Translations under genes and position numbers: made by a program
Notes under the pieces: generated by a model
The model's input: only the letters and a program-made list of their open reading frames with translations
The model's database searches: none
Told to the model about the DNA's origin: nothing
In this document: positions 1-39,324 of the stretch, piece after piece
How positions within the stretch are numbered: position 1 is the stretch's first letter
How the letters are laid out: every line of letters starts with the position of its first letter
From: a virus
Lineage: Duplodnaviria; Heunggongvirae; Uroviricota; Caudoviricetes
Virus record (IMG/VR): IMGVR_UViG_2703718821_000011
Reading direction: 5' to 3' (one strand)
Length of the DNA stretch: 39,324 nucleotides

Positions 1-305
1 TCATGATGAACCTCGGCTAACAAAGTGTTCGCAAGCAGCTGCAAAGCGATCCAGTCCGGTCGTCACCTCTTCTTCGCTGACATTGAGCGCAGGCGCAAAA
101 CGCACCACGTTGCCACCCGCAATCAGTACCATCACGCCTGCTTTCGCCGCTTCCTGAGAGATCTGTTTCGCTTGCCCGGCGTAATCGGCATTCAGTACAC
201 AGCCAATCAGCAAACCTAAGCCGCGAACTTCACTGAACAAACCATAGCGGTGATTAATAGTATTAAGACGCTCAACAAACCAGTCGTGACGCTGTTTAAC
301 GCCAT
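1..305 (-). CDS. astC: Host succinylornithine/acetylornithine aminotransferase (AstC/ArgD family), 3' terminal ~100 codons only; gene interrupted by prophage insertion
   Basis: Minus-strand translation ends ...[96 protein letters not shown], which I recognise as the AstC C-terminus; similarity stops abruptly near nt 305 where phage-end sequence begins. Exact junction uncertain by a few bp. Confidence 0.7.
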
Positions 306-436
306 TAATATAGCGCGGCGATTTTTTTGATACCGATTTGCATTTCATTTGATACTGCTGAAAAACGCCGATACGCAACTTATTTGATACTAAATCGGCG
401 CTTTTCTTTTGAGTTTTAGAATGAGTTTTTAAGCGC
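306..436. repeat. Prophage right-end terminal region with three direct TTTGATAC repeats, candidate transposase end-binding sites
   Basis: TTTGATAC at ~326-333, ~348-355 and ~383-390, between the host junction and the mom stop codon; Mu-family ends carry multiple spaced transposase binding sites. Terminal dinucleotide could not be fixed. Confidence 0.45.
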
Positions 437-1174
437 TCATTCACTCTCTTTCAAACCAGTTTTAACTGTTTGTGGTTTTGGGTAAGGCTGGACTTTGAAT
501 AGCTTTGTGTTGAGGCGTTTTTTGGCCCTCTTGTTCAGAAACCGGATGTAACGAAACTGTCGGAACTTATGAACATTGGCTCTGTCAATATTAGCCCTCA
601 GATGTTCACCTCGTTGTCCGCCTCGTTTAATGGCATTCCTGCAAATCTCGTGATACCACTCGCCATCAAGTTCATAGAATATTGATTCATGGCTGCCTAC
701 ATAATCAAAATTGCTTGCCTGATACACGACACCAAGACAGCCACAACGCTCATCTGCAAACGACTGAACCCACTGTACCTGCGGATAAAGCTGCCTGATT
801 AGCTTGAGCGCGTAACTGATTGCCCTTGATTCGGAGTTTCTCGGCATACAGTCATGCAGCCATAGCCGGTTAAGCTCCATATATTCTCGGTTCTGCGTAC
901 CCGTTACGACGCGTGCACCACTGTTTGGGTTAAGGGCGTAACCCCATTGCATTACGCCAACAAGTTCCCGTTCTGAAAATATGCCCAGATGAAGGTAGGA
1001 GTTATTTACGAAACGGTGGCTGTAATGTTTATTGACGATGACCAGTCTGGCCAGCCAGCAACTTATTGTCTCAACCCGCAACTCACGGGAGCCATAACCA
1101 ACGATATTGTCGTTATAGCGAATAAGTTCAGGCGTGCTGATGATTCGGGATGTGACTTGCTTTCTGTTCCCCAC
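437..1174 (-). CDS. mom: Mom-like DNA modification protein (anti-restriction); true start may be internal to the ORF
   Basis: 245-aa ORF immediately downstream of and overlapping a Com homolog, last gene before the prophage end, exactly as in Mu. Assignment is by position and com linkage, not by recalled sequence identity. Confidence 0.6.
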
Positions 1175-1328
1175 GACAGGATTTCCTTGTGTATGTGGGG
1201 TGCTCTGTGGCGCTCGGAGATGTGATTTGATTGAGGGTTTTACAGCGCGGACATTTTACTTCCAGATAACTGAAACTGGCCCGTGCCAGTAGCTTATTGC
1301 AGTGTCGGCACCGTATGTTTCGATACAT
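1128..1328 (-). CDS. com: Com, zinc-finger translational activator of mom
   Basis: [30 protein letters not shown]... matches the Mu Com pattern (IRCKNCNKLL...IRCPRCK); overlaps the mom 5' end. ORF is open up to 1373, so a longer N-terminus is possible. Confidence 0.75.
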
Positions 1329-1369
1329 GGCCGCATAACCTCCTGCTTTGTTGTTGATGCCTTTCTCAT

Positions 1370-1550
1370 GCAATCGATCGACAAAAACGATCGATTCGAT
1401 TTGTTTAATTGATACAACAAATAGATTGAAAAGTCATCAACAATGATTCAGGTAGGTGATTATTTACTTAAAGAAAACGAAGAGTTAGGTGGTGAAAACG
1501 ATCATAAAATGATCATTTTATTGACTTTTTATATAGTGAAGGTAGGATCG
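1370..1550 (-). promoter_or_regulatory. Candidate mom operon control region: GATC (Dam) site cluster including a perfect 9-bp inverted repeat AATCGATCG-N7-CGATCGATT
   Basis: GATC at ~1376, ~1389, ~1500, ~1511, ~1546 in an AT-rich stretch just upstream of com. In Mu, Pmom is controlled by Dam methylation of upstream GATC sites (OxyR binding) and by C protein. Confidence 0.45.
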
Positions 1551-1914
1551 CGCGTATATGTAGTATGTTTCAAATCAATGGGATACTACATACATAAAGA
1601 GCGACCCAGATAGCGCGAACTATTCTGGGCCGATTTAGACAATTTTGCATCAATGCTTTACTTCGAGCTCGTGGCGTATCCTATGATATTCCCCAGTCTC
1701 CTGTAAAGCAGAGATGCATAAAAAGGAGATCTTTATCATGGATGAAAGAGCCTGTTTGCCCTGCCTGTAAGACTCCCTTACAGCTCATCTATCGCCGTTC
1801 TCGATCTCAAAATGGCAAGACATACAAACCCAAAAATGCTTCCTGTTTCAGGATGCTGATATGTCCTGCCTGTTCTCCCAGGAGGGAAAATACACAAAAC
1901 GTGCATTAACAAAC

Positions 1915-1940
1915 TCACCCGGCAGGGAAACCTGCCGGTC
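1915..1940 (-). terminator. Hairpin (CCGGCAGG-GAAA-CCTGCCGG) immediately downstream of the 81-aa ORF; possible weak terminator
   Basis: Perfect 8-bp stem with 4-nt loop directly after the stop at 1948; downstream U-tract on the minus-strand RNA is poor, so termination efficiency is doubtful. Confidence 0.3.
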
Positions 1941-1947
1941 GGTATTG

Positions 1948-2193
1948 TTACATCATAGTACCGTCAGTTCCGGGCTGAACCGGCTCTGGTTGCTCTACGG
2001 GTTGAGGATCATTTTCCGTGCTGTTTTCAGCCGGAGAACGGCCAACCATTCGGGCCAGCACTTCATCAACATATGCGTCGATTTGTGCCTCAAAATCCTT
2101 GCGAACCTGCGCCTTCAGCACGCGGTTCACTTCTTCAGAATAAAGTGCCTGTTTGACAAGCTCTTCAGTAACCGTGCCTTTAATCTCTGGCAT
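1948..2193 (-). CDS. Hypothetical acidic 81-aa protein (cargo)
   Basis: Protein-like composition (MPEIKGTVTEELVKQALYSEEVNRVLKAQVRK...), AAGGAG Shine-Dalgarno about 7 nt upstream of the ATG. No recognisable domain. Confidence 0.55.
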   Translation of the reverse strand: MPEIKGTVTEELVKQALYSEEVNRVLKAQVRKDFEAQIDAYVDEVLARMVGRSPAENSTENDPQPVEQPEPVQPGTDGTMM

Positions 2194-2228
2194 GAATATT
2201 CTCCTTTTGCAGGTATATTGCCCCGTTA

Positions 2229-2411
2229 TCAGAGCGGGGTCGGGTCGTTTGGGGATGACGGTGCCTGTGCTGTTTTACTGAGTTTTTCAGCTGCCGCATC
2301 ATCAATTTTACGGCGAATATAATTTCTGATGACCTTATAACCGCCGCTCACCAGATATAACGCACTGACCACAGCGCAGAAATAAAGCAGCATTGTATGA
2401 ACGAATGTCAT
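2229..2411 (-). CDS. Hypothetical 60-aa small membrane protein (one N-terminal TM helix, basic juxtamembrane segment)
   Basis: MTFVHTMLLYFCAVVSALYLVSGGYKVIRNYIRRK...; AAGG-type RBS upstream; located in the cargo block. Confidence 0.5.
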   Translation of the reverse strand: MTFVHTMLLYFCAVVSALYLVSGGYKVIRNYIRRKIDDAAAEKLSKTAQAPSSPNDPTPL

Positions 2412-2523
2412 ATAACCTTACCTTTGATATTGACTACATAATTCGTTATCGGGTAAAAACATCGAAGCGACTGATAACCACTCCTTCGGGAGTATTTTTA
2501 TTTTCCTTTATGGGTTAGGTAGC

Positions 2524-2559
2524 TCCCGCCAGCCATATCATGACCGGCGGGATTTTTTT
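2524..2559 (+). terminator. Rho-independent terminator on the plus strand (GC stem TCCCGCC...GGCGGGA followed by T7)
   Basis: Stem-loop followed by TTTTTTT on the plus strand only; overlaps the stop codon of the minus-strand esterase gene. It would stop rightward transcription entering the esterase gene antisense. Confidence 0.55.
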
Positions 2560-4567
2560 ATTCTGTTACCGCTTTTTTCACTTCCACCACAATGCTGTCA
2601 ATCAGCACCGGGTAAGTTGCATTTTTGGTGATATCCGTTACGCGGAGTTTGTCCACCGGGAAAGTTCCTACTGGTGACTGCGTCAGGGTAAACGCGGCAC
2701 CATCCTGACCATCAATAACCGGAATAACCTGAAGGCTGTTATTTCCTGCAAAACGGAAGGCCAGCGTATGCCATTCATTATCAAATGCACCAAAGGTTCC
2801 CAGTTTCTGGTTATTTGTTGCCACTTTTGCATTGTGGTACATCACATTCAGGTCTTTTGCGTCTGTCTGGATGTAGAACGATGCCAGCAGATTATTCCCT
2901 GCATCCCCTGTCAGGGTGACACCCTGCGGCAGAGAGGAAACCGGCCAGTAAAGCGCCATGACATACTGGTTTGCCACCAGGTCGCCAGGTACTTTAAAAC
3001 GACAACTGATTAAACCACCATTTTTCAGCAGTTCAGCACCAGTACCGGCATCATGAGCCAGATACCAGGATGATTTACCTGTTTCCTTGGTCAGTTTCAT
3101 TGCCTTACCACCTGTGCCTCCTGCATCACTGATAATTTCAGCTTTACCGCCAGCCGGCTCCCAGCCCTGGGCTTTCAGATTTCCTTCTGACTCACTGACA
3201 CGGTAAGACAGCAGTGTTGTGGTTACTGCTTCAGTTTCAGAAGATGGAACATCGGCTTTTACTGTGGTTCGCCCTGCATGAGTCAGAACAGCCGTGGCCA
3301 GACGGTCAGAAATAATACCCCGGCGCGCCCAGGCACTGAAATGGCTGGCCCGGTCCGCAGATGTCCAGGTAGCGGCACTGTTACGCCACGTTGAGCCGTA
3401 ATAACCAATGGATTCAATATCCGGGTCTTCTGCCGGATTGTTGGTGGGTACATTCACGCCATTTTCATCTGTCATTAATGGAACGAAATGAATGTTTTTA
3501 TCTGTTTTGTTTTTGTAGCCGCCATAGATTGCCTGGTATGCTGGTTCATTTTTCTGTTTCCAGAAATACGTGGTATCGCCACAAATCCACGGAACGCCAG
3601 CAGCACTGCCACCGGTACACTGTTCCGCCTGTTCAGCCAGGTCTGCGCGGAATTTTTCCACCATCGCCAGAAACAGCGCAGAATGCTCCGTCGGCTTCGC
3701 ATCAATATCAAACTCGCCCTGCATCCACACCACAGCAAGCAGGCGGTTTTTCGGGTTCTTCGCCAGTGCCGCTTTTGTCCGGCTGATTAAGTCCTTATAC
3801 AGCGGCTTATCCACACCCCAGCGGGCTGAGTCCTCTGAAGCACCCGTGCTGTCACTGTACGTGCCGTCAGCACCCGCCGTGAATGCAGAACCACCACGGC
3901 AGCAGGGAACCAGCAGAATCCCCGCATCTGCCGGAATAAACGGCAGCAGTTTTTTGGCAATGTGAAGCCCCTGACCCACGGTGCCATATTGCCCTTTAGC
4001 CACATCCGCTTTCGGGTGATTTTTTCCACTCATATCCTGCACATCATGCAGACAGTGGTCGGCCAGAATGATGTCGTTATACTGACAGGCTTTACCTCCC
4101 GGCGTGACTGTACTGCGACGGGCTAACTGCATAATACGCGGTTCGGGGCGGTCATATGTCTCCGGCAGTGGCAGACCTTCACCGTAAGCCATACCGTTTG
4201 ACTGACCAGCAAGAACCACCACGTAATACCAGGAAGGGGAGCTGGAAGCAGTTTCATTTCCTGACGGACGGGTATGTGTTTCAGCATTATCCCAGTCTGA
4301 CGGTTCAGCAGTACCGGCAACATCAGCACTTAACGGAATGACCGCACCAATACCCGCTCCGGTAATTTCCACACTCGGATCACCGGATACTGGCCTTACC
4401 CACAGGCAATCCCGTGTATTAAAACTGATGAGACAGTCAGCAAATGTCATTCCTCCTTTTGTTTCGGCCGGAGGAAAGGGAGCCTCAAGAAATGCCGCTG
4501 TACCACCGGAAACTTTAACAGTAAAGTTTCCGGGCATTGATGATAGTTGAACCCATTTGGACGTCAT
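2558..4567 (-). CDS. Cargo protein: SASA/SGNH-family carbohydrate esterase (sialate O-acetylesterase-like) with an N-terminal ~110-aa domain and a C-terminal ~250-aa beta-rich domain
   Basis: Motifs VVVLAGQSNGMAYG (GQSN block with catalytic Ser) and VVWMQGEFD (WxQGExD block) are hallmarks of the SASA esterase family. No obvious signal peptide. Sits between gin and com-mom, where Mu has no gene. Confidence 0.65.
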   Translation of the reverse strand: MTSKWVQLSSMPGNFTVKVSGGTAAFLEAPFPPAETKGGMTFADCLISFNTRDCLWVRPVSGDPSVEITGAGIGAVIPLSADVAGTAEPSDWDNAETHTRPSGNETASSSPSWYYVVVLAGQSNGMAYGEGLPLPETYDRPEPRIMQLARRSTVTPGGKACQYNDIILADHCLHDVQDMSGKNHPKADVAKGQYGTVGQGLHIAKKLLPFIPADAGILLVPCCRGGSAFTAGADGTYSDSTGASEDSARWGVDKPLYKDLISRTKAALAKNPKNRLLAVVWMQGEFDIDAKPTEHSALFLAMVEKFRADLAEQAEQCTGGSAAGVPWICGDTTYFWKQKNEPAYQAIYGGYKNKTDKNIHFVPLMTDENGVNVPTNNPAEDPDIESIGYYGSTWRNSAATWTSADRASHFSAWARRGIISDRLATAVLTHAGRTTVKADVPSSETEAVTTTLLSYRVSESEGNLKAQGWEPAGGKAEIISDAGGTGGKAMKLTKETGKSSWYLAHDAGTGAELLKNGGLISCRFKVPGDLVANQYVMALYWPVSSLPQGVTLTGDAGNNLLASFYIQTDAKDLNVMYHNAKVATNNQKLGTFGAFDNEWHTLAFRFAGNNSLQVIPVIDGQDGAAFTLTQSPVGTFPVDKLRVTDITKNATYPVLIDSIVVEVKKAVTE

Positions 4568-4666
4568 AATAATCAGCCTGTTCCTGAATAAACTGAATTA
4601 TCATATCCACAGACCGATAAACGCCATTTTGCGTTAATTCAGTAAAGGCCCAACAAAGAGAGCGTC

Positions 4667-5227
4667 TTATTTTTCCGAAACGCTCGCAGGATAATAACGA
4701 TAAAGGGTTGAAAGACCGATATCAAAAATAAGTGCCACCTGTCTTCGACTGACACCCCCGGCCAGTAAACGCCCGACCTGCTCGTATTGTTCCTGCGTGA
4801 GACGGCGGGGTCTGCCGCCGGTTCGTCCCCTTTCACGGGCAGCTGCAAGACCAGCCCGTGTCCGTTCGACAATTAATTCACGCTCCATTTCTGCCAGCGC
4901 ACCCATTATGTGAAAAAAGAAGCGCCCCATGGGGGTTGACGTATCAATGTTGTCAGTAAGACTACGAAAATTTATCCCCTGTTGCTGTAATTCATCTGTC
5001 AGCGCAACAAGGTGGCGCATACTGCGCCCCAGCCTGTCCAGTTTCCAGACCATCAGCGTGTCACCGGGTTTTAGTTTCTTCAGTGCCCGCTTCAGTCCCG
5101 GCCGCTGTGTCGTTTTACCACTCATTTTGTCTTCAAAAATCTGCTCACATCCTGCACATTCCAGCGCATTTCTTTGTAAACCGGTGTTCTGGTCATTTGT
5201 TGATACGCGTATATAGCCAATCAGCAT
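4667..5227 (-). CDS. gin: Gin/Hin/Pin-family serine recombinase (DNA invertase)
   Basis: MLIGYIRVSTNDQNTGLQ... N-terminal resolvase/invertase catalytic motif, C-terminal HTH; adjacent to the gix-flanked segment and transcribed away from it, as in Mu. Confidence 0.85.
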   Translation of the reverse strand: MLIGYIRVSTNDQNTGLQRNALECAGCEQIFEDKMSGKTTQRPGLKRALKKLKPGDTLMVWKLDRLGRSMRHLVALTDELQQQGINFRSLTDNIDTSTPMGRFFFHIMGALAEMERELIVERTRAGLAAARERGRTGGRPRRLTQEQYEQVGRLLAGGVSRRQVALIFDIGLSTLYRYYPASVSEK

Positions 5228-5281
5228 GTATTTACCTTCCTTAAAAAGAGGTGGAAAAGCCTTTTAAAGTAGATATACGGC

Positions 5282-5307
5282 ATCCCTGAAACCTCGGTTT
5301 ACGGGAT
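5282..5307. other. gix-like crossover site (left), 26-bp imperfect palindrome ATCCCTGAAACCTCGGTTTACGGGAT
   Basis: Core AAACCTCGGTTTAC matches the Mu gix / Salmonella hix consensus as I recall it (TTCCTGTAAACCGAGGTTTTGGATAA, reverse complement). Confidence 0.6.
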
Positions 5308-5661
5308 ACGGTAAACAGGGCCGCGAATGCCCTGCCATCAAACGGTACGGCTGTTGCAGCAAGCAGGCTGGCAAATGCCCGCAGAATCAATGGTGTCGCC
5401 TTTGACGGCACGCAGGATATAAACATTACGTCAGGAATGCCGGAATCAACGGCCAATCAGCGTTATGTTACAGGGGTAAGACTGGGAGCGCAGGCATTAA
5501 GCGGCGGACTGGAATATAATTACTCCCTGTCATCAGGAAATGTGATTACCGGTTTTAAGACTGACGGAGACTGGGAAATGCGTGGTGGTGATGACCGTGT
5601 TTATTACAGACAGATACAATATTGTATTAATGGGCATTGGGTATCCGCTGCAAGTATTTAA
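5290..5661 (+). CDS. Silent alternative tail-fibre C-terminal cassette (S'v-like), promoterless in this orientation; would fuse to the constant part of S after inversion
   Basis: Plus-strand frame open from the stop at ~5287 encodes NLGLRDTVNRAANALPS...INITSGMPESTANQRYV..., paralogous to the expressed S segment NLGLRETVNKAADALPS...INITSGMTQSTADGRYV.... Confidence 0.55.
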   Translation, partial: NLGLRDTVNRAANALPSNGTAVAASRLANARRINGVAFDGTQDINITSGMPESTANQRYVTGVRLGAQALSGGLEYNYSLSSGNVITGFKTDGDWEMRGGDDRVYYRQIQYCINGHWVSAASI

Positions 5662-5731
5662 TTAACGGGGGCATAGCACACAGCAGCCAGCATCTGAAAT
5701 ATGCGTTATTTCAGACAAGCATTGCCTGTAT

Positions 5732-6304
5732 ATGGCGATAGTATTATTCCTGTTTTTATCATTGATTTACATGGTGATGTTTATGCAACTGATTAATGTC
5801 AAACGATATTACCCGAAAGACAAACCCTATGGTGAGGATGTTCAGTATTTCCAGAGTGAGGACGGAAGGGATTTTTATGAATCTATCCCGCTTTTTACAA
5901 AGAAATACAAACTCTGTATTTCGCCTGTAACGGGTATTATCTGCTCTGTTGCTGAAGATGTCTCTGCTTTATATCCGGCAGGTTTTACTGTTGTTGAAGT
6001 GGACGAACTGCCGGAAGGTGTGAATATTGACGGTAACTGGCAGTTTTCTGATGGCCTGATATCAAAGGTGCCGGTAAACTGGAAGACGGTTGCTGAAAAG
6101 CGTCGCTCATCGCTGCTCCAGGAAGCCAACGAAACCGTGGATGACTGGAAAACAGAATTAAAACTGGACATGATTAGCGATGAAAATAAATTACAGCTGA
6201 CGCGCTGGATGGCGTATATCCGACAGCTTAAAGAAATGCACTTTAATGATATTGCCAGTGAGGGGCATTACCAGGCGATTCCCTGGCCGGAAAAACCGGA
6301 ATAA
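5732..6304 (+). CDS. Tail fibre assembly protein (U/U'-type chaperone), inside the invertible segment; likely true start near 5783
   Basis: Follows the silent fibre cassette on the same strand; C-terminus ...IPWPEKPE is typical of tail-fibre assembly proteins; position matches the Mu G-segment U/U' genes. Confidence 0.6.
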   Translation: MAIVLFLFLSLIYMVMFMQLINVKRYYPKDKPYGEDVQYFQSEDGRDFYESIPLFTKKYKLCISPVTGIICSVAEDVSALYPAGFTVVEVDELPEGVNIDGNWQFSDGLISKVPVNWKTVAEKRRSSLLQEANETVDDWKTELKLDMISDENKLQLTRWMAYIRQLKEMHFNDIASEGHYQAIPWPEKPE

Positions 6305-6338
6305 TTCAGAGGGTGCATTCAGCACCCTTTTCTGTGGT

Positions 6339-7250
6339 TTACACTGAACTTACCGTTCTCCAGGTATTATGAATATAAATCTGAACCGGGCGATAATAGA
6401 CCCCACCGATATTGTCCGCAGACCGGGAGCCGGTTTCCTGCACGTTAATACCGGAAAGCATACAACCGGAAGGTGCGCTGTAATTCCATGACATTTCATT
6501 GCCTCCGGGTGAATGATAGCTCTGTGCTCCAAGCTGAACATTCTGTACATACCGGCCATCTGCGGTTGACTGCGTCATTCCTGACGTGATGTTGATATCC
6601 AGCGTTCCGTCAAAAGGAACACCATTAATATTTCTTGGGGTGGCGAGTCTGTTTGCTGCCACGGCGGTTCCAGCCGATGGCAGGGCATCAGCAGCCTTAT
6701 TTACCGTTTCCCGTAAACCGAGGTTATCGATAAAGGTTCCTTTGTCCTGGATATCCGCGCCATTCTGGTCCCTGCGCAGGTAACGGTTATCACCTTCGCT
6801 CCTGCTGTAAACATCCAGATTATTACGGGCGGTTTCCGCATTCTCCAGGTCGGCAAGGTTCTGATCCTTCGCCAGGGCATTAACGTCAGCGGGACCAAGA
6901 CTGTTTTTTGTGGCAAGCGTCCCCAGACCAAGATAACCACGGGCCAGACGCTGGGCTTCCGCACCGGCATCAGCAATTTCTTTCAGGTTGTTTTTCCGGG
7001 AAAAGGCATTCGCAGCGATAATGGCTTTAATGGACAGCGTAAGCTGGTTTAACTGCGCCTTATCCGGCTGAATACTGGCTTCAGCCAGAATATTCAGCAG
7101 TTCGGCCTGGAGAATATTCAGCCAGTCCTGACCAATCCAGCTGATACCTTTTTGTCCGTCACCTTCGGTAAACCAGGTGGTGGTATTACTCTGCGCCGGA
7201 GCCAGTTCAGGCATATTCGCCACGCCGGAATTATTATCAACATGGAACAT
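6339..7250 (-). CDS. Tail fibre protein S (constant part plus currently expressed variable C-terminus)
   Basis: Continuous ORF that crosses the right gix-like site at the FIDNLGL codons; variable part lies inside the invertible segment; located between gp48 and the invertase, as in Mu. Confidence 0.7.
   Translation of the reverse strand: MFHVDNNSGVANMPELAPAQSNTTTWFTEGDGQKGISWIGQDWLNILQAELLNILAEASIQPDKAQLNQLTLSIKAIIAANAFSRKNNLKEIADAGAEAQRLARGYLGLGTLATKNSLGPADVNALAKDQNLADLENAETARNNLDVYSRSEGDNRYLRRDQNGADIQDKGTFIDNLGLRETVNKAADALPSAGTAVAANRLATPRNINGVPFDGTLDINITSGMTQSTADGRYVQNVQLGAQSYHSPGGNEMSWNYSAPSGCMLSGINVQETGSRSADNIGGVYYRPVQIYIHNTWRTVSSV
6708..6733. other. gix-like crossover site (right), TTCCCGTAAACCGAGGTTATCGATAA, inside the S coding sequence
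   Basis: About 21 of 26 positions match the Mu gixL sequence as I recall it; inverted relative to the left site. Confidence 0.6.
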
Positions 7251-7810
7251 TAAATATTCTCCTCTTTGTGACTGTTTGCATACACGTAAATAAACGTCTG
7301 CCATGCAGGCTTATAACGGTTCAGAATACATTCCAGCGCACCACCCTCATAAATACGCAGCGGGGTGAGAATATCATCCAGCACATTCATATTCCGGTAG
7401 CCGGTTTCACTGTTTATCGTGACAATACTGACCCACTGTGAATCCGGTGATGGCTGAATATCTATTTCATAACCAAACTCTGCCGCAAACCGGATATAAA
7501 ATTCACGGTTAAGAGAGGGTTTCATCCGGTATTTATTCCCTGCATAACGCTGACGTTCCTGAATGGTTGCGCCGGTCATATCACATTCCGGTAACCCCAG
7601 ATAACGCTCCCAGTCTTCCAGCAGCAGACGGGATGAATCAGGAAAACGTTCTGCCAGCATCTGGTTACCGGTCCAGGAAACACGCTCCGTGGAATGACTG
7701 AGGCCCAGGCACAAAGCCGCAAGAACGGATGACGGCCGCTTATCCCATGCCAGCCCGTCAGGCAGCAACTGCAACAGGGCGCGCTGATGCGGGGTCAGGG
7801 TTACAGCCAT
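7250..7810 (-). CDS. Mu gp48-like tail/baseplate protein
   Basis: 186-aa ORF between the baseplate J-like gene and the tail-fibre gene; Mu synteny. Confidence 0.6.
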   Translation of the reverse strand: MAVTLTPHQRALLQLLPDGLAWDKRPSSVLAALCLGLSHSTERVSWTGNQMLAERFPDSSRLLLEDWERYLGLPECDMTGATIQERQRYAGNKYRMKPSLNREFYIRFAAEFGYEIDIQPSPDSQWVSIVTINSETGYRNMNVLDDILTPLRIYEGGALECILNRYKPAWQTFIYVYANSHKEENI

Positions 7811-8886
7811 GTGATTTCCCCCACGGTCAGCAACTCTGTATCTCCGGCCATCACGGACTTCAGCGGACTGCGAACTTCAAAATCCTCCAGTCCTTTCACC
7901 CCTGCAACAGCCCGCCAGAATGATGAAGGCAATACAAGTCCACCCGGCCGCGATTCGTTATAAAGCAGGTCCGTTAATGCCTGTTTTACGGCAGCCTGAT
8001 TTTCCGGCGTTTTGGGTACAATCCTGATCTCAAACGCCACCGGCTTATTGGTCAGCTTAAACACGCTGATTGTCGGCCCAAGTGGCTGACCAACGGGCTG
8101 GCCCGTCGCCGGATCATCATGACTGCGGATATAATCCGCCACCCGCTTCACATCACCTTCTCCGGGGAAAATGTCAGGGTTATTATCCTGAACAAAAGTC
8201 ACACCAACACTACCCGCCTCAGGCCATTCAGGCTTACACCATGCCCGCGTCACGCCCGGTACTTCCCGTGCCCAGCGTTCAAAATCATACTGTGTTCCCC
8301 CTGATGGCGGGTTCTGTACCCGGAATACCAGCCTGGACAGCAACTCCGGCACCGTTTCCACATCCGCACCACCGGTGAGTCCCGTGCCGGTAACCGTGGC
8401 TGTCTGGTTGATGCCCGCCTGTGGCGTGATAAAGGACAGGCGGGTTCCGGTCGGGGTATTTCCGGCGCGCCCCGCACTTTCCGCCTCCACATTAACATTC
8501 AGTGTTCCGGCTTTTCCGGTCGCAGAGCCGGTGATGCGGTACACAACACCATCGCTTCGCTGAAGGAGTACGCCTTCCGTGATCCCTGCATCCGTGGTCA
8601 GCATCAGTTGTACCGGTCCGTCAGCGCGGGAAGCCGGTTTACGGATGACACCCCAGAATGCGCAGTGTTTCAGGAGTTCGGCTTCATCAGCTTCTGTCGG
8701 AATTATCTGCCGGGAGATCCAGGCCAGATGTTCATGCTCCTGTGCTGACAGACCCGCCAGTGCATACGCAATGGCATTCAGGGTGGTTTCATTCACGCCC
8801 GGCTGCGAACCGGGCAGGCGCTGGCTGATATCCTGTTGTGTCTGTGTGATCAGTTGCGCCAGTGGTAAGGGCTGATAAGGCATCAT
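7801..8886 (-). CDS. Baseplate J-like protein (Mu gp47)
   Basis: 361-aa ORF of the size and position of baseplate J family proteins in Mu/P2-type tails. Confidence 0.7.
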   Translation of the reverse strand: MMPYQPLPLAQLITQTQQDISQRLPGSQPGVNETTLNAIAYALAGLSAQEHEHLAWISRQIIPTEADEAELLKHCAFWGVIRKPASRADGPVQLMLTTDAGITEGVLLQRSDGVVYRITGSATGKAGTLNVNVEAESAGRAGNTPTGTRLSFITPQAGINQTATVTGTGLTGGADVETVPELLSRLVFRVQNPPSGGTQYDFERWAREVPGVTRAWCKPEWPEAGSVGVTFVQDNNPDIFPGEGDVKRVADYIRSHDDPATGQPVGQPLGPTISVFKLTNKPVAFEIRIVPKTPENQAAVKQALTDLLYNESRPGGLVLPSSFWRAVAGVKGLEDFEVRSPLKSVMAGDTELLTVGEITWL

Positions 8887-9320
8887 TCCCCCTTCATATC
8901 AGCATAAAAAATCATCGGATGTCTGCTTCCGTCCGGCAGGGTGATTTTCACGGAAAGCGAAAGGCGATCATGCCCCACACGCATGGCATGACATACCACG
9001 GATGTGGCAGCACCGCTTTTATGCAGCCACGCCAGCGCTTCATCAGCATAGGCCTGTGCACGGCTGACCACGGAGGACAGCGTCTTTTCACGGCTTAACA
9101 GCCAGAGACGGGAGCCAATGGGGCGCTCCCGGAAACTGTCTCCCCACCATCCCCGACGGTCACGGGTGCCGTCAGGGATTTCATCGGAATCCAGCGCCCG
9201 CCTGTCCGTAAACAGTGAAATAATGACCGCAGTCAGCAGGCTGTTATCCGTCAGAAGATCTGCGCCGTTCAGTTGCAGGGAACCACAACCCTGATCCCAG
9301 ACGACAGCAATATCAGCCAT
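8883..9320 (-). CDS. Baseplate protein, Mu gp46 / GPW-gp25-like
   Basis: 145-aa product from the internal ATG (MADIAVVWDQ...), overlapping the upstream gene by 8 nt; conserved position between gp45 and gp47. Confidence 0.6.
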   Translation of the reverse strand: MADIAVVWDQGCGSLQLNGADLLTDNSLLTAVIISLFTDRRALDSDEIPDGTRDRRGWWGDSFRERPIGSRLWLLSREKTLSSVVSRAQAYADEALAWLHKSGAATSVVCHAMRVGHDRLSLSVKITLPDGSRHPMIFYADMKGE

Positions 9321-9927
9321 TCTCTGGTCCTCCCGTTTTGCTGCCTTCACCGTTATCGTGATGCACATGACCTGAATAGGTGATCCCGGCAATAACCGCT
9401 TCGGACATCGTGAACGCCCCCTGTGATCTTCCGGTGCCGTCAATGGACACATTGCCTTTGACATGCAGGTTCTTATCCACTGTGATATTACCGGTAAAGT
9501 GAGCCTCCGGTGTATCCACCTGAACACCTTCATCGGCGTAAATCTCCAGTGTCTTACAGGTCACAATGATCCGGCCGTTCTTTGTCAGACGTATACGGTG
9601 CCCCTCATGGTGATACACGCCGGTATCTCCGGCGGTAAGTCCGGTCGGGCGACTGCGGCGGTCTTCCACCACAAGCACCACGGCCTGATCCCGTTGTCCG
9701 CCAGCACAGGCCAGAAAAACTTCCGCACCAGGCAGGGGGACGCTGATTTGCCCGTACTGCTGGGGGCGTTCAACGTCATCAAAGGTTTCACCATCCATAC
9801 CGGTGATTTGCACATTCTGGATTTTCAGCGTGTCCGTTGTGCCGGTCAGTACACCACGCCCGAACAGCAGACGAACACCCCGCATCACGGGGGCCAGAAG
9901 GCGGCTGATGACTTCGTCATTCATCAT
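9313..9927 (-). CDS. Baseplate spike / assembly protein (Mu gp45, gpV-like)
   Basis: 204 aa, Gly-rich C-terminus; Mu synteny. Confidence 0.65.
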   Translation of the reverse strand: MMNDEVISRLLAPVMRGVRLLFGRGVLTGTTDTLKIQNVQITGMDGETFDDVERPQQYGQISVPLPGAEVFLACAGGQRDQAVVLVVEDRRSRPTGLTAGDTGVYHHEGHRIRLTKNGRIIVTCKTLEIYADEGVQVDTPEAHFTGNITVDKNLHVKGNVSIDGTGRSQGAFTMSEAVIAGITYSGHVHHDNGEGSKTGGPENG

Positions 9928-11041
9928 TGAATTTAATCCCCTGTTTTTTCATCTGTGCCCGCACGAAGGCGTCCACGTCACCCGCATTTCCGCTTCCGCT
10001 GTTTCCCGGCTCTGCCGGAACAATAAAGCCGTCACGGGGTGCCAGAATCAGACGGGTGGTTTCGCCGTGATTTGCATCCAGCGAAAACTCCACCTGACAG
10101 ACAAGAAGATCACGCTCTTCCACTCCGGTGCGGGGAGCCGTGACAGCCGTCAGCAGGTTGATATCCCACAACTGGCCGTTCTCCCGAAACCAGTGCCGCA
10201 CGGTGGCTGTCAGGCGCACAGAGCGGGCAACCGCCCGGCGCATTTCCCGGACAGCCCTCTGGCGTGCACCGTCTGCATCAACAGCATGATCCGCCAGCAC
10301 AATTTTCGGTCTGTAACGGTGGATGGCACTGTCTGTCACCGTACCAACTGGTGCGGCCAGCGTTCCGGCTGTCAGTGCATCCCCGGCATGACCACCACCA
10401 CGCCCGTGCCCCCGTACACGGTATTCACTGTGGCGCAGACGGTGATCCACGTTGTGATCCAAATCCAGCAGATTTTCACCCAGCGTCAGCGTGTCGCCAC
10501 GCTGACTGCCGGCCTGAGTGAAAACCAGTTCACCGGCGGCATTACTGGTTACCAGGACGCCTCTGTGTCTCGCGGCCCGTGTCAGCGCATCTGCCACGGT
10601 TTCTGAATTTTCCAGTGTGAAGGTGGAAAAGGGCCGGGCTGCCGTTGCATCATTTACCTGCCAGCGCACCGTGACCCCGAACGGAGCACACAAATCTGAA
10701 GCAATGTGCTCCAGCGTGCGGTTCCTCCACTGGCTGCCCGGATGAATGGCTGAACAGTCCACCAGGTCACCGGTTTTATCCCGTCCGCTGAGCGTGATCT
10801 GAAAACGCGTGGCGCTGATGCGCTGCCGGACCTGATCCAGCCAGCCAGTGATCACAGGCTGACCGTCAATGCGCAATTCCAGAGACTGACCGGCACGGAC
10901 GGATGACGGAAGGCGTACACCGGGCATCATTACCCCCAGTTCAAAGGAGCCCGCCAGATGTTCAAGAGAGCGACGAACACTCACCGTCAGCCAGCCGGAA
11001 AAAATCTCACCGCCCAGATACAGTTCAACCCTGCTGCTCAC
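9917..11041 (-). CDS. Baseplate hub protein (Mu gp44)
   Basis: 374 aa; position between the DNA circularization protein gene and the spike gene. Confidence 0.65.
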   Translation of the reverse strand: MSSRVELYLGGEIFSGWLTVSVRRSLEHLAGSFELGVMMPGVRLPSSVRAGQSLELRIDGQPVITGWLDQVRQRISATRFQITLSGRDKTGDLVDCSAIHPGSQWRNRTLEHIASDLCAPFGVTVRWQVNDATAARPFSTFTLENSETVADALTRAARHRGVLVTSNAAGELVFTQAGSQRGDTLTLGENLLDLDHNVDHRLRHSEYRVRGHGRGGGHAGDALTAGTLAAPVGTVTDSAIHRYRPKIVLADHAVDADGARQRAVREMRRAVARSVRLTATVRHWFRENGQLWDINLLTAVTAPRTGVEERDLLVCQVEFSLDANHGETTRLILAPRDGFIVPAEPGNSGSGNAGDVDAFVRAQMKKQGIKFNDE

Positions 11042-12395
11042 TAATCACCTCCACTGAATGGCCTCCGGGAATGAACAGCGGATCAACAATACCGTTACGG
11101 CGCACAAAACGTTGCCAGCCGGTACTGTTCCCGGTGGCACGGTACAGGGTCACCAGTGCAGGCTCGGTGGTACGTACAGTCACTACTGTTGCACCGGGTA
11201 GCTGAACTCCCCGTGTATTCAGATCCTCTGTCAGTGCCAGTCTGGCATCACGAAGCGTCAGCGCCGTGGCGGTATACCCCTGCCCGGACAGTGTCATCAC
11301 CTGCCGTTCGAGCGCTTCGCTTAAGTCACGGTTAATGCGCTGAAGATCAACTGAACTTTCCAGCCAGACAGGCCAGGTACGGTGGGCTGCGTCACTGTCC
11401 GGCAGGGTTTCCTGACTGAGAACCTGATCCAGCAGTTTTCCCACGGTCTGTGCCTGGGCCACCACGGCAGCACTCTGCATTACCGCCCGTATCAGACGAA
11501 TATTCTTTTGTGCTGCCGGTGTCAGACCGATGAGAGTCTGCGGATTATCCTGCTCATCCAGCACGTAACGCAGGGAAGATAATGTCCTGTACAGTTGCGG
11601 CATTCCCTGAGAGACGGCGGATGTCGTCCGGCCGATACTGCCACCGGGCCGGGTATTCAGGCCTCCTGAAGACAGTGACGGCAGCGATGGCAGGGTGATC
11701 AGGGCACTGAAAAGCCCCGCAAAAGATGAGGCCATGCGGGAAGGTGCTGTCAGTAATGCCGTGGCATTCCCTTTCAGCGCCGTGAACGTGGCAGTAAAGG
11801 CACTGATATCCTGTACAATCCCCATGCCGGAAACGGCATTTTCCAGGGCGGACACCTTATCACTGATGGTTTCGGTCATTGCCTGGACATCGTGCATTCC
11901 GTCAGAGATCACCGTCCAGCCCGCTTCCAGGGTTTCAAAAACCTGCCCGAGCGCGGTGGTACTCTTCTGCTCCAGAATGGCGGCCGTGTCCTGTGTGACA
12001 GCAGGTGCGGTATCATCACTTACCGGCGTGACATTAATGGTGAACTCAACCACGCCCTGTTCAGCGGCGTTATAACGACTTTCAAAGCTGTTTATCAGCA
12101 CATTTAACGTGCCGTAATCCGGGTGAAGCAGCTCCCCGGCACCGGGAGCACGAAGGGCATCACGCAGACGATTTCGCTGTGTCTGAACATCATCCCCCAT
12201 CACAAGTACACTGAACGTAAATTCAGTCAGTTTAGGTCCCAGATCGTCTGCCCCACCGGTTTCCCGTAACGGATATTCCCGACGGACAATGTTTCGCCCA
12301 CCACGTTCGCGCTGCTCACGCCAGACGAGGAACGGCACACCACGGAACGCACCACGACCGTCACCAGAGGCCATAATTCCCTCCGTTCCAGACAT
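11025..12395 (-). CDS. DNA circularization protein N-like (Mu gp43)
   Basis: 456 aa immediately downstream of the tape measure gene, as in Mu. Confidence 0.6.
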   Translation of the reverse strand: MSGTEGIMASGDGRGAFRGVPFLVWREQRERGGRNIVRREYPLRETGGADDLGPKLTEFTFSVLVMGDDVQTQRNRLRDALRAPGAGELLHPDYGTLNVLINSFESRYNAAEQGVVEFTINVTPVSDDTAPAVTQDTAAILEQKSTTALGQVFETLEAGWTVISDGMHDVQAMTETISDKVSALENAVSGMGIVQDISAFTATFTALKGNATALLTAPSRMASSFAGLFSALITLPSLPSLSSGGLNTRPGGSIGRTTSAVSQGMPQLYRTLSSLRYVLDEQDNPQTLIGLTPAAQKNIRLIRAVMQSAAVVAQAQTVGKLLDQVLSQETLPDSDAAHRTWPVWLESSVDLQRINRDLSEALERQVMTLSGQGYTATALTLRDARLALTEDLNTRGVQLPGATVVTVRTTEPALVTLYRATGNSTGWQRFVRRNGIVDPLFIPGGHSVEVISEQQG

Positions 12396-14436
12396 TCACA
12401 TCCAGTCCGTGACCGGACGTGTCATCAATATCAATACTGCGAGCCTGCCACCCTTCCGGGGCAACCAGCTCCACACGGGCAGAGGCTTTTTGTACCGCCT
12501 GTCCACTGCTTTCATCATCACTGCCCCGTAATTTCTGCCAGGCTTCAGTCAGCCATCCCCCCAGATAGTTACCGAGATAGCTGCCCACCGTAGAACCAAT
12601 GGCAATCCCCACAGGTCCGGCTGCCGCCCCCAGCGCACCACCGGCAATACTGCCTGCAAGAGAGCCGACCGCTTCTCCCTTGTCTGTGGCACTGGCGCTG
12701 CCATCCAGCAGAACCGGGGCTGCCATCGCGCCAGCCCACAGGGCACCTCCACCCAGCCGGCCGGCCAGTCCACCGGCACTGCGGAAAAAGCCGGAGAAAC
12801 GCCCCAGCCCCATGCGGCTACCGACAGACGAAAGTAACCCACCGGCGCGCCCCATCATGCGCCCCCAGAACCCTGCCCCACCAGAAGAGGGAGACGGTGG
12901 CACTGGGGACGGTGGCAGGGGAGGCGTGACCGGTCTTCCGCGCCCCGGTCCGCGTTTCCTGCGGCCCCGCCCCTGACGTCCGCCTGAGGATGTATCGGTC
13001 GCGCCGGTGCCGGACAGTCCTCCTGTGGGCCAGTTTGTTACAAGTACTGGCTGAACGGCTGCCGGATTTACCCCGGTAAGAAAGTTTATAAAACGTTGCC
13101 CTCGTCCCTGAGATGTGCCTGGTGGTGTTCCGGCCGGAGGAGAGCGCCGGAAAGGTGAGGTAAGGAAGGCCGCCGCTGATAATCCGTATCCCAGCAATGC
13201 AGCACCCGGACGTATAATCCCCGTTCCGACAGCCCGCGCCATTTTCAGGGCACGGGTGGCGAGATACATGTACAGCAGGTATTTCGCGGCGGTCTGTGCC
13301 CCCTGACCAATGCGATCCAGCGCATCACCATAGCCCGCATCCCGCAGAGCCTGAAGCGTGTCGCGTACCTTTCTGATCGCCTGATAAAACCCTGTCACTG
13401 CATCACGGGCATACTCAAAGCCCTGGTTCATGGCTGATGCCGTACTTTCCGCCAGGGAATGGTAACTGCCATCAGATTTGGCACTGTCAACCCATGAAAG
13501 AAATCCCCTGAGATTACCCTTCAGTTTTTCAAATGGCCCACTGTCCATCACATCCCGGGCAAACTGATCCCAGACGTCACCCATCATGGCCGTCAGGCCA
13601 CTCCAGGAATTCATTGCGTCCTTTTGTGCTCCCCTGGCCTGTTCCGCCAGCGTCTGAAATAACAGGCGAATACTGTCCGGCCCAAGCAGCCCTTTTTCAC
13701 CAAGTTTTCTGACCACTTTCTGGTCCACACCCAGACGATCAGCCAGCACGCGGTAGGCATTAATGCCGTAGGTGGCAAGAATATTTGCATCCGCTGCCTG
13801 AATACTGCCTCTTGCATACATCTGTTTCAGTTGCAGGGATGCCCCCTGTGCATCGGACAGTGACCAGCCGCCCACGGCACCCTGATCCTGAAGCATGGTG
13901 ACAAAATTTCGGGCCTCCCTGTCACTCATACCAAAGCCCAGACTGGACGTATATTCCTGCATGACGCCAGCCAGCCCCCAGGTGGTTTCCTTCGCATTCT
14001 GTATTGCCCACCTGCGGACATCATCAGTTTTCGCCCGATCCCCTTTGTAAAGGGAGTTCAGGCGAATCATATAGGTTTCCATCTCCGCTGCCGGGCGAAT
14101 AAATCCCCGGTTAAAGCCATATACAGCAGCACCACCGGCCAGCATTCCGTAAAGATTGCTGATCCGCCCGATGGTGCCGGTAATACTGCCCTGAAGACGG
14201 TCAAAATCAGAAGTGACATGGCGGATACTGCCCCGCACCCCGGCCAGCGTGCGCTGCATCCTGCTTCCGAGTACATCTGTTTCCTGCCCGGCACGGCGGG
14301 CAGCATTTCCCAGGCCACCCAGCCCCGCCTGGCCGGAGCGTGAGAATGCCCCCAGCTCCTGTGACCACTGGCGGGATTTGGCTGAGATATTGCCGAGCAA
14401 ATCAACTATCAGAGATGCTCTGAGATTTCGGGCCAT
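12361..14436 (-). CDS. Tail tape measure protein (Mu gp42)
   Basis: 691 aa, largest tail ORF, Gly/Ala/Pro-rich low-complexity C-terminal half, downstream of chaperone, tube and sheath genes. Confidence 0.8.
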   Translation of the reverse strand: MARNLRASLIVDLLGNISAKSRQWSQELGAFSRSGQAGLGGLGNAARRAGQETDVLGSRMQRTLAGVRGSIRHVTSDFDRLQGSITGTIGRISNLYGMLAGGAAVYGFNRGFIRPAAEMETYMIRLNSLYKGDRAKTDDVRRWAIQNAKETTWGLAGVMQEYTSSLGFGMSDREARNFVTMLQDQGAVGGWSLSDAQGASLQLKQMYARGSIQAADANILATYGINAYRVLADRLGVDQKVVRKLGEKGLLGPDSIRLLFQTLAEQARGAQKDAMNSWSGLTAMMGDVWDQFARDVMDSGPFEKLKGNLRGFLSWVDSAKSDGSYHSLAESTASAMNQGFEYARDAVTGFYQAIRKVRDTLQALRDAGYGDALDRIGQGAQTAAKYLLYMYLATRALKMARAVGTGIIRPGAALLGYGLSAAAFLTSPFRRSPPAGTPPGTSQGRGQRFINFLTGVNPAAVQPVLVTNWPTGGLSGTGATDTSSGGRQGRGRRKRGPGRGRPVTPPLPPSPVPPSPSSGGAGFWGRMMGRAGGLLSSVGSRMGLGRFSGFFRSAGGLAGRLGGGALWAGAMAAPVLLDGSASATDKGEAVGSLAGSIAGGALGAAAGPVGIAIGSTVGSYLGNYLGGWLTEAWQKLRGSDDESSGQAVQKASARVELVAPEGWQARSIDIDDTSGHGLDVNVWNGGNYGLW

Positions 14437-14438
14437 AC

Positions 14439-14621
14439 TTACTGCTTCGTTCTGATGATTTTTTCTGTCTGTCGGCAGTGCCGGTAAAGTTGCGACAGGG
14501 GGAGGTTAAGCGCCCATTCCGGACCGCTTTTTGTCACCATCCCCAGGATAATTGCCGCTTCTTCAATCTGATCCCGACACTGCGCCTGATCGCCCCCGGT
14601 CAGCTGCCAGCTTTCCGGCAA
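14439..14621 (-). CDS. Possible frameshift extension of the tail assembly chaperone (G/GT-like arrangement)
   Basis: 60-codon ORF in another frame that overlaps the chaperone 3' end and ends 3 nt before the tape measure start; no independent ATG/RBS (table start is an alternative codon). Confidence 0.3.
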   Translation of the reverse strand: MPESWQLTGGDQAQCRDQIEEAAIILGMVTKSGPEWALNLPLSQLYRHCRQTEKIIRTKQ

Positions 14622-15039
14622 GCGCGGTATCCAGCAGGCTGACCGCTGCCATCAGGCGGGAGAGATCGCGCTCGCTTAACTGTCCAATCTGACGGGGTGA
14701 CAACGGACCTTCAATGTCTCCCACTGCGGCAATCTGACGGCGCAGCAGTGCAACACCGCGTAACGACGGAGACGCTATCAGCATCGGGCCATTGTTTGTC
14801 TCCACCACGCGCTCGGCTTCTGCTTCTGCGTCAATACTGTCTTTCGCTGTCAGTTCCCGGAACGTGACACGATATTCACGGGTCTCACCAAACGGCAGAC
14901 CATCAAGCAGATCCACATATCCCTTTGCCAGTTGCTCTGTCAGCCCGGCAGTGCGTGGATCAGCCCCCTCAAGTGCTTCCCGGATTGCCTCCATCACGGC
15001 TGCCTCGGAAACTGCCGTTTTTTTCTTACGTGTGGTCAT
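14563..15039 (-). CDS. Tail assembly chaperone (Mu gp41)
   Basis: Acidic ~160-aa protein between the tube and tape measure genes; start taken at MTTRKKK with an AGGAAA RBS. Confidence 0.6.
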   Translation of the reverse strand: MTTRKKKTAVSEAAVMEAIREALEGADPRTAGLTEQLAKGYVDLLDGLPFGETREYRVTFRELTAKDSIDAEAEAERVVETNNGPMLIASPSLRGVALLRRQIAAVGDIEGPLSPRQIGQLSERDLSRLMAAVSLLDTALAGKLAADRGRSGAVSGSD

Positions 15040-15053
15040 TTTATTTTTCCTGA

Positions 15054-15419
15054 TCACTGAACACGGGTACTGGTGGCGCTGGCGAACTTCACGGAGATCT
15101 CCCCGCCACCGTCAAGCGAGGCCGGTTCACTGCTCCAGGCCTTCGTCATCATGTGGACTTCGCCGGTATCCGCCACAAACTCGATAGTGACAGCAGTCCA
15201 GTTGTTGATTTCATCGGCGGCTGGTGAACCTTCTCCGCCTGCCGGAAATTTGCAGTCCAGTGTCGCTTCACGTGGTTTCTGGCGGTAACCATAGACTTTC
15301 GCGCCTTTCACCACTTCACGTTCAAAACCTGACGGAGAAAATGTAGCCCCCTCAAGCGTCTCGTATTCCTGACCGTTCACACGGATAGTGGCCGTGCCCT
15401 GATACTGTTTTCCGCTCAT
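15054..15419 (-). CDS. Tail tube protein (Mu gp40)
   Basis: 121 aa directly downstream of the sheath gene. Confidence 0.75.
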   Translation of the reverse strand: MSGKQYQGTATIRVNGQEYETLEGATFSPSGFEREVVKGAKVYGYRQKPREATLDCKFPAGGEGSPAADEINNWTAVTIEFVADTGEVHMMTKAWSSEPASLDGGGEISVKFASATSTRVQ

Positions 15420-15427
15420 GCCTTACC

Positions 15428-16927
15428 TCACAAAATGAAACGGATCTGTGCTGCCAGGAAGCGGAACTGGTTAACCAGATCCGGCGTGCATAACACGTCA
15501 AGACGGTTTCGATCTGACGCATTACGCTCCACAAGCAGATTCTTTTTAAAGGTGTCCAGATTTTCGACCAGCCCGAGTTCCACCCACTCTTCACCCAGCG
15601 AAATTAACTGAAGCTTCATGATCTCCGGCGTCACGATATTCTGACCGGCACGAACGGGCGTCCCGTCATCAGCCAGTTTATGGCGCGGAAAACGTTGTGT
15701 GATAAAAGTACGCAGGGAATAACGCAGCCAGGAGAGGGTGTAGATGGTTTCCACATCCAGATAGCTGGGATCACTTTCGCCGTACACGTTCTGGCGATAC
15801 ATGGTCACCTGACGTTCGATCTGAACCACATCACCGGCAGCCACACTGACCGTGGCAATCCCTCCCCACAGCAGACTGTTACGCTCTTCACGCGTCAGAC
15901 GATCGGCCGGGGCCGGGGCCATGCGTGACGGAAGCGCCAGCGTCTGAAGCGGACGCGCAGGATCTGCCCCCAGAGACGGCGCACAGGTGGCGCAGACCGC
16001 CGCTGCCCAGAGGTAATCCGGTTCAGGGGCTTTGGGAATGAATGTGCAGGTCGCCAGAAAATCATTGCGTTTTGCCCCGAATGCCTGCACCTCACCAAAC
16101 GTGCCGGTATGCGCCATCCACAGCACACCGTCAGACATTTTGGCCGGTCCCCAGCGTTTCAGAAGCTCATCACTGATGATTTTCAGGTTTGCATCATCCT
16201 TATAGGGCATGACGACATAGTTGTACTGGCGATCGCCCATACCCGCCACGCTTCGGGTGATATCCGGGTTAGTGGCTTTTGTTTTGGGATACCCAAGTTC
16301 AATGGTCAGTCCACCCGGTGTGGTTTCTCCGTCATGATAATTAACACGGATATCATGTACGGAACATTCACCGGTAAAACGGGCATTAATTCCCATACTT
16401 CCCTTGAGTCCGCTGGCGTTATCTGCTACCTGACCTGCATAAGCACTGAAGGGCGCATCAGCATCGGCATTAATAACAGAGACCAGAGCGTCAATAAGCT
16501 CCTTACCTTTCTGCCCCTTCGTGACAGCCAGCAGATAACGCCGACCGCCGATATAAATGTGCAGAACACCATCCTGAGAGGCGGTGCCAATTATATTCAT
16601 GAGACATGCCTGAGCCTGACCGGTGCCGCTCCCCTGAGCAATGGCATACAGTTCAGCATCAGGATTGATGGCGATAAATTCCGCCACCATCAGGGCAATC
16701 ATGGAGCCGCGCCCCCAGAATTCTGTTGCCTGAGACGCACGGGTGATCCTGACCGGAACATCCAGAACACCGGCACCGTCCACGGCATTCTCTTTCATTC
16801 TCGCCTGACCAAACAGCAGCACACACTGACGCTGTGCCGGAGTGCCGGTGACAGCCATGGAGTTATTAAACTCAACCTCAATCAGCGGTATACGGCGGTC
16901 ATTACCGATCCCGTCAAAATTAATCAT
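15428..16927 (-). CDS. Contractile tail sheath protein (Mu gp39)
   Basis: 499 aa, size and position of Mu L sheath. Confidence 0.8.
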   Translation of the reverse strand: MINFDGIGNDRRIPLIEVEFNNSMAVTGTPAQRQCVLLFGQARMKENAVDGAGVLDVPVRITRASQATEFWGRGSMIALMVAEFIAINPDAELYAIAQGSGTGQAQACLMNIIGTASQDGVLHIYIGGRRYLLAVTKGQKGKELIDALVSVINADADAPFSAYAGQVADNASGLKGSMGINARFTGECSVHDIRVNYHDGETTPGGLTIELGYPKTKATNPDITRSVAGMGDRQYNYVVMPYKDDANLKIISDELLKRWGPAKMSDGVLWMAHTGTFGEVQAFGAKRNDFLATCTFIPKAPEPDYLWAAAVCATCAPSLGADPARPLQTLALPSRMAPAPADRLTREERNSLLWGGIATVSVAAGDVVQIERQVTMYRQNVYGESDPSYLDVETIYTLSWLRYSLRTFITQRFPRHKLADDGTPVRAGQNIVTPEIMKLQLISLGEEWVELGLVENLDTFKKNLLVERNASDRNRLDVLCTPDLVNQFRFLAAQIRFIL

Positions 16928-17169
16928 TGCGGTTTCTCCTTATCGGATGCCGGTTGGGCGACCGGTTTTTCTGTCGCAGTCGTTGCATCCGCAGATACAG
17001 CCGGAGCCTCTTCAGCGGCTTTTTCAGCCTGAATGACATCGCCGTCATCAAGACGCCGACACCAGAACGGCGTAAAGGGCTTTTCCTCCCCCTCCTGTGC
17101 CAGCGGGCGCATTGTGTCGGGATCACGAATCAGGCGTCCCGGCGCGGGTTTGATAAAGATGGTTTTCAT
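16924..17169 (-). CDS. Mu gp38-like small protein
   Basis: 81 aa, conserved position upstream of the sheath gene. Confidence 0.5.
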   Translation of the reverse strand: MKTIFIKPAPGRLIRDPDTMRPLAQEGEEKPFTPFWCRRLDDGDVIQAEKAAEEAPAVSADATTATEKPVAQPASDKEKPQ

Positions 17170-17730
17170 TTACAGTTCCTCCGGCGGTTCGACCGCCGTT
17201 GTCGTGTTCCCCGGCAAATCAATATGTGCCTCAAACGGCGGCGTACCGGGCGGCTCCACAAAGGTTTCGTAATGACGCAGGAAGTCGTCCAGCGAGCTGA
17301 TATCGGTCAGCGGTGCGATCATTTCCTCGCAGGAGAAATAAAGCGCATACATCACCGCACCACTGTCCGCCTGGGTTTCGGTGTAACCGTTGACCGCCTT
17401 TTCAAAGTAAAGCGGTGAGGTTTTTTCTGTTCTGAAGCCGTTAAGCACGGCAATCAGCCGGGCCACAATCTGATACAATCCGGGACGGCTGGCCTCACGC
17501 CCGTTGAGCATGTCGCCGATGACGTAGAACACCCAGTGACTGACCAGGCGACCACGGGTACGGCCTTCACCGGCACCCAGCCAGGCAACGTAGATCGCCG
17601 GGGCGTTAATCAGCATGGTGCGCAGTACGCTGTCGTTCCAGTCGCCGGGATGCGTGTCAACAGACACCAGTTCATTCCCGAAATACTCACGGATACGGGC
17701 GATGTATGCCTGTTCGGTTTCCGTAATCAT
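17170..17730 (-). CDS. Mu gp37-like head-tail joining protein
   Basis: 186 aa; Mu synteny. Confidence 0.55.
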   Translation of the reverse strand: MITETEQAYIARIREYFGNELVSVDTHPGDWNDSVLRTMLINAPAIYVAWLGAGEGRTRGRLVSHWVFYVIGDMLNGREASRPGLYQIVARLIAVLNGFRTEKTSPLYFEKAVNGYTETQADSGAVMYALYFSCEEMIAPLTDISSLDDFLRHYETFVEPPGTPPFEAHIDLPGNTTTAVEPPEEL

Positions 17731-18146
17731 ATGAAGCCCTTCTGGTTGCGCCCGAATACCGCTGCATCAGACTGAACCTGTGGTAAATCCCCGGATTCAG
17801 GGGCCGCTCCGTTCGTATCCACACCTACCGGCACATTGCCGTTCATGACATCTTTCAGCCAGGCCAGCGCCTCACGGTAACGGTCACGCGCCTGATCTGA
17901 GGCTCGCTGATCGCACAGGTAATAAAAGGCAATCGCGCAACAGTGCTGAACAAGAACGGCCGGAATAACCTCCAGCGGCAGCGTGTAACGGGCGGACAGA
18001 TAGCTGTCGATAAGGGCTGACGCATCTGTCAGCGCCCGGTTCAGCTTGCGCGTATCCGGCTCATCCGAACGGGGCACAGCCAGTAACGGCCTGAGCAAAT
18101 CCTCGCGGTAACGCGCCCGCATATCGGTTTCAGTGGCGTAATTCAT
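17727..18146 (-). CDS. Mu gp36-like head completion protein
   Basis: 139 aa; Mu synteny. Confidence 0.55.
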   Translation of the reverse strand: MNYATETDMRARYREDLLRPLLAVPRSDEPDTRKLNRALTDASALIDSYLSARYTLPLEVIPAVLVQHCCAIAFYYLCDQRASDQARDRYREALAWLKDVMNGNVPVGVDTNGAAPESGDLPQVQSDAAVFGRNQKGFI

Positions 18147-18511
18147 GCACGGGCCTGTTTCGCTTTGTTACCGGTCTTTTTCCAGGGAGCATCCTGTCCG
18201 GCTTCGGCTTCGGCTTCGGCTTCGGCTTCGGCTAAATCTGTACCGGCCACTGCATGAACCACACCCGCCACGCTCCCCGCATCATCAGCAGACGTCTGTA
18301 GTATTCGCACAGTGAGGCATGGCTCCGCCTCCAGTCGGGCAAGCTGCTCCGGGGTGACCTCAACCTGCTGACGTCCACGCGTGAACAGAAACCCCGCACG
18401 ACGAAACGCCGAACGACTGCAACGCACTTCTGCCAGCACCGTGACAGAATTGTCACCACTGACCTGAAGACCTGAATCATCTGTTGCTGCCACAGTGTGA
18501 TGTTCATTCAT
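18143..18511 (-). CDS. Mu gp35-like protein carrying an internal (Ala-Glu)n repeat
   Basis: 122 aa directly downstream of the major capsid gene; contains AEAEAEAEAEA encoded by a tandem hexanucleotide repeat. Confidence 0.5.
   Translation of the reverse strand: MNEHHTVAATDDSGLQVSGDNSVTVLAEVRCSRSAFRRAGFLFTRGRQQVEVTPEQLARLEAEPCLTVRILQTSADDAGSVAGVVHAVAGTDLAEAEAEAEAEAGQDAPWKKTGNKAKQARA
18201..18233. repeat. Tandem hexanucleotide repeat (GCTTCG)x5 plus partial unit, in frame within the gp35-like gene
   Basis: Read directly: gcttcg repeated five times with a trailing gct. Confidence 0.9.
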
Positions 18512-18554
18512 ATTTGCCCTCCGCAGGGGCCGGGCCGCAAGCCCGGCTCACCGT

Positions 18555-19502
18555 TTACAGATAATCCGCGACAACCAGCTCCAGCTTGCCCTTCATCTCG
18601 TTAGAGACGGTTGCGTTTCCGTCTGCGAACAGTTCACGCTCCAGCAGCTGCACCGCCTGTTTTTCCAGCGAGGTGGGGACAACAATATGGGTGGGTTTAA
18701 TGCCGAGTTTGCGGCCACCGTCAGCGGTAAATTCGCGCATGGCTGACCAGCCGTGCCACAGTGCATCCAGCGTCAGCGGTGACTGCATCATGTAGGCCAT
18801 CTGCCAGAAGCCGTAGCCCACATTGCGACGGGCGGATGCACCAAACACAAATTCGTTATCGGTGAATGCGCGACCTTCATCGACTTTGGTCTGGGCAACC
18901 AGTTCAGCCTTACGGCGATCCTGATAAATCAGCGGTTTTACCGCGCGGGAGCAGTCAAGCAGATACCAGGCCGGACCGCTGTAATCAGCCTGTGCGCCGA
19001 CAGAGCCGGTTTTTGCCACAAACATATTGCTGACCATCTGCGCATCCCCGGAGCCATCCACTTTGGGGTAAACCGGATGTTCGGTATCAAAGAAGTTCTG
19101 ACCGTCATAGCAGGCCGCACTGATCCCGTCACGCAGGGCAGCAAAGACCAGCTCATCCGGTTGTACCGCCGCAGCGCGCCCCATCTCCTGGAACAACGGG
19201 GAATAAATACCGAGGTTGTCGTCTTCGAAGTCATCGCGGCTAATGGCGACAGTGCCTTCAAAAGTTTTGTTCACGATGGCATAGCCATAGGCTTTCATCT
19301 TCTCGATGACGCGGGAGCCGATCCACTCACGGAACTGCGGGAACTGCCCCAGCCAGCCGTAGGTGTTGGATTTCGATGTGGAGGGCACGGTCATCGCAAT
19401 TTTTTTGTACTGCGACGGGGCCATGGACATCCCGGCCTGAAAATCAGAACGGTAGCCCGTCATCAGGGCGGTGATCATCGCCGGTGTAATCGGGGTAGGC
19501 AT
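18555..19502 (-). CDS. Major capsid protein (Mu gp34, T)
   Basis: 315 aa immediately downstream of the protease/scaffold gene; size and position match Mu T. Confidence 0.8.
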   Translation of the reverse strand: MPTPITPAMITALMTGYRSDFQAGMSMAPSQYKKIAMTVPSTSKSNTYGWLGQFPQFREWIGSRVIEKMKAYGYAIVNKTFEGTVAISRDDFEDDNLGIYSPLFQEMGRAAAVQPDELVFAALRDGISAACYDGQNFFDTEHPVYPKVDGSGDAQMVSNMFVAKTGSVGAQADYSGPAWYLLDCSRAVKPLIYQDRRKAELVAQTKVDEGRAFTDNEFVFGASARRNVGYGFWQMAYMMQSPLTLDALWHGWSAMREFTADGGRKLGIKPTHIVVPTSLEKQAVQLLERELFADGNATVSNEMKGKLELVVADYL

Positions 19503-20626
19503 TATTGCATTTCCTCTTTCATTTTCAGGAACTCGGCTTCGGTTTTACCCAGCAGTTTGGCGGCCGCGATATCTTCAGCCGACAGCACAGCGGTGGCAGT
19601 CTTTTTATCCGGCACGGTCACGGTGTCGGTCTGAAGGCCGGTCAGGGCCGCAACCGGCTGGCGGGCGTCAAGCTGTGCAGAAAGTGCCGCCACGCCAATC
19701 TGCCCGCCCAGTTGTTCCAGATAGCCGCGTTCACTTTTGAAGATGCGTCCTTCGGACTCGGCCTTGTCCAGCAACTGCTCCAGCGTGGTGCTGCCGTGCT
19801 GCGCCGACAGCGCAACGTATTCGGTACGCAGGGCGTTATACGTTTCAACGGGCACGTATTTCGTCAGATCAATACTGCCGCCAGCCGGTGTGCCTTTTGC
19901 GGTTTCCAGCTCTGCCGACAGACTGGCGACCTGTGTTTTCAGGTTGTCGTGTGCATCCGCACGGGTTTTGATCCCGGTGAGGGCAGACAGCGCCGCCGTG
20001 CCCAGCTCCGGCGTAAATTCGTCACCGTCAGCCACGGTCAGACCGAGCGCCGTCAGCAACTGGCGTAATTGCTCATTCATGGAGGTATCCTTTAAAGGAG
20101 GGTTTAAGGCGTTATAAAGGTCATCCGCCGACAGTGCGGCGACAGGATTCATGCCGGTCAGACCGGGGTCACCGGTAATAGCCAGCATCCGAAGTTCGAC
20201 AGGTTCGCCGGTGCTCTCGTCATAGCCAATCACCGGTGAAAACCAGGGGAATTCGTTATTACGCAGATGTTCAAGGGCCGGAGGGTTCCACTTCGGGCGC
20301 ACCTCGAAACCTCGCTCTTCACTGAAGCGAAAATTCTCCGGTGAGGCCATCACAAAACCGGCAGCCGGTGCCGGATGTCCCTCAATCAGGGTCTGGTGGT
20401 TGTAGTCAATTTTCACCGGCTGATTGAGCGCCACAACACGGGAGACCATGCGCTCAACGGCTGCATGGTTGATCAGCCAGCCCTCGGCCGGTTTTTCCGG
20501 GCGACCGTCACGGGCCTTTACCCGACCGGCTGGCATGATCTGACACCAGTCACCGTCCCCGTCTGCGGACAGGCTGATGGCATTCAGAATGGCATAAGCA
20601 AGTTTGGGCGTGTTTTTCGTCTTCAT
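19502..20626 (-). CDS. Head maturation protease / scaffold (Mu gp32, I; a nested scaffold Z-like product is possible)
   Basis: 374 aa, Ala-rich coiled-coil C-terminal half, directly upstream of the capsid gene. Confidence 0.75.
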   Translation of the reverse strand: MKTKNTPKLAYAILNAISLSADGDGDWCQIMPAGRVKARDGRPEKPAEGWLINHAAVERMVSRVVALNQPVKIDYNHQTLIEGHPAPAAGFVMASPENFRFSEERGFEVRPKWNPPALEHLRNNEFPWFSPVIGYDESTGEPVELRMLAITGDPGLTGMNPVAALSADDLYNALNPPLKDTSMNEQLRQLLTALGLTVADGDEFTPELGTAALSALTGIKTRADAHDNLKTQVASLSAELETAKGTPAGGSIDLTKYVPVETYNALRTEYVALSAQHGSTTLEQLLDKAESEGRIFKSERGYLEQLGGQIGVAALSAQLDARQPVAALTGLQTDTVTVPDKKTATAVLSAEDIAAAKLLGKTEAEFLKMKEEMQ

Positions 20627-20802
20627 TCCGGCAGCATAGGCCGGGAATTTTCAGGGCGGGTTTTGCGGGATTTCAGGAAGTGCTTTCAGGGGAAAAATAC
20701 AAAGGCGCTTCACGCAGATTTTAAAGCCCGTTAAATTCAGGTTAGAAAATCACGACACGCGCCTGAAGGGGGTAAGGTAATGCATTTGCATACCTTAAAC
20801 AA
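20627..20802 (-). promoter_or_regulatory. Intergenic region upstream of the protease gene with a TAAGGTA-N11-TACCTTA inverted repeat; candidate late (C-dependent) promoter
   Basis: 176-bp non-coding gap in an otherwise tightly packed late region; Mu has a late promoter upstream of I. Confidence 0.3.
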
Positions 20803-21276
20803 TTAAGGCGTTTCTGTGGCCTTTTTAAAGCGTTTTCTGATTTCGTCCATGATCTCCTGCTCTGCCACCTGATCAAAGCCCATATACGGACGTGCACCAA
20901 TGGCCGCCGGTCCAGGCGGCATACCTGGCAGGCCCCCCCACTGATGAATGGCCGCATAAGGCTCATTTGATCCAATCAGCGCCCAGGTATCGCCATAATC
21001 CGTGGTCAGGCGTCGGGCCAGATCGCCGTTCAGCGTCAGGATTTTGCCGGGCATGTATCCCTTACGGGTACGCCACTTGCGGTAAGGATCTGACCAGTCA
21101 TGCCAGCGTTCGCCGTCCGGCTCTTTTTCCTGTTCAAACGCCATTTCTGACGATGACAGAAGGCTGGACGCCACACTGCGGGTCAGGTCTTTTCCACCAC
21201 CCACAAACTGAAGCCGGGCAAAGACCCGCTGGAGACGCGTAACGTCAACAACGACAGCGGCATCAATGGATGACAT
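20803..21276 (-). CDS. Virion morphogenesis protein (Mu gp31, G)
   Basis: 157 aa between the F-like gene and the protease gene. Confidence 0.65.
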   Translation of the reverse strand: MSSIDAAVVVDVTRLQRVFARLQFVGGGKDLTRSVASSLLSSSEMAFEQEKEPDGERWHDWSDPYRKWRTRKGYMPGKILTLNGDLARRLTTDYGDTWALIGSNEPYAAIHQWGGLPGMPPGPAAIGARPYMGFDQVAEQEIMDEIRKRFKKATETP

Positions 21277-21397
21277 ATTGCCTCCGCATAAAGGATGAAT
21301 ATAAAATAAACAGGCGGTCAGTGTACGCTTAACTGGTAAAGTCGGTGCCTGCCTCCGGGTGGATCATGTATGCGGGTTCGACCCCCGCCACTGACCG

Positions 21398-22729
21398 TTA
21401 ATCAATATCTCCTTCCAGTACCTCAAGCATTCCGCCCCGGATATCCGATTTCAGCTTATCCATATTGATAACCCGGTAAGCATTAACAATCACATCCAGT
21501 TTATCCGGCTGACGCTTCAGGCTGTACGGTGCATTAACGGCAATCTGCACACTGCCATCCTGATTTTCCACGATATACATCAGATTGTTGTGCCGTTTGT
21601 CCCACAGTACCGCTTTTGGCCTTGCCAGCATTGCCGGTAAGCGCCCGAAATCCTCCGGCGTCAGGGCGATACCGTCATTCTGATGTTTCATGCTGTCCGC
21701 ATGGAGCACATTTTTACCGCTCATCGCCAGCAGGCGGGCCGGTGGCGTTCCCGTCCGGCTTTCCACCGCCTGCGCAATGCTTTCGGTCATAAAGCCCAGC
21801 GTGCGGATATCGTTACCGCCTCGCCGGGTTTTCATGATGTTTTTTGCCCAGATGCGGAACGCCAGTTGCCGCTCCGGGCTGTTGTTCATCTCCTGAACCA
21901 CCATTTCCCGCAGCGCCGGGCTTTTCACCTCGATCAGTTTACGGATCAGCGCCTGGTCTGTGCCGAACGCCGCCGAACCGGGGTTATATGACCAGCCCAC
22001 ATCCGGTGTCATGGTTCTGGTGCCATCTGAATATGTGGTCACCGGCATTTCTCTGACTTCCCCGGTCTGCTTATCCACGCCAGCCTCAACATTGCGGGTG
22101 GAGAGATGATCCTGACCGGATGAAACGGATAACCCCATCGCATCCAGACGGGCCTGAGACAATGGCCGGACACGGCAGCGACAGTTCCAGCCATTGGGCG
22201 GGTAGTGTGTATTCCAGAACGGATCGTCATAGCGGAATACCAGACCGTTAAGGGCGGAATGCGCCGGGCGGGTGCGGCTGTCCATCACCGCCACATACTG
22301 CCAGAACGGATGCGTGTCCGTGTTGTTCATCATCTGCGTGTAACGCCCGGCATTGTAAGCCACACGGGTGTTCACGTTGTAAATCAGCGCCAGACGGCGG
22401 GGACTGCCCAGCTGCACTTCTTCCGCGTTACCGGCACTGTCCACCACAATCTGTTTTCCCCACCATCCCAGCTTTTGCAGGCGGGGTGTCAGTGTGCGGA
22501 TAAATGCTTTCTGTGAAATCCCCTCATCAACAGCACGCTGCACTTCCGCCTGTAGTGTGGTCAGTACGTCCAGGCGTGCCACTTTTGCCGCCGTGAATGA
22601 ACGGGCATGAACATCTGCGTTTGTTTCGAACCAGTTCCAGCTGATATGCGCCCCTTTGGCGCGGAAGTATGCCACCGCCTCTTTTGAGGGAAGCGTGGCG
22701 GCATAACCTAAATCAATCCCCTGTGCCAT
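21398..22729 (-). CDS. Head morphogenesis protein (Mu gp30, F)
   Basis: 443 aa immediately downstream of the portal gene. Confidence 0.75.
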   Translation of the reverse strand: MAQGIDLGYAATLPSKEAVAYFRAKGAHISWNWFETNADVHARSFTAAKVARLDVLTTLQAEVQRAVDEGISQKAFIRTLTPRLQKLGWWGKQIVVDSAGNAEEVQLGSPRRLALIYNVNTRVAYNAGRYTQMMNNTDTHPFWQYVAVMDSRTRPAHSALNGLVFRYDDPFWNTHYPPNGWNCRCRVRPLSQARLDAMGLSVSSGQDHLSTRNVEAGVDKQTGEVREMPVTTYSDGTRTMTPDVGWSYNPGSAAFGTDQALIRKLIEVKSPALREMVVQEMNNSPERQLAFRIWAKNIMKTRRGGNDIRTLGFMTESIAQAVESRTGTPPARLLAMSGKNVLHADSMKHQNDGIALTPEDFGRLPAMLARPKAVLWDKRHNNLMYIVENQDGSVQIAVNAPYSLKRQPDKLDVIVNAYRVINMDKLKSDIRGGMLEVLEGDID

Positions 22730-24311
22730 CCAGCATCCCCTTCATTTCCGCAGCAAACATGGCATCACTGAGCAGCGTCATCAGGCGGGAATCATCCATT
22801 TCACGGTAAAGGGCAGGCAGGTCTGCCAGTGCCTCCGCCAGCCCCCGCGTTCTGATGGCTTCAATGACCGGCTCCAGTACCGGGTCGATGGCCTCCTGTA
22901 ACCGGCGGGCAGGCACCGCATCCCCCATGTCGTCCAGTTCATCTCGGGGGCTGCTCTTCGCTTCCGGCAGTCTGGCAGCCAGCGCTGTCTGCTCTGTCTT
23001 CTCCTGTTTTTCCGGTGGCATCTCTTTGTCTGTCTGAGCAGGTTCATTGCCACTCTGACGGACACGGAAGATGGCTTCACCGGGGGCAGGCTGTGGAATA
23101 CCGGTCTGCTCCCGTACCCAGGGATCAGGAATATCCATCCCCGTACTGAGCTGCATCACCGCACTGGTGATTTTGGTGATATCCCCCGGCTCTTTTGTCT
23201 GGAAACAGATACGCGGCAGGCGACGGATATCAATGGCGTGGGCGGTGTTCAGGGCATACAGCGGATACACCAGATCGCGGTTCAGCGTGGCGGCCAGCTG
23301 GCGTAAATCAGAATCCCTGATTTCCCGGCGCACCTCGTTATGCACTTCACCCAGCGAGCGCGCGCCTTTGTCTCCGGCTTCCGTGGTCAGCGTGCCGCCG
23401 AGTATTGCTTTGGAGATGGAACGCTCCCCCCACGAAATCATGGTTTCAAACGGATCGGCCTGACCGTTCGCGGCTGCCTGAAACTCCAGCGACATCCCGG
23501 CCGGGATGATCCCGCCTGTACGTCGCCCGATATCCATCACCGCCCGCATCAGGGCGCTTTTCTGCTCCGGTGTTGCCCCGGACGGGTATTTACCGACCTT
23601 CATCGGCAGGCCGTACACCTCCAGAAATTCAGCCAGATCGCGCACGGAATAGTTTTTGAAAATGAACGGCCAGATAAGCGTTCTGACAAGCCCTGTTGCG
23701 CCGCCGTAACCGGTGCGTGAACGTGACTGATGCACTATCCAGCCAAAGGGCTGAAACGCCACCCCGGCATGGCTGCCGTCACGCAGCCGCAGTTCGCTCA
23801 AATCATCCGGGTTAAGGCAGAAATGCCCGCTGTCACGCCAGCGGATGGCGCGGATGATGTGCATTTTACCGAGCATCCCGTGCTCAATCTCCATGCAGGA
23901 ATAGCCTTTCAGGATGGCATCGGTGGCATCAAACAGCATGGCATCAAACCAGTCGGCGGAATGCAGGTATTCGTCGAGCATTTCCGCGTCCTTTTTCTCA
24001 TTCGCGCTGGCGTTCGGGGGCGGCTCAATACTCCAGGGCACCCCCTGAATGGCAAGACGTCGCTTGCCCAGCTCTGCAAAAAGATGGGTATCCTTTTCTT
24101 CAATGTCAGCGGCCAGATCGGACTGGGCAATCAGATCGCCACGTTCAGCCCCGCGAAGGCACTGTGCCGCCCGGTTCGGGGTGATACCCGAGGCCGGATG
24201 TTCAATATAACGGCTGGCAATCTGCGGAATATCCAGCGCGGCACTCTGCATCTCCGGGTCAAAGGAGAAAGGTTTTCCGTCAAGATCAATTATACGTCCC
24301 ACTACCAGCAC
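22713..24311 (-). CDS. Portal protein (Mu gp29, H)
   Basis: 532 aa immediately downstream of the large terminase gene. Confidence 0.8.
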   Translation of the reverse strand: MLVVGRIIDLDGKPFSFDPEMQSAALDIPQIASRYIEHPASGITPNRAAQCLRGAERGDLIAQSDLAADIEEKDTHLFAELGKRRLAIQGVPWSIEPPPNASANEKKDAEMLDEYLHSADWFDAMLFDATDAILKGYSCMEIEHGMLGKMHIIRAIRWRDSGHFCLNPDDLSELRLRDGSHAGVAFQPFGWIVHQSRSRTGYGGATGLVRTLIWPFIFKNYSVRDLAEFLEVYGLPMKVGKYPSGATPEQKSALMRAVMDIGRRTGGIIPAGMSLEFQAAANGQADPFETMISWGERSISKAILGGTLTTEAGDKGARSLGEVHNEVRREIRDSDLRQLAATLNRDLVYPLYALNTAHAIDIRRLPRICFQTKEPGDITKITSAVMQLSTGMDIPDPWVREQTGIPQPAPGEAIFRVRQSGNEPAQTDKEMPPEKQEKTEQTALAARLPEAKSSPRDELDDMGDAVPARRLQEAIDPVLEPVIEAIRTRGLAEALADLPALYREMDDSRLMTLLSDAMFAAEMKGMLDGTGD

Positions 24312-25966
24312 CCCCGATCAAATTCATGATATGCCTCATCGTCATCACGATAACCGCCCTCCATGGCCCGCGACCGCTCCGGCAGCGCCTGACAGGCTGA
24401 TTCATCCAGGATGAAGCCCTCCATGTATGACGCCCGGTTTGCCATACAGAGCGCCACGGCAAAATCGCCATGGCGGCGGGCGTTCACAGCCGTTGCGTTC
24501 TGGTCCTTCGTACGCCCCTTGTCAATTTGCGGGATACCGTTCACCACCTTCACATGGCGCAAATCATCAAGCGTGGTCTGATGGCGGGCGACGAGGATAT
24601 TCTGATCCTCAAACTCGGCCTTCAGTTTTGGCATCCACTCGCAGTACCACTTCGGCGATAACATCACGCAGTCGATGATGTCCGGGCCAAAGGCCAGCAG
24701 CGCGGCTTCGGCCAGATAGCCGCCGTTACCGGTGGCGTCGAACGCCGCACCGACCAGCGCCGGAACGCGGGTCAGGATGTACATCATCACCTGCTCCTGC
24801 TGGGCATACGGCAGGTTGCGCAGCTCCACGCGAAACACCTCGCGTTTTGCCAGGGATTCAGTGATTTCCAGCAGCACAAAACAGGACAGGTCTCCGGTGC
24901 GGGCAAAGTCTTCCCCGAAGCTGAAGCGGGAACGGGAATTTAACGCCTCTAAAAGCGGTTTTAAATGTTCTTCACACCAGGTTAAAACCTCCGATTCACG
25001 CAGCCATGCGGCACGGCTGATGAAGTCGTCCGGGGCTTCAAACGTCAGAATCGGGATGTCGCGGATCATCGCCATTTCAATAAGCGCGTGAGGAATATAG
25101 GCACCGCCGGATTTTTTCGGGATACAGCCGTATTCCTCGTCGGCATCCTCACGGGTCGGGGCGTTTTTGTAGAGATCATCACGCCACTTCTGCTCGCTTT
25201 CCGGTGACCATTCGCGGCCGGTGACATAACAGATACGACGGTACAGCCCGTCCGCAATGGCATCATCCAGGGTAATGCGGTGGACGCTGTAATCCTTGCG
25301 CCCTTCGCGGGCTTCCTGAATGTACTGATTAAACAGATTATCGACGCCGTTATGCGTGGAGATAATACGCACGCGCGCGCCCCACATGGTAAGCGCCATT
25401 GCCGCCTTGAGAAGCTCATCCAGTGACTCGTGGAACGCGGCTTCATCAATCACCACATCCCCCTGAAGGCCGCGCAGGTTTGACGGACGGGAAGACAGTG
25501 CCTGAATTTTGAATCCACTGTTCGGAAAGCGGATCATGTAGGTCAGAATTTCTTCTTTTTTATCCCGATCCCAGAAGGTCTGCTCATACACATCAGCATC
25601 TGCCAGCTGGTTAAAGGCACGGGAGAACAGTGCGCAGGCAGAAATATATTCCAGCGCCATCTCCTGCTTTGACCCCACATAAAACACATTGCGGCCACCA
25701 CGCCGCTTAGGCTTTGCGGCGGTAATGACGTTACGCCCGGCTTCCGCCCAGGTAAGCCCGGTGCGGCGGGATTTTTCCGCGATGCAGACCTCGCTTTCAT
25801 CCTCAAACCAGCGGGCCTGATAATCCAGAAATACCGGCATATCACCGGGCAAATCAAGGCTGTCCGGCACATCCACGCCCAGCAGGGCTTTTTCACCGGC
25901 CAGATCAATTTTGCGGGTGGAGACGGTATTCGTCAGTAAGGGGGAGAGTTCTTCGGCGTTATTCAT
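24302..25966 (-). CDS. Terminase large subunit (Mu gp28)
   Basis: 554 aa, position between small terminase and portal genes; acidic nuclease-type motifs in the C-terminal half. Confidence 0.8.
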   Translation of the reverse strand: MNNAEELSPLLTNTVSTRKIDLAGEKALLGVDVPDSLDLPGDMPVFLDYQARWFEDESEVCIAEKSRRTGLTWAEAGRNVITAAKPKRRGGRNVFYVGSKQEMALEYISACALFSRAFNQLADADVYEQTFWDRDKKEEILTYMIRFPNSGFKIQALSSRPSNLRGLQGDVVIDEAAFHESLDELLKAAMALTMWGARVRIISTHNGVDNLFNQYIQEAREGRKDYSVHRITLDDAIADGLYRRICYVTGREWSPESEQKWRDDLYKNAPTREDADEEYGCIPKKSGGAYIPHALIEMAMIRDIPILTFEAPDDFISRAAWLRESEVLTWCEEHLKPLLEALNSRSRFSFGEDFARTGDLSCFVLLEITESLAKREVFRVELRNLPYAQQEQVMMYILTRVPALVGAAFDATGNGGYLAEAALLAFGPDIIDCVMLSPKWYCEWMPKLKAEFEDQNILVARHQTTLDDLRHVKVVNGIPQIDKGRTKDQNATAVNARRHGDFAVALCMANRASYMEGFILDESACQALPERSRAMEGGYRDDDEAYHEFDRGCW

Positions 25967-26547
25967 CAGGCTTTACCCAACAGAATCCCCTTAATACGGG
26001 ACTCAAGCTGTTCACTCATCCCGTCCACGCCGCGCAGCTCGTCGGTGACGGCGTTTGCCATCTCTTCAGCAAATGCGGCCCGGATTTCTTTTTCACGCTT
26101 AATGCTGCGCTCGGCGGCACTTTCCGCACGCTGTGCTGACAGGAGGATGTCCTTAATAAGACGCATATCCACGTCGCTGTCACTGTTCAGGGATTCGGTC
26201 GCGGCACGCAGACGGCGGTACATCAGGGCGCGGGACATCTCCAGGATCAATGCAGTGGTTTCACCGGTTGGCTTGTCCCCCAGTTCGGCCATCATGGCTT
26301 TTGTCTGCTCGCGTAAATCACGCAGGTTACGGGCAATCAGCTCATTACGGGAGGCTTCCCGGCTGATGGCCGCCGGTGAAAGCTGCTGCTCTTCCGGCAG
26401 GCCCGCCTCACGGATCAGACGGTTGATTTCCTCGCGTATCTGGACCTGCGTCAGACGTTTTTCACGCAGCATTTCCAGCAGTGGCTTACGGATGCTGTCG
26501 GGGAGCAAATCCACCTTGCGCACGCGTCCACGCGTCGGCTTGTCCAT
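25966..26547 (-). CDS. Terminase small subunit-like (Mu gp27)
   Basis: 193 aa, highly charged helical protein directly upstream of the large terminase gene. Confidence 0.6.
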   Translation of the reverse strand: MDKPTRGRVRKVDLLPDSIRKPLLEMLREKRLTQVQIREEINRLIREAGLPEEQQLSPAAISREASRNELIARNLRDLREQTKAMMAELGDKPTGETTALILEMSRALMYRRLRAATESLNSDSDVDMRLIKDILLSAQRAESAAERSIKREKEIRAAFAEEMANAVTDELRGVDGMSEQLESRIKGILLGKA

Positions 26548-26549
26548 CG

Positions 26550-26840
26550 TTACCCCCTTGCGCGTGGTTTCTTCACACCCGGAACGCTGGCGCGGCCTTC
26601 CGCCACATCCTGCCCCCGGCCGGTCAGTTCCGCGATGAAATAACCGTTAATCAGAACGCGTTTGCGCACCAGTCCCTGCTCGGCAAGCCAGGCAATGTGG
26701 GTGTGAACGGTGTCGCGGGACACGCGGTGGCCGTAATCATCCAGACAGTCCTGGAGCACGGATTCACCCAGTTCACCGTTGTAATCTGCCAGCGACCGCA
26801 GAATGACCAGACGCTGATCTTCAGTAATGAAATTACTCAT
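26550..26840 (-). CDS. Mu gp26-like small protein, possible winged-helix DNA-binding
   Basis: 96 aa; Mu synteny. Confidence 0.45.
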   Translation of the reverse strand: MSNFITEDQRLVILRSLADYNGELGESVLQDCLDDYGHRVSRDTVHTHIAWLAEQGLVRKRVLINGYFIAELTGRGQDVAEGRASVPGVKKPRARG

Positions 26841-27144
26841 TCGTTTTTTTCCTTACCGCCTGCTCCAGCAGCAGTTCGTTCTGATAGGAGACAGAGCGGA
26901 GCGTGGCGTTCGTGGTTTTCAGTTCACCCCGCAGGGTCACGATTTCCACATTCAGACGGTTGACCTCAGCTTCTGTCGGCAGTGACGACAGGCGGGTTTC
27001 CACCTTCTCAACGCGGTCGGAGAGTTTTTCAAAGGCCTCGCGGGGGACAAACGTTTTGCGCATCAGCGCCATGAATATCCCGCCAGCGGTTGCCGTCGCC
27101 GAAAGGATCGGCACAACATAATCTTTAACGATGCTGACCCACAT
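26833..27144 (-). CDS. Mu gp25-like membrane protein (single TM helix plus coiled coil; possible lysis accessory/releasin-like)
   Basis: N-terminal hydrophobic segment VVPILSATATAGGIFMALM followed by coiled-coil-like sequence; lies in the lysis-proximal block. Confidence 0.4.
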   Translation of the reverse strand: MWVSIVKDYVVPILSATATAGGIFMALMRKTFVPREAFEKLSDRVEKVETRLSSLPTEAEVNRLNVEIVTLRGELKTTNATLRSVSYQNELLLEQAVRKKTNE

Positions 27145-27352
27145 GACGGGCCTCCATGATGTTCTGGCAGTTCACACAACGGATGGCATCCGGCACAGCA
27201 ACAAGACGTGCGGCGGGGATCTCTCCGCCACAGTCCGCGCAGACACGTCTGCCCGGAGCATCCATTGCCCGGCGCTTACGTGTCAGCCGGTTACAAAGGG
27301 CGCGTTCTGATCCCCGCTCCATCACAGCCTGAGCACGATCTGAATCATCCAT
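27125..27352 (-). CDS. DksA/TraR-family C4 zinc-finger protein
   Basis: CADCGGEIPAARLVAVPDAIRCVNCQ four-Cys motif with the surrounding TraR/DksA pattern; start taken at the internal MDDSDRAQ. Confidence 0.7.
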   Translation of the reverse strand: MDDSDRAQAVMERGSERALCNRLTRKRRAMDAPGRRVCADCGGEIPAARLVAVPDAIRCVNCQNIMEARHVGQHR

Positions 27353-27362
27353 ACCTTTTTCC

Positions 27363-27638
27363 TTACTTCGTCTTTCCTGCCGGAACAGCAGGCGTTCCGG
27401 CCATATCAGTAAATTCATGTTGTCGCCGCGCCTCCAGACGACGAATACTGGCCTTGTCCACGTTGCAGTTCTTGATCACCGCCAGCAGTTGCAGGTTGTA
27501 AGTGACCGATGCCCCAAACGTGAACGGCTCCGGCACAGGAGGGACCAGGCAGTCAGCCAGCCATTCAGCGGGGATCGGCACCGGCTTCACAGGCACGTAT
27601 TTCACAGACGGCCCGGCGCACCCGATCAGCCACATCAT
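27363..27638 (-). CDS. Outer-membrane spanin (Rz1-like lipoprotein) embedded out of frame in the inner spanin gene
   Basis: Lipobox LIGC followed by Pro-rich sequence (KYVPVKPVPIPAEW...PPVPEP); overlaps the Rz-like ORF in a different frame. Confidence 0.6.
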   Translation of the reverse strand: MMWLIGCAGPSVKYVPVKPVPIPAEWLADCLVPPVPEPFTFGASVTYNLQLLAVIKNCNVDKASIRRLEARRQHEFTDMAGTPAVPAGKTK

Positions 27639-27915
27639 CAGGAACAGGGGCAGAGGCCGCAGGCACCGCTGCCAGCGACCGGCGGACAACGCTCTGCTGT
27701 CCCTCGCTGTGCTGAATGTTCTGTTGTTTTTCATTCGTGGCCGCCTCACTGATTTGTGAAATGAGTTGCAGGGTGTGCTGCTGATTTGCCAGCACCTGAC
27801 GCGCCTCATCCCGCTCACGCACAAGCACCTGATTATTGTCTTCAAGGCGCTGCGTCTTCTGGTGCATTCCCCATATCGCGGCAACCAGTACAGCGATAAT
27901 CCCCAGCGCCGCCAT
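27565..27915 (-). CDS. Inner-membrane spanin (Rz-like)
   Basis: N-terminal TM helix MAALGIIAVLVAAIWG followed by a coiled-coil region rich in Q/E/R; directly downstream of the endolysin gene. Start uncertain. Confidence 0.6.
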   Translation of the reverse strand: MAALGIIAVLVAAIWGMHQKTQRLEDNNQVLVRERDEARQVLANQQHTLQLISQISEAATNEKQQNIQHSEGQQSVVRRSLAAVPAASAPVPDDVADRVRRAVCEIRACEAGADPR

Positions 27916-28027
27916 GCACGCCCCGGCAATCAGGGCCGGTAAGGCATTATTCACCGCAGCCACAGGACACCCCGTAACAGCAGTACCGCACACAGCAGCG
28001 CTATCATGAGCGGTCGCCAGAAGCGGT

Positions 28028-28528
28028 TCAGACTTTCGGCAAGTCGTAGCGACATAACCATTCATCCGCCGAACGGCGGGCCTCAAGGCCGGGGAGTTTC
28101 ACCCCCTTTGAATAAATCCAGCGGATATACTGCTTACAGGACGCGGGCATCTGCCCGGCATTGATCAGGCGCAGAAGCGTGGAGTTGCGGAAGTTCGTTT
28201 CACCGGCCCAGAAGATCCACGAAGCCAGCGCCACAGTCTGACCACGGGTAAGCGGCACCTGAACACGCCGATCAATGGCCGCAAAGGCCCATTTCATGTC
28301 CTTTTCCAGTAGTTCCAGGCATTCTTCATCCGTCAGGGTCATACCCGGTTTCACATCCGGGCCGGTATGGCCGTAACAGATGGTGGGTGTACCGGTGGGA
28401 TCGATATACGTGGAGTTTTCTTTCCCTTCCCAGTAACCGGTGTAATGCGTGGCAATCGTGAACGTCCCGGCACCGGCCAGAACAAGGGCAATCAGCTTTT
28501 TACGCAGTGGTGCGGGGAGTTTTGGCAT
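28028..28528 (-). CDS. lys: SAR endolysin, T4-lysozyme-like (glycoside hydrolase family 24)
   Basis: Gly/Ala-rich weakly hydrophobic N-terminal segment (LIALVLAGAGTFTIA) followed by YWEGKE...TICYGHTG lysozyme-type motifs. Confidence 0.8.
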   Translation of the reverse strand: MPKLPAPLRKKLIALVLAGAGTFTIATHYTGYWEGKENSTYIDPTGTPTICYGHTGPDVKPGMTLTDEECLELLEKDMKWAFAAIDRRVQVPLTRGQTVALASWIFWAGETNFRNSTLLRLINAGQMPASCKQYIRWIYSKGVKLPGLEARRSADEWLCRYDLPKV

Positions 28529-28599
28529 TGTTACGCTGTCTCATGATGTTCTCTGAGTCAGCGTAACGGTGAAGGAAAGGCGGCAGGCTTTGCGGAATA

Positions 28600-29025
28600 T
28601 CAGAAAAGTGGCGGTTGCGTTCTTGCCAGATGCAGACGGCGCTGTTCACGTATGACGGTATAAATCTGGGTTTCTGACATCCGGTAATGGCGGCGAAGGG
28701 ATTCAATTTTCTCGCCCCGGTCCCAGCGCGAAAATATCTCATTGTTTCGCAGCTCGGCAAAGAGAGATTCCCCGACCGGCAGGTAATAACCCCGTCCGCC
28801 CATATAGGCTGCCTGAGCCGCAGCCACCTTGCGTGCCAGTTTACCGGCCAGTACCGGCTCAATCCCCTGACGCTGAAGTTCTGCGCCGGTGACTTCAACC
28901 AGTTCTGACAGGGTCCGCGGCCAGTTCTTTTTGAGAACATCATCAGGGATGTCATCAAGGCGGTCGATAAGGGCGTGCAGTTGCTCACTGTCACCACCAA
29001 ACATGCTCATCTGAGTTTCTGCCAT
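28600..29025 (-). CDS. Mor/C-family transcriptional activator (middle/late gene activator)
   Basis: C-terminal ...RMSETQIYTVIREQRRL... resembles the Mor/C HTH region; sits immediately upstream of lys where Mu has C. Cannot tell whether this is the Mor or the C equivalent. Confidence 0.65.
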   Translation of the reverse strand: MAETQMSMFGGDSEQLHALIDRLDDIPDDVLKKNWPRTLSELVEVTGAELQRQGIEPVLAGKLARKVAAAQAAYMGGRGYYLPVGESLFAELRNNEIFSRWDRGEKIESLRRHYRMSETQIYTVIREQRRLHLARTQPPLF

Positions 29026-29058
29026 ATCAGCCTCCGGTTCTCACGTTCCCGGTAAGTT

Positions 29059-29088
29059 TAAAATAAAAATCCCGCGTTGTGGCGGGAT
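29059..29088 (-). terminator. Rho-independent terminator of the early operon (stem ATCCCGC...GCGGGAT followed by a U-rich tract on the minus-strand RNA)
   Basis: Hairpin immediately downstream of the gemA stop with UUUUUAUUUU on the transcribed strand; Mu has an early-transcript terminator just before the middle/late activator region. Confidence 0.6.
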
Positions 29089-29094
29089 TTGGGG

Positions 29095-29604
29095 TTAACG
29101 GGGAAGTGATTTTTCATACTGCCTGCAAACGGCGTCATACCCCATCAGCGTGCGTTCGGGCATTCCCATCGCGGCCAGCATTTTGCGGCGGTGCCATCGC
29201 TTGAGACGCTCCAGCACATCTGAGGCCAGGGCGGGGTGTTGCTCCAGCCACTGCCAGTTTGCCACACCTTCGCCGCCGTTCTGCGCGGCCGTCTGCGATT
29301 TCACCCAGCGGTTAAGGGCGGTTTCCGCACCATCGGTGATAAAGCCCTGCCGGAGCATCACCTTCCAGATGGCGCGAATTTTGGCGGTCACCGTACCCGG
29401 TTTTAAGGCCCGGTTAACCGGGTTCTGACGCACTTTAAAACCGCGTTTTTTGAAAACATCCAGCACGCGGGATAACTCATCCGGTGACATATCCCGGCAG
29501 CTGGTTTTGCCGGTGGCTGCCAGCAGCGCGGATGTATAAGTCTCATCATCCAGGGCAAGCTCGCGCTTTGCCACATGAATGGCGGATATCAGTTTTCCTC
29601 TCAT
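29095..29604 (-). CDS. gemA: GemA-like protein (Mu gp16 family)
   Basis: LISAIHVAKRELALDDETYTSALLAATGKTSCRDMSPDELSRVLDVFKKRGFK matches the GemA family pattern as I recall it. Confidence 0.65.
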   Translation of the reverse strand: MRGKLISAIHVAKRELALDDETYTSALLAATGKTSCRDMSPDELSRVLDVFKKRGFKVRQNPVNRALKPGTVTAKIRAIWKVMLRQGFITDGAETALNRWVKSQTAAQNGGEGVANWQWLEQHPALASDVLERLKRWHRRKMLAAMGMPERTLMGYDAVCRQYEKSLPR

Positions 29605-29897
29605 ACCGTATTTACCTTTTTACGGACATGGAAAGCCTTTTCTGCCTCATCCCACCGGGCATGGTGTGTTGGTGGAATAATCATTATGTGCCAGCCATCT
29701 CTGGTTGTTATCCGGCAGAAAAATTCACCGCTATATAACACAATGGCCTGCTGAATGAGCGCATCAGCCGCCCGTTCAACCGGATGTCTTTTATCAAAAA
29801 AGCAGATGATTTTTCGACATAACCACCGGGTAATAACAAATGCGCCGAAAAAGGATGTGATATATAAGCACCAGAACAACAGAGAACTATTGTCCAT
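29601..29897 (-). CDS. Hypothetical protein with N-terminal TM helix (early region, lower GC)
   Basis: 98-aa ORF, hydrophobic N-terminus LLFWCLYITSFFGAFVI; 4-nt overlap with gemA. Confidence 0.4.
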   Translation of the reverse strand: MDNSSLLFWCLYITSFFGAFVITRWLCRKIICFFDKRHPVERAADALIQQAIVLYSGEFFCRITTRDGWHIMIIPPTHHARWDEAEKAFHVRKKVNTV

Positions 29898-30084
29898 TAT
29901 CTTTCTCCTTATTCACTCTTCTGCGGCATTCGGCACAGTCATCAGGGCTTTCAAATGTATCCGGCTCGCGATTATGAGCCAGATATAACCACCGTCCACA
30001 TATACTGATATTTTCGCCTGTTTTAAAAAAATGATGCTTCCTGGCCATTAGTGGCCGCGCCCATCCAGCGGGTAGACTATTCAT
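29887..30084 (-). CDS. Hypothetical 65-aa protein with Cys-x-x-Cys pair (possible zinc ribbon)
   Basis: ORF in an operon-like overlapping arrangement; ...CGRW...CAEC.... Confidence 0.35.
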   Translation of the reverse strand: MNSLPAGWARPLMARKHHFFKTGENISICGRWLYLAHNREPDTFESPDDCAECRRRVNKEKDNGQ

Positions 30085-30412
30085 TTGCTTTATCCTCCAT
30101 GCTGGACAGAATCATATGTATTAATGTCGGGCGTGGAGATATACGCATTTCATTAAGCGTCTGAAGGGCAGCAACAGCTGCCTGTTTATCGGTGCCTTTG
30201 GCAATTTCAGCAAGAGAATGCACAATCCATAACGGGCTTAACGCTACGGCTGAATGCAGAATCATGTCATCCATAATAATTTCTGGCATATCCCGTTTGT
30301 CACATTCTTTATCCATAAAAGAAACGATTTTTTCTGCATCTTCCGGTTTCATGCCTCCGGCGATGAGAATTTTACGATATTCATAAGACGATCTTAATTC
30401 AATACTCATCAT
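30077..30412 (-). CDS. Hypothetical 111-aa early protein
   Basis: ORF with overlapping start/stop contexts; no recognised motif. Confidence 0.4.
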   Translation of the reverse strand: MMSIELRSSYEYRKILIAGGMKPEDAEKIVSFMDKECDKRDMPEIIMDDMILHSAVALSPLWIVHSLAEIAKGTDKQAAVAALQTLNEMRISPRPTLIHMILSSMEDKANE

Positions 30413-30424
30413 TCACCTGCCTGT

Positions 30425-30817
30425 TTAATCAGTTTCCAGTGCTTTGCTACGGGCAACAGCCTCACACTCAAAAAATACCGACTCCGGCACACGCTCCTTT
30501 AATTCACGAACAAGAAAATCATTAACGAGTTCATGACGTCTTATATTTCTTTCCTTTTCCTCCTGGCGCAATACAGCAAGGCGGTATTCAACAGTCCGGC
30601 GTTGTTTCTGAAAGACAGCTAGTGCTTTTCTGGCAGAGTTACGCCATGTATCATCGCCACAGGGTTCGTATTCAAGCTGAAATTTAATCTCTTCAATGGT
30701 TTCTTTTATTTTTGCCAGCAAGCTAAGACAGTCGCTGATTGTCTTCAGTTTTTCATTATCAATATAACTTCTCACGCATTCACCTCCCGTCATTCCGGTA
30801 AAGCTGAAATATGGCAC
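30425..30817 (-). CDS. Hypothetical coiled-coil early protein (start probably internal, near 30793)
   Basis: 130-aa ORF; K/E/R-rich helical sequence. Confidence 0.4.
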   Translation of the reverse strand: MPYFSFTGMTGGECVRSYIDNEKLKTISDCLSLLAKIKETIEEIKFQLEYEPCGDDTWRNSARKALAVFQKQRRTVEYRLAVLRQEEKERNIRRHELVNDFLVRELKERVPESVFFECEAVARSKALETD

Positions 30818-31101
30818 CAGTGCGTCACCTGTCCGTCCTCATCTTCAAGGCAGGCTCCGGTTTCTTCATCAATAAAAAAGCCTTCATACCCCATATGGCC
30901 GATGCGCAGTTCCTGTTGGTCACCATACTGAACAATCAGCACGACAGCCTCCATATCAGGCGGAAATGCGTCATCCAGTGAATGCCAGGGATAACCGCGC
31001 AAATCCCCGAAATAAACACCGGTCAGCGTTCCGCCACAAACCGACATTCCGGCGACACATACCAGAGGCTCGTCTGATTCAACAAATAATGTCGTTATCA
31101 T
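30790..31101 (-). CDS. Hypothetical acidic 103-aa early protein
   Basis: ORF with 4-nt overlap to the upstream gene; highly acidic. Confidence 0.4.
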   Translation of the reverse strand: MITTLFVESDEPLVCVAGMSVCGGTLTGVYFGDLRGYPWHSLDDAFPPDMEAVVLIVQYGDQQELRIGHMGYEGFFIDEETGACLEDEDGQVTHWCHISALPE

Positions 31102-31649
31102 GGCATTAACTCCCGTAATACAACATCTTCGGCAGTCCGGCGATGGTGATAAATAAAATTCACCGTACTCTCGGATAATTCAAATTTCTCGCCTATTTCC
31201 CGGAAGGTAAGACGTCGTGGTGATTCAGCATCCCGTAATTCACGAATAAGATGAACATCATCATCAGGTATACGGGTGAAGGGCAGCAACTCTCCGTATT
31301 TTTTCATGCTTACGCCAATATATCGCGCCCGTTTGTGGACAGAATCCCGGTCTCGCCCCAGATATTCTCCTATTTGCTTACCGGTCATCGTTCTGGCATT
31401 TTTTCGGATAAATTTATCTTCATCATGTTTAAATCTTGGACGTTTGCATTTGAGCAACTCCGGGTAAGTACCGCGTAATAAAACAATCCGGTTATGTACA
31501 CCCCAGAAACTTCTTTTTACCCTGACAGCAATATCCTTAACCGGGGTGGATGGATAAAGCGCAATCAGCAGTGCATCTTCTTCAGGTGTCCACGCACGGA
31601 CATGAGCGGGTGCACGGCCTTTTCGCCCCATGGGTTGTAAAATCATCAT
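31098..31649 (-). CDS. Putative DNA-binding regulator with up to three HTH-like segments
   Basis: WTPEEDALLIALY (Myb/SANT-like), TGKQIGEYLGRDRDSVHKRARYIG, and LTFREIGEKFELSESTVNFIYHHRR (sigma-70 region 4/LuxR-like). Confidence 0.45.
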   Translation of the reverse strand: MMILQPMGRKGRAPAHVRAWTPEEDALLIALYPSTPVKDIAVRVKRSFWGVHNRIVLLRGTYPELLKCKRPRFKHDEDKFIRKNARTMTGKQIGEYLGRDRDSVHKRARYIGVSMKKYGELLPFTRIPDDDVHLIRELRDAESPRRLTFREIGEKFELSESTVNFIYHHRRTAEDVVLRELMP

Positions 31650-31652
31650 ACA

Positions 31653-32168
31653 TCACCCCCTGACTCGCTTTTCAGCAGCATAAAACTCATCAGACAGAAT
31701 TTCGGTCATTTTCTGTTTTGCGGGTTTTACGCCGCACTGAAGGTAAATCACATCGTCAACGCAGAACCACTCCACAGGGCCAAACAGGATTGCCGAGAAA
31801 TCAATACCCAGCCAGAACAACAGGGCATCGGTTCTGGCATACGTGACGGGCGAATATTCACGCCACAGACTGTTAAGTTCGTCAGAGGCAGCGCACAGGG
31901 CTTTGGGAATACACGATGTGCGCGGCGTGCAGCTCCAGCCATTCGACGCAGTCGGTTTTCGCCATAAGTCGCGATGAAAAGGATATTTGTTATCCGTAAA
32001 ACGCAGTCCTTTAAAATAAAAACCATTGATACCGGATACAAATACCGACCGACAATCAACATTCAGCACGGCCTCAAGACGTTTTGCCTCATCCTTAACT
32101 TTCTTGTAGTCCTGCTGGTATTTTTGCCACGCAGCCAGCGCGGAAGGGTTTGATGTTTTAAAGAACAT
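31653..32168 (-). CDS. Hypothetical 171-aa early protein
   Basis: ORF in the early operon; no recognised motif. Confidence 0.45.
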   Translation of the reverse strand: MFFKTSNPSALAAWQKYQQDYKKVKDEAKRLEAVLNVDCRSVFVSGINGFYFKGLRFTDNKYPFHRDLWRKPTASNGWSCTPRTSCIPKALCAASDELNSLWREYSPVTYARTDALLFWLGIDFSAILFGPVEWFCVDDVIYLQCGVKPAKQKMTEILSDEFYAAEKRVRG

Positions 32169-32701
32169 TACGCCACCTCCGCAGATATCCCGGCAGGCGC
32201 AGCCGTCCGGTCAACAATCAGGTAACGCAGAACATGTTCGGTGATATTCCAGCCGCTTAAACCGCAGATAATGACACCCAGGCGAATGTCGATATACGCC
32301 ATCACAAACTGGGGCACGCCTTCTTTCATGGCCTGCTCATCAACTTCAGCCACCACATAAACGGTTTCGCAGGTCAGTACGCCCTGAGCAAATTCCCACG
32401 CCATCGACGGAATATCATGCCCCTCAATCCACGGCAGGGATTTTCTGAAGCTGCACCACTGAACATCATCAGCCGCACCTTCCTGGCTGCATTTGCGACG
32501 AACCGGCTGCACCGGGCGGGGACGCGGAATATCATAAAAACCGTTACATTCCGTCAGCACCCCGGCATCGACCGCATCACGCAGAAAATAAACCATCGAG
32601 GATGGCGGCATATTCATTTTTTCAGCCAGAATGCCGCAGGTCAGACGCCCGTAAATACTCAGCCAGTTTTTAACCCCTTCAAGCACTTTTGCATCAATCA
32701 T
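32168..32701 (-). CDS. Hypothetical 177-aa early protein (N-terminal winged-helix-like segment)
   Basis: ORF in the early operon; no recognised catalytic motif. Confidence 0.45.
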   Translation of the reverse strand: MIDAKVLEGVKNWLSIYGRLTCGILAEKMNMPPSSMVYFLRDAVDAGVLTECNGFYDIPRPRPVQPVRRKCSQEGAADDVQWCSFRKSLPWIEGHDIPSMAWEFAQGVLTCETVYVVAEVDEQAMKEGVPQFVMAYIDIRLGVIICGLSGWNITEHVLRYLIVDRTAAPAGISAEVA

Positions 32702-32704
32702 GAA

Positions 32705-33247
32705 TTATTCCTCCGTCAGCGCCACATATTCAGAATGTTTAATTTCCTGGCATTCTTCAGGAATACACCCTTTTATTTCCCTGCCATAAGCGCCTACTTT
32801 AAACACCACGCACAGGGCATCACGGGAGAGCGACGGGGTCCACCAGGAGTCCGTGTTAAACATGGAGGGGATTCTCATTACCCCCAGCTTTTCACAGAGC
32901 CAGACAAGGAAATCAGGACGCTTTCTTAACTCACGTTCAGCGGTTTCAATCATTGCGGCAATCGCCGGACCTTCAGGGCATGACTCATCAGGTCTGGCAA
33001 TAAAGCACGGTCCGTCCCCGATAAAAGCCACATCATCGCGCTTACGCCAGCCCGCAGGCAGAGCACCAGAAAAATAAAACTCACTGATTACGTCCATGGC
33101 AAACGGCTTTAAGCGCAATCCGGCAGCGCCTGTATTTTTCAGTAATGCCCGAAGAATACTGTTGCGTAGCGGTAAAACAGTCTGTTGATATTTGGTGAAA
33201 TATTTATTTGTCTGCACACGGTCTAATTTGAAATAAAAATATGCCAT
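32705..33247 (-). CDS. Hypothetical 180-aa early protein
   Basis: ORF directly downstream of gam with an AAGGAACAGG RBS. Confidence 0.45.
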   Translation of the reverse strand: MAYFYFKLDRVQTNKYFTKYQQTVLPLRNSILRALLKNTGAAGLRLKPFAMDVISEFYFSGALPAGWRKRDDVAFIGDGPCFIARPDESCPEGPAIAAMIETAERELRKRPDFLVWLCEKLGVMRIPSMFNTDSWWTPSLSRDALCVVFKVGAYGREIKGCIPEECQEIKHSEYVALTEE

Positions 33248-33344
33248 ATATCCTGTTCCTTATTTTCAGTTTACAGGCGCAGGCAGTCCCCTGACGCGAG
33301 CGCCATAATTAAAACGAAGTGATATTTAATTGATTAATGCGGTG

Positions 33345-33875
33345 TTATTTATTCAGTCCGGCGTCCTGTTCAAAAGGCTCGACATAAAAACTTTCAGCGC
33401 CTTTATTCACCTTAATACCGGCAATCCCTTTCACCGCATCCGGCTCCGCCAGGACCGCTTCCTTGTTCACTTCCTCTTTCGTGCGGATAAAACGCTCAAG
33501 GCCCATACGGCGCAGCATTTCAATCACACCTTCCACATCACGACTGACGCTGCATGATGGATTCCCCAGTCGCCATGACACCGTTCCGGTGGTCAGATTG
33601 GCTGTTTTGGTTTTGCCGCCGTTCGTCAGCTCATCGCGGTTGGTTTTGCACCAGTCCTGAATCCCCTTAAAAAGCACTTTGATTTCTTTTTTAAGGTTTT
33701 CAATTTGCGGCGTATAACGGGCGGTGATTTCTGCCACTTCATCATTCATCGCCGTTTCCAGCCGCAGCGCCTCTCGCTGAATATCGCCCAGGGTGCGGAT
33801 ATCGCGGCTGACTTCTTCGCGGGTCTGCGGTGCAGCCTCGGCTGCGGCCTTTAATTTTGTAACACGTTTAGCCAT
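33345..33875 (-). CDS. gam: Gam, Ku-like DNA-end-binding host-nuclease inhibitor
   Basis: 176 aa; ...LGDIQREALRLETAMNDEVAEITARY...DELTNGGKTKTANLTTGTVSWR... closely matches Mu Gam as I recall it. Confidence 0.8.
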   Translation of the reverse strand: MAKRVTKLKAAAEAAPQTREEVSRDIRTLGDIQREALRLETAMNDEVAEITARYTPQIENLKKEIKVLFKGIQDWCKTNRDELTNGGKTKTANLTTGTVSWRLGNPSCSVSRDVEGVIEMLRRMGLERFIRTKEEVNKEAVLAEPDAVKGIAGIKVNKGAESFYVEPFEQDAGLNK

Positions 33876-33886
33876 TTTGTTTTTCC

Positions 33887-34180
33887 TTATTGCAGTGTGC
33901 CTGATGCTTTATGCACGCGGTGGCGTTTAATGATGGCATCCGCCCCAAAAGCCTGTACAGATGCCTGAAATTCCGCTGAGAGAAACTGAATAATTACAGG
34001 ACTGTGATACTGGAGAATGCTTGCATAAACGTCACAGAGTGACGTCGGCCTGTTATCCGTATCACGTTCTGTTTTCACATCCACTCCAATCTTTTCATGC
34101 ACTTCAACACTGTCATTGCCTGCCGGTTTTTCGTCATGCGAAACATGCTCAAATTCAAAAATAACGCGTACTTTGCTCAT
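33887..34180 (-). CDS. Small early protein, paralogous at its N-terminus to the upstream gene
   Basis: Begins MSKVRVIFEFEH...; the upstream neighbour begins MSKVVRIIFEYKEH...; remainder unrelated. Confidence 0.45.
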   Translation of the reverse strand: MSKVRVIFEFEHVSHDEKPAGNDSVEVHEKIGVDVKTERDTDNRPTSLCDVYASILQYHSPVIIQFLSAEFQASVQAFGADAIIKRHRVHKASGTLQ

Positions 34181-34184
34181 GGAA

Positions 34185-34457
34185 TTACCCCTGCTGATTA
34201 AATTCATTACCTTTAATAACCCCGGAACTCATGTTCATATCTTTCATGAGCGCTCTGGCTTTCATTGCCACAAGTTCAGCAAAGTCTCTGCTTTCCGCGA
34301 GCATAACCACTCCAAAAATCATGGCGGGTCCATCACCTTTCTGCTTTATCCCGGTTGAACGTATGTCCAGACTTACCCCCATGCGCACTGTTCCATCAGC
34401 GTTTTTATGGATAACGTGCTCCTTGTATTCGAAAATAATGCGTACGACTTTACTCAT
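34185..34457 (-). CDS. Small early protein (90 aa)
   Basis: ORF in the semi-essential early region. Confidence 0.45.
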   Translation of the reverse strand: MSKVVRIIFEYKEHVIHKNADGTVRMGVSLDIRSTGIKQKGDGPAMIFGVVMLAESRDFAELVAMKARALMKDMNMSSGVIKGNEFNQQG

Positions 34458-34735
34458 CCTCTGGTCCTCGTTCTGTTTGGATAACTGACCCGGCGTCTGA
34501 CCTCACGGCAGAACCGAATCATGGCATTAAAGGCTTCTTCCTCCGTCACCGCTTCCGGTATCCCCGGAACCAGTAACTGCTCCTGTTCATCACGTCCATG
34601 ACGCGCCATAACCTCAATCACATGCCGTACCGTGGCAGGCTTTCCGGCAACTATCGGCAATGCACCTTCCGGCAGGACGTAACCAAACTCAATAAGACCA
34701 CTCGACCACGCCCATGCAATGAGATTTTTTTTCAC
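34454..34735 (-). CDS. Small early protein (93 aa)
   Basis: ORF with 4-nt overlap to the downstream gene. Confidence 0.4.
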   Translation of the reverse strand: MKKNLIAWAWSSGLIEFGYVLPEGALPIVAGKPATVRHVIEVMARHGRDEQEQLLVPGIPEAVTEEEAFNAMIRFCREVRRRVSYPNRTRTRG

Positions 34736-34736
34736 C

Positions 34737-35003
34737 TCACACCTCCCAGTAAACCGTGCAGCCGCTGATGCGGGTGGCCTTCACACGGCGGCGCAGGCCG
34801 TTGGTCTGTATGGTGATTTCAATTTCACCGGTTCCCTGCACGTTGCCTACCGGCGGCGTGGTTTTCAGTGCAAAACGTTGTGGGTAGCGCTTACTGCGTT
34901 CCAGTACCGCACCGGCAAGTTCGGTCAGACGGCGCGCGCTGTTCAGGGAGTCGAATAAATTCATTTTGTTACCGCAGGATTGCATATTCATATAACACCT
35001 CAT
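34737..35003 (-). CDS. Small early protein (88 aa; start may be internal)
   Basis: ORF in the early operon. Confidence 0.4.
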   Translation of the reverse strand: MRCYMNMQSCGNKMNLFDSLNSARRLTELAGAVLERSKRYPQRFALKTTPPVGNVQGTGEIEITIQTNGLRRRVKATRISGCTVYWEV

Positions 35004-35231
35004 TTAGCTGACTTGTTTCGCACCAACAGAACGGCATATTCCGCTGTAAACTTCTGTCGCACCTTCGCGATCAAGTCCGGCAGATATCACCATTCGTGTG
35101 CGGTCATTAAATTCAAAAAGTAAATCGCCACATTCTTTATTTTCGGCCAGTGAAATCACCTTCACGTTATCGAAATTAACCAGGTAAAAGCGTCCGTAAA
35201 TATCAGGAATATAAAATACCGCCATAATCAC
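35004..35231 (-). CDS. Small early protein in the Mu kil position (75 aa)
   Basis: First ORF downstream of B, overlapping its stop; positional analogy to Mu kil only. Confidence 0.35.
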   Translation of the reverse strand: MIMAVFYIPDIYGRFYLVNFDNVKVISLAENKECGDLLFEFNDRTRMVISAGLDREGATEVYSGICRSVGAKQVS

Positions 35232-36160
35232 ACCTGTGAGAGTAATTCAGGGTTGGTATAAACCTCTTTAAAGGCCGCATTAATATGTTTTTCTGTCAGC
35301 GCCGCACCTTCACCGCTGGCGGTGAGCCACGCCTGGTTAAGCGTATGTGTCAGAACGCGTAACGCTCCCGGCTTTTCAGCGATAGCCTGCATGACGGCCA
35401 GCTCGGCCTCACCACTGATACCCCATGCCCTGGCAATGGCCAGCACATCCGCCTTTTTGGCCTTGCGAAGTTGTTTTGTACGGGCAAGACGGCTGAACAG
35501 GCGCGATAAATCATCAAAGGCGCGGCGTCCACCTTTAAACAATCCGCGCGGGTTACCAATAAGCACCATCCCGATCCCCGTGGCGTCCTGAATTGCCCGG
35601 AGTTGCTCCAGACCGTCAATACCAAGATGATCCGCCTCATCCACAATCACCAGTCCACGCGTTCCCATCAGGCGACGGCGGATGGCGCGGGATAATGCCC
35701 CTTTGTTCGCGCGGGTGTAATCAATCCCCAGCGCATCGGCCAGCTCCAGCAGACACTCCGTGACGCTGGAGTGCGCGGGTGACAGGGTGATCATCCAGGT
35801 GTTTGGTTGCTCCTGGCAGTAATTACGGGCAGTGGCCGTTTTACCCACACCCGGTACGCCCACAATAACGTTAATACAGCCCATCAGACGAACCGCCTGA
35901 AACAGTGCGCGCAGCTCCTGGACTGTCTGCGTTTCCACAAACTGCGGCGGTTCCGGCAGTGCGCTTTGTTTATTCCAGTTCTCATACCAGGAACGCAGGG
36001 AAGCAGCCACAGCAGCGTTATCGCCTTTATATTTTCCCTTACGGAAAGCCGATAATGTGCCGTCGGAAATTCCCGCCTCTCTGGCGATGGCATACTGCGT
36101 CAGTACGCCGCCATCAATAAGTTCATCAATGGTCTTGATTACATCGTTAATATCAGTCAT
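35228..36160 (-). CDS. B: MuB-like AAA+ ATPase, transposition target-DNA activator
   Basis: 310 aa; Walker A GVPGVGKT, Walker B LVIVDEADHL; directly downstream of the transposase gene. Confidence 0.8.
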   Translation of the reverse strand: MTDINDVIKTIDELIDGGVLTQYAIAREAGISDGTLSAFRKGKYKGDNAAVAASLRSWYENWNKQSALPEPPQFVETQTVQELRALFQAVRLMGCINVIVGVPGVGKTATARNYCQEQPNTWMITLSPAHSSVTECLLELADALGIDYTRANKGALSRAIRRRLMGTRGLVIVDEADHLGIDGLEQLRAIQDATGIGMVLIGNPRGLFKGGRRAFDDLSRLFSRLARTKQLRKAKKADVLAIARAWGISGEAELAVMQAIAEKPGALRVLTHTLNQAWLTASGEGAALTEKHINAAFKEVYTNPELLSQV

Positions 36161-36231
36161 ATTATTAACCTCTCATTTGATACCTTGTTTAATCAAATAA
36201 CCTGAGTCGCCGCTCGGGTTATTTTTTTATT

Positions 36232-38322
36232 TCAGGCCAGCGGGTCATTTTCTTTTAATTTCGCTTCCAGCAACTGCAATCCCCGCTGGAAATTACGCTC
36301 GTATTCTTCATCAGGTTCATCGTCAGCGACCGGTTGCTGAACGATCACCGCATTACCCACAGGGCGATAGATGTTTTCCAGCCATGGCTCCTGCTGCTTG
36401 TGCTCCAGCACGTTGACCACCTCATCCTCGGCATCACGGATTTTTTCCTCTGCGCGTTTACGCATGCCTTTAAGGCGTTGCTGCTGTTTGTAGTATTCCG
36501 CGCTGACCGGGAAGGCTTCGCGTTTATTGCCGCCCCATACCGCCTCGCAAATCACGCTGCCATCCAGGCGACGTACGGTAATTCGTTCGGCATCATGAAT
36601 GTCATAGCTGATAAGCACCTTGCGGCCATGCTCATCACGCAGCTCGGGAGCGTAGTAAATATTATTCAGCCAGCGTATTTCACAGCGTCTTACAGGGCGT
36701 TCCACCATCGGCCGGAACATATCCCGCAGCTCAACATCGGACAGCCATTCAATTTCCGTGTCCTCTTCCGCCAGGCGTTTTTTTCTGAACTCCGCCGGGC
36801 TGTAATGCTTGCCGTTCGGTTTTATGGGTAATTCATCGTGCGGCCGGTTGTTGTACCACTCAACACCATCACGAATGGCATCAATCAGTTCAGCCCAGGA
36901 CGGTAAATCACGCATCGCTGACTGCTGCCGGGCGTTCAGCCGTTTGCCCTGTTGCAGGGCACTGAATGCCGAGCGTAAATCGCGGTTGGTTTTACGTAAC
37001 GTCTCGCGATCTGCACCTTTCCCGAAATAGGTGCGGTATTTACGGGCTATGCGCATCGGTAATGTGCGGTTAAGCCGTTCGATAATGCCCCGTCCCTGCG
37101 GGTTACCGGCAATCCCTGTCGGGTGATTAATCCCCAGTCGCGGCAGAATCCCCACAACTTCCTTATCCAGGATGTCGGCGGTTTCCCCGGAACCGTTATC
37201 CGAGTAATACAGAAACGGTTTGCCGTGATTACGAATACCGTGCTGTATGGCACCGGCTACGGCGAAAACATTTTCAGCCAGGTCAAGGCTCCAGCCCACC
37301 ACAAAGCGCGTGCCACCGTCGATAACAAAGGTCACTTCCGGTGCAAATGGCCGCCCGTGAACCGGGTGCCTGCATTTCAGCTTCATGCCGTGACCGTCAC
37401 CAATCCAGACATAATTCACCGGCATTTTTGACCAGTCGCGGCGCGTGAATCCCTCAAGCTGGCGATATTCACTGCCGGTCACCCGGCCTTTTTGTTTCAC
37501 CACTTCCGGCAGTTTCTTCATTGCGCGGCGAATGGTGTCATAAGACGGCATGATATCGAGCATATAAGGCTCATCAGCGTGCCGGTGCTGCCATTCAGCG
37601 ACAAAATCCTCGTAGGCCTCGGTCATTGGTCGGCCGTTTGACTGGCGATACTGCGCCAGAAATTCGGGCAGCCAGTTAATATCTTCGGCTTTTATTTCCT
37701 GGCGCTTACCCGGTGCCAGCAAAAGCAGGCGTTCGGCGGCGTTCTGCGCCTTGTTAAAGGCTGCAATCCAGCGTTTCAGCGTGATTTCACTCAACGCACG
37801 GCTGTTTCCCTTTTTGGCGTTCGCCGTCTCAACCATTGCCACAATGCGCTCGTCCAGCTGCGAACGTGCCAGGTTGTCAACGATAAACCGGATAGCTTTC
37901 GCACAGCTGAAACCGGGTTGTTGCGCGACTTTCATCACTTCGCTGACGATCGCGATTCGTGCATCAGCCACCTGGCGCTGGTTTTCAGTCAGGGCATTAA
38001 GGCGTTCAACCATCAGTTGTGGTGATCCGCGATATGCCTCCACCGCATCAACCACGGCAGGCGAGCGTCTGGCCTTTGTCACCACCGGAGCCGGTGATTC
38101 ATCGGCTTTTTGCGTCATCAGTTGCAGGGCGTAGCGTTCACGTAATGCCTGCTGCGTCACTTCAGGTAAACAGTCGATACTGTATTCAGTTGCTTTAGAG
38201 CCTGAGCGACGACGGGAACAACAGCTTTTCCCTTGTACGTAACGTTGTAATGCCTGGCGAATACCTTTTGTTGTAGCAGGCATTCCGGGCGCGCCAATCA
38301 GTTCTTTTGCAATGACATACAT
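36232..38322 (-). CDS. A: MuA-family DDE transposase
   Basis: 696 aa; candidate DDE residues in WIGDGH, YYSDNGSGE and GRGIIER contexts; sits between ner and B. Confidence 0.8.
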   Translation of the reverse strand: MYVIAKELIGAPGMPATTKGIRQALQRYVQGKSCCSRRRSGSKATEYSIDCLPEVTQQALRERYALQLMTQKADESPAPVVTKARRSPAVVDAVEAYRGSPQLMVERLNALTENQRQVADARIAIVSEVMKVAQQPGFSCAKAIRFIVDNLARSQLDERIVAMVETANAKKGNSRALSEITLKRWIAAFNKAQNAAERLLLLAPGKRQEIKAEDINWLPEFLAQYRQSNGRPMTEAYEDFVAEWQHRHADEPYMLDIMPSYDTIRRAMKKLPEVVKQKGRVTGSEYRQLEGFTRRDWSKMPVNYVWIGDGHGMKLKCRHPVHGRPFAPEVTFVIDGGTRFVVGWSLDLAENVFAVAGAIQHGIRNHGKPFLYYSDNGSGETADILDKEVVGILPRLGINHPTGIAGNPQGRGIIERLNRTLPMRIARKYRTYFGKGADRETLRKTNRDLRSAFSALQQGKRLNARQQSAMRDLPSWAELIDAIRDGVEWYNNRPHDELPIKPNGKHYSPAEFRKKRLAEEDTEIEWLSDVELRDMFRPMVERPVRRCEIRWLNNIYYAPELRDEHGRKVLISYDIHDAERITVRRLDGSVICEAVWGGNKREAFPVSAEYYKQQQRLKGMRKRAEEKIRDAEDEVVNVLEHKQQEPWLENIYRPVGNAVIVQQPVADDEPDEEYERNFQRGLQLLEAKLKENDPLA

Positions 38323-38323
38323 A

Positions 38324-38572
38324 TCATGACGCCTTTCTCATATAGCTCTTAACCTGGTATCGACTGGGCCAGATTTCTTCAGGCGATACCCCAAGAGCAT
38401 CAGCAATTATTTGCTGATACGGTCGGCAAGGAGTACGTAATACGCTTTTCAGCGAATCCCTGCTGTAACCAGCCTTTAAAGATAAAGAGCGCAGTGATAA
38501 GCCAGCCATGTGTAAGCGCGCCTTGATGATTTCAGGCGGCCAATCGTGATCTGAAACTTCTCTTCTACTCAT
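38324..38572 (-). CDS. ner: Ner-like DNA-binding regulator (Ner/Nlp family)
   Basis: ...QQIIADALGVSPEEIWPSRYQ matches the Mu Ner C-terminal motif (EQIIANALETKPEVIWPSRYQ); GAGGAAG RBS upstream. Confidence 0.8.
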   Translation of the reverse strand: MSRREVSDHDWPPEIIKARLHMAGLSLRSLSLKAGYSRDSLKSVLRTPCRPYQQIIADALGVSPEEIWPSRYQVKSYMRKAS

Positions 38573-38739
38573 ACTTCCTCTATTCTAAAAAGTTACCCGC
38601 GCGGATATTCGTGCGGATATCTGTACGGGTAAATAATAGAACAAACAAAAGAACCAGATCAAGGTATTTTGTTCTTTTTATTCTTTGTAGTGTTTTTGTT
38701 ATTAATATCAATAAGATAAATACAAAGGAACCTGAGAGC
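38573..38739. promoter_or_regulatory. Divergent early/repressor promoter-operator region between ner and c
   Basis: TTACCCG...CGGGTAA inverted repeat (~38593-38632) enclosing two GCGGATAT direct repeats; second inverted repeat AAAAGAAC...GTTCTTTT (~38648-38678); AT-rich. Confidence 0.5.
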
Positions 38740-39324
38740 ATGAACATGAAAAACAGTTCTTTTCTCGACGAAGGAAAAGAACCAGTGATCGAACGGATTT
38801 TTCGTCTTGCAGAGCGTTACAAATCGAGAAGTGAGGCGGCTAGAGCATGGGGAATAAACGTTCAGACATTGCAGAACTACTACAAAAGGAGAAACAATCA
38901 GCCGCCACCACAACCAAGAAAGCACCATCTCCAGAACATTGCAGAAAGAGAACATGTATCTATGGAGTGGCTAGTCCATGGTTATGGTGATGAGCCAAGC
39001 ATGAAAAAAGAACCAATTGAACAAGCAAAAAGAACAAAAAAACAAAGAATTGATGATAGTGATTCCATCATCATGAGGGCGTGGGACTCGCTAACTTCAT
39101 CTGAACAAGAGATTTTGTCCAACTTATTGATCAGAAAAGGGGCCGAACTACTAACCGTTTTGCTTGATACAGATATTCAAAAACTGCACTCATTGAGCGG
39201 AGTCAAAAGAGCACTAGCATTGAGTCTACAAGAGTTACCCGATGATACTGTAAGAGAGATTTATGAAGAATGTGAAGCTAAGGTTAATCATTTAAATGTA
39301 ACCCAGAAAAAGGCTAGTGCGTAA
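38740..39324 (+). CDS. c: Mu c-type lysogeny repressor
   Basis: Divergent from ner; C-terminal ...LLIRKGAELLTVLL...QKLHSLSGV...LPDDTVREIY resembles the Mu repressor C-terminal region; AAGGA RBS before the ATG at 38740. Stop codon is the last triplet of the window. Confidence 0.65.
   Translation: MNMKNSSFLDEGKEPVIERIFRLAERYKSRSEAARAWGINVQTLQNYYKRRNNQPPPQPRKHHLQNIAEREHVSMEWLVHGYGDEPSMKKEPIEQAKRTKKQRIDDSDSIIMRAWDSLTSSEQEILSNLLIRKGAELLTVLLDTDIQKLHSLSGVKRALALSLQELPDDTVREIYEECEAKVNHLNVTQKKASA

What the first reader, a model, noticed from the sequence alone, without database searches (positions are those of the whole stretch)
29601..33247. Expanded early region: nine ORFs between gam and gemA where Mu has about four
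Mu has four small genes between gam and gemA as I recall; this prophage has nine tightly packed ORFs. The block from about 29.6 to 31.6 kb is visibly AT-richer (three sampled 60-bp lines at 30061, 30241 and 30301 are each ~43% GC, against ~60% for a sampled tail-gene line). Mu-family early regions are where host-takeover and anti-defence functions sit, so these are candidates for anti-restriction, anti-defence or superinfection-exclusion genes.
Basis: partly seen in the sequence, partly recalled or inferred. Interest (0 to 1): 0.6.

Follow-up and report, generated by a model that had tools for sequence, protein, structure and literature searches.

The report
Mosaic accessory genes in Mu-like prophage
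Between the gam and gemA genes of an E. coli Mu-like prophage sit nine real, tightly packed early genes: three conserved ones plus swappable cassettes of unknown function. This is an ordinary phage "accessory region" and a reasonable but unproven place to look for anti-defence genes.

Summary
There are nine minus-strand ORFs between gam (33345-33875) and gemA (29095-29604). RefSeq annotates the same nine. Each has a Shine-Dalgarno site, spacing runs from an 11-nt overlap to a 14-nt gap, and dN/dS is 0.1-0.3. Mu has five genes here, not four, in 1.9 kb against 3.74 kb. In 16 other Mu-like prophages I counted 2-6 ORFs in this interval, and its length in about 20 was 0.05-2.9 kb. The o4-o9 block is 44.8% GC against 57.0% for the late region.

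The block is the distal part of the early operon. The only strong terminator follows gemA.

- **Backbone:** o2 is a Mu gp11 homologue (68% identity), o3 a Mu gp12 homologue (54%), and o4 a lineage-specific tandem-HTH DNA-binding protein.
- **Cassettes:** o1 (divergent DUF5420, same slot as SfMu gp11), o5, o6, o7-o8 and o9 are gained, lost or allele-swapped among relatives, with breakpoints at or within about 20 nt of gene boundaries.
- **Counterparts:** five ORFs (o4, o5, o6, o8, o9) have none in Mu, D108 or SfMu.

No ORF matches a known anti-defence or defence family. The o1 model is confident (pLDDT 90) and has no relative among solved structures. Anti-defence remains a plausible hypothesis. 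Prophage-expressed superinfection exclusion is disfavoured. The block occurs in 233 of 5426 complete E. coli genomes, so interest is modest.

The parts
33345..33875 (-). gam (Mu Gam / Ku-like DNA-end-binding host-nuclease inhibitor); upstream boundary of the block
   Evidence: PHROG 491, E 3.5e-70. 57% identity to Mu Gam.
32705..33247 (-). o1, 180 aa: divergent DUF5420-family protein occupying a variable 'slot' directly after gam
   Evidence: 38% identity to a Salmonella protein that NCBI names 'DUF5420'. 23-24% identity to the 190-aa allele in the same slot (L036:4373-4942), which scores 52.6 bits on PF17457. SfMu gp11 in the same slot is annotated DUF5420. In relatives the slot holds o1, the alternative allele, or nothing. 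AF2 model pLDDT 89.8. No PDB relative.
32168..32701 (-). o2, 177 aa: Mu gp11 homologue (backbone gene)
   Evidence: 68% identity to Mu gp11. Pfam Gp11_C PF25754 at 139 bits. PHROG 1949. Present in every related locus that covers this position.
31653..32168 (-). o3, 171 aa: Mu gp12 homologue (backbone gene)
   Evidence: 54% identity to Mu gp12. PHROG 2314. Newer PGAP records name it 'Mu-Gp12 family protein'.
31098..31649 (-). o4, 183 aa, pI 10: tandem SANT/Myb- or homeodomain-like HTH DNA-binding protein. Core to this prophage lineage, absent from Mu.
   Evidence: Sub-threshold Pfam HTH hits. PHROG 323 'transcriptional regulator', E 6e-58. Profile hit to the two-HTH protein 2lvs_A at E 2.8e-4, and weak hits to the Mos1 transposase and Myb. 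PGAP names include 'SANT/Myb-like DNA-binding domain-containing protein'. 35% full-length homologue in the early operon of a P2-like Citrobacter phage.
30790..31101 (-). o5, 103 aa: very acidic (pI 4.05, net -17) cassette protein
   Evidence: The family is confined to E. coli and Salmonella: 14 representatives among 1.84 billion. Weak DUF551 hit below threshold (13 bits against 22). AF2 model unreliable (pLDDT 52). Absent from type-B relatives.
30425..30775 (-). o6, 116 aa (GTG start at 30775; the mechanical ORF extends to 30817): cassette protein
   Evidence: PHROG 6158, with the match starting at residue 15 of the long ORF. PGAP start. About 40% homologues in lambdoid phage Fraca (beside xis/int) and Aeromonas phage AsXd-1.
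30077..30412 (-). o7, 110-111 aa: cassette protein, homologue of SfMu gp14
   Evidence: PHROG 1988. 34% identity to SfMu gp14 and to Yersinia Mu-like phages. dN/dS 0.19.
29887..30084 (-). o8, 65 aa: small Cys/His-containing protein; a zinc-ribbon fold is my inference from the sequence. Travels with o7.
   Evidence: PHROG 2358. Homologues in 197 phage records, mostly PB1-like Pseudomonas phages and some coliphages.
29601..29897 (-). o9, 98 aa: small protein with an N-terminal hydrophobic segment (residues 5-23); its stop overlaps the gemA start
   Evidence: Maximum Kyte-Doolittle score 1.82 over residues 5-23. PHROG 17269. No isolate-phage homologue outside the Mu-like insert in the Stx2c-converting phage record LC727881. 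A 51%-identity allele keeps residues 1-29 nearly identical.
29095..29604 (-). gemA; downstream boundary of the block
   Evidence: Pfam GemA, E 3.9e-29. 44% identity to Mu GemA.
29067..29090 (-). Predicted intrinsic terminator ending the early transcription unit
   Evidence: 9-bp stem with 5 GC pairs, followed by TTATTTT.

Best explanation
The block is the distal half of the early (Pe-type) operon of an E. coli Mu-like transposable prophage. It is a mosaic accessory-gene region.

It has a conserved backbone and a set of exchangeable cassettes:
- Backbone: gam, o2 (gp11), o3 (gp12), o4 (tandem-HTH DNA-binding protein) and gemA.
- Cassettes: o1 (DUF5420 slot), o5, o6, o7-o8 and o9. This window carries the fullest known set.

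Shown by the data: the nine are real genes, packed closely enough for coupled translation and under purifying selection. They are co-directional with the transposition genes and have no excess internal promoter-like or terminator-like sites. Relatives differ by whole-gene gain, loss or allele replacement.

Inferred: all nine are made in the first minutes of lytic growth together with A, B and Gam, and are silent in the lysogen. The basic HTH protein o4, and possibly o2 and o3, bind DNA and assist or regulate phage DNA transactions. The exchangeable cassettes are host-interference, counter-defence or inter-phage-competition factors. Their turnover would then reflect an arms race. The candidates are the DUF5420 protein next to Gam, the acidic o5 and the membrane-anchored o9.
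For: - **Identity and layout:** gam, gemA, A, B, ner and repressor are in Mu order. PGAP calls the same nine CDS.
- **Operon structure:** SD sites and spacing from an 11-nt overlap to a 14-nt gap. Promoter-like and terminator-like sites are no more frequent than in shuffled sequence, and one strong terminator follows gemA.
- **Real genes:** dN/dS is 0.1-0.3 for all nine.
- **Mosaic structure:** 22 IMG/VR loci show architectures that lack o1, o5-o6 or o6-o8. Others replace o1 or o9 by alleles of 23% and 51% identity, or carry Mu gp13/gp14-like genes instead of o6-o9. Breakpoints fall at or within about 20 nt of gene boundaries.
- **Composition:** low GC in o4-o9.
- **Horizontal spread:** cassette homologues lie in early or accessory regions of unrelated phages, namely P2-like, lambdoid beside xis/int, and PB1-like.
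- **Same slot elsewhere:** in other Mu-like prophages it is equally variable. It carries HU, DciA, a SutA-type RNAP-binding domain, MazG-like and YfbR-like nucleotide hydrolases and a DNA methyltransferase.
- **Precedent:** Mu early gene E6/Mup07 is the host-envelope modifier 'gnarl2' (bioRxiv 10.1101/2023.04.06.535777). Gam itself is an anti-RecBCD protein (PMC12407980).
Against: - No ORF matches any characterised anti-defence, defence or host-takeover family.
- The confident o1 structure has no informative structural neighbour.
- The o5 model is unreliable, so its acidity is the only DNA-mimic-like feature.
- Turnover, low GC and small size are also expected for neutral or weakly beneficial cargo.
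- Timing and co-transcription are inferred from sequence and from Mu biology. They were not measured here.
- No anti-defence HMM library (dbAPIS, AntiDefenseFinder) was available.
Confidence: 0.6

Rival explanations
1. The extra genes are auxiliary factors for the phage's own DNA transactions and gene regulation, not anti-defence genes. That would cover transposition and replication efficiency (as with Mu 'arm'), nucleoid remodelling, and the early-to-late switch.
For: - o4 is a basic tandem-HTH DNA-binding protein conserved throughout the lineage.
- o2 and o3 are conserved with Mu.
- The same slot in other Mu-like prophages carries HU, DciA, a SutA RNAP-binding domain and nucleotide hydrolases.
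- This prophage has only one Mor/C-type activator, so an extra early regulator is conceivable.
Against: It does not explain why o1 and o5-o9 are dispensable in many otherwise near-identical relatives, or why some are replaced by highly divergent alleles. Core replication helpers are usually conserved.
Confidence: 0.25
2. The genes are prophage 'morons' expressed in the lysogen. They protect the host by superinfection exclusion or another defence.
For: - o9, and the 61-aa two-TM peptide that replaces o5-o6 in relatives, are small membrane proteins. This is a common form for exclusion factors.
- Some relatives and SfMu carry a reverse-strand ORF just upstream of gemA that could have its own promoter.
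Against: - In this window all nine ORFs are on the early-operon strand.
- There is no excess of promoter-like sites and no internal strong terminator.
- They lie downstream of A and B, which in Mu are repressed by the c repressor in lysogens.
- There are no meaningful PADLOC hits.
Confidence: 0.1
3. The ORFs are non-functional remnants or annotation artefacts in a decaying prophage.
For: All nine lack an assigned function and carry 'hypothetical', 'uncharacterized' or generic names in public records. IS elements interrupt the interval in some genomes.
Against: - dN/dS is 0.1-0.3 for every ORF.
- Reading frames are intact and SD sites present.
- Every ORF matches a PHROG family at E <= 2.2e-32.
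- The block is conserved in 233 complete E. coli genomes.
- The AF2 fold for o1 is confident.
Confidence: 0.02

Closest known systems
Phage Mu semi-essential early region (gam to gemA: gp11, gp12, gp13, gp14, gp15/Mu_54)
   Same: - Same position and strand in the early operon, between homologous gam (57% identity) and gemA (44%).
- gp11 (68%) and gp12 (54%) homologues in the same order.
- Small, tightly packed genes of unknown function.
   Different: - Twice as long: 3.74 kb against 1.9 kb, and nine genes against five.
- Mu gp13, gp14 and gp15 are absent and replaced by o5-o9.
- o1 is inserted after gam and o4 after gp12.
- GC is lower.
Shigella phage SfMu early region (gp11 DUF5420, gp12, gp13, gp14, gp15, gp16)
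   Same: It has a DUF5420 gene in the slot right after gam, as o1 is here. It also has an o7 homologue (gp14, 34% identity). Its interval is already expanded to 2.76 kb.
   Different: - SfMu lacks o4, o5, o6, o8 and o9 (o5 family).
- It has no Mu gp12 homologue according to its description (PMC4406740).
- It keeps Mu gp13 and gp14.
- It has a reverse-strand gene before gemA.
Phage 'accessory regions' / diversity hotspots (Silas et al., bioRxiv 10.1101/2023.04.06.535777; hotspot survey, bioRxiv 10.1101/2024.10.15.618418)
   Same: Variable small genes lie between conserved core genes in closely related phages. They show frequent horizontal transfer and divergent alleles, and the slot sits next to a known counter-defence gene (Gam).
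   Different: In those studies some member genes have demonstrated counter-defence phenotypes. None of the nine ORFs here has been tested, and none resembles a characterised member.
Sp18-type Mu-like prophage of EHEC O157:H7 Sakai
   Same: Mu-like prophages with this block at 95-100% identity occur in many O157:H7, O111, O103 and other E. coli genomes. The literature describes Sp18 as the Mu-like prophage of strain Sakai (PMC2669165; PMC13502914).
   Different: I did not align the window to the Sakai Sp18 sequence itself, so identity with Sp18 is an inference from strain types.

Membership tests
Mu-type early operon, gam-gemA interval | Flanked by Gam and GemA homologues, on the same strand, downstream of ner, A and B | tested here: met
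Mu-type early operon, gam-gemA interval | Contains gp11 and gp12 homologues in Mu order | tested here: met
   o2 is 68% identical to gp11 and carries Gp11_C at 139 bits. o3 is 54% identical to gp12.
Mu-type early operon, gam-gemA interval | One-to-one gene content with Mu (gp13, gp14, gp15 present; nothing extra) | tested here: not met
   No gp13, gp14 or Mu_54 homologue in the window. o1 and o4-o9 have no Mu match.
Mu-type early operon, gam-gemA interval | Transcribed as part of the early transcript, repressed in lysogens | not testable with these tools
   Sequence evidence only: no excess promoter-like sites, and a terminator after gemA.
DUF5420 (PF17457), for o1 | Scores above the Pfam gathering threshold (26 bits) | tested here: not met
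   o1 gives no Pfam hit even at E <= 10. Its 38%-identity relative P0133 scores 15 bits. The alternative allele L036:4373-4942 scores 52.6 bits.
DUF5420 (PF17457), for o1 | Full-length homology to bona fide members, with shared conserved motifs | tested here: met
   tblastn aligns o1 to the L036 allele over its full length at 23-24% identity. The eight-sequence alignment A3 (o1-type proteins, P0133, the L036 allele and SfMu gp11) has the invariant pattern I-K-H-S-E-x-x-A-x-x-E-E at the C-terminus. The profile search recovers about 70 PF17457-positive proteins. o1 is best described as a divergent subfamily.
Gp11_C (PF25754), for o2 | Scores above the gathering threshold | tested here: met
   139.2 bits against a cutoff of 27.
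SANT/Myb- or homeodomain-like HTH DNA-binding proteins, for o4 | Significant match to an HTH domain model or structure | tested here: inconclusive
   Pfam HTH hits are all below gathering (best 22.6 bits against 27). The profile against PDB hits 2lvs_A at E 2.8e-4 over two repeats, with weak Mos1 and Myb hits. PHROG 323 'transcriptional regulator' at E 6e-58. PGAP names it SANT/Myb-like.
DUF551 (PF04448), for o5 | Scores above the gathering threshold (22 bits) | tested here: not met
   13 bits, E 0.2.
Known anti-defence proteins (Ocr, ArdA, Acr, Gad, Tad, Acb and others) | Sequence or structural similarity to a characterised member | tested here: inconclusive
   No PHROG, Pfam or NCBIfam family with such an annotation. 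No PDB sequence hit for the ORFs queried: o1, o2, o4, o5 and o7. The o1 fold has no PDB neighbour. No dedicated anti-defence library was available. Only o1 gave a usable model; the o5 model was unreliable and the other seven were not modelled.
Known anti-phage defence systems (PADLOC) | Match to a defence-system protein model | tested here: not met
   Only two weak hits: o4 to the DNA-binding part of 'HEase' at E 0.0017, and o7 at E 0.035.
Phage accessory region / diversity hotspot | Variable gene content between conserved flanking core genes among closely related genomes | tested here: met
   At least six architectures among 22 related loci, with breakpoints at or within about 20 nt of gene boundaries. 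Coverage classes among 233 E. coli genomes.

The most novel reading that the evidence does not exclude
One or more of the exchangeable cassettes is a new anti-defence protein with no relative among characterised inhibitors. The leading candidates are two. The first is the DUF5420 protein o1, which sits directly after the anti-RecBCD gene gam, exists as at least three highly divergent allele classes, and has a confident fold with no relative among solved structures. The second is the strongly acidic near-orphan o5. Either might block a nuclease-type or DNA-end-sensing defence that Mu-like phages provoke.
Probability: 0.3. Interest if true: 0.6.

Novelty: new member of a known kind. Interest (0 to 1): 0.35.

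Why it matters
Transposable Mu-like prophages are common in pathogenic E. coli: this block is in 233 of 5426 complete genomes, many of them STEC. Their early "semi-essential" genes are almost entirely uncharacterised.

This analysis separates a conserved backbone (gp11, gp12 and a tandem-HTH protein) from five independently exchangeable cassettes. That gives a short, ranked list for experiments, led by o1/DUF5420, o5 and o9. If any of these proves to be a counter-defence or host-takeover factor, it would add a new family and help explain how Mu-like phages cope with defences that sense DNA ends or Gam.

If none does, the region is simply another phage accessory hotspot.

Tried and rejected
- **Paralogy of o1 and o3:** I suspected o1 (DUF5420) and o3 (gp12) were paralogues, from similar N-terminal and C-terminal motifs. 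BLASTP gave E 0.049 and hhalign gave probability 0.5%, E 0.12. Not supported.
- **o5 as a DUF551 protein or DNA mimic:** the Pfam hit is below threshold and the AF2 model is unreliable (pLDDT 52). The exhaustive representative search found only 14 relatives. Two long repeat proteins among them were uninformative.
- **Solved-structure searches:** single sequences of o1, o2, o4 and o7, and profiles for o1, o5 and gp11, found nothing significant.
- **NCBIfam and PADLOC:** no meaningful hits.
- **Rfam:** nothing in 28000-39324.
- **Literature:** searches for the nine RefSeq accessions, DUF5420 and Gp11_C returned no papers.
- **Cluster names:** all 'hypothetical protein', 'uncharacterized protein' or generic labels such as 'AsnC family protein' and 'Mu prophage protein'.

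Full report
**What the window is.** The window is a Mu-like transposable prophage of Escherichia coli, read on the minus strand. From high to low coordinates it carries:
- a repressor (38611-39324, plus strand), ner, and transposase A (36232-38322);
- B (35228-36160), then five small ORFs;
- gam (33345-33875), then the nine ORFs of the finding;
- gemA (29095-29604), one Mor/C-family activator, a lysozyme and the late genes.

Gam and GemA are confirmed by PHROG 491 (E 3.5e-70) and Pfam GemA (E 3.9e-29). The 5-kb stretch around the finding is 100% identical to several E. coli chromosomes. It occurs in 233 of 5426 complete E. coli genomes, many of them O157:H7, O111 and O103 strains. In one such genome the prophage interrupts lsrC.

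**Checking the observation.** Nine minus-strand ORFs fill the 3.74 kb between gam and gemA. PGAP annotates the same nine CDS. Each is preceded by a Shine-Dalgarno-like motif. Neighbours range from an 11-nt overlap to a 14-nt gap, and o9 overlaps the gemA start by 4 nt.

Where divergent alleles exist in related loci, Nei-Gojobori dN/dS is 0.1-0.3 for every ORF. That matches gam (0.03-0.13) and gemA (0.11-0.20), so these are genes under purifying selection.

About 20 other Mu-like prophages, recovered from one genome per species with a Gam profile, have intervals of 0.05-2.9 kb. The 16 in which I counted ORFs have 2-6. SfMu has 2.76 kb. The window therefore has the longest and most gene-rich version I saw.

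The AT-richness is real. The o4-o9 block is 44.8% GC, o1-o3 is 49.6%, and the late region is 57.0%.

**Anatomy.** tblastn against Mu shows that o2 is the gp11 homologue (68% identity; Pfam Gp11_C at 139 bits) and o3 the gp12 homologue (54%). The other seven have no Mu match.
- **o1** is a divergent member of DUF5420. It is 38% identical to Salmonella proteins that NCBI names DUF5420. It is 23-24% identical, over its full length, to a 190-aa allele in the same slot that scores 52.6 bits on PF17457. Across the eight-sequence alignment of o1-type proteins, P0133, that allele and SfMu gp11, the C-terminal pattern I-K-H-S-E-x-x-A-x-x-E-E is invariant. SfMu gp11, directly after gam, is also DUF5420.
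- **o7** is 34% identical to SfMu gp14.
- **o4** is a basic protein (pI 10) built of tandem SANT/Myb- or homeodomain-like helix-turn-helix repeats. The evidence is sub-threshold Pfam HTH hits, PHROG 323, a profile hit to the two-HTH protein 2lvs_A at E 2.8e-4, and PGAP naming. Its nearest isolate-phage relative lies in the early operon of a P2-like Citrobacter phage.
- **o5** is extremely acidic (pI 4.05, net charge -17) and nearly an orphan. Only 14 representatives exist among 1.84 billion proteins, and the relatives with source names are all from E. coli or Salmonella.
- **o6** has about 40% homologues beside xis/int in a lambdoid phage and in an Aeromonas phage.
- **o8** is a small Cys/His protein with homologues in 197 phage records, mostly PB1-like Pseudomonas phages.
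- **o9** has an N-terminal hydrophobic segment. It has no isolate-phage homologue outside the Mu-like insert in an Stx2c-converting phage record.

**Operon structure.** Promoter-like and terminator-like sites in 28.5-34.5 kb are no more frequent than in shuffled sequence. The one strong intrinsic terminator on the coding strand (29090..29067) lies just after gemA. No Rfam family matches. The nine ORFs therefore read as the distal part of the early transcription unit that starts upstream of ner, A and B. That they are expressed early in lytic growth and silent in the lysogen is inferred from Mu biology. It was not measured.

**Mosaic evolution.** Twenty-two IMG/VR loci of the same lineage show at least six architectures:
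- all nine ORFs, as in the window;
- o5-o6 replaced by a 61-aa two-TM peptide;
- o1 replaced by the canonical DUF5420 allele, with o6-o9 replaced by Mu gp13-like and gp14-like genes plus a reverse-strand ORF;
- o6-o8 deleted;
- o1 absent;
- o9 replaced by a 51%-identity allele whose first 29 residues are nearly identical.

Nucleotide alignments put every breakpoint at or within about 20 nt of a gene boundary. o2, o3 and o4 are present in every locus that covers them. These loci were found by searching with o4, but the whole-region search of E. coli genomes also shows o2-o4 in nearly all 234 records. In an evenly spaced sample of that ranking, about a third of rows cover the full nine-gene form. 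IS insertions occur in some genomes.

So the expansion relative to Mu has three parts. A DUF5420 gene is added, as in SfMu. A lineage-core HTH gene is added. Mu's gp13-gp15 are replaced by five larger cassettes.

**Attempts to assign function.** Pfam, NCBIfam, PHROGs and PADLOC give no functional assignment beyond those above. Public names are all "hypothetical", "uncharacterized" or generic. The nine accessions, DUF5420 and Gp11_C appear in no paper in the searchable library.

**Guilt by position.** I scanned the ORFs in the same slot of 16 other Mu-like prophages, together with the variant cassettes. They are mostly unknown. The recognisable ones include an HU-type protein, DciA, a SutA RNAP-binding domain, MazG-like and YfbR-like nucleotide hydrolases and one DNA methyltransferase. 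This is heterogeneous cargo centred on DNA and host takeover.

For precedent, Silas et al. report that Mu early gene E6/Mup07 is "gnarl2", a host-envelope modifier found in their screen of phage accessory genes (bioRxiv 10.1101/2023.04.06.535777). Mu-type Gam blocks RecBCD loading at DNA ends and, with GemA, licenses Gabija targeting in Pseudomonas (PMC12407980).

**Interpretation.** The best-supported reading is an early-operon accessory region with a conserved backbone and exchangeable cassettes. The backbone proteins o4, and possibly o2 and o3, most likely bind DNA and assist or regulate phage DNA transactions. The cassettes most likely interfere with the host or with competitors.

The anti-defence reading is plausible on the accessory-region signature and the neighbourhood, but no direct evidence supports it. 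A purely housekeeping or regulatory role is the main rival. Prophage-expressed exclusion is disfavoured by the operon layout. Non-functional ORFs are excluded by the selection analysis.

**Verdict.** The block is a new member of a known kind, a phage accessory hotspot in the Mu semi-essential early region. It is already present, unnamed, in hundreds of public genomes. Interest is modest (0.35). The most novel reading still open is that o1/DUF5420 or o5 is a new anti-defence protein (probability about 0.3).

Noticed in passing
window 28600-29090 (minus strand): Only one Mor/C-family activator (28600-29025) lies between gemA and the lysozyme. It is closer to Mu C (39% identity) than to Mor (27%). 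It follows a strong intrinsic terminator at 29090..29067. Mu's middle-operon genes gp18-gp20 and a separate C gene are absent, which suggests a simpler regulatory cascade than in Mu.
   Followed up: partly
window 33887-35231 (minus strand): The five small ORFs between B and gam have no homologues of Mu gp6-gp9, including the gnarl2 gene E6. There is only a weak Kil-like match for the 88-aa ORF at 34737-35003 (E 0.002). Their alleles differ by 45-81% identity among close relatives, so the B-gam interval is a second mosaic accessory region.
   Followed up: partly
window 437-7810: The far end of the prophage carries a Mom homologue (437-1174, Pfam Mom at 259 bits) and a Gin-like invertase (4667-5227). 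Between them lie a 669-aa protein with a SASA carbohydrate-esterase domain plus DUF6645 (2558-4567) and an unassigned 153-aa plus-strand ORF (1861-2322). These are possible surface-polysaccharide or receptor-modifying cargo.
   Followed up: no
window 1-444: The mechanical ORF at the window edge has an aminotransferase class-III C-terminus. It is probably host flank next to the mom end of the prophage. The insertion site was not compared with the lsrC insertion seen in strain CFSAN027343.
   Followed up: no
L028:6549-6734; L036:7287-7526 (minus); L048:3188-3454 (minus): Relatives carry cassettes that this window lacks. One is a 61-aa two-TM peptide in place of o5-o6. Another, in type-C relatives and in SfMu (gp16), is a reverse-strand ORF immediately upstream of gemA, which could be expressed independently of the early operon.
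   Followed up: partly
window 29601-29897 compared with L028:7285-7575: The two o9 alleles are nearly identical over residues 1-29, the hydrophobic segment, but only about 51% identical overall. The cause is either a recombination junction inside the gene or a conserved anchor carrying a diversifying soluble domain.
   Followed up: partly
E. coli genomes NZ_AP042554 (H124) and NZ_CP021339 (H127): IS3-family elements (IS600, IS1203) are inserted inside the gam-gemA interval in some strains. One copy of the block lies on a 167-kb record counted as a plasmid (NZ_CP074995, H147).
   Followed up: no

What the first reader, a model, noticed from the sequence alone, without database searches (positions are those of the whole stretch)
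31098..31649. Early-region protein with three helix-turn-helix-like segments
The 183-aa product combines a Myb/SANT-like WTPEEDALLIALY segment, a central HTH-like stretch, and a C-terminal sigma-70 region 4/LuxR-like HTH (LTFREIGEKFELSESTVNFI). A multi-HTH regulator in the early operon could redirect host or phage transcription and has no Mu counterpart that I recognise.
Basis: inference. Interest (0 to 1): 0.45.

Follow-up and report, generated by a model that had tools for sequence, protein, structure and literature searches.

The report
D5-like triple-HTH phage early protein
This early gene of a Mu-like E. coli prophage encodes a small basic protein made of three helix-turn-helix DNA-binding modules; it belongs to a widespread phage family that includes phage T5's D5 protein and Mu's own gp9, so it is a new member of a known kind, not a new regulator type.

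Summary

The protein belongs to PHROG 323, "transcriptional regulator, D5-like" (E 6e-58). It aligns colinearly with T5 D5, which the T5 record describes as a DNA-binding protein required for replication and late transcription. It does have a Mu counterpart: gp9/E8, a two-module homologue (31% identity, E 5e-10) at a different map position.

Relatives sit in early operons of Mu-like, P2-like and lambdoid prophages, usually beside replication genes. The predicted recognition helices are the most variable part, even between two E. coli alleles. Function is inferred: a DNA-binding accessory factor for early replication or transcription. It is a new member of a known kind, of modest interest.

The parts
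31098..31649 (-). Complete CDS of the 183-aa D5-like triple-HTH protein (pI 10.0, 21.6 kDa); identical to RefSeq WP_000973026.1, annotated 'hypothetical protein'
   Evidence: ORF list; RefSeq annotation; PHROG 323 E 6.3e-58; dN/dS 0.29; pI and mass
31656..31661 (-). Shine-Dalgarno-like AGGGGG, 6 nt upstream of the ATG; the upstream gp12-like gene's TGA stop lies at 31653-31655, between the SD and the ATG
   Evidence: Sequence read directly
31599..31649 (-). Conserved N-terminal arm, residues 1-17 (family consensus MILxPMGxPGxCPAHV); low pLDDT, net charge +3
   Evidence: Alignments; entropy 0.89; pLDDT below 50 for residues 1-7 and 10-12
31461..31598 (-). HTH module 1, residues 18-63: Myb/SANT/GcrA-DBD-like three-helix bundle (WTPEEDALLIALY...); third helix at 48-61
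31314..31433 (-). HTH module 2, residues 73-112: second Myb-like repeat (FKHDEDKFIRKNARTMTGKQIGEYLGRDRDSVHKRARYIG); aligns with the first module of Mu gp9
   Evidence: AF2; hhalign; c-Myb R3 alignment; Mu gp9 alignment
31101..31271 (-). HTH module 3, residues 127-183: four-helix module resembling sigma-70 region 4 or LuxR. Helices 1 and 2 (DDDVHLIRELRD, FREIGEKF) are nearly invariant; the third helix (160-169) is hypervariable. Aligns with the second module of Mu gp9
   Evidence: AF2; sub-threshold Pfam hits; conservation; Mu gp9 alignment
31098..31101 (-). ATGA overlap: the TGA stop of this gene (31098-31100) overlaps the ATG of the downstream 103-aa gene (30790-31101), indicating translational coupling
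   Evidence: Sequence and ORF coordinates

Best explanation
The gene encodes a small, basic protein made only of DNA-binding modules, with no enzymatic or sensor domain. It belongs to the phage D5-like family (PHROG 323).

Shown here:
- It is a real, conserved gene in the Mu-type early operon, translationally coupled to its neighbours.
- It folds as three tandem tri-helical HTH modules joined by linkers whose relative orientation is not predicted.
- Modules 1 and 2 are homologous repeats of the Myb R2R3 / GcrA-DBD type.
- It is homologous to T5 D5 over all three modules and to Mu gp9 over modules 2 and 3.
- Relatives in four phage architectures lie in early operons next to replication genes.

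Inferred:
- It binds double-stranded DNA, probably as a monomer. Modules 1 and 2 and the N-terminal arm are basic and would lie in successive major grooves as Myb R2R3 does.
- The near-invariant, often acidic face of module 3 (helices 1 and 2) contacts a conserved partner or completes the DNA grip.
- By analogy with T5 D5, it acts early in lytic growth as an accessory factor that promotes phage replication and/or the switch from early to later transcription. It is not a sigma-like reprogrammer of RNA polymerase.
- The hypervariable third helices imply that DNA specificity differs between phages, or that this surface is under pressure from host sensors.
For: - Gene reality and operon position.
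- Fold.
- Internal repeats.
- Family membership: PHROG 323 E 6.3e-58. T5 D5 falls in the same PHROG at E 1.2e-71 and aligns colinearly, residues 18-171 to 72-232, hhalign 96.7%, E 4e-10.
- Mu gp9.
- Charge: pI 10.0, modules 1 and 2 net +3 and +5, module 3 net -4.
- Context in 77 IMG/VR loci: 42 are Mu-like, always directly after the gp12-like gene. 28 are P2-like with replication gene A downstream, overlapping it in L006-L009. 7 were unclassified; the one examined, L066, is lambdoid, with the gene downstream of replication genes O and P. In T5, D5 sits between ligase B and the helicase, primase and polymerase genes.
- T5 D5 function: the record note reads [quoted passage not shown]. A citing paper summarises McCorquodale 1979. 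A 2026 preprint reports HTH-mediated DNA binding and mild toxicity of D5.
Against: - No experiment or DNA target exists for this protein or for Mu gp9, and no binding site was identified here.
- Similarity to T5 D5 is remote (about 23% identity). D5 also has an extra N-terminal region of about 70 aa and a Lys/Ala-rich tail that are absent here, so functional transfer is weak.
- Module 3 is acidic in many members and its third helix is not conserved. That fits poorly with a shared DNA target and could mean it is not a DNA-binding module.
- Mu's semi-essential early region is dispensable for plaque formation (established knowledge, not tested here), so any role is likely accessory.
- pTM of 0.48 means the overall architecture is not predicted.
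- Foldseek against the PDB gave no significant whole-chain match.
Confidence: 0.6

Rival explanations
1. Architectural or non-specific DNA-coating protein. Like the abundant T5 D5 dsDNA-binding protein, it would bind DNA with little sequence preference, organising or protecting replicating phage DNA rather than regulating particular promoters.
For: - The only characterised relative is described as a general DNA-binding protein affecting both replication and transcription.
- The protein is strongly basic and has no effector or dimerisation domain.
- Recognition helices are not conserved across the family.
- It sits next to replication genes in four phage types.
Against: - Myb R2R3-type and GcrA-type modules are typically sequence-selective (established knowledge).
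- Substitutions concentrate in the third helices while the scaffold is held. That looks more like changing specificity than relaxed non-specific binding.
- Gene dosage and abundance are unknown.
Confidence: 0.22
2. One reading: an RNA-polymerase-directed factor. Module 3 would mimic sigma-70 region 4, or, as GcrA does, the protein would tether RNA polymerase or sigma-70 to phage promoters and redirect transcription.
For: - Sigma70_r4 hits at E<=0.01 in 12 of 18 family members, best 4.9e-8.
- Sigma factors appear among the weak Foldseek hits.
- The best structural match is the DBD of GcrA, a protein that works through sigma-70 (for the match; the mechanism is established knowledge).
- The invariant helix 1 and 2 face of module 3 could be a protein-binding surface.
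Against: - In this protein the Sigma70_r4 match covers 23 residues and scores 19.4 bits against a cut-off of 24.1.
- There are no sigma regions 2 or 3 and no GcrA C-terminal sigma-interacting domain.
- This prophage already encodes the Mu-type middle activator Mor.
Confidence: 0.1
3. The protein's main selective role lies at the phage-defence interface. It could be an anti-defence DNA mimic-binder or decoy, or a protein whose DNA-binding surface is sensed by host systems such as retrons. The hypervariable third helices would then reflect an arms race rather than target specificity.
For: - T5 D5 is reported to trigger type IX retron-Kva2 through HTH binding to msdDNA, and escape mutants map to D5.
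- Between two E. coli alleles the gene is 78.6% nucleotide-identical, while the flanking gp12-like and gp11-like genes are 95% and 98% identical.
- Substitutions hit 21 of 34 third-helix residues against 33 of 149 elsewhere, p = 1.5e-5.
- dN/dS is 0.63 in the recognition zones against 0.19 elsewhere.
Against: - dN/dS stays below 1.
- The allelic pattern could equally come from recombination with a diverged phage.
- No defence gene is linked to it.
- Being sensed by a defence system is a liability, not a function.
Confidence: 0.06
4. AsnC/Lrp-family regulator (the name NCBI gives most homologues), or a leftover DNA-binding domain from a homing HNH endonuclease.
For: - Source names of 'AsnC family protein'.
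- HTH_AsnC-type hit at E 9e-5.
- Weak PHROG hits to HNH endonuclease families, and mycobacteriophage hits lying under HNH or methylase features.
Against: - HTH_AsnC-type scores 22.6 bits against a cut-off of 27.
- There is no RAM/AsnC_trans_reg domain and the model is all-alpha.
- There is no nuclease domain.
- The full-length architecture is conserved at 34-100% identity across 77 viral loci and is under purifying selection.
Confidence: 0.02

Closest known systems
Bacteriophage T5 D5 protein (T5.118, YP_006946.1), the named member of PHROG 323
   Same: - Same PHROG: E 6.3e-58 here, 1.2e-71 for D5.
- Colinear alignment over all three HTH modules, hhalign 96.7%.
- Early gene beside replication genes.
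   Different: - D5 has 255 aa, with an extra N-terminal region of about 70 aa and a C-terminal Lys/Ala-rich tail.
- Identity is only about 23%.
- D5 belongs to a virulent phage and is recorded as required for replication and late transcription. The gene here lies in the part of a temperate transposable phage that corresponds to Mu's dispensable semi-essential region.
- No functional data exist for this protein.
Bacteriophage Mu gp9 (Mup09, formerly E8), uncharacterised early protein
   Same: - Homologous to residues 66-166 (modules 2 and 3): 31% identity, E 5e-10.
- Same PHROG.
- Same early operon of a transposable phage.
   Different: - gp9 has two modules (99 aa), not three.
- It maps immediately upstream of gam, whereas this gene follows the gp12-like gene, roughly in Mu's gp13/gp14 slot.
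- This prophage has an unrelated gene (phrog_2230) in the slot before gam and no second D5-like copy.
Caulobacter GcrA DNA-binding domain (PDB 5yiu)
   Different: - 17% identity.
- GcrA has one DBD plus a sigma-70-interacting C-terminal domain, absent here.
- Pfam GcrA (PF07750) is not hit by this protein.
Eukaryotic c-Myb R2R3 / SANT repeats
   Same: The family profile aligns modules 1 and 2 colinearly with R2 and R3 at E 5.9e-6. Both are tandem tri-helical repeats in which the third helix would be the recognition helix.
   Different: - This protein is below the Pfam Myb cut-off (14.6 against 24.4 bits).
- It lacks the three regularly spaced tryptophans: only W20 occupies the canonical first position.
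- The helix 1-2 loop is shorter.
Poly-repeat prokaryotic and phage proteins built from the same unit (for example P0034, an SF2 helicase with about 9 repeats, and P0078, a 301-aa protein with at least three profile-matched stretches)
   Same: The same WTxEEDxFLxxNY..MSxxEIAxxLGRSxxSVxxRAxxLG unit matches the family profile in 3-10 stretches per protein.
   Different: Those proteins are arrays of near-identical repeats, often fused to helicase domains. This protein has three diverged modules plus a conserved N-terminal arm and a distinct C-terminal four-helix module.

Membership tests
PHROG 323 'transcriptional regulator, D5-like' | Significant match to the family profile | tested here: met
   E 6.3e-58, 197.8 bits, residues 2-182 to profile positions 80-256 of 319
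PHROG 323 'transcriptional regulator, D5-like' | Colinear homology to the named member, T5 D5 | tested here: met
   hhalign 96.7%, E 4.1e-10, 150 columns, residues 18-171 to D5 72-232; D5 itself hits phrog_323 at E 1.2e-71
PHROG 323 'transcriptional regulator, D5-like' | D5-specific N-terminal region (about 70 aa) and C-terminal Lys/Ala-rich tail | tested here: not met
   Absent in the alignment
PHROG 323 'transcriptional regulator, D5-like' | dsDNA binding; required for replication and late transcription | not testable with these tools
   Known for T5 D5 only from the record note and cited literature
Mu gp9 (E8) orthologue | Sequence homology to Mu gp9 | tested here: met
   31% identity, E 5e-10 over residues 66-166; family HMM gives 42.3 bits and no other Mu early protein matches
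Mu gp9 (E8) orthologue | Same map position (between gp8 and gam) and same two-module length | tested here: not met
   Here the gene lies after the gp12-like gene and has three modules
Myb/SANT domain (Pfam PF00249 / PF13921) | Score above the Pfam gathering threshold | tested here: not met
   14.6 against 24.4 bits and 16.1 against 22.9 bits; 11 of 18 relatives hit at E<=0.01; the family profile matches c-Myb at E 5.9e-6
Myb/SANT domain (Pfam PF00249 / PF13921) | Tri-helical bundle with HTH formed by helices 2 and 3 | tested here: met
Myb/SANT domain (Pfam PF00249 / PF13921) | Three regularly spaced Trp (or aromatic) core residues per repeat | tested here: not met
   Sequence read directly: module 1 has W20 at the first position only (plus a non-canonical W49); module 2 starts with F73
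GcrA family (PF07750) | GcrA-type DNA-binding fold | tested here: met
GcrA family (PF07750) | C-terminal sigma-70-interacting domain; Pfam GcrA match | tested here: not met
   No PF07750 hit at E<=10; the whole chain is accounted for by three HTH modules
Sigma-70 family / region 4; LuxR-GerE | Pfam Sigma70_r4 or GerE above threshold; presence of sigma region 2 | tested here: not met
   Sigma70_r4 19.4 against 24.1 bits over 23 residues, Sigma70_r4_2 16.0 against 25.7, no GerE hit; TIGR02937 14.7 against 42.9; no region 2 or 3
AsnC/Lrp family (name given by NCBI to homologues) | HTH_AsnC-type above threshold plus a C-terminal RAM (AsnC_trans_reg) domain | tested here: not met
   22.6 against 27 bits; no RAM domain hit; the model is all-alpha

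The most novel reading that the evidence does not exclude
The D5-like gene could be a mobile, single-gene specificity cassette. Its three recognition helices would be re-tuned phage by phage, and even allele by allele within near-identical E. coli Mu-like prophages. The driver would be either each phage's own replication or transcription target, or evasion of host sensors such as type IX retrons, which detect the DNA-binding surface of T5 D5. On this reading the temperate-phage D5-like proteins would be a previously unrecognised class of defence-exposed early DNA-binding factors, and Mu's long-unassigned gp9 would acquire a function.
Probability: 0.15. Interest if true: 0.55.

Novelty: new member of a known kind. 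Interest (0 to 1): 0.28.

Why it matters
RefSeq annotates this protein as "hypothetical protein", and NCBI names most of its close homologues "AsnC family protein". Placing it, together with Mu gp9/E8, in the T5 D5 family gives a testable function to an unassigned gene of the Mu semi-essential early region. That function would be DNA binding that supports early replication or transcription.

It also links temperate Mu-like, P2-like and lambdoid prophages of EHEC E. coli, Salmonella and Citrobacter to a protein class recently reported to trigger a retron defence system.

The practical value is better annotation and a short list of experiments. It is not a new mechanism.

Tried and rejected
- **Single-sequence search of PDB sequences:** only a designed HTH protein at E 0.16.
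- **NCBIfam:** nothing above cut-off.
- **Genome-contig scan with the family alignment:** 177 pattern matches, none confirmed.
- **Conserved two-gene module across phage types:** rejected. The downstream 103-aa gene is conserved only in Mu-like prophages.
- **Second D5-like or gp9-like copy in the window:** none.
- **T5.108 (the record's note cites InterPro domains IPR001005 and IPR001410) as a relative:** no match to the family HMM.
- **T5 ORF55, the DNA-binding trigger of DRT4:** unrelated; it is a PriA-NTD-like ssDNA binder.
- **Promoter and terminator scans of 28000-39324:** counts no higher than in shuffled sequence, so there is no evidence for a private promoter.
- **Literature on Mu gp9/E8:** nothing found. 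The original T5 D5 paper (PMC353123) is not held.
- **AsnC/Lrp, sigma-factor and homing-endonuclease-remnant readings:** rejected on domain content.

Full report
**1. The observation**

The window carries an ATG-to-TGA ORF of 183 aa at 31098-31649 on the minus strand.

On the coding strand the start region reads ...CAGGGGGTGATGTATGATG... This gives an AGGGGG Shine-Dalgarno 6 nt before the ATG, with the TGA stop of the upstream gene lying between them. At the 3' end, the TGA stop overlaps the ATG of the next gene as ATGA. The gene is therefore tightly packed and probably translationally coupled on both sides.

Against a 70%-identical allele, dN/dS is 0.29. More distant relatives have saturated synonymous sites yet keep 37-54% amino-acid identity. 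It is a real protein-coding gene.

**2. Where it sits**

The region is 100% identical to chromosomes of many E. coli strains, including O157:H7 and O111:H8. Similar DNA is present in 233 of 5426 complete genomes. Two Stx-phage records label the same DNA "region of the inserted Bacteriophage Mu-like phage".

RefSeq annotation of an identical copy shows a Mu-type layout, listed here in the direction of early transcription:
- repressor and Ner-like HTH;
- MuA and MuB;
- small early genes and Gam;
- eight "hypothetical" genes, including this one (WP_000973026.1);
- gp16/GemA and Mor;
- lysis and head genes.

Profile searches identify the neighbours. Upstream are Gam (33345-33875), a Mu gp11-like protein (32168-32701, PF25754) and a gp12-like protein (31653-32168; PF26885 on record for its 171-aa counterpart at the same position in L010-L012). 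Downstream are GemA (29095-29604) and Mor (28600-29025).

Consensus scans for promoters and terminators give counts no higher than in shuffled sequence. Nothing suggests the gene has its own promoter.

**3. What the protein is**

Pfam gives only sub-threshold HTH hits for this sequence: HTH_AsnC-type 22.6/27, Sigma70_r4 19.4/24.1 and Myb 14.6/24.4 bits. NCBIfam gives nothing useful. PHROGs gives a strong hit to phrog_323, "transcriptional regulator, D5-like" (E 6.3e-58, residues 2-182).

An AF2 model built on 18 homologues has mean pLDDT 82, about 90 inside the modules. It shows three three-helix bundles:
- helices 22-31/37-44/48-61;
- helices 75-84/90-97/101-110;
- helices 129-140/149-156/160-169, with a fourth helix at 173-181.

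pTM is 0.48, so the modules behave as beads on a string.

Profile-profile comparison of the segments shows that modules 1 and 2 are homologous repeats (98.3%, E 2.5e-14). Module 3 is a more distant relative of module 2 (80.9%, E 1.2e-5).

The protein has pI 10.0. Modules 1 and 2 are basic (+3, +5). Module 3 is acidic (-4) here and ranges from -6 to +4 among relatives.

**4. Relatives, including in Mu**

*Mu gp9.* The INPHARED copy of the Mu record labels gp9 (Mup09, formerly E8, 99 aa) "transcriptional regulator, D5-like". Three direct tests confirm the relationship:
- gp9 aligns to residues 66-166 (modules 2 and 3) at 31% identity, E 5e-10.
- gp9 hits phrog_323 at E 5e-29.
- gp9 is the only Mu early protein that matches an HMM of this family (42 bits).

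"No Mu counterpart" is therefore wrong. The counterpart, however, has two modules and maps just before gam, whereas this gene follows the gp12-like gene. In this prophage the slot before gam holds an unrelated gene (phrog_2230), and there is no second D5-like copy in the window.

*T5 D5.* The family's namesake, T5 D5 (T5.118, 255 aa), hits phrog_323 at E 1.2e-71. It aligns colinearly with all three modules (hhalign 96.7%, E 4e-10). D5 has an additional N-terminal region and a Lys/Ala-rich tail.

The T5 record describes D5 as a [quoted passage not shown]. A citing paper summarises McCorquodale et al. 1979 in the same terms. I could not read the original paper. A July 2026 preprint reports that D5 triggers the type IX retron-Kva2 by HTH binding to its msdDNA and is mildly toxic on its own.

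**5. Distribution**

Close full-length relatives of 178-187 aa come from E. coli, Salmonella and Citrobacter. Sources name them "AsnC family protein" or "SANT/Myb domain-containing protein".

An exhaustive profile search finds 13,605 cluster representatives at E<=1e-3. Many are long proteins with 3-10 tandem copies of the same WTxEED...IA..LGRS..V..RA..LG unit, and some are fused to SF2 helicase domains. BFVD structure matches are likewise mostly uncharacterised phage multi-HTH proteins.

In IMG/VR, 77 loci encode full-length relatives at 34-100% identity. Marker searches classify them as follows:
- **Mu-like, 42 loci.** The gene always lies directly after the gp12-like gene.
- **P2-like, 28 loci.** The replication initiator gene A is downstream, and a Dam-like methyltransferase is often adjacent. 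In the Salmonella and Citrobacter prophages L006-L009 the gene's stop overlaps gene A. Citrobacter phage Shae_phiSM has the same arrangement, and its copy is annotated "DNA binding protein".
- **Unclassified, 7 loci.** The one examined (L066) is lambdoid. The gene lies downstream of replication genes O and P and upstream of a C5 cytosine methylase.

In T5, D5 lies between ligase B and the helicase, primase and polymerase genes.

The downstream 103-aa neighbour is conserved only in Mu-like prophages. The gene therefore moves as a single unit. Its one constant association is with early operons and replication modules.

**6. Conservation pattern**

Across 18 homologues, the third helix of each module, which would be the recognition helix, is the most variable element (mean entropies 1.75, 1.84, 2.09). 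Helices 1 and 2 of module 3 are nearly invariant (0.51, 0.27), and the N-terminal arm is well conserved (0.89).

The same pattern appears between two alleles found in otherwise near-identical E. coli Mu-like prophages:
- The gene is 78.6% nucleotide-identical, while the flanking gp12-like and gp11-like genes are 95% and 98% identical.
- Using AF2-defined helix boundaries, 21 of 34 third-helix residues differ, against 33 of 149 elsewhere (Fisher p = 1.5e-5).
- With slightly wider zones chosen after inspecting the alignment, dN/dS is 0.63 against 0.19. This figure carries less weight because the zones were set post hoc.

The pattern is compatible with diverging DNA specificity, with pressure from host sensors, or with recombination from a diverged phage. 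I cannot separate these here.

**7. How it most likely works**

*Shown:* the protein is a stand-alone array of three HTH modules with no enzymatic, sensor or obvious oligomerisation domain. It is encoded in the early operon and is homologous to T5 D5 and Mu gp9.

*Inferred:*
- It binds duplex DNA. Modules 1 and 2 would act as a Myb R2R3-like pair, helped by the basic N-terminal arm.
- Module 3's invariant helix 1 and 2 surface contacts a conserved partner or completes the DNA grip.
- Its role is that of an accessory early factor for phage replication and/or the early-to-later transcription switch, by analogy with D5 and from its constant position next to replication genes.

I give this 0.6 overall. 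The "multi-HTH DNA-binding, D5-family" part stands at about 0.85 and the specific role at about 0.4.

*Rivals:*
- a non-specific architectural DNA binder (0.22);
- a primary role at the defence interface (0.06);
- an AsnC/Lrp regulator or endonuclease remnant (0.02, rejected on domain content).

**8. Novelty and verdict**

The multi-HTH nature of the family is already captured by the PHROG annotation and by NCBI names for homologues. The family has a biochemically studied member. This protein is a new member of a known kind.

What this analysis adds:
- the explicit link between this gene, Mu gp9/E8 and T5 D5;
- correction of the "AsnC family" name;
- the single-gene mobility across Mu-like, P2-like and lambdoid early operons;
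- the recognition-helix hypervariability.

Interest is modest (0.28). It would rise if the variable helices prove to set phage-specific targets, or to reflect retron-type sensing.

Noticed in passing
window 29067-29090 (minus strand): The strongest terminator-like hairpin in the early region (9-bp stem, 5 GC pairs, T-rich tail) lies between the end of gemA (29095) and the start of mor (29025). The early transcript may be attenuated before mor, unlike the textbook Mu layout.
   Followed up: no
L001 17598-17921 (flank of an identical prophage copy in E. coli CFSAN027343; just beyond window end 39324): The prophage's repressor end abuts a truncated lsrC pseudogene followed by lsrA. This copy of the Mu-like prophage therefore interrupts the autoinducer-2 (lsr) transport operon.
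   Followed up: no
L006/L007 5752-6687, L008/L009 5649-6614, L066 8257-10310; phage hits H8-H13: D5-like genes in P2-like and lambdoid prophages are repeatedly found within a gene or two of DNA methyltransferase genes (Dam-like MethyltransfD12, or C5 cytosine methylase). In cluster-related mycobacteriophages the Myb-like repeats lie under features annotated as DNA methylase or HNH endonuclease. The best fold match, GcrA, is known to prefer methylated DNA, so a link to DNA methylation is conceivable but was not tested.
   Followed up: partly
P0034, P0087, P0139 (representative proteins): Long proteins combine an N-terminal SF2 helicase (ResIII plus Helicase_C) with arrays of the same Myb/GcrA-like HTH unit; P0034 has about 9 near-identical copies. 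Their source organisms and functions are not given by the library.
   Followed up: partly
L005 5646-6946 (Salmonella Mu-like prophage): This Mu-like prophage has DUF3164 and DUF5420 proteins where the E. coli prophage and Mu have Gam, yet keeps gp11-like, gp12-like and D5-like genes in the same order.
   Followed up: no
window 29887-30084 (minus strand): A 65-aa ORF matches only the first 67 of 146 positions of phrog_2358 and contains a C-x...-CxxC arrangement (CGRW...CAEC). It may be a truncated or zinc-ribbon-like small early protein.
   Followed up: no
window 30790-31101 (minus strand) and L005 8546-8878: The 103-aa gene immediately downstream is 79% identical between the E. coli and Salmonella Mu-like prophages, while the D5-like gene next to it is only 54% identical. 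The D5-like gene evolves markedly faster than its neighbour.
   Followed up: partly
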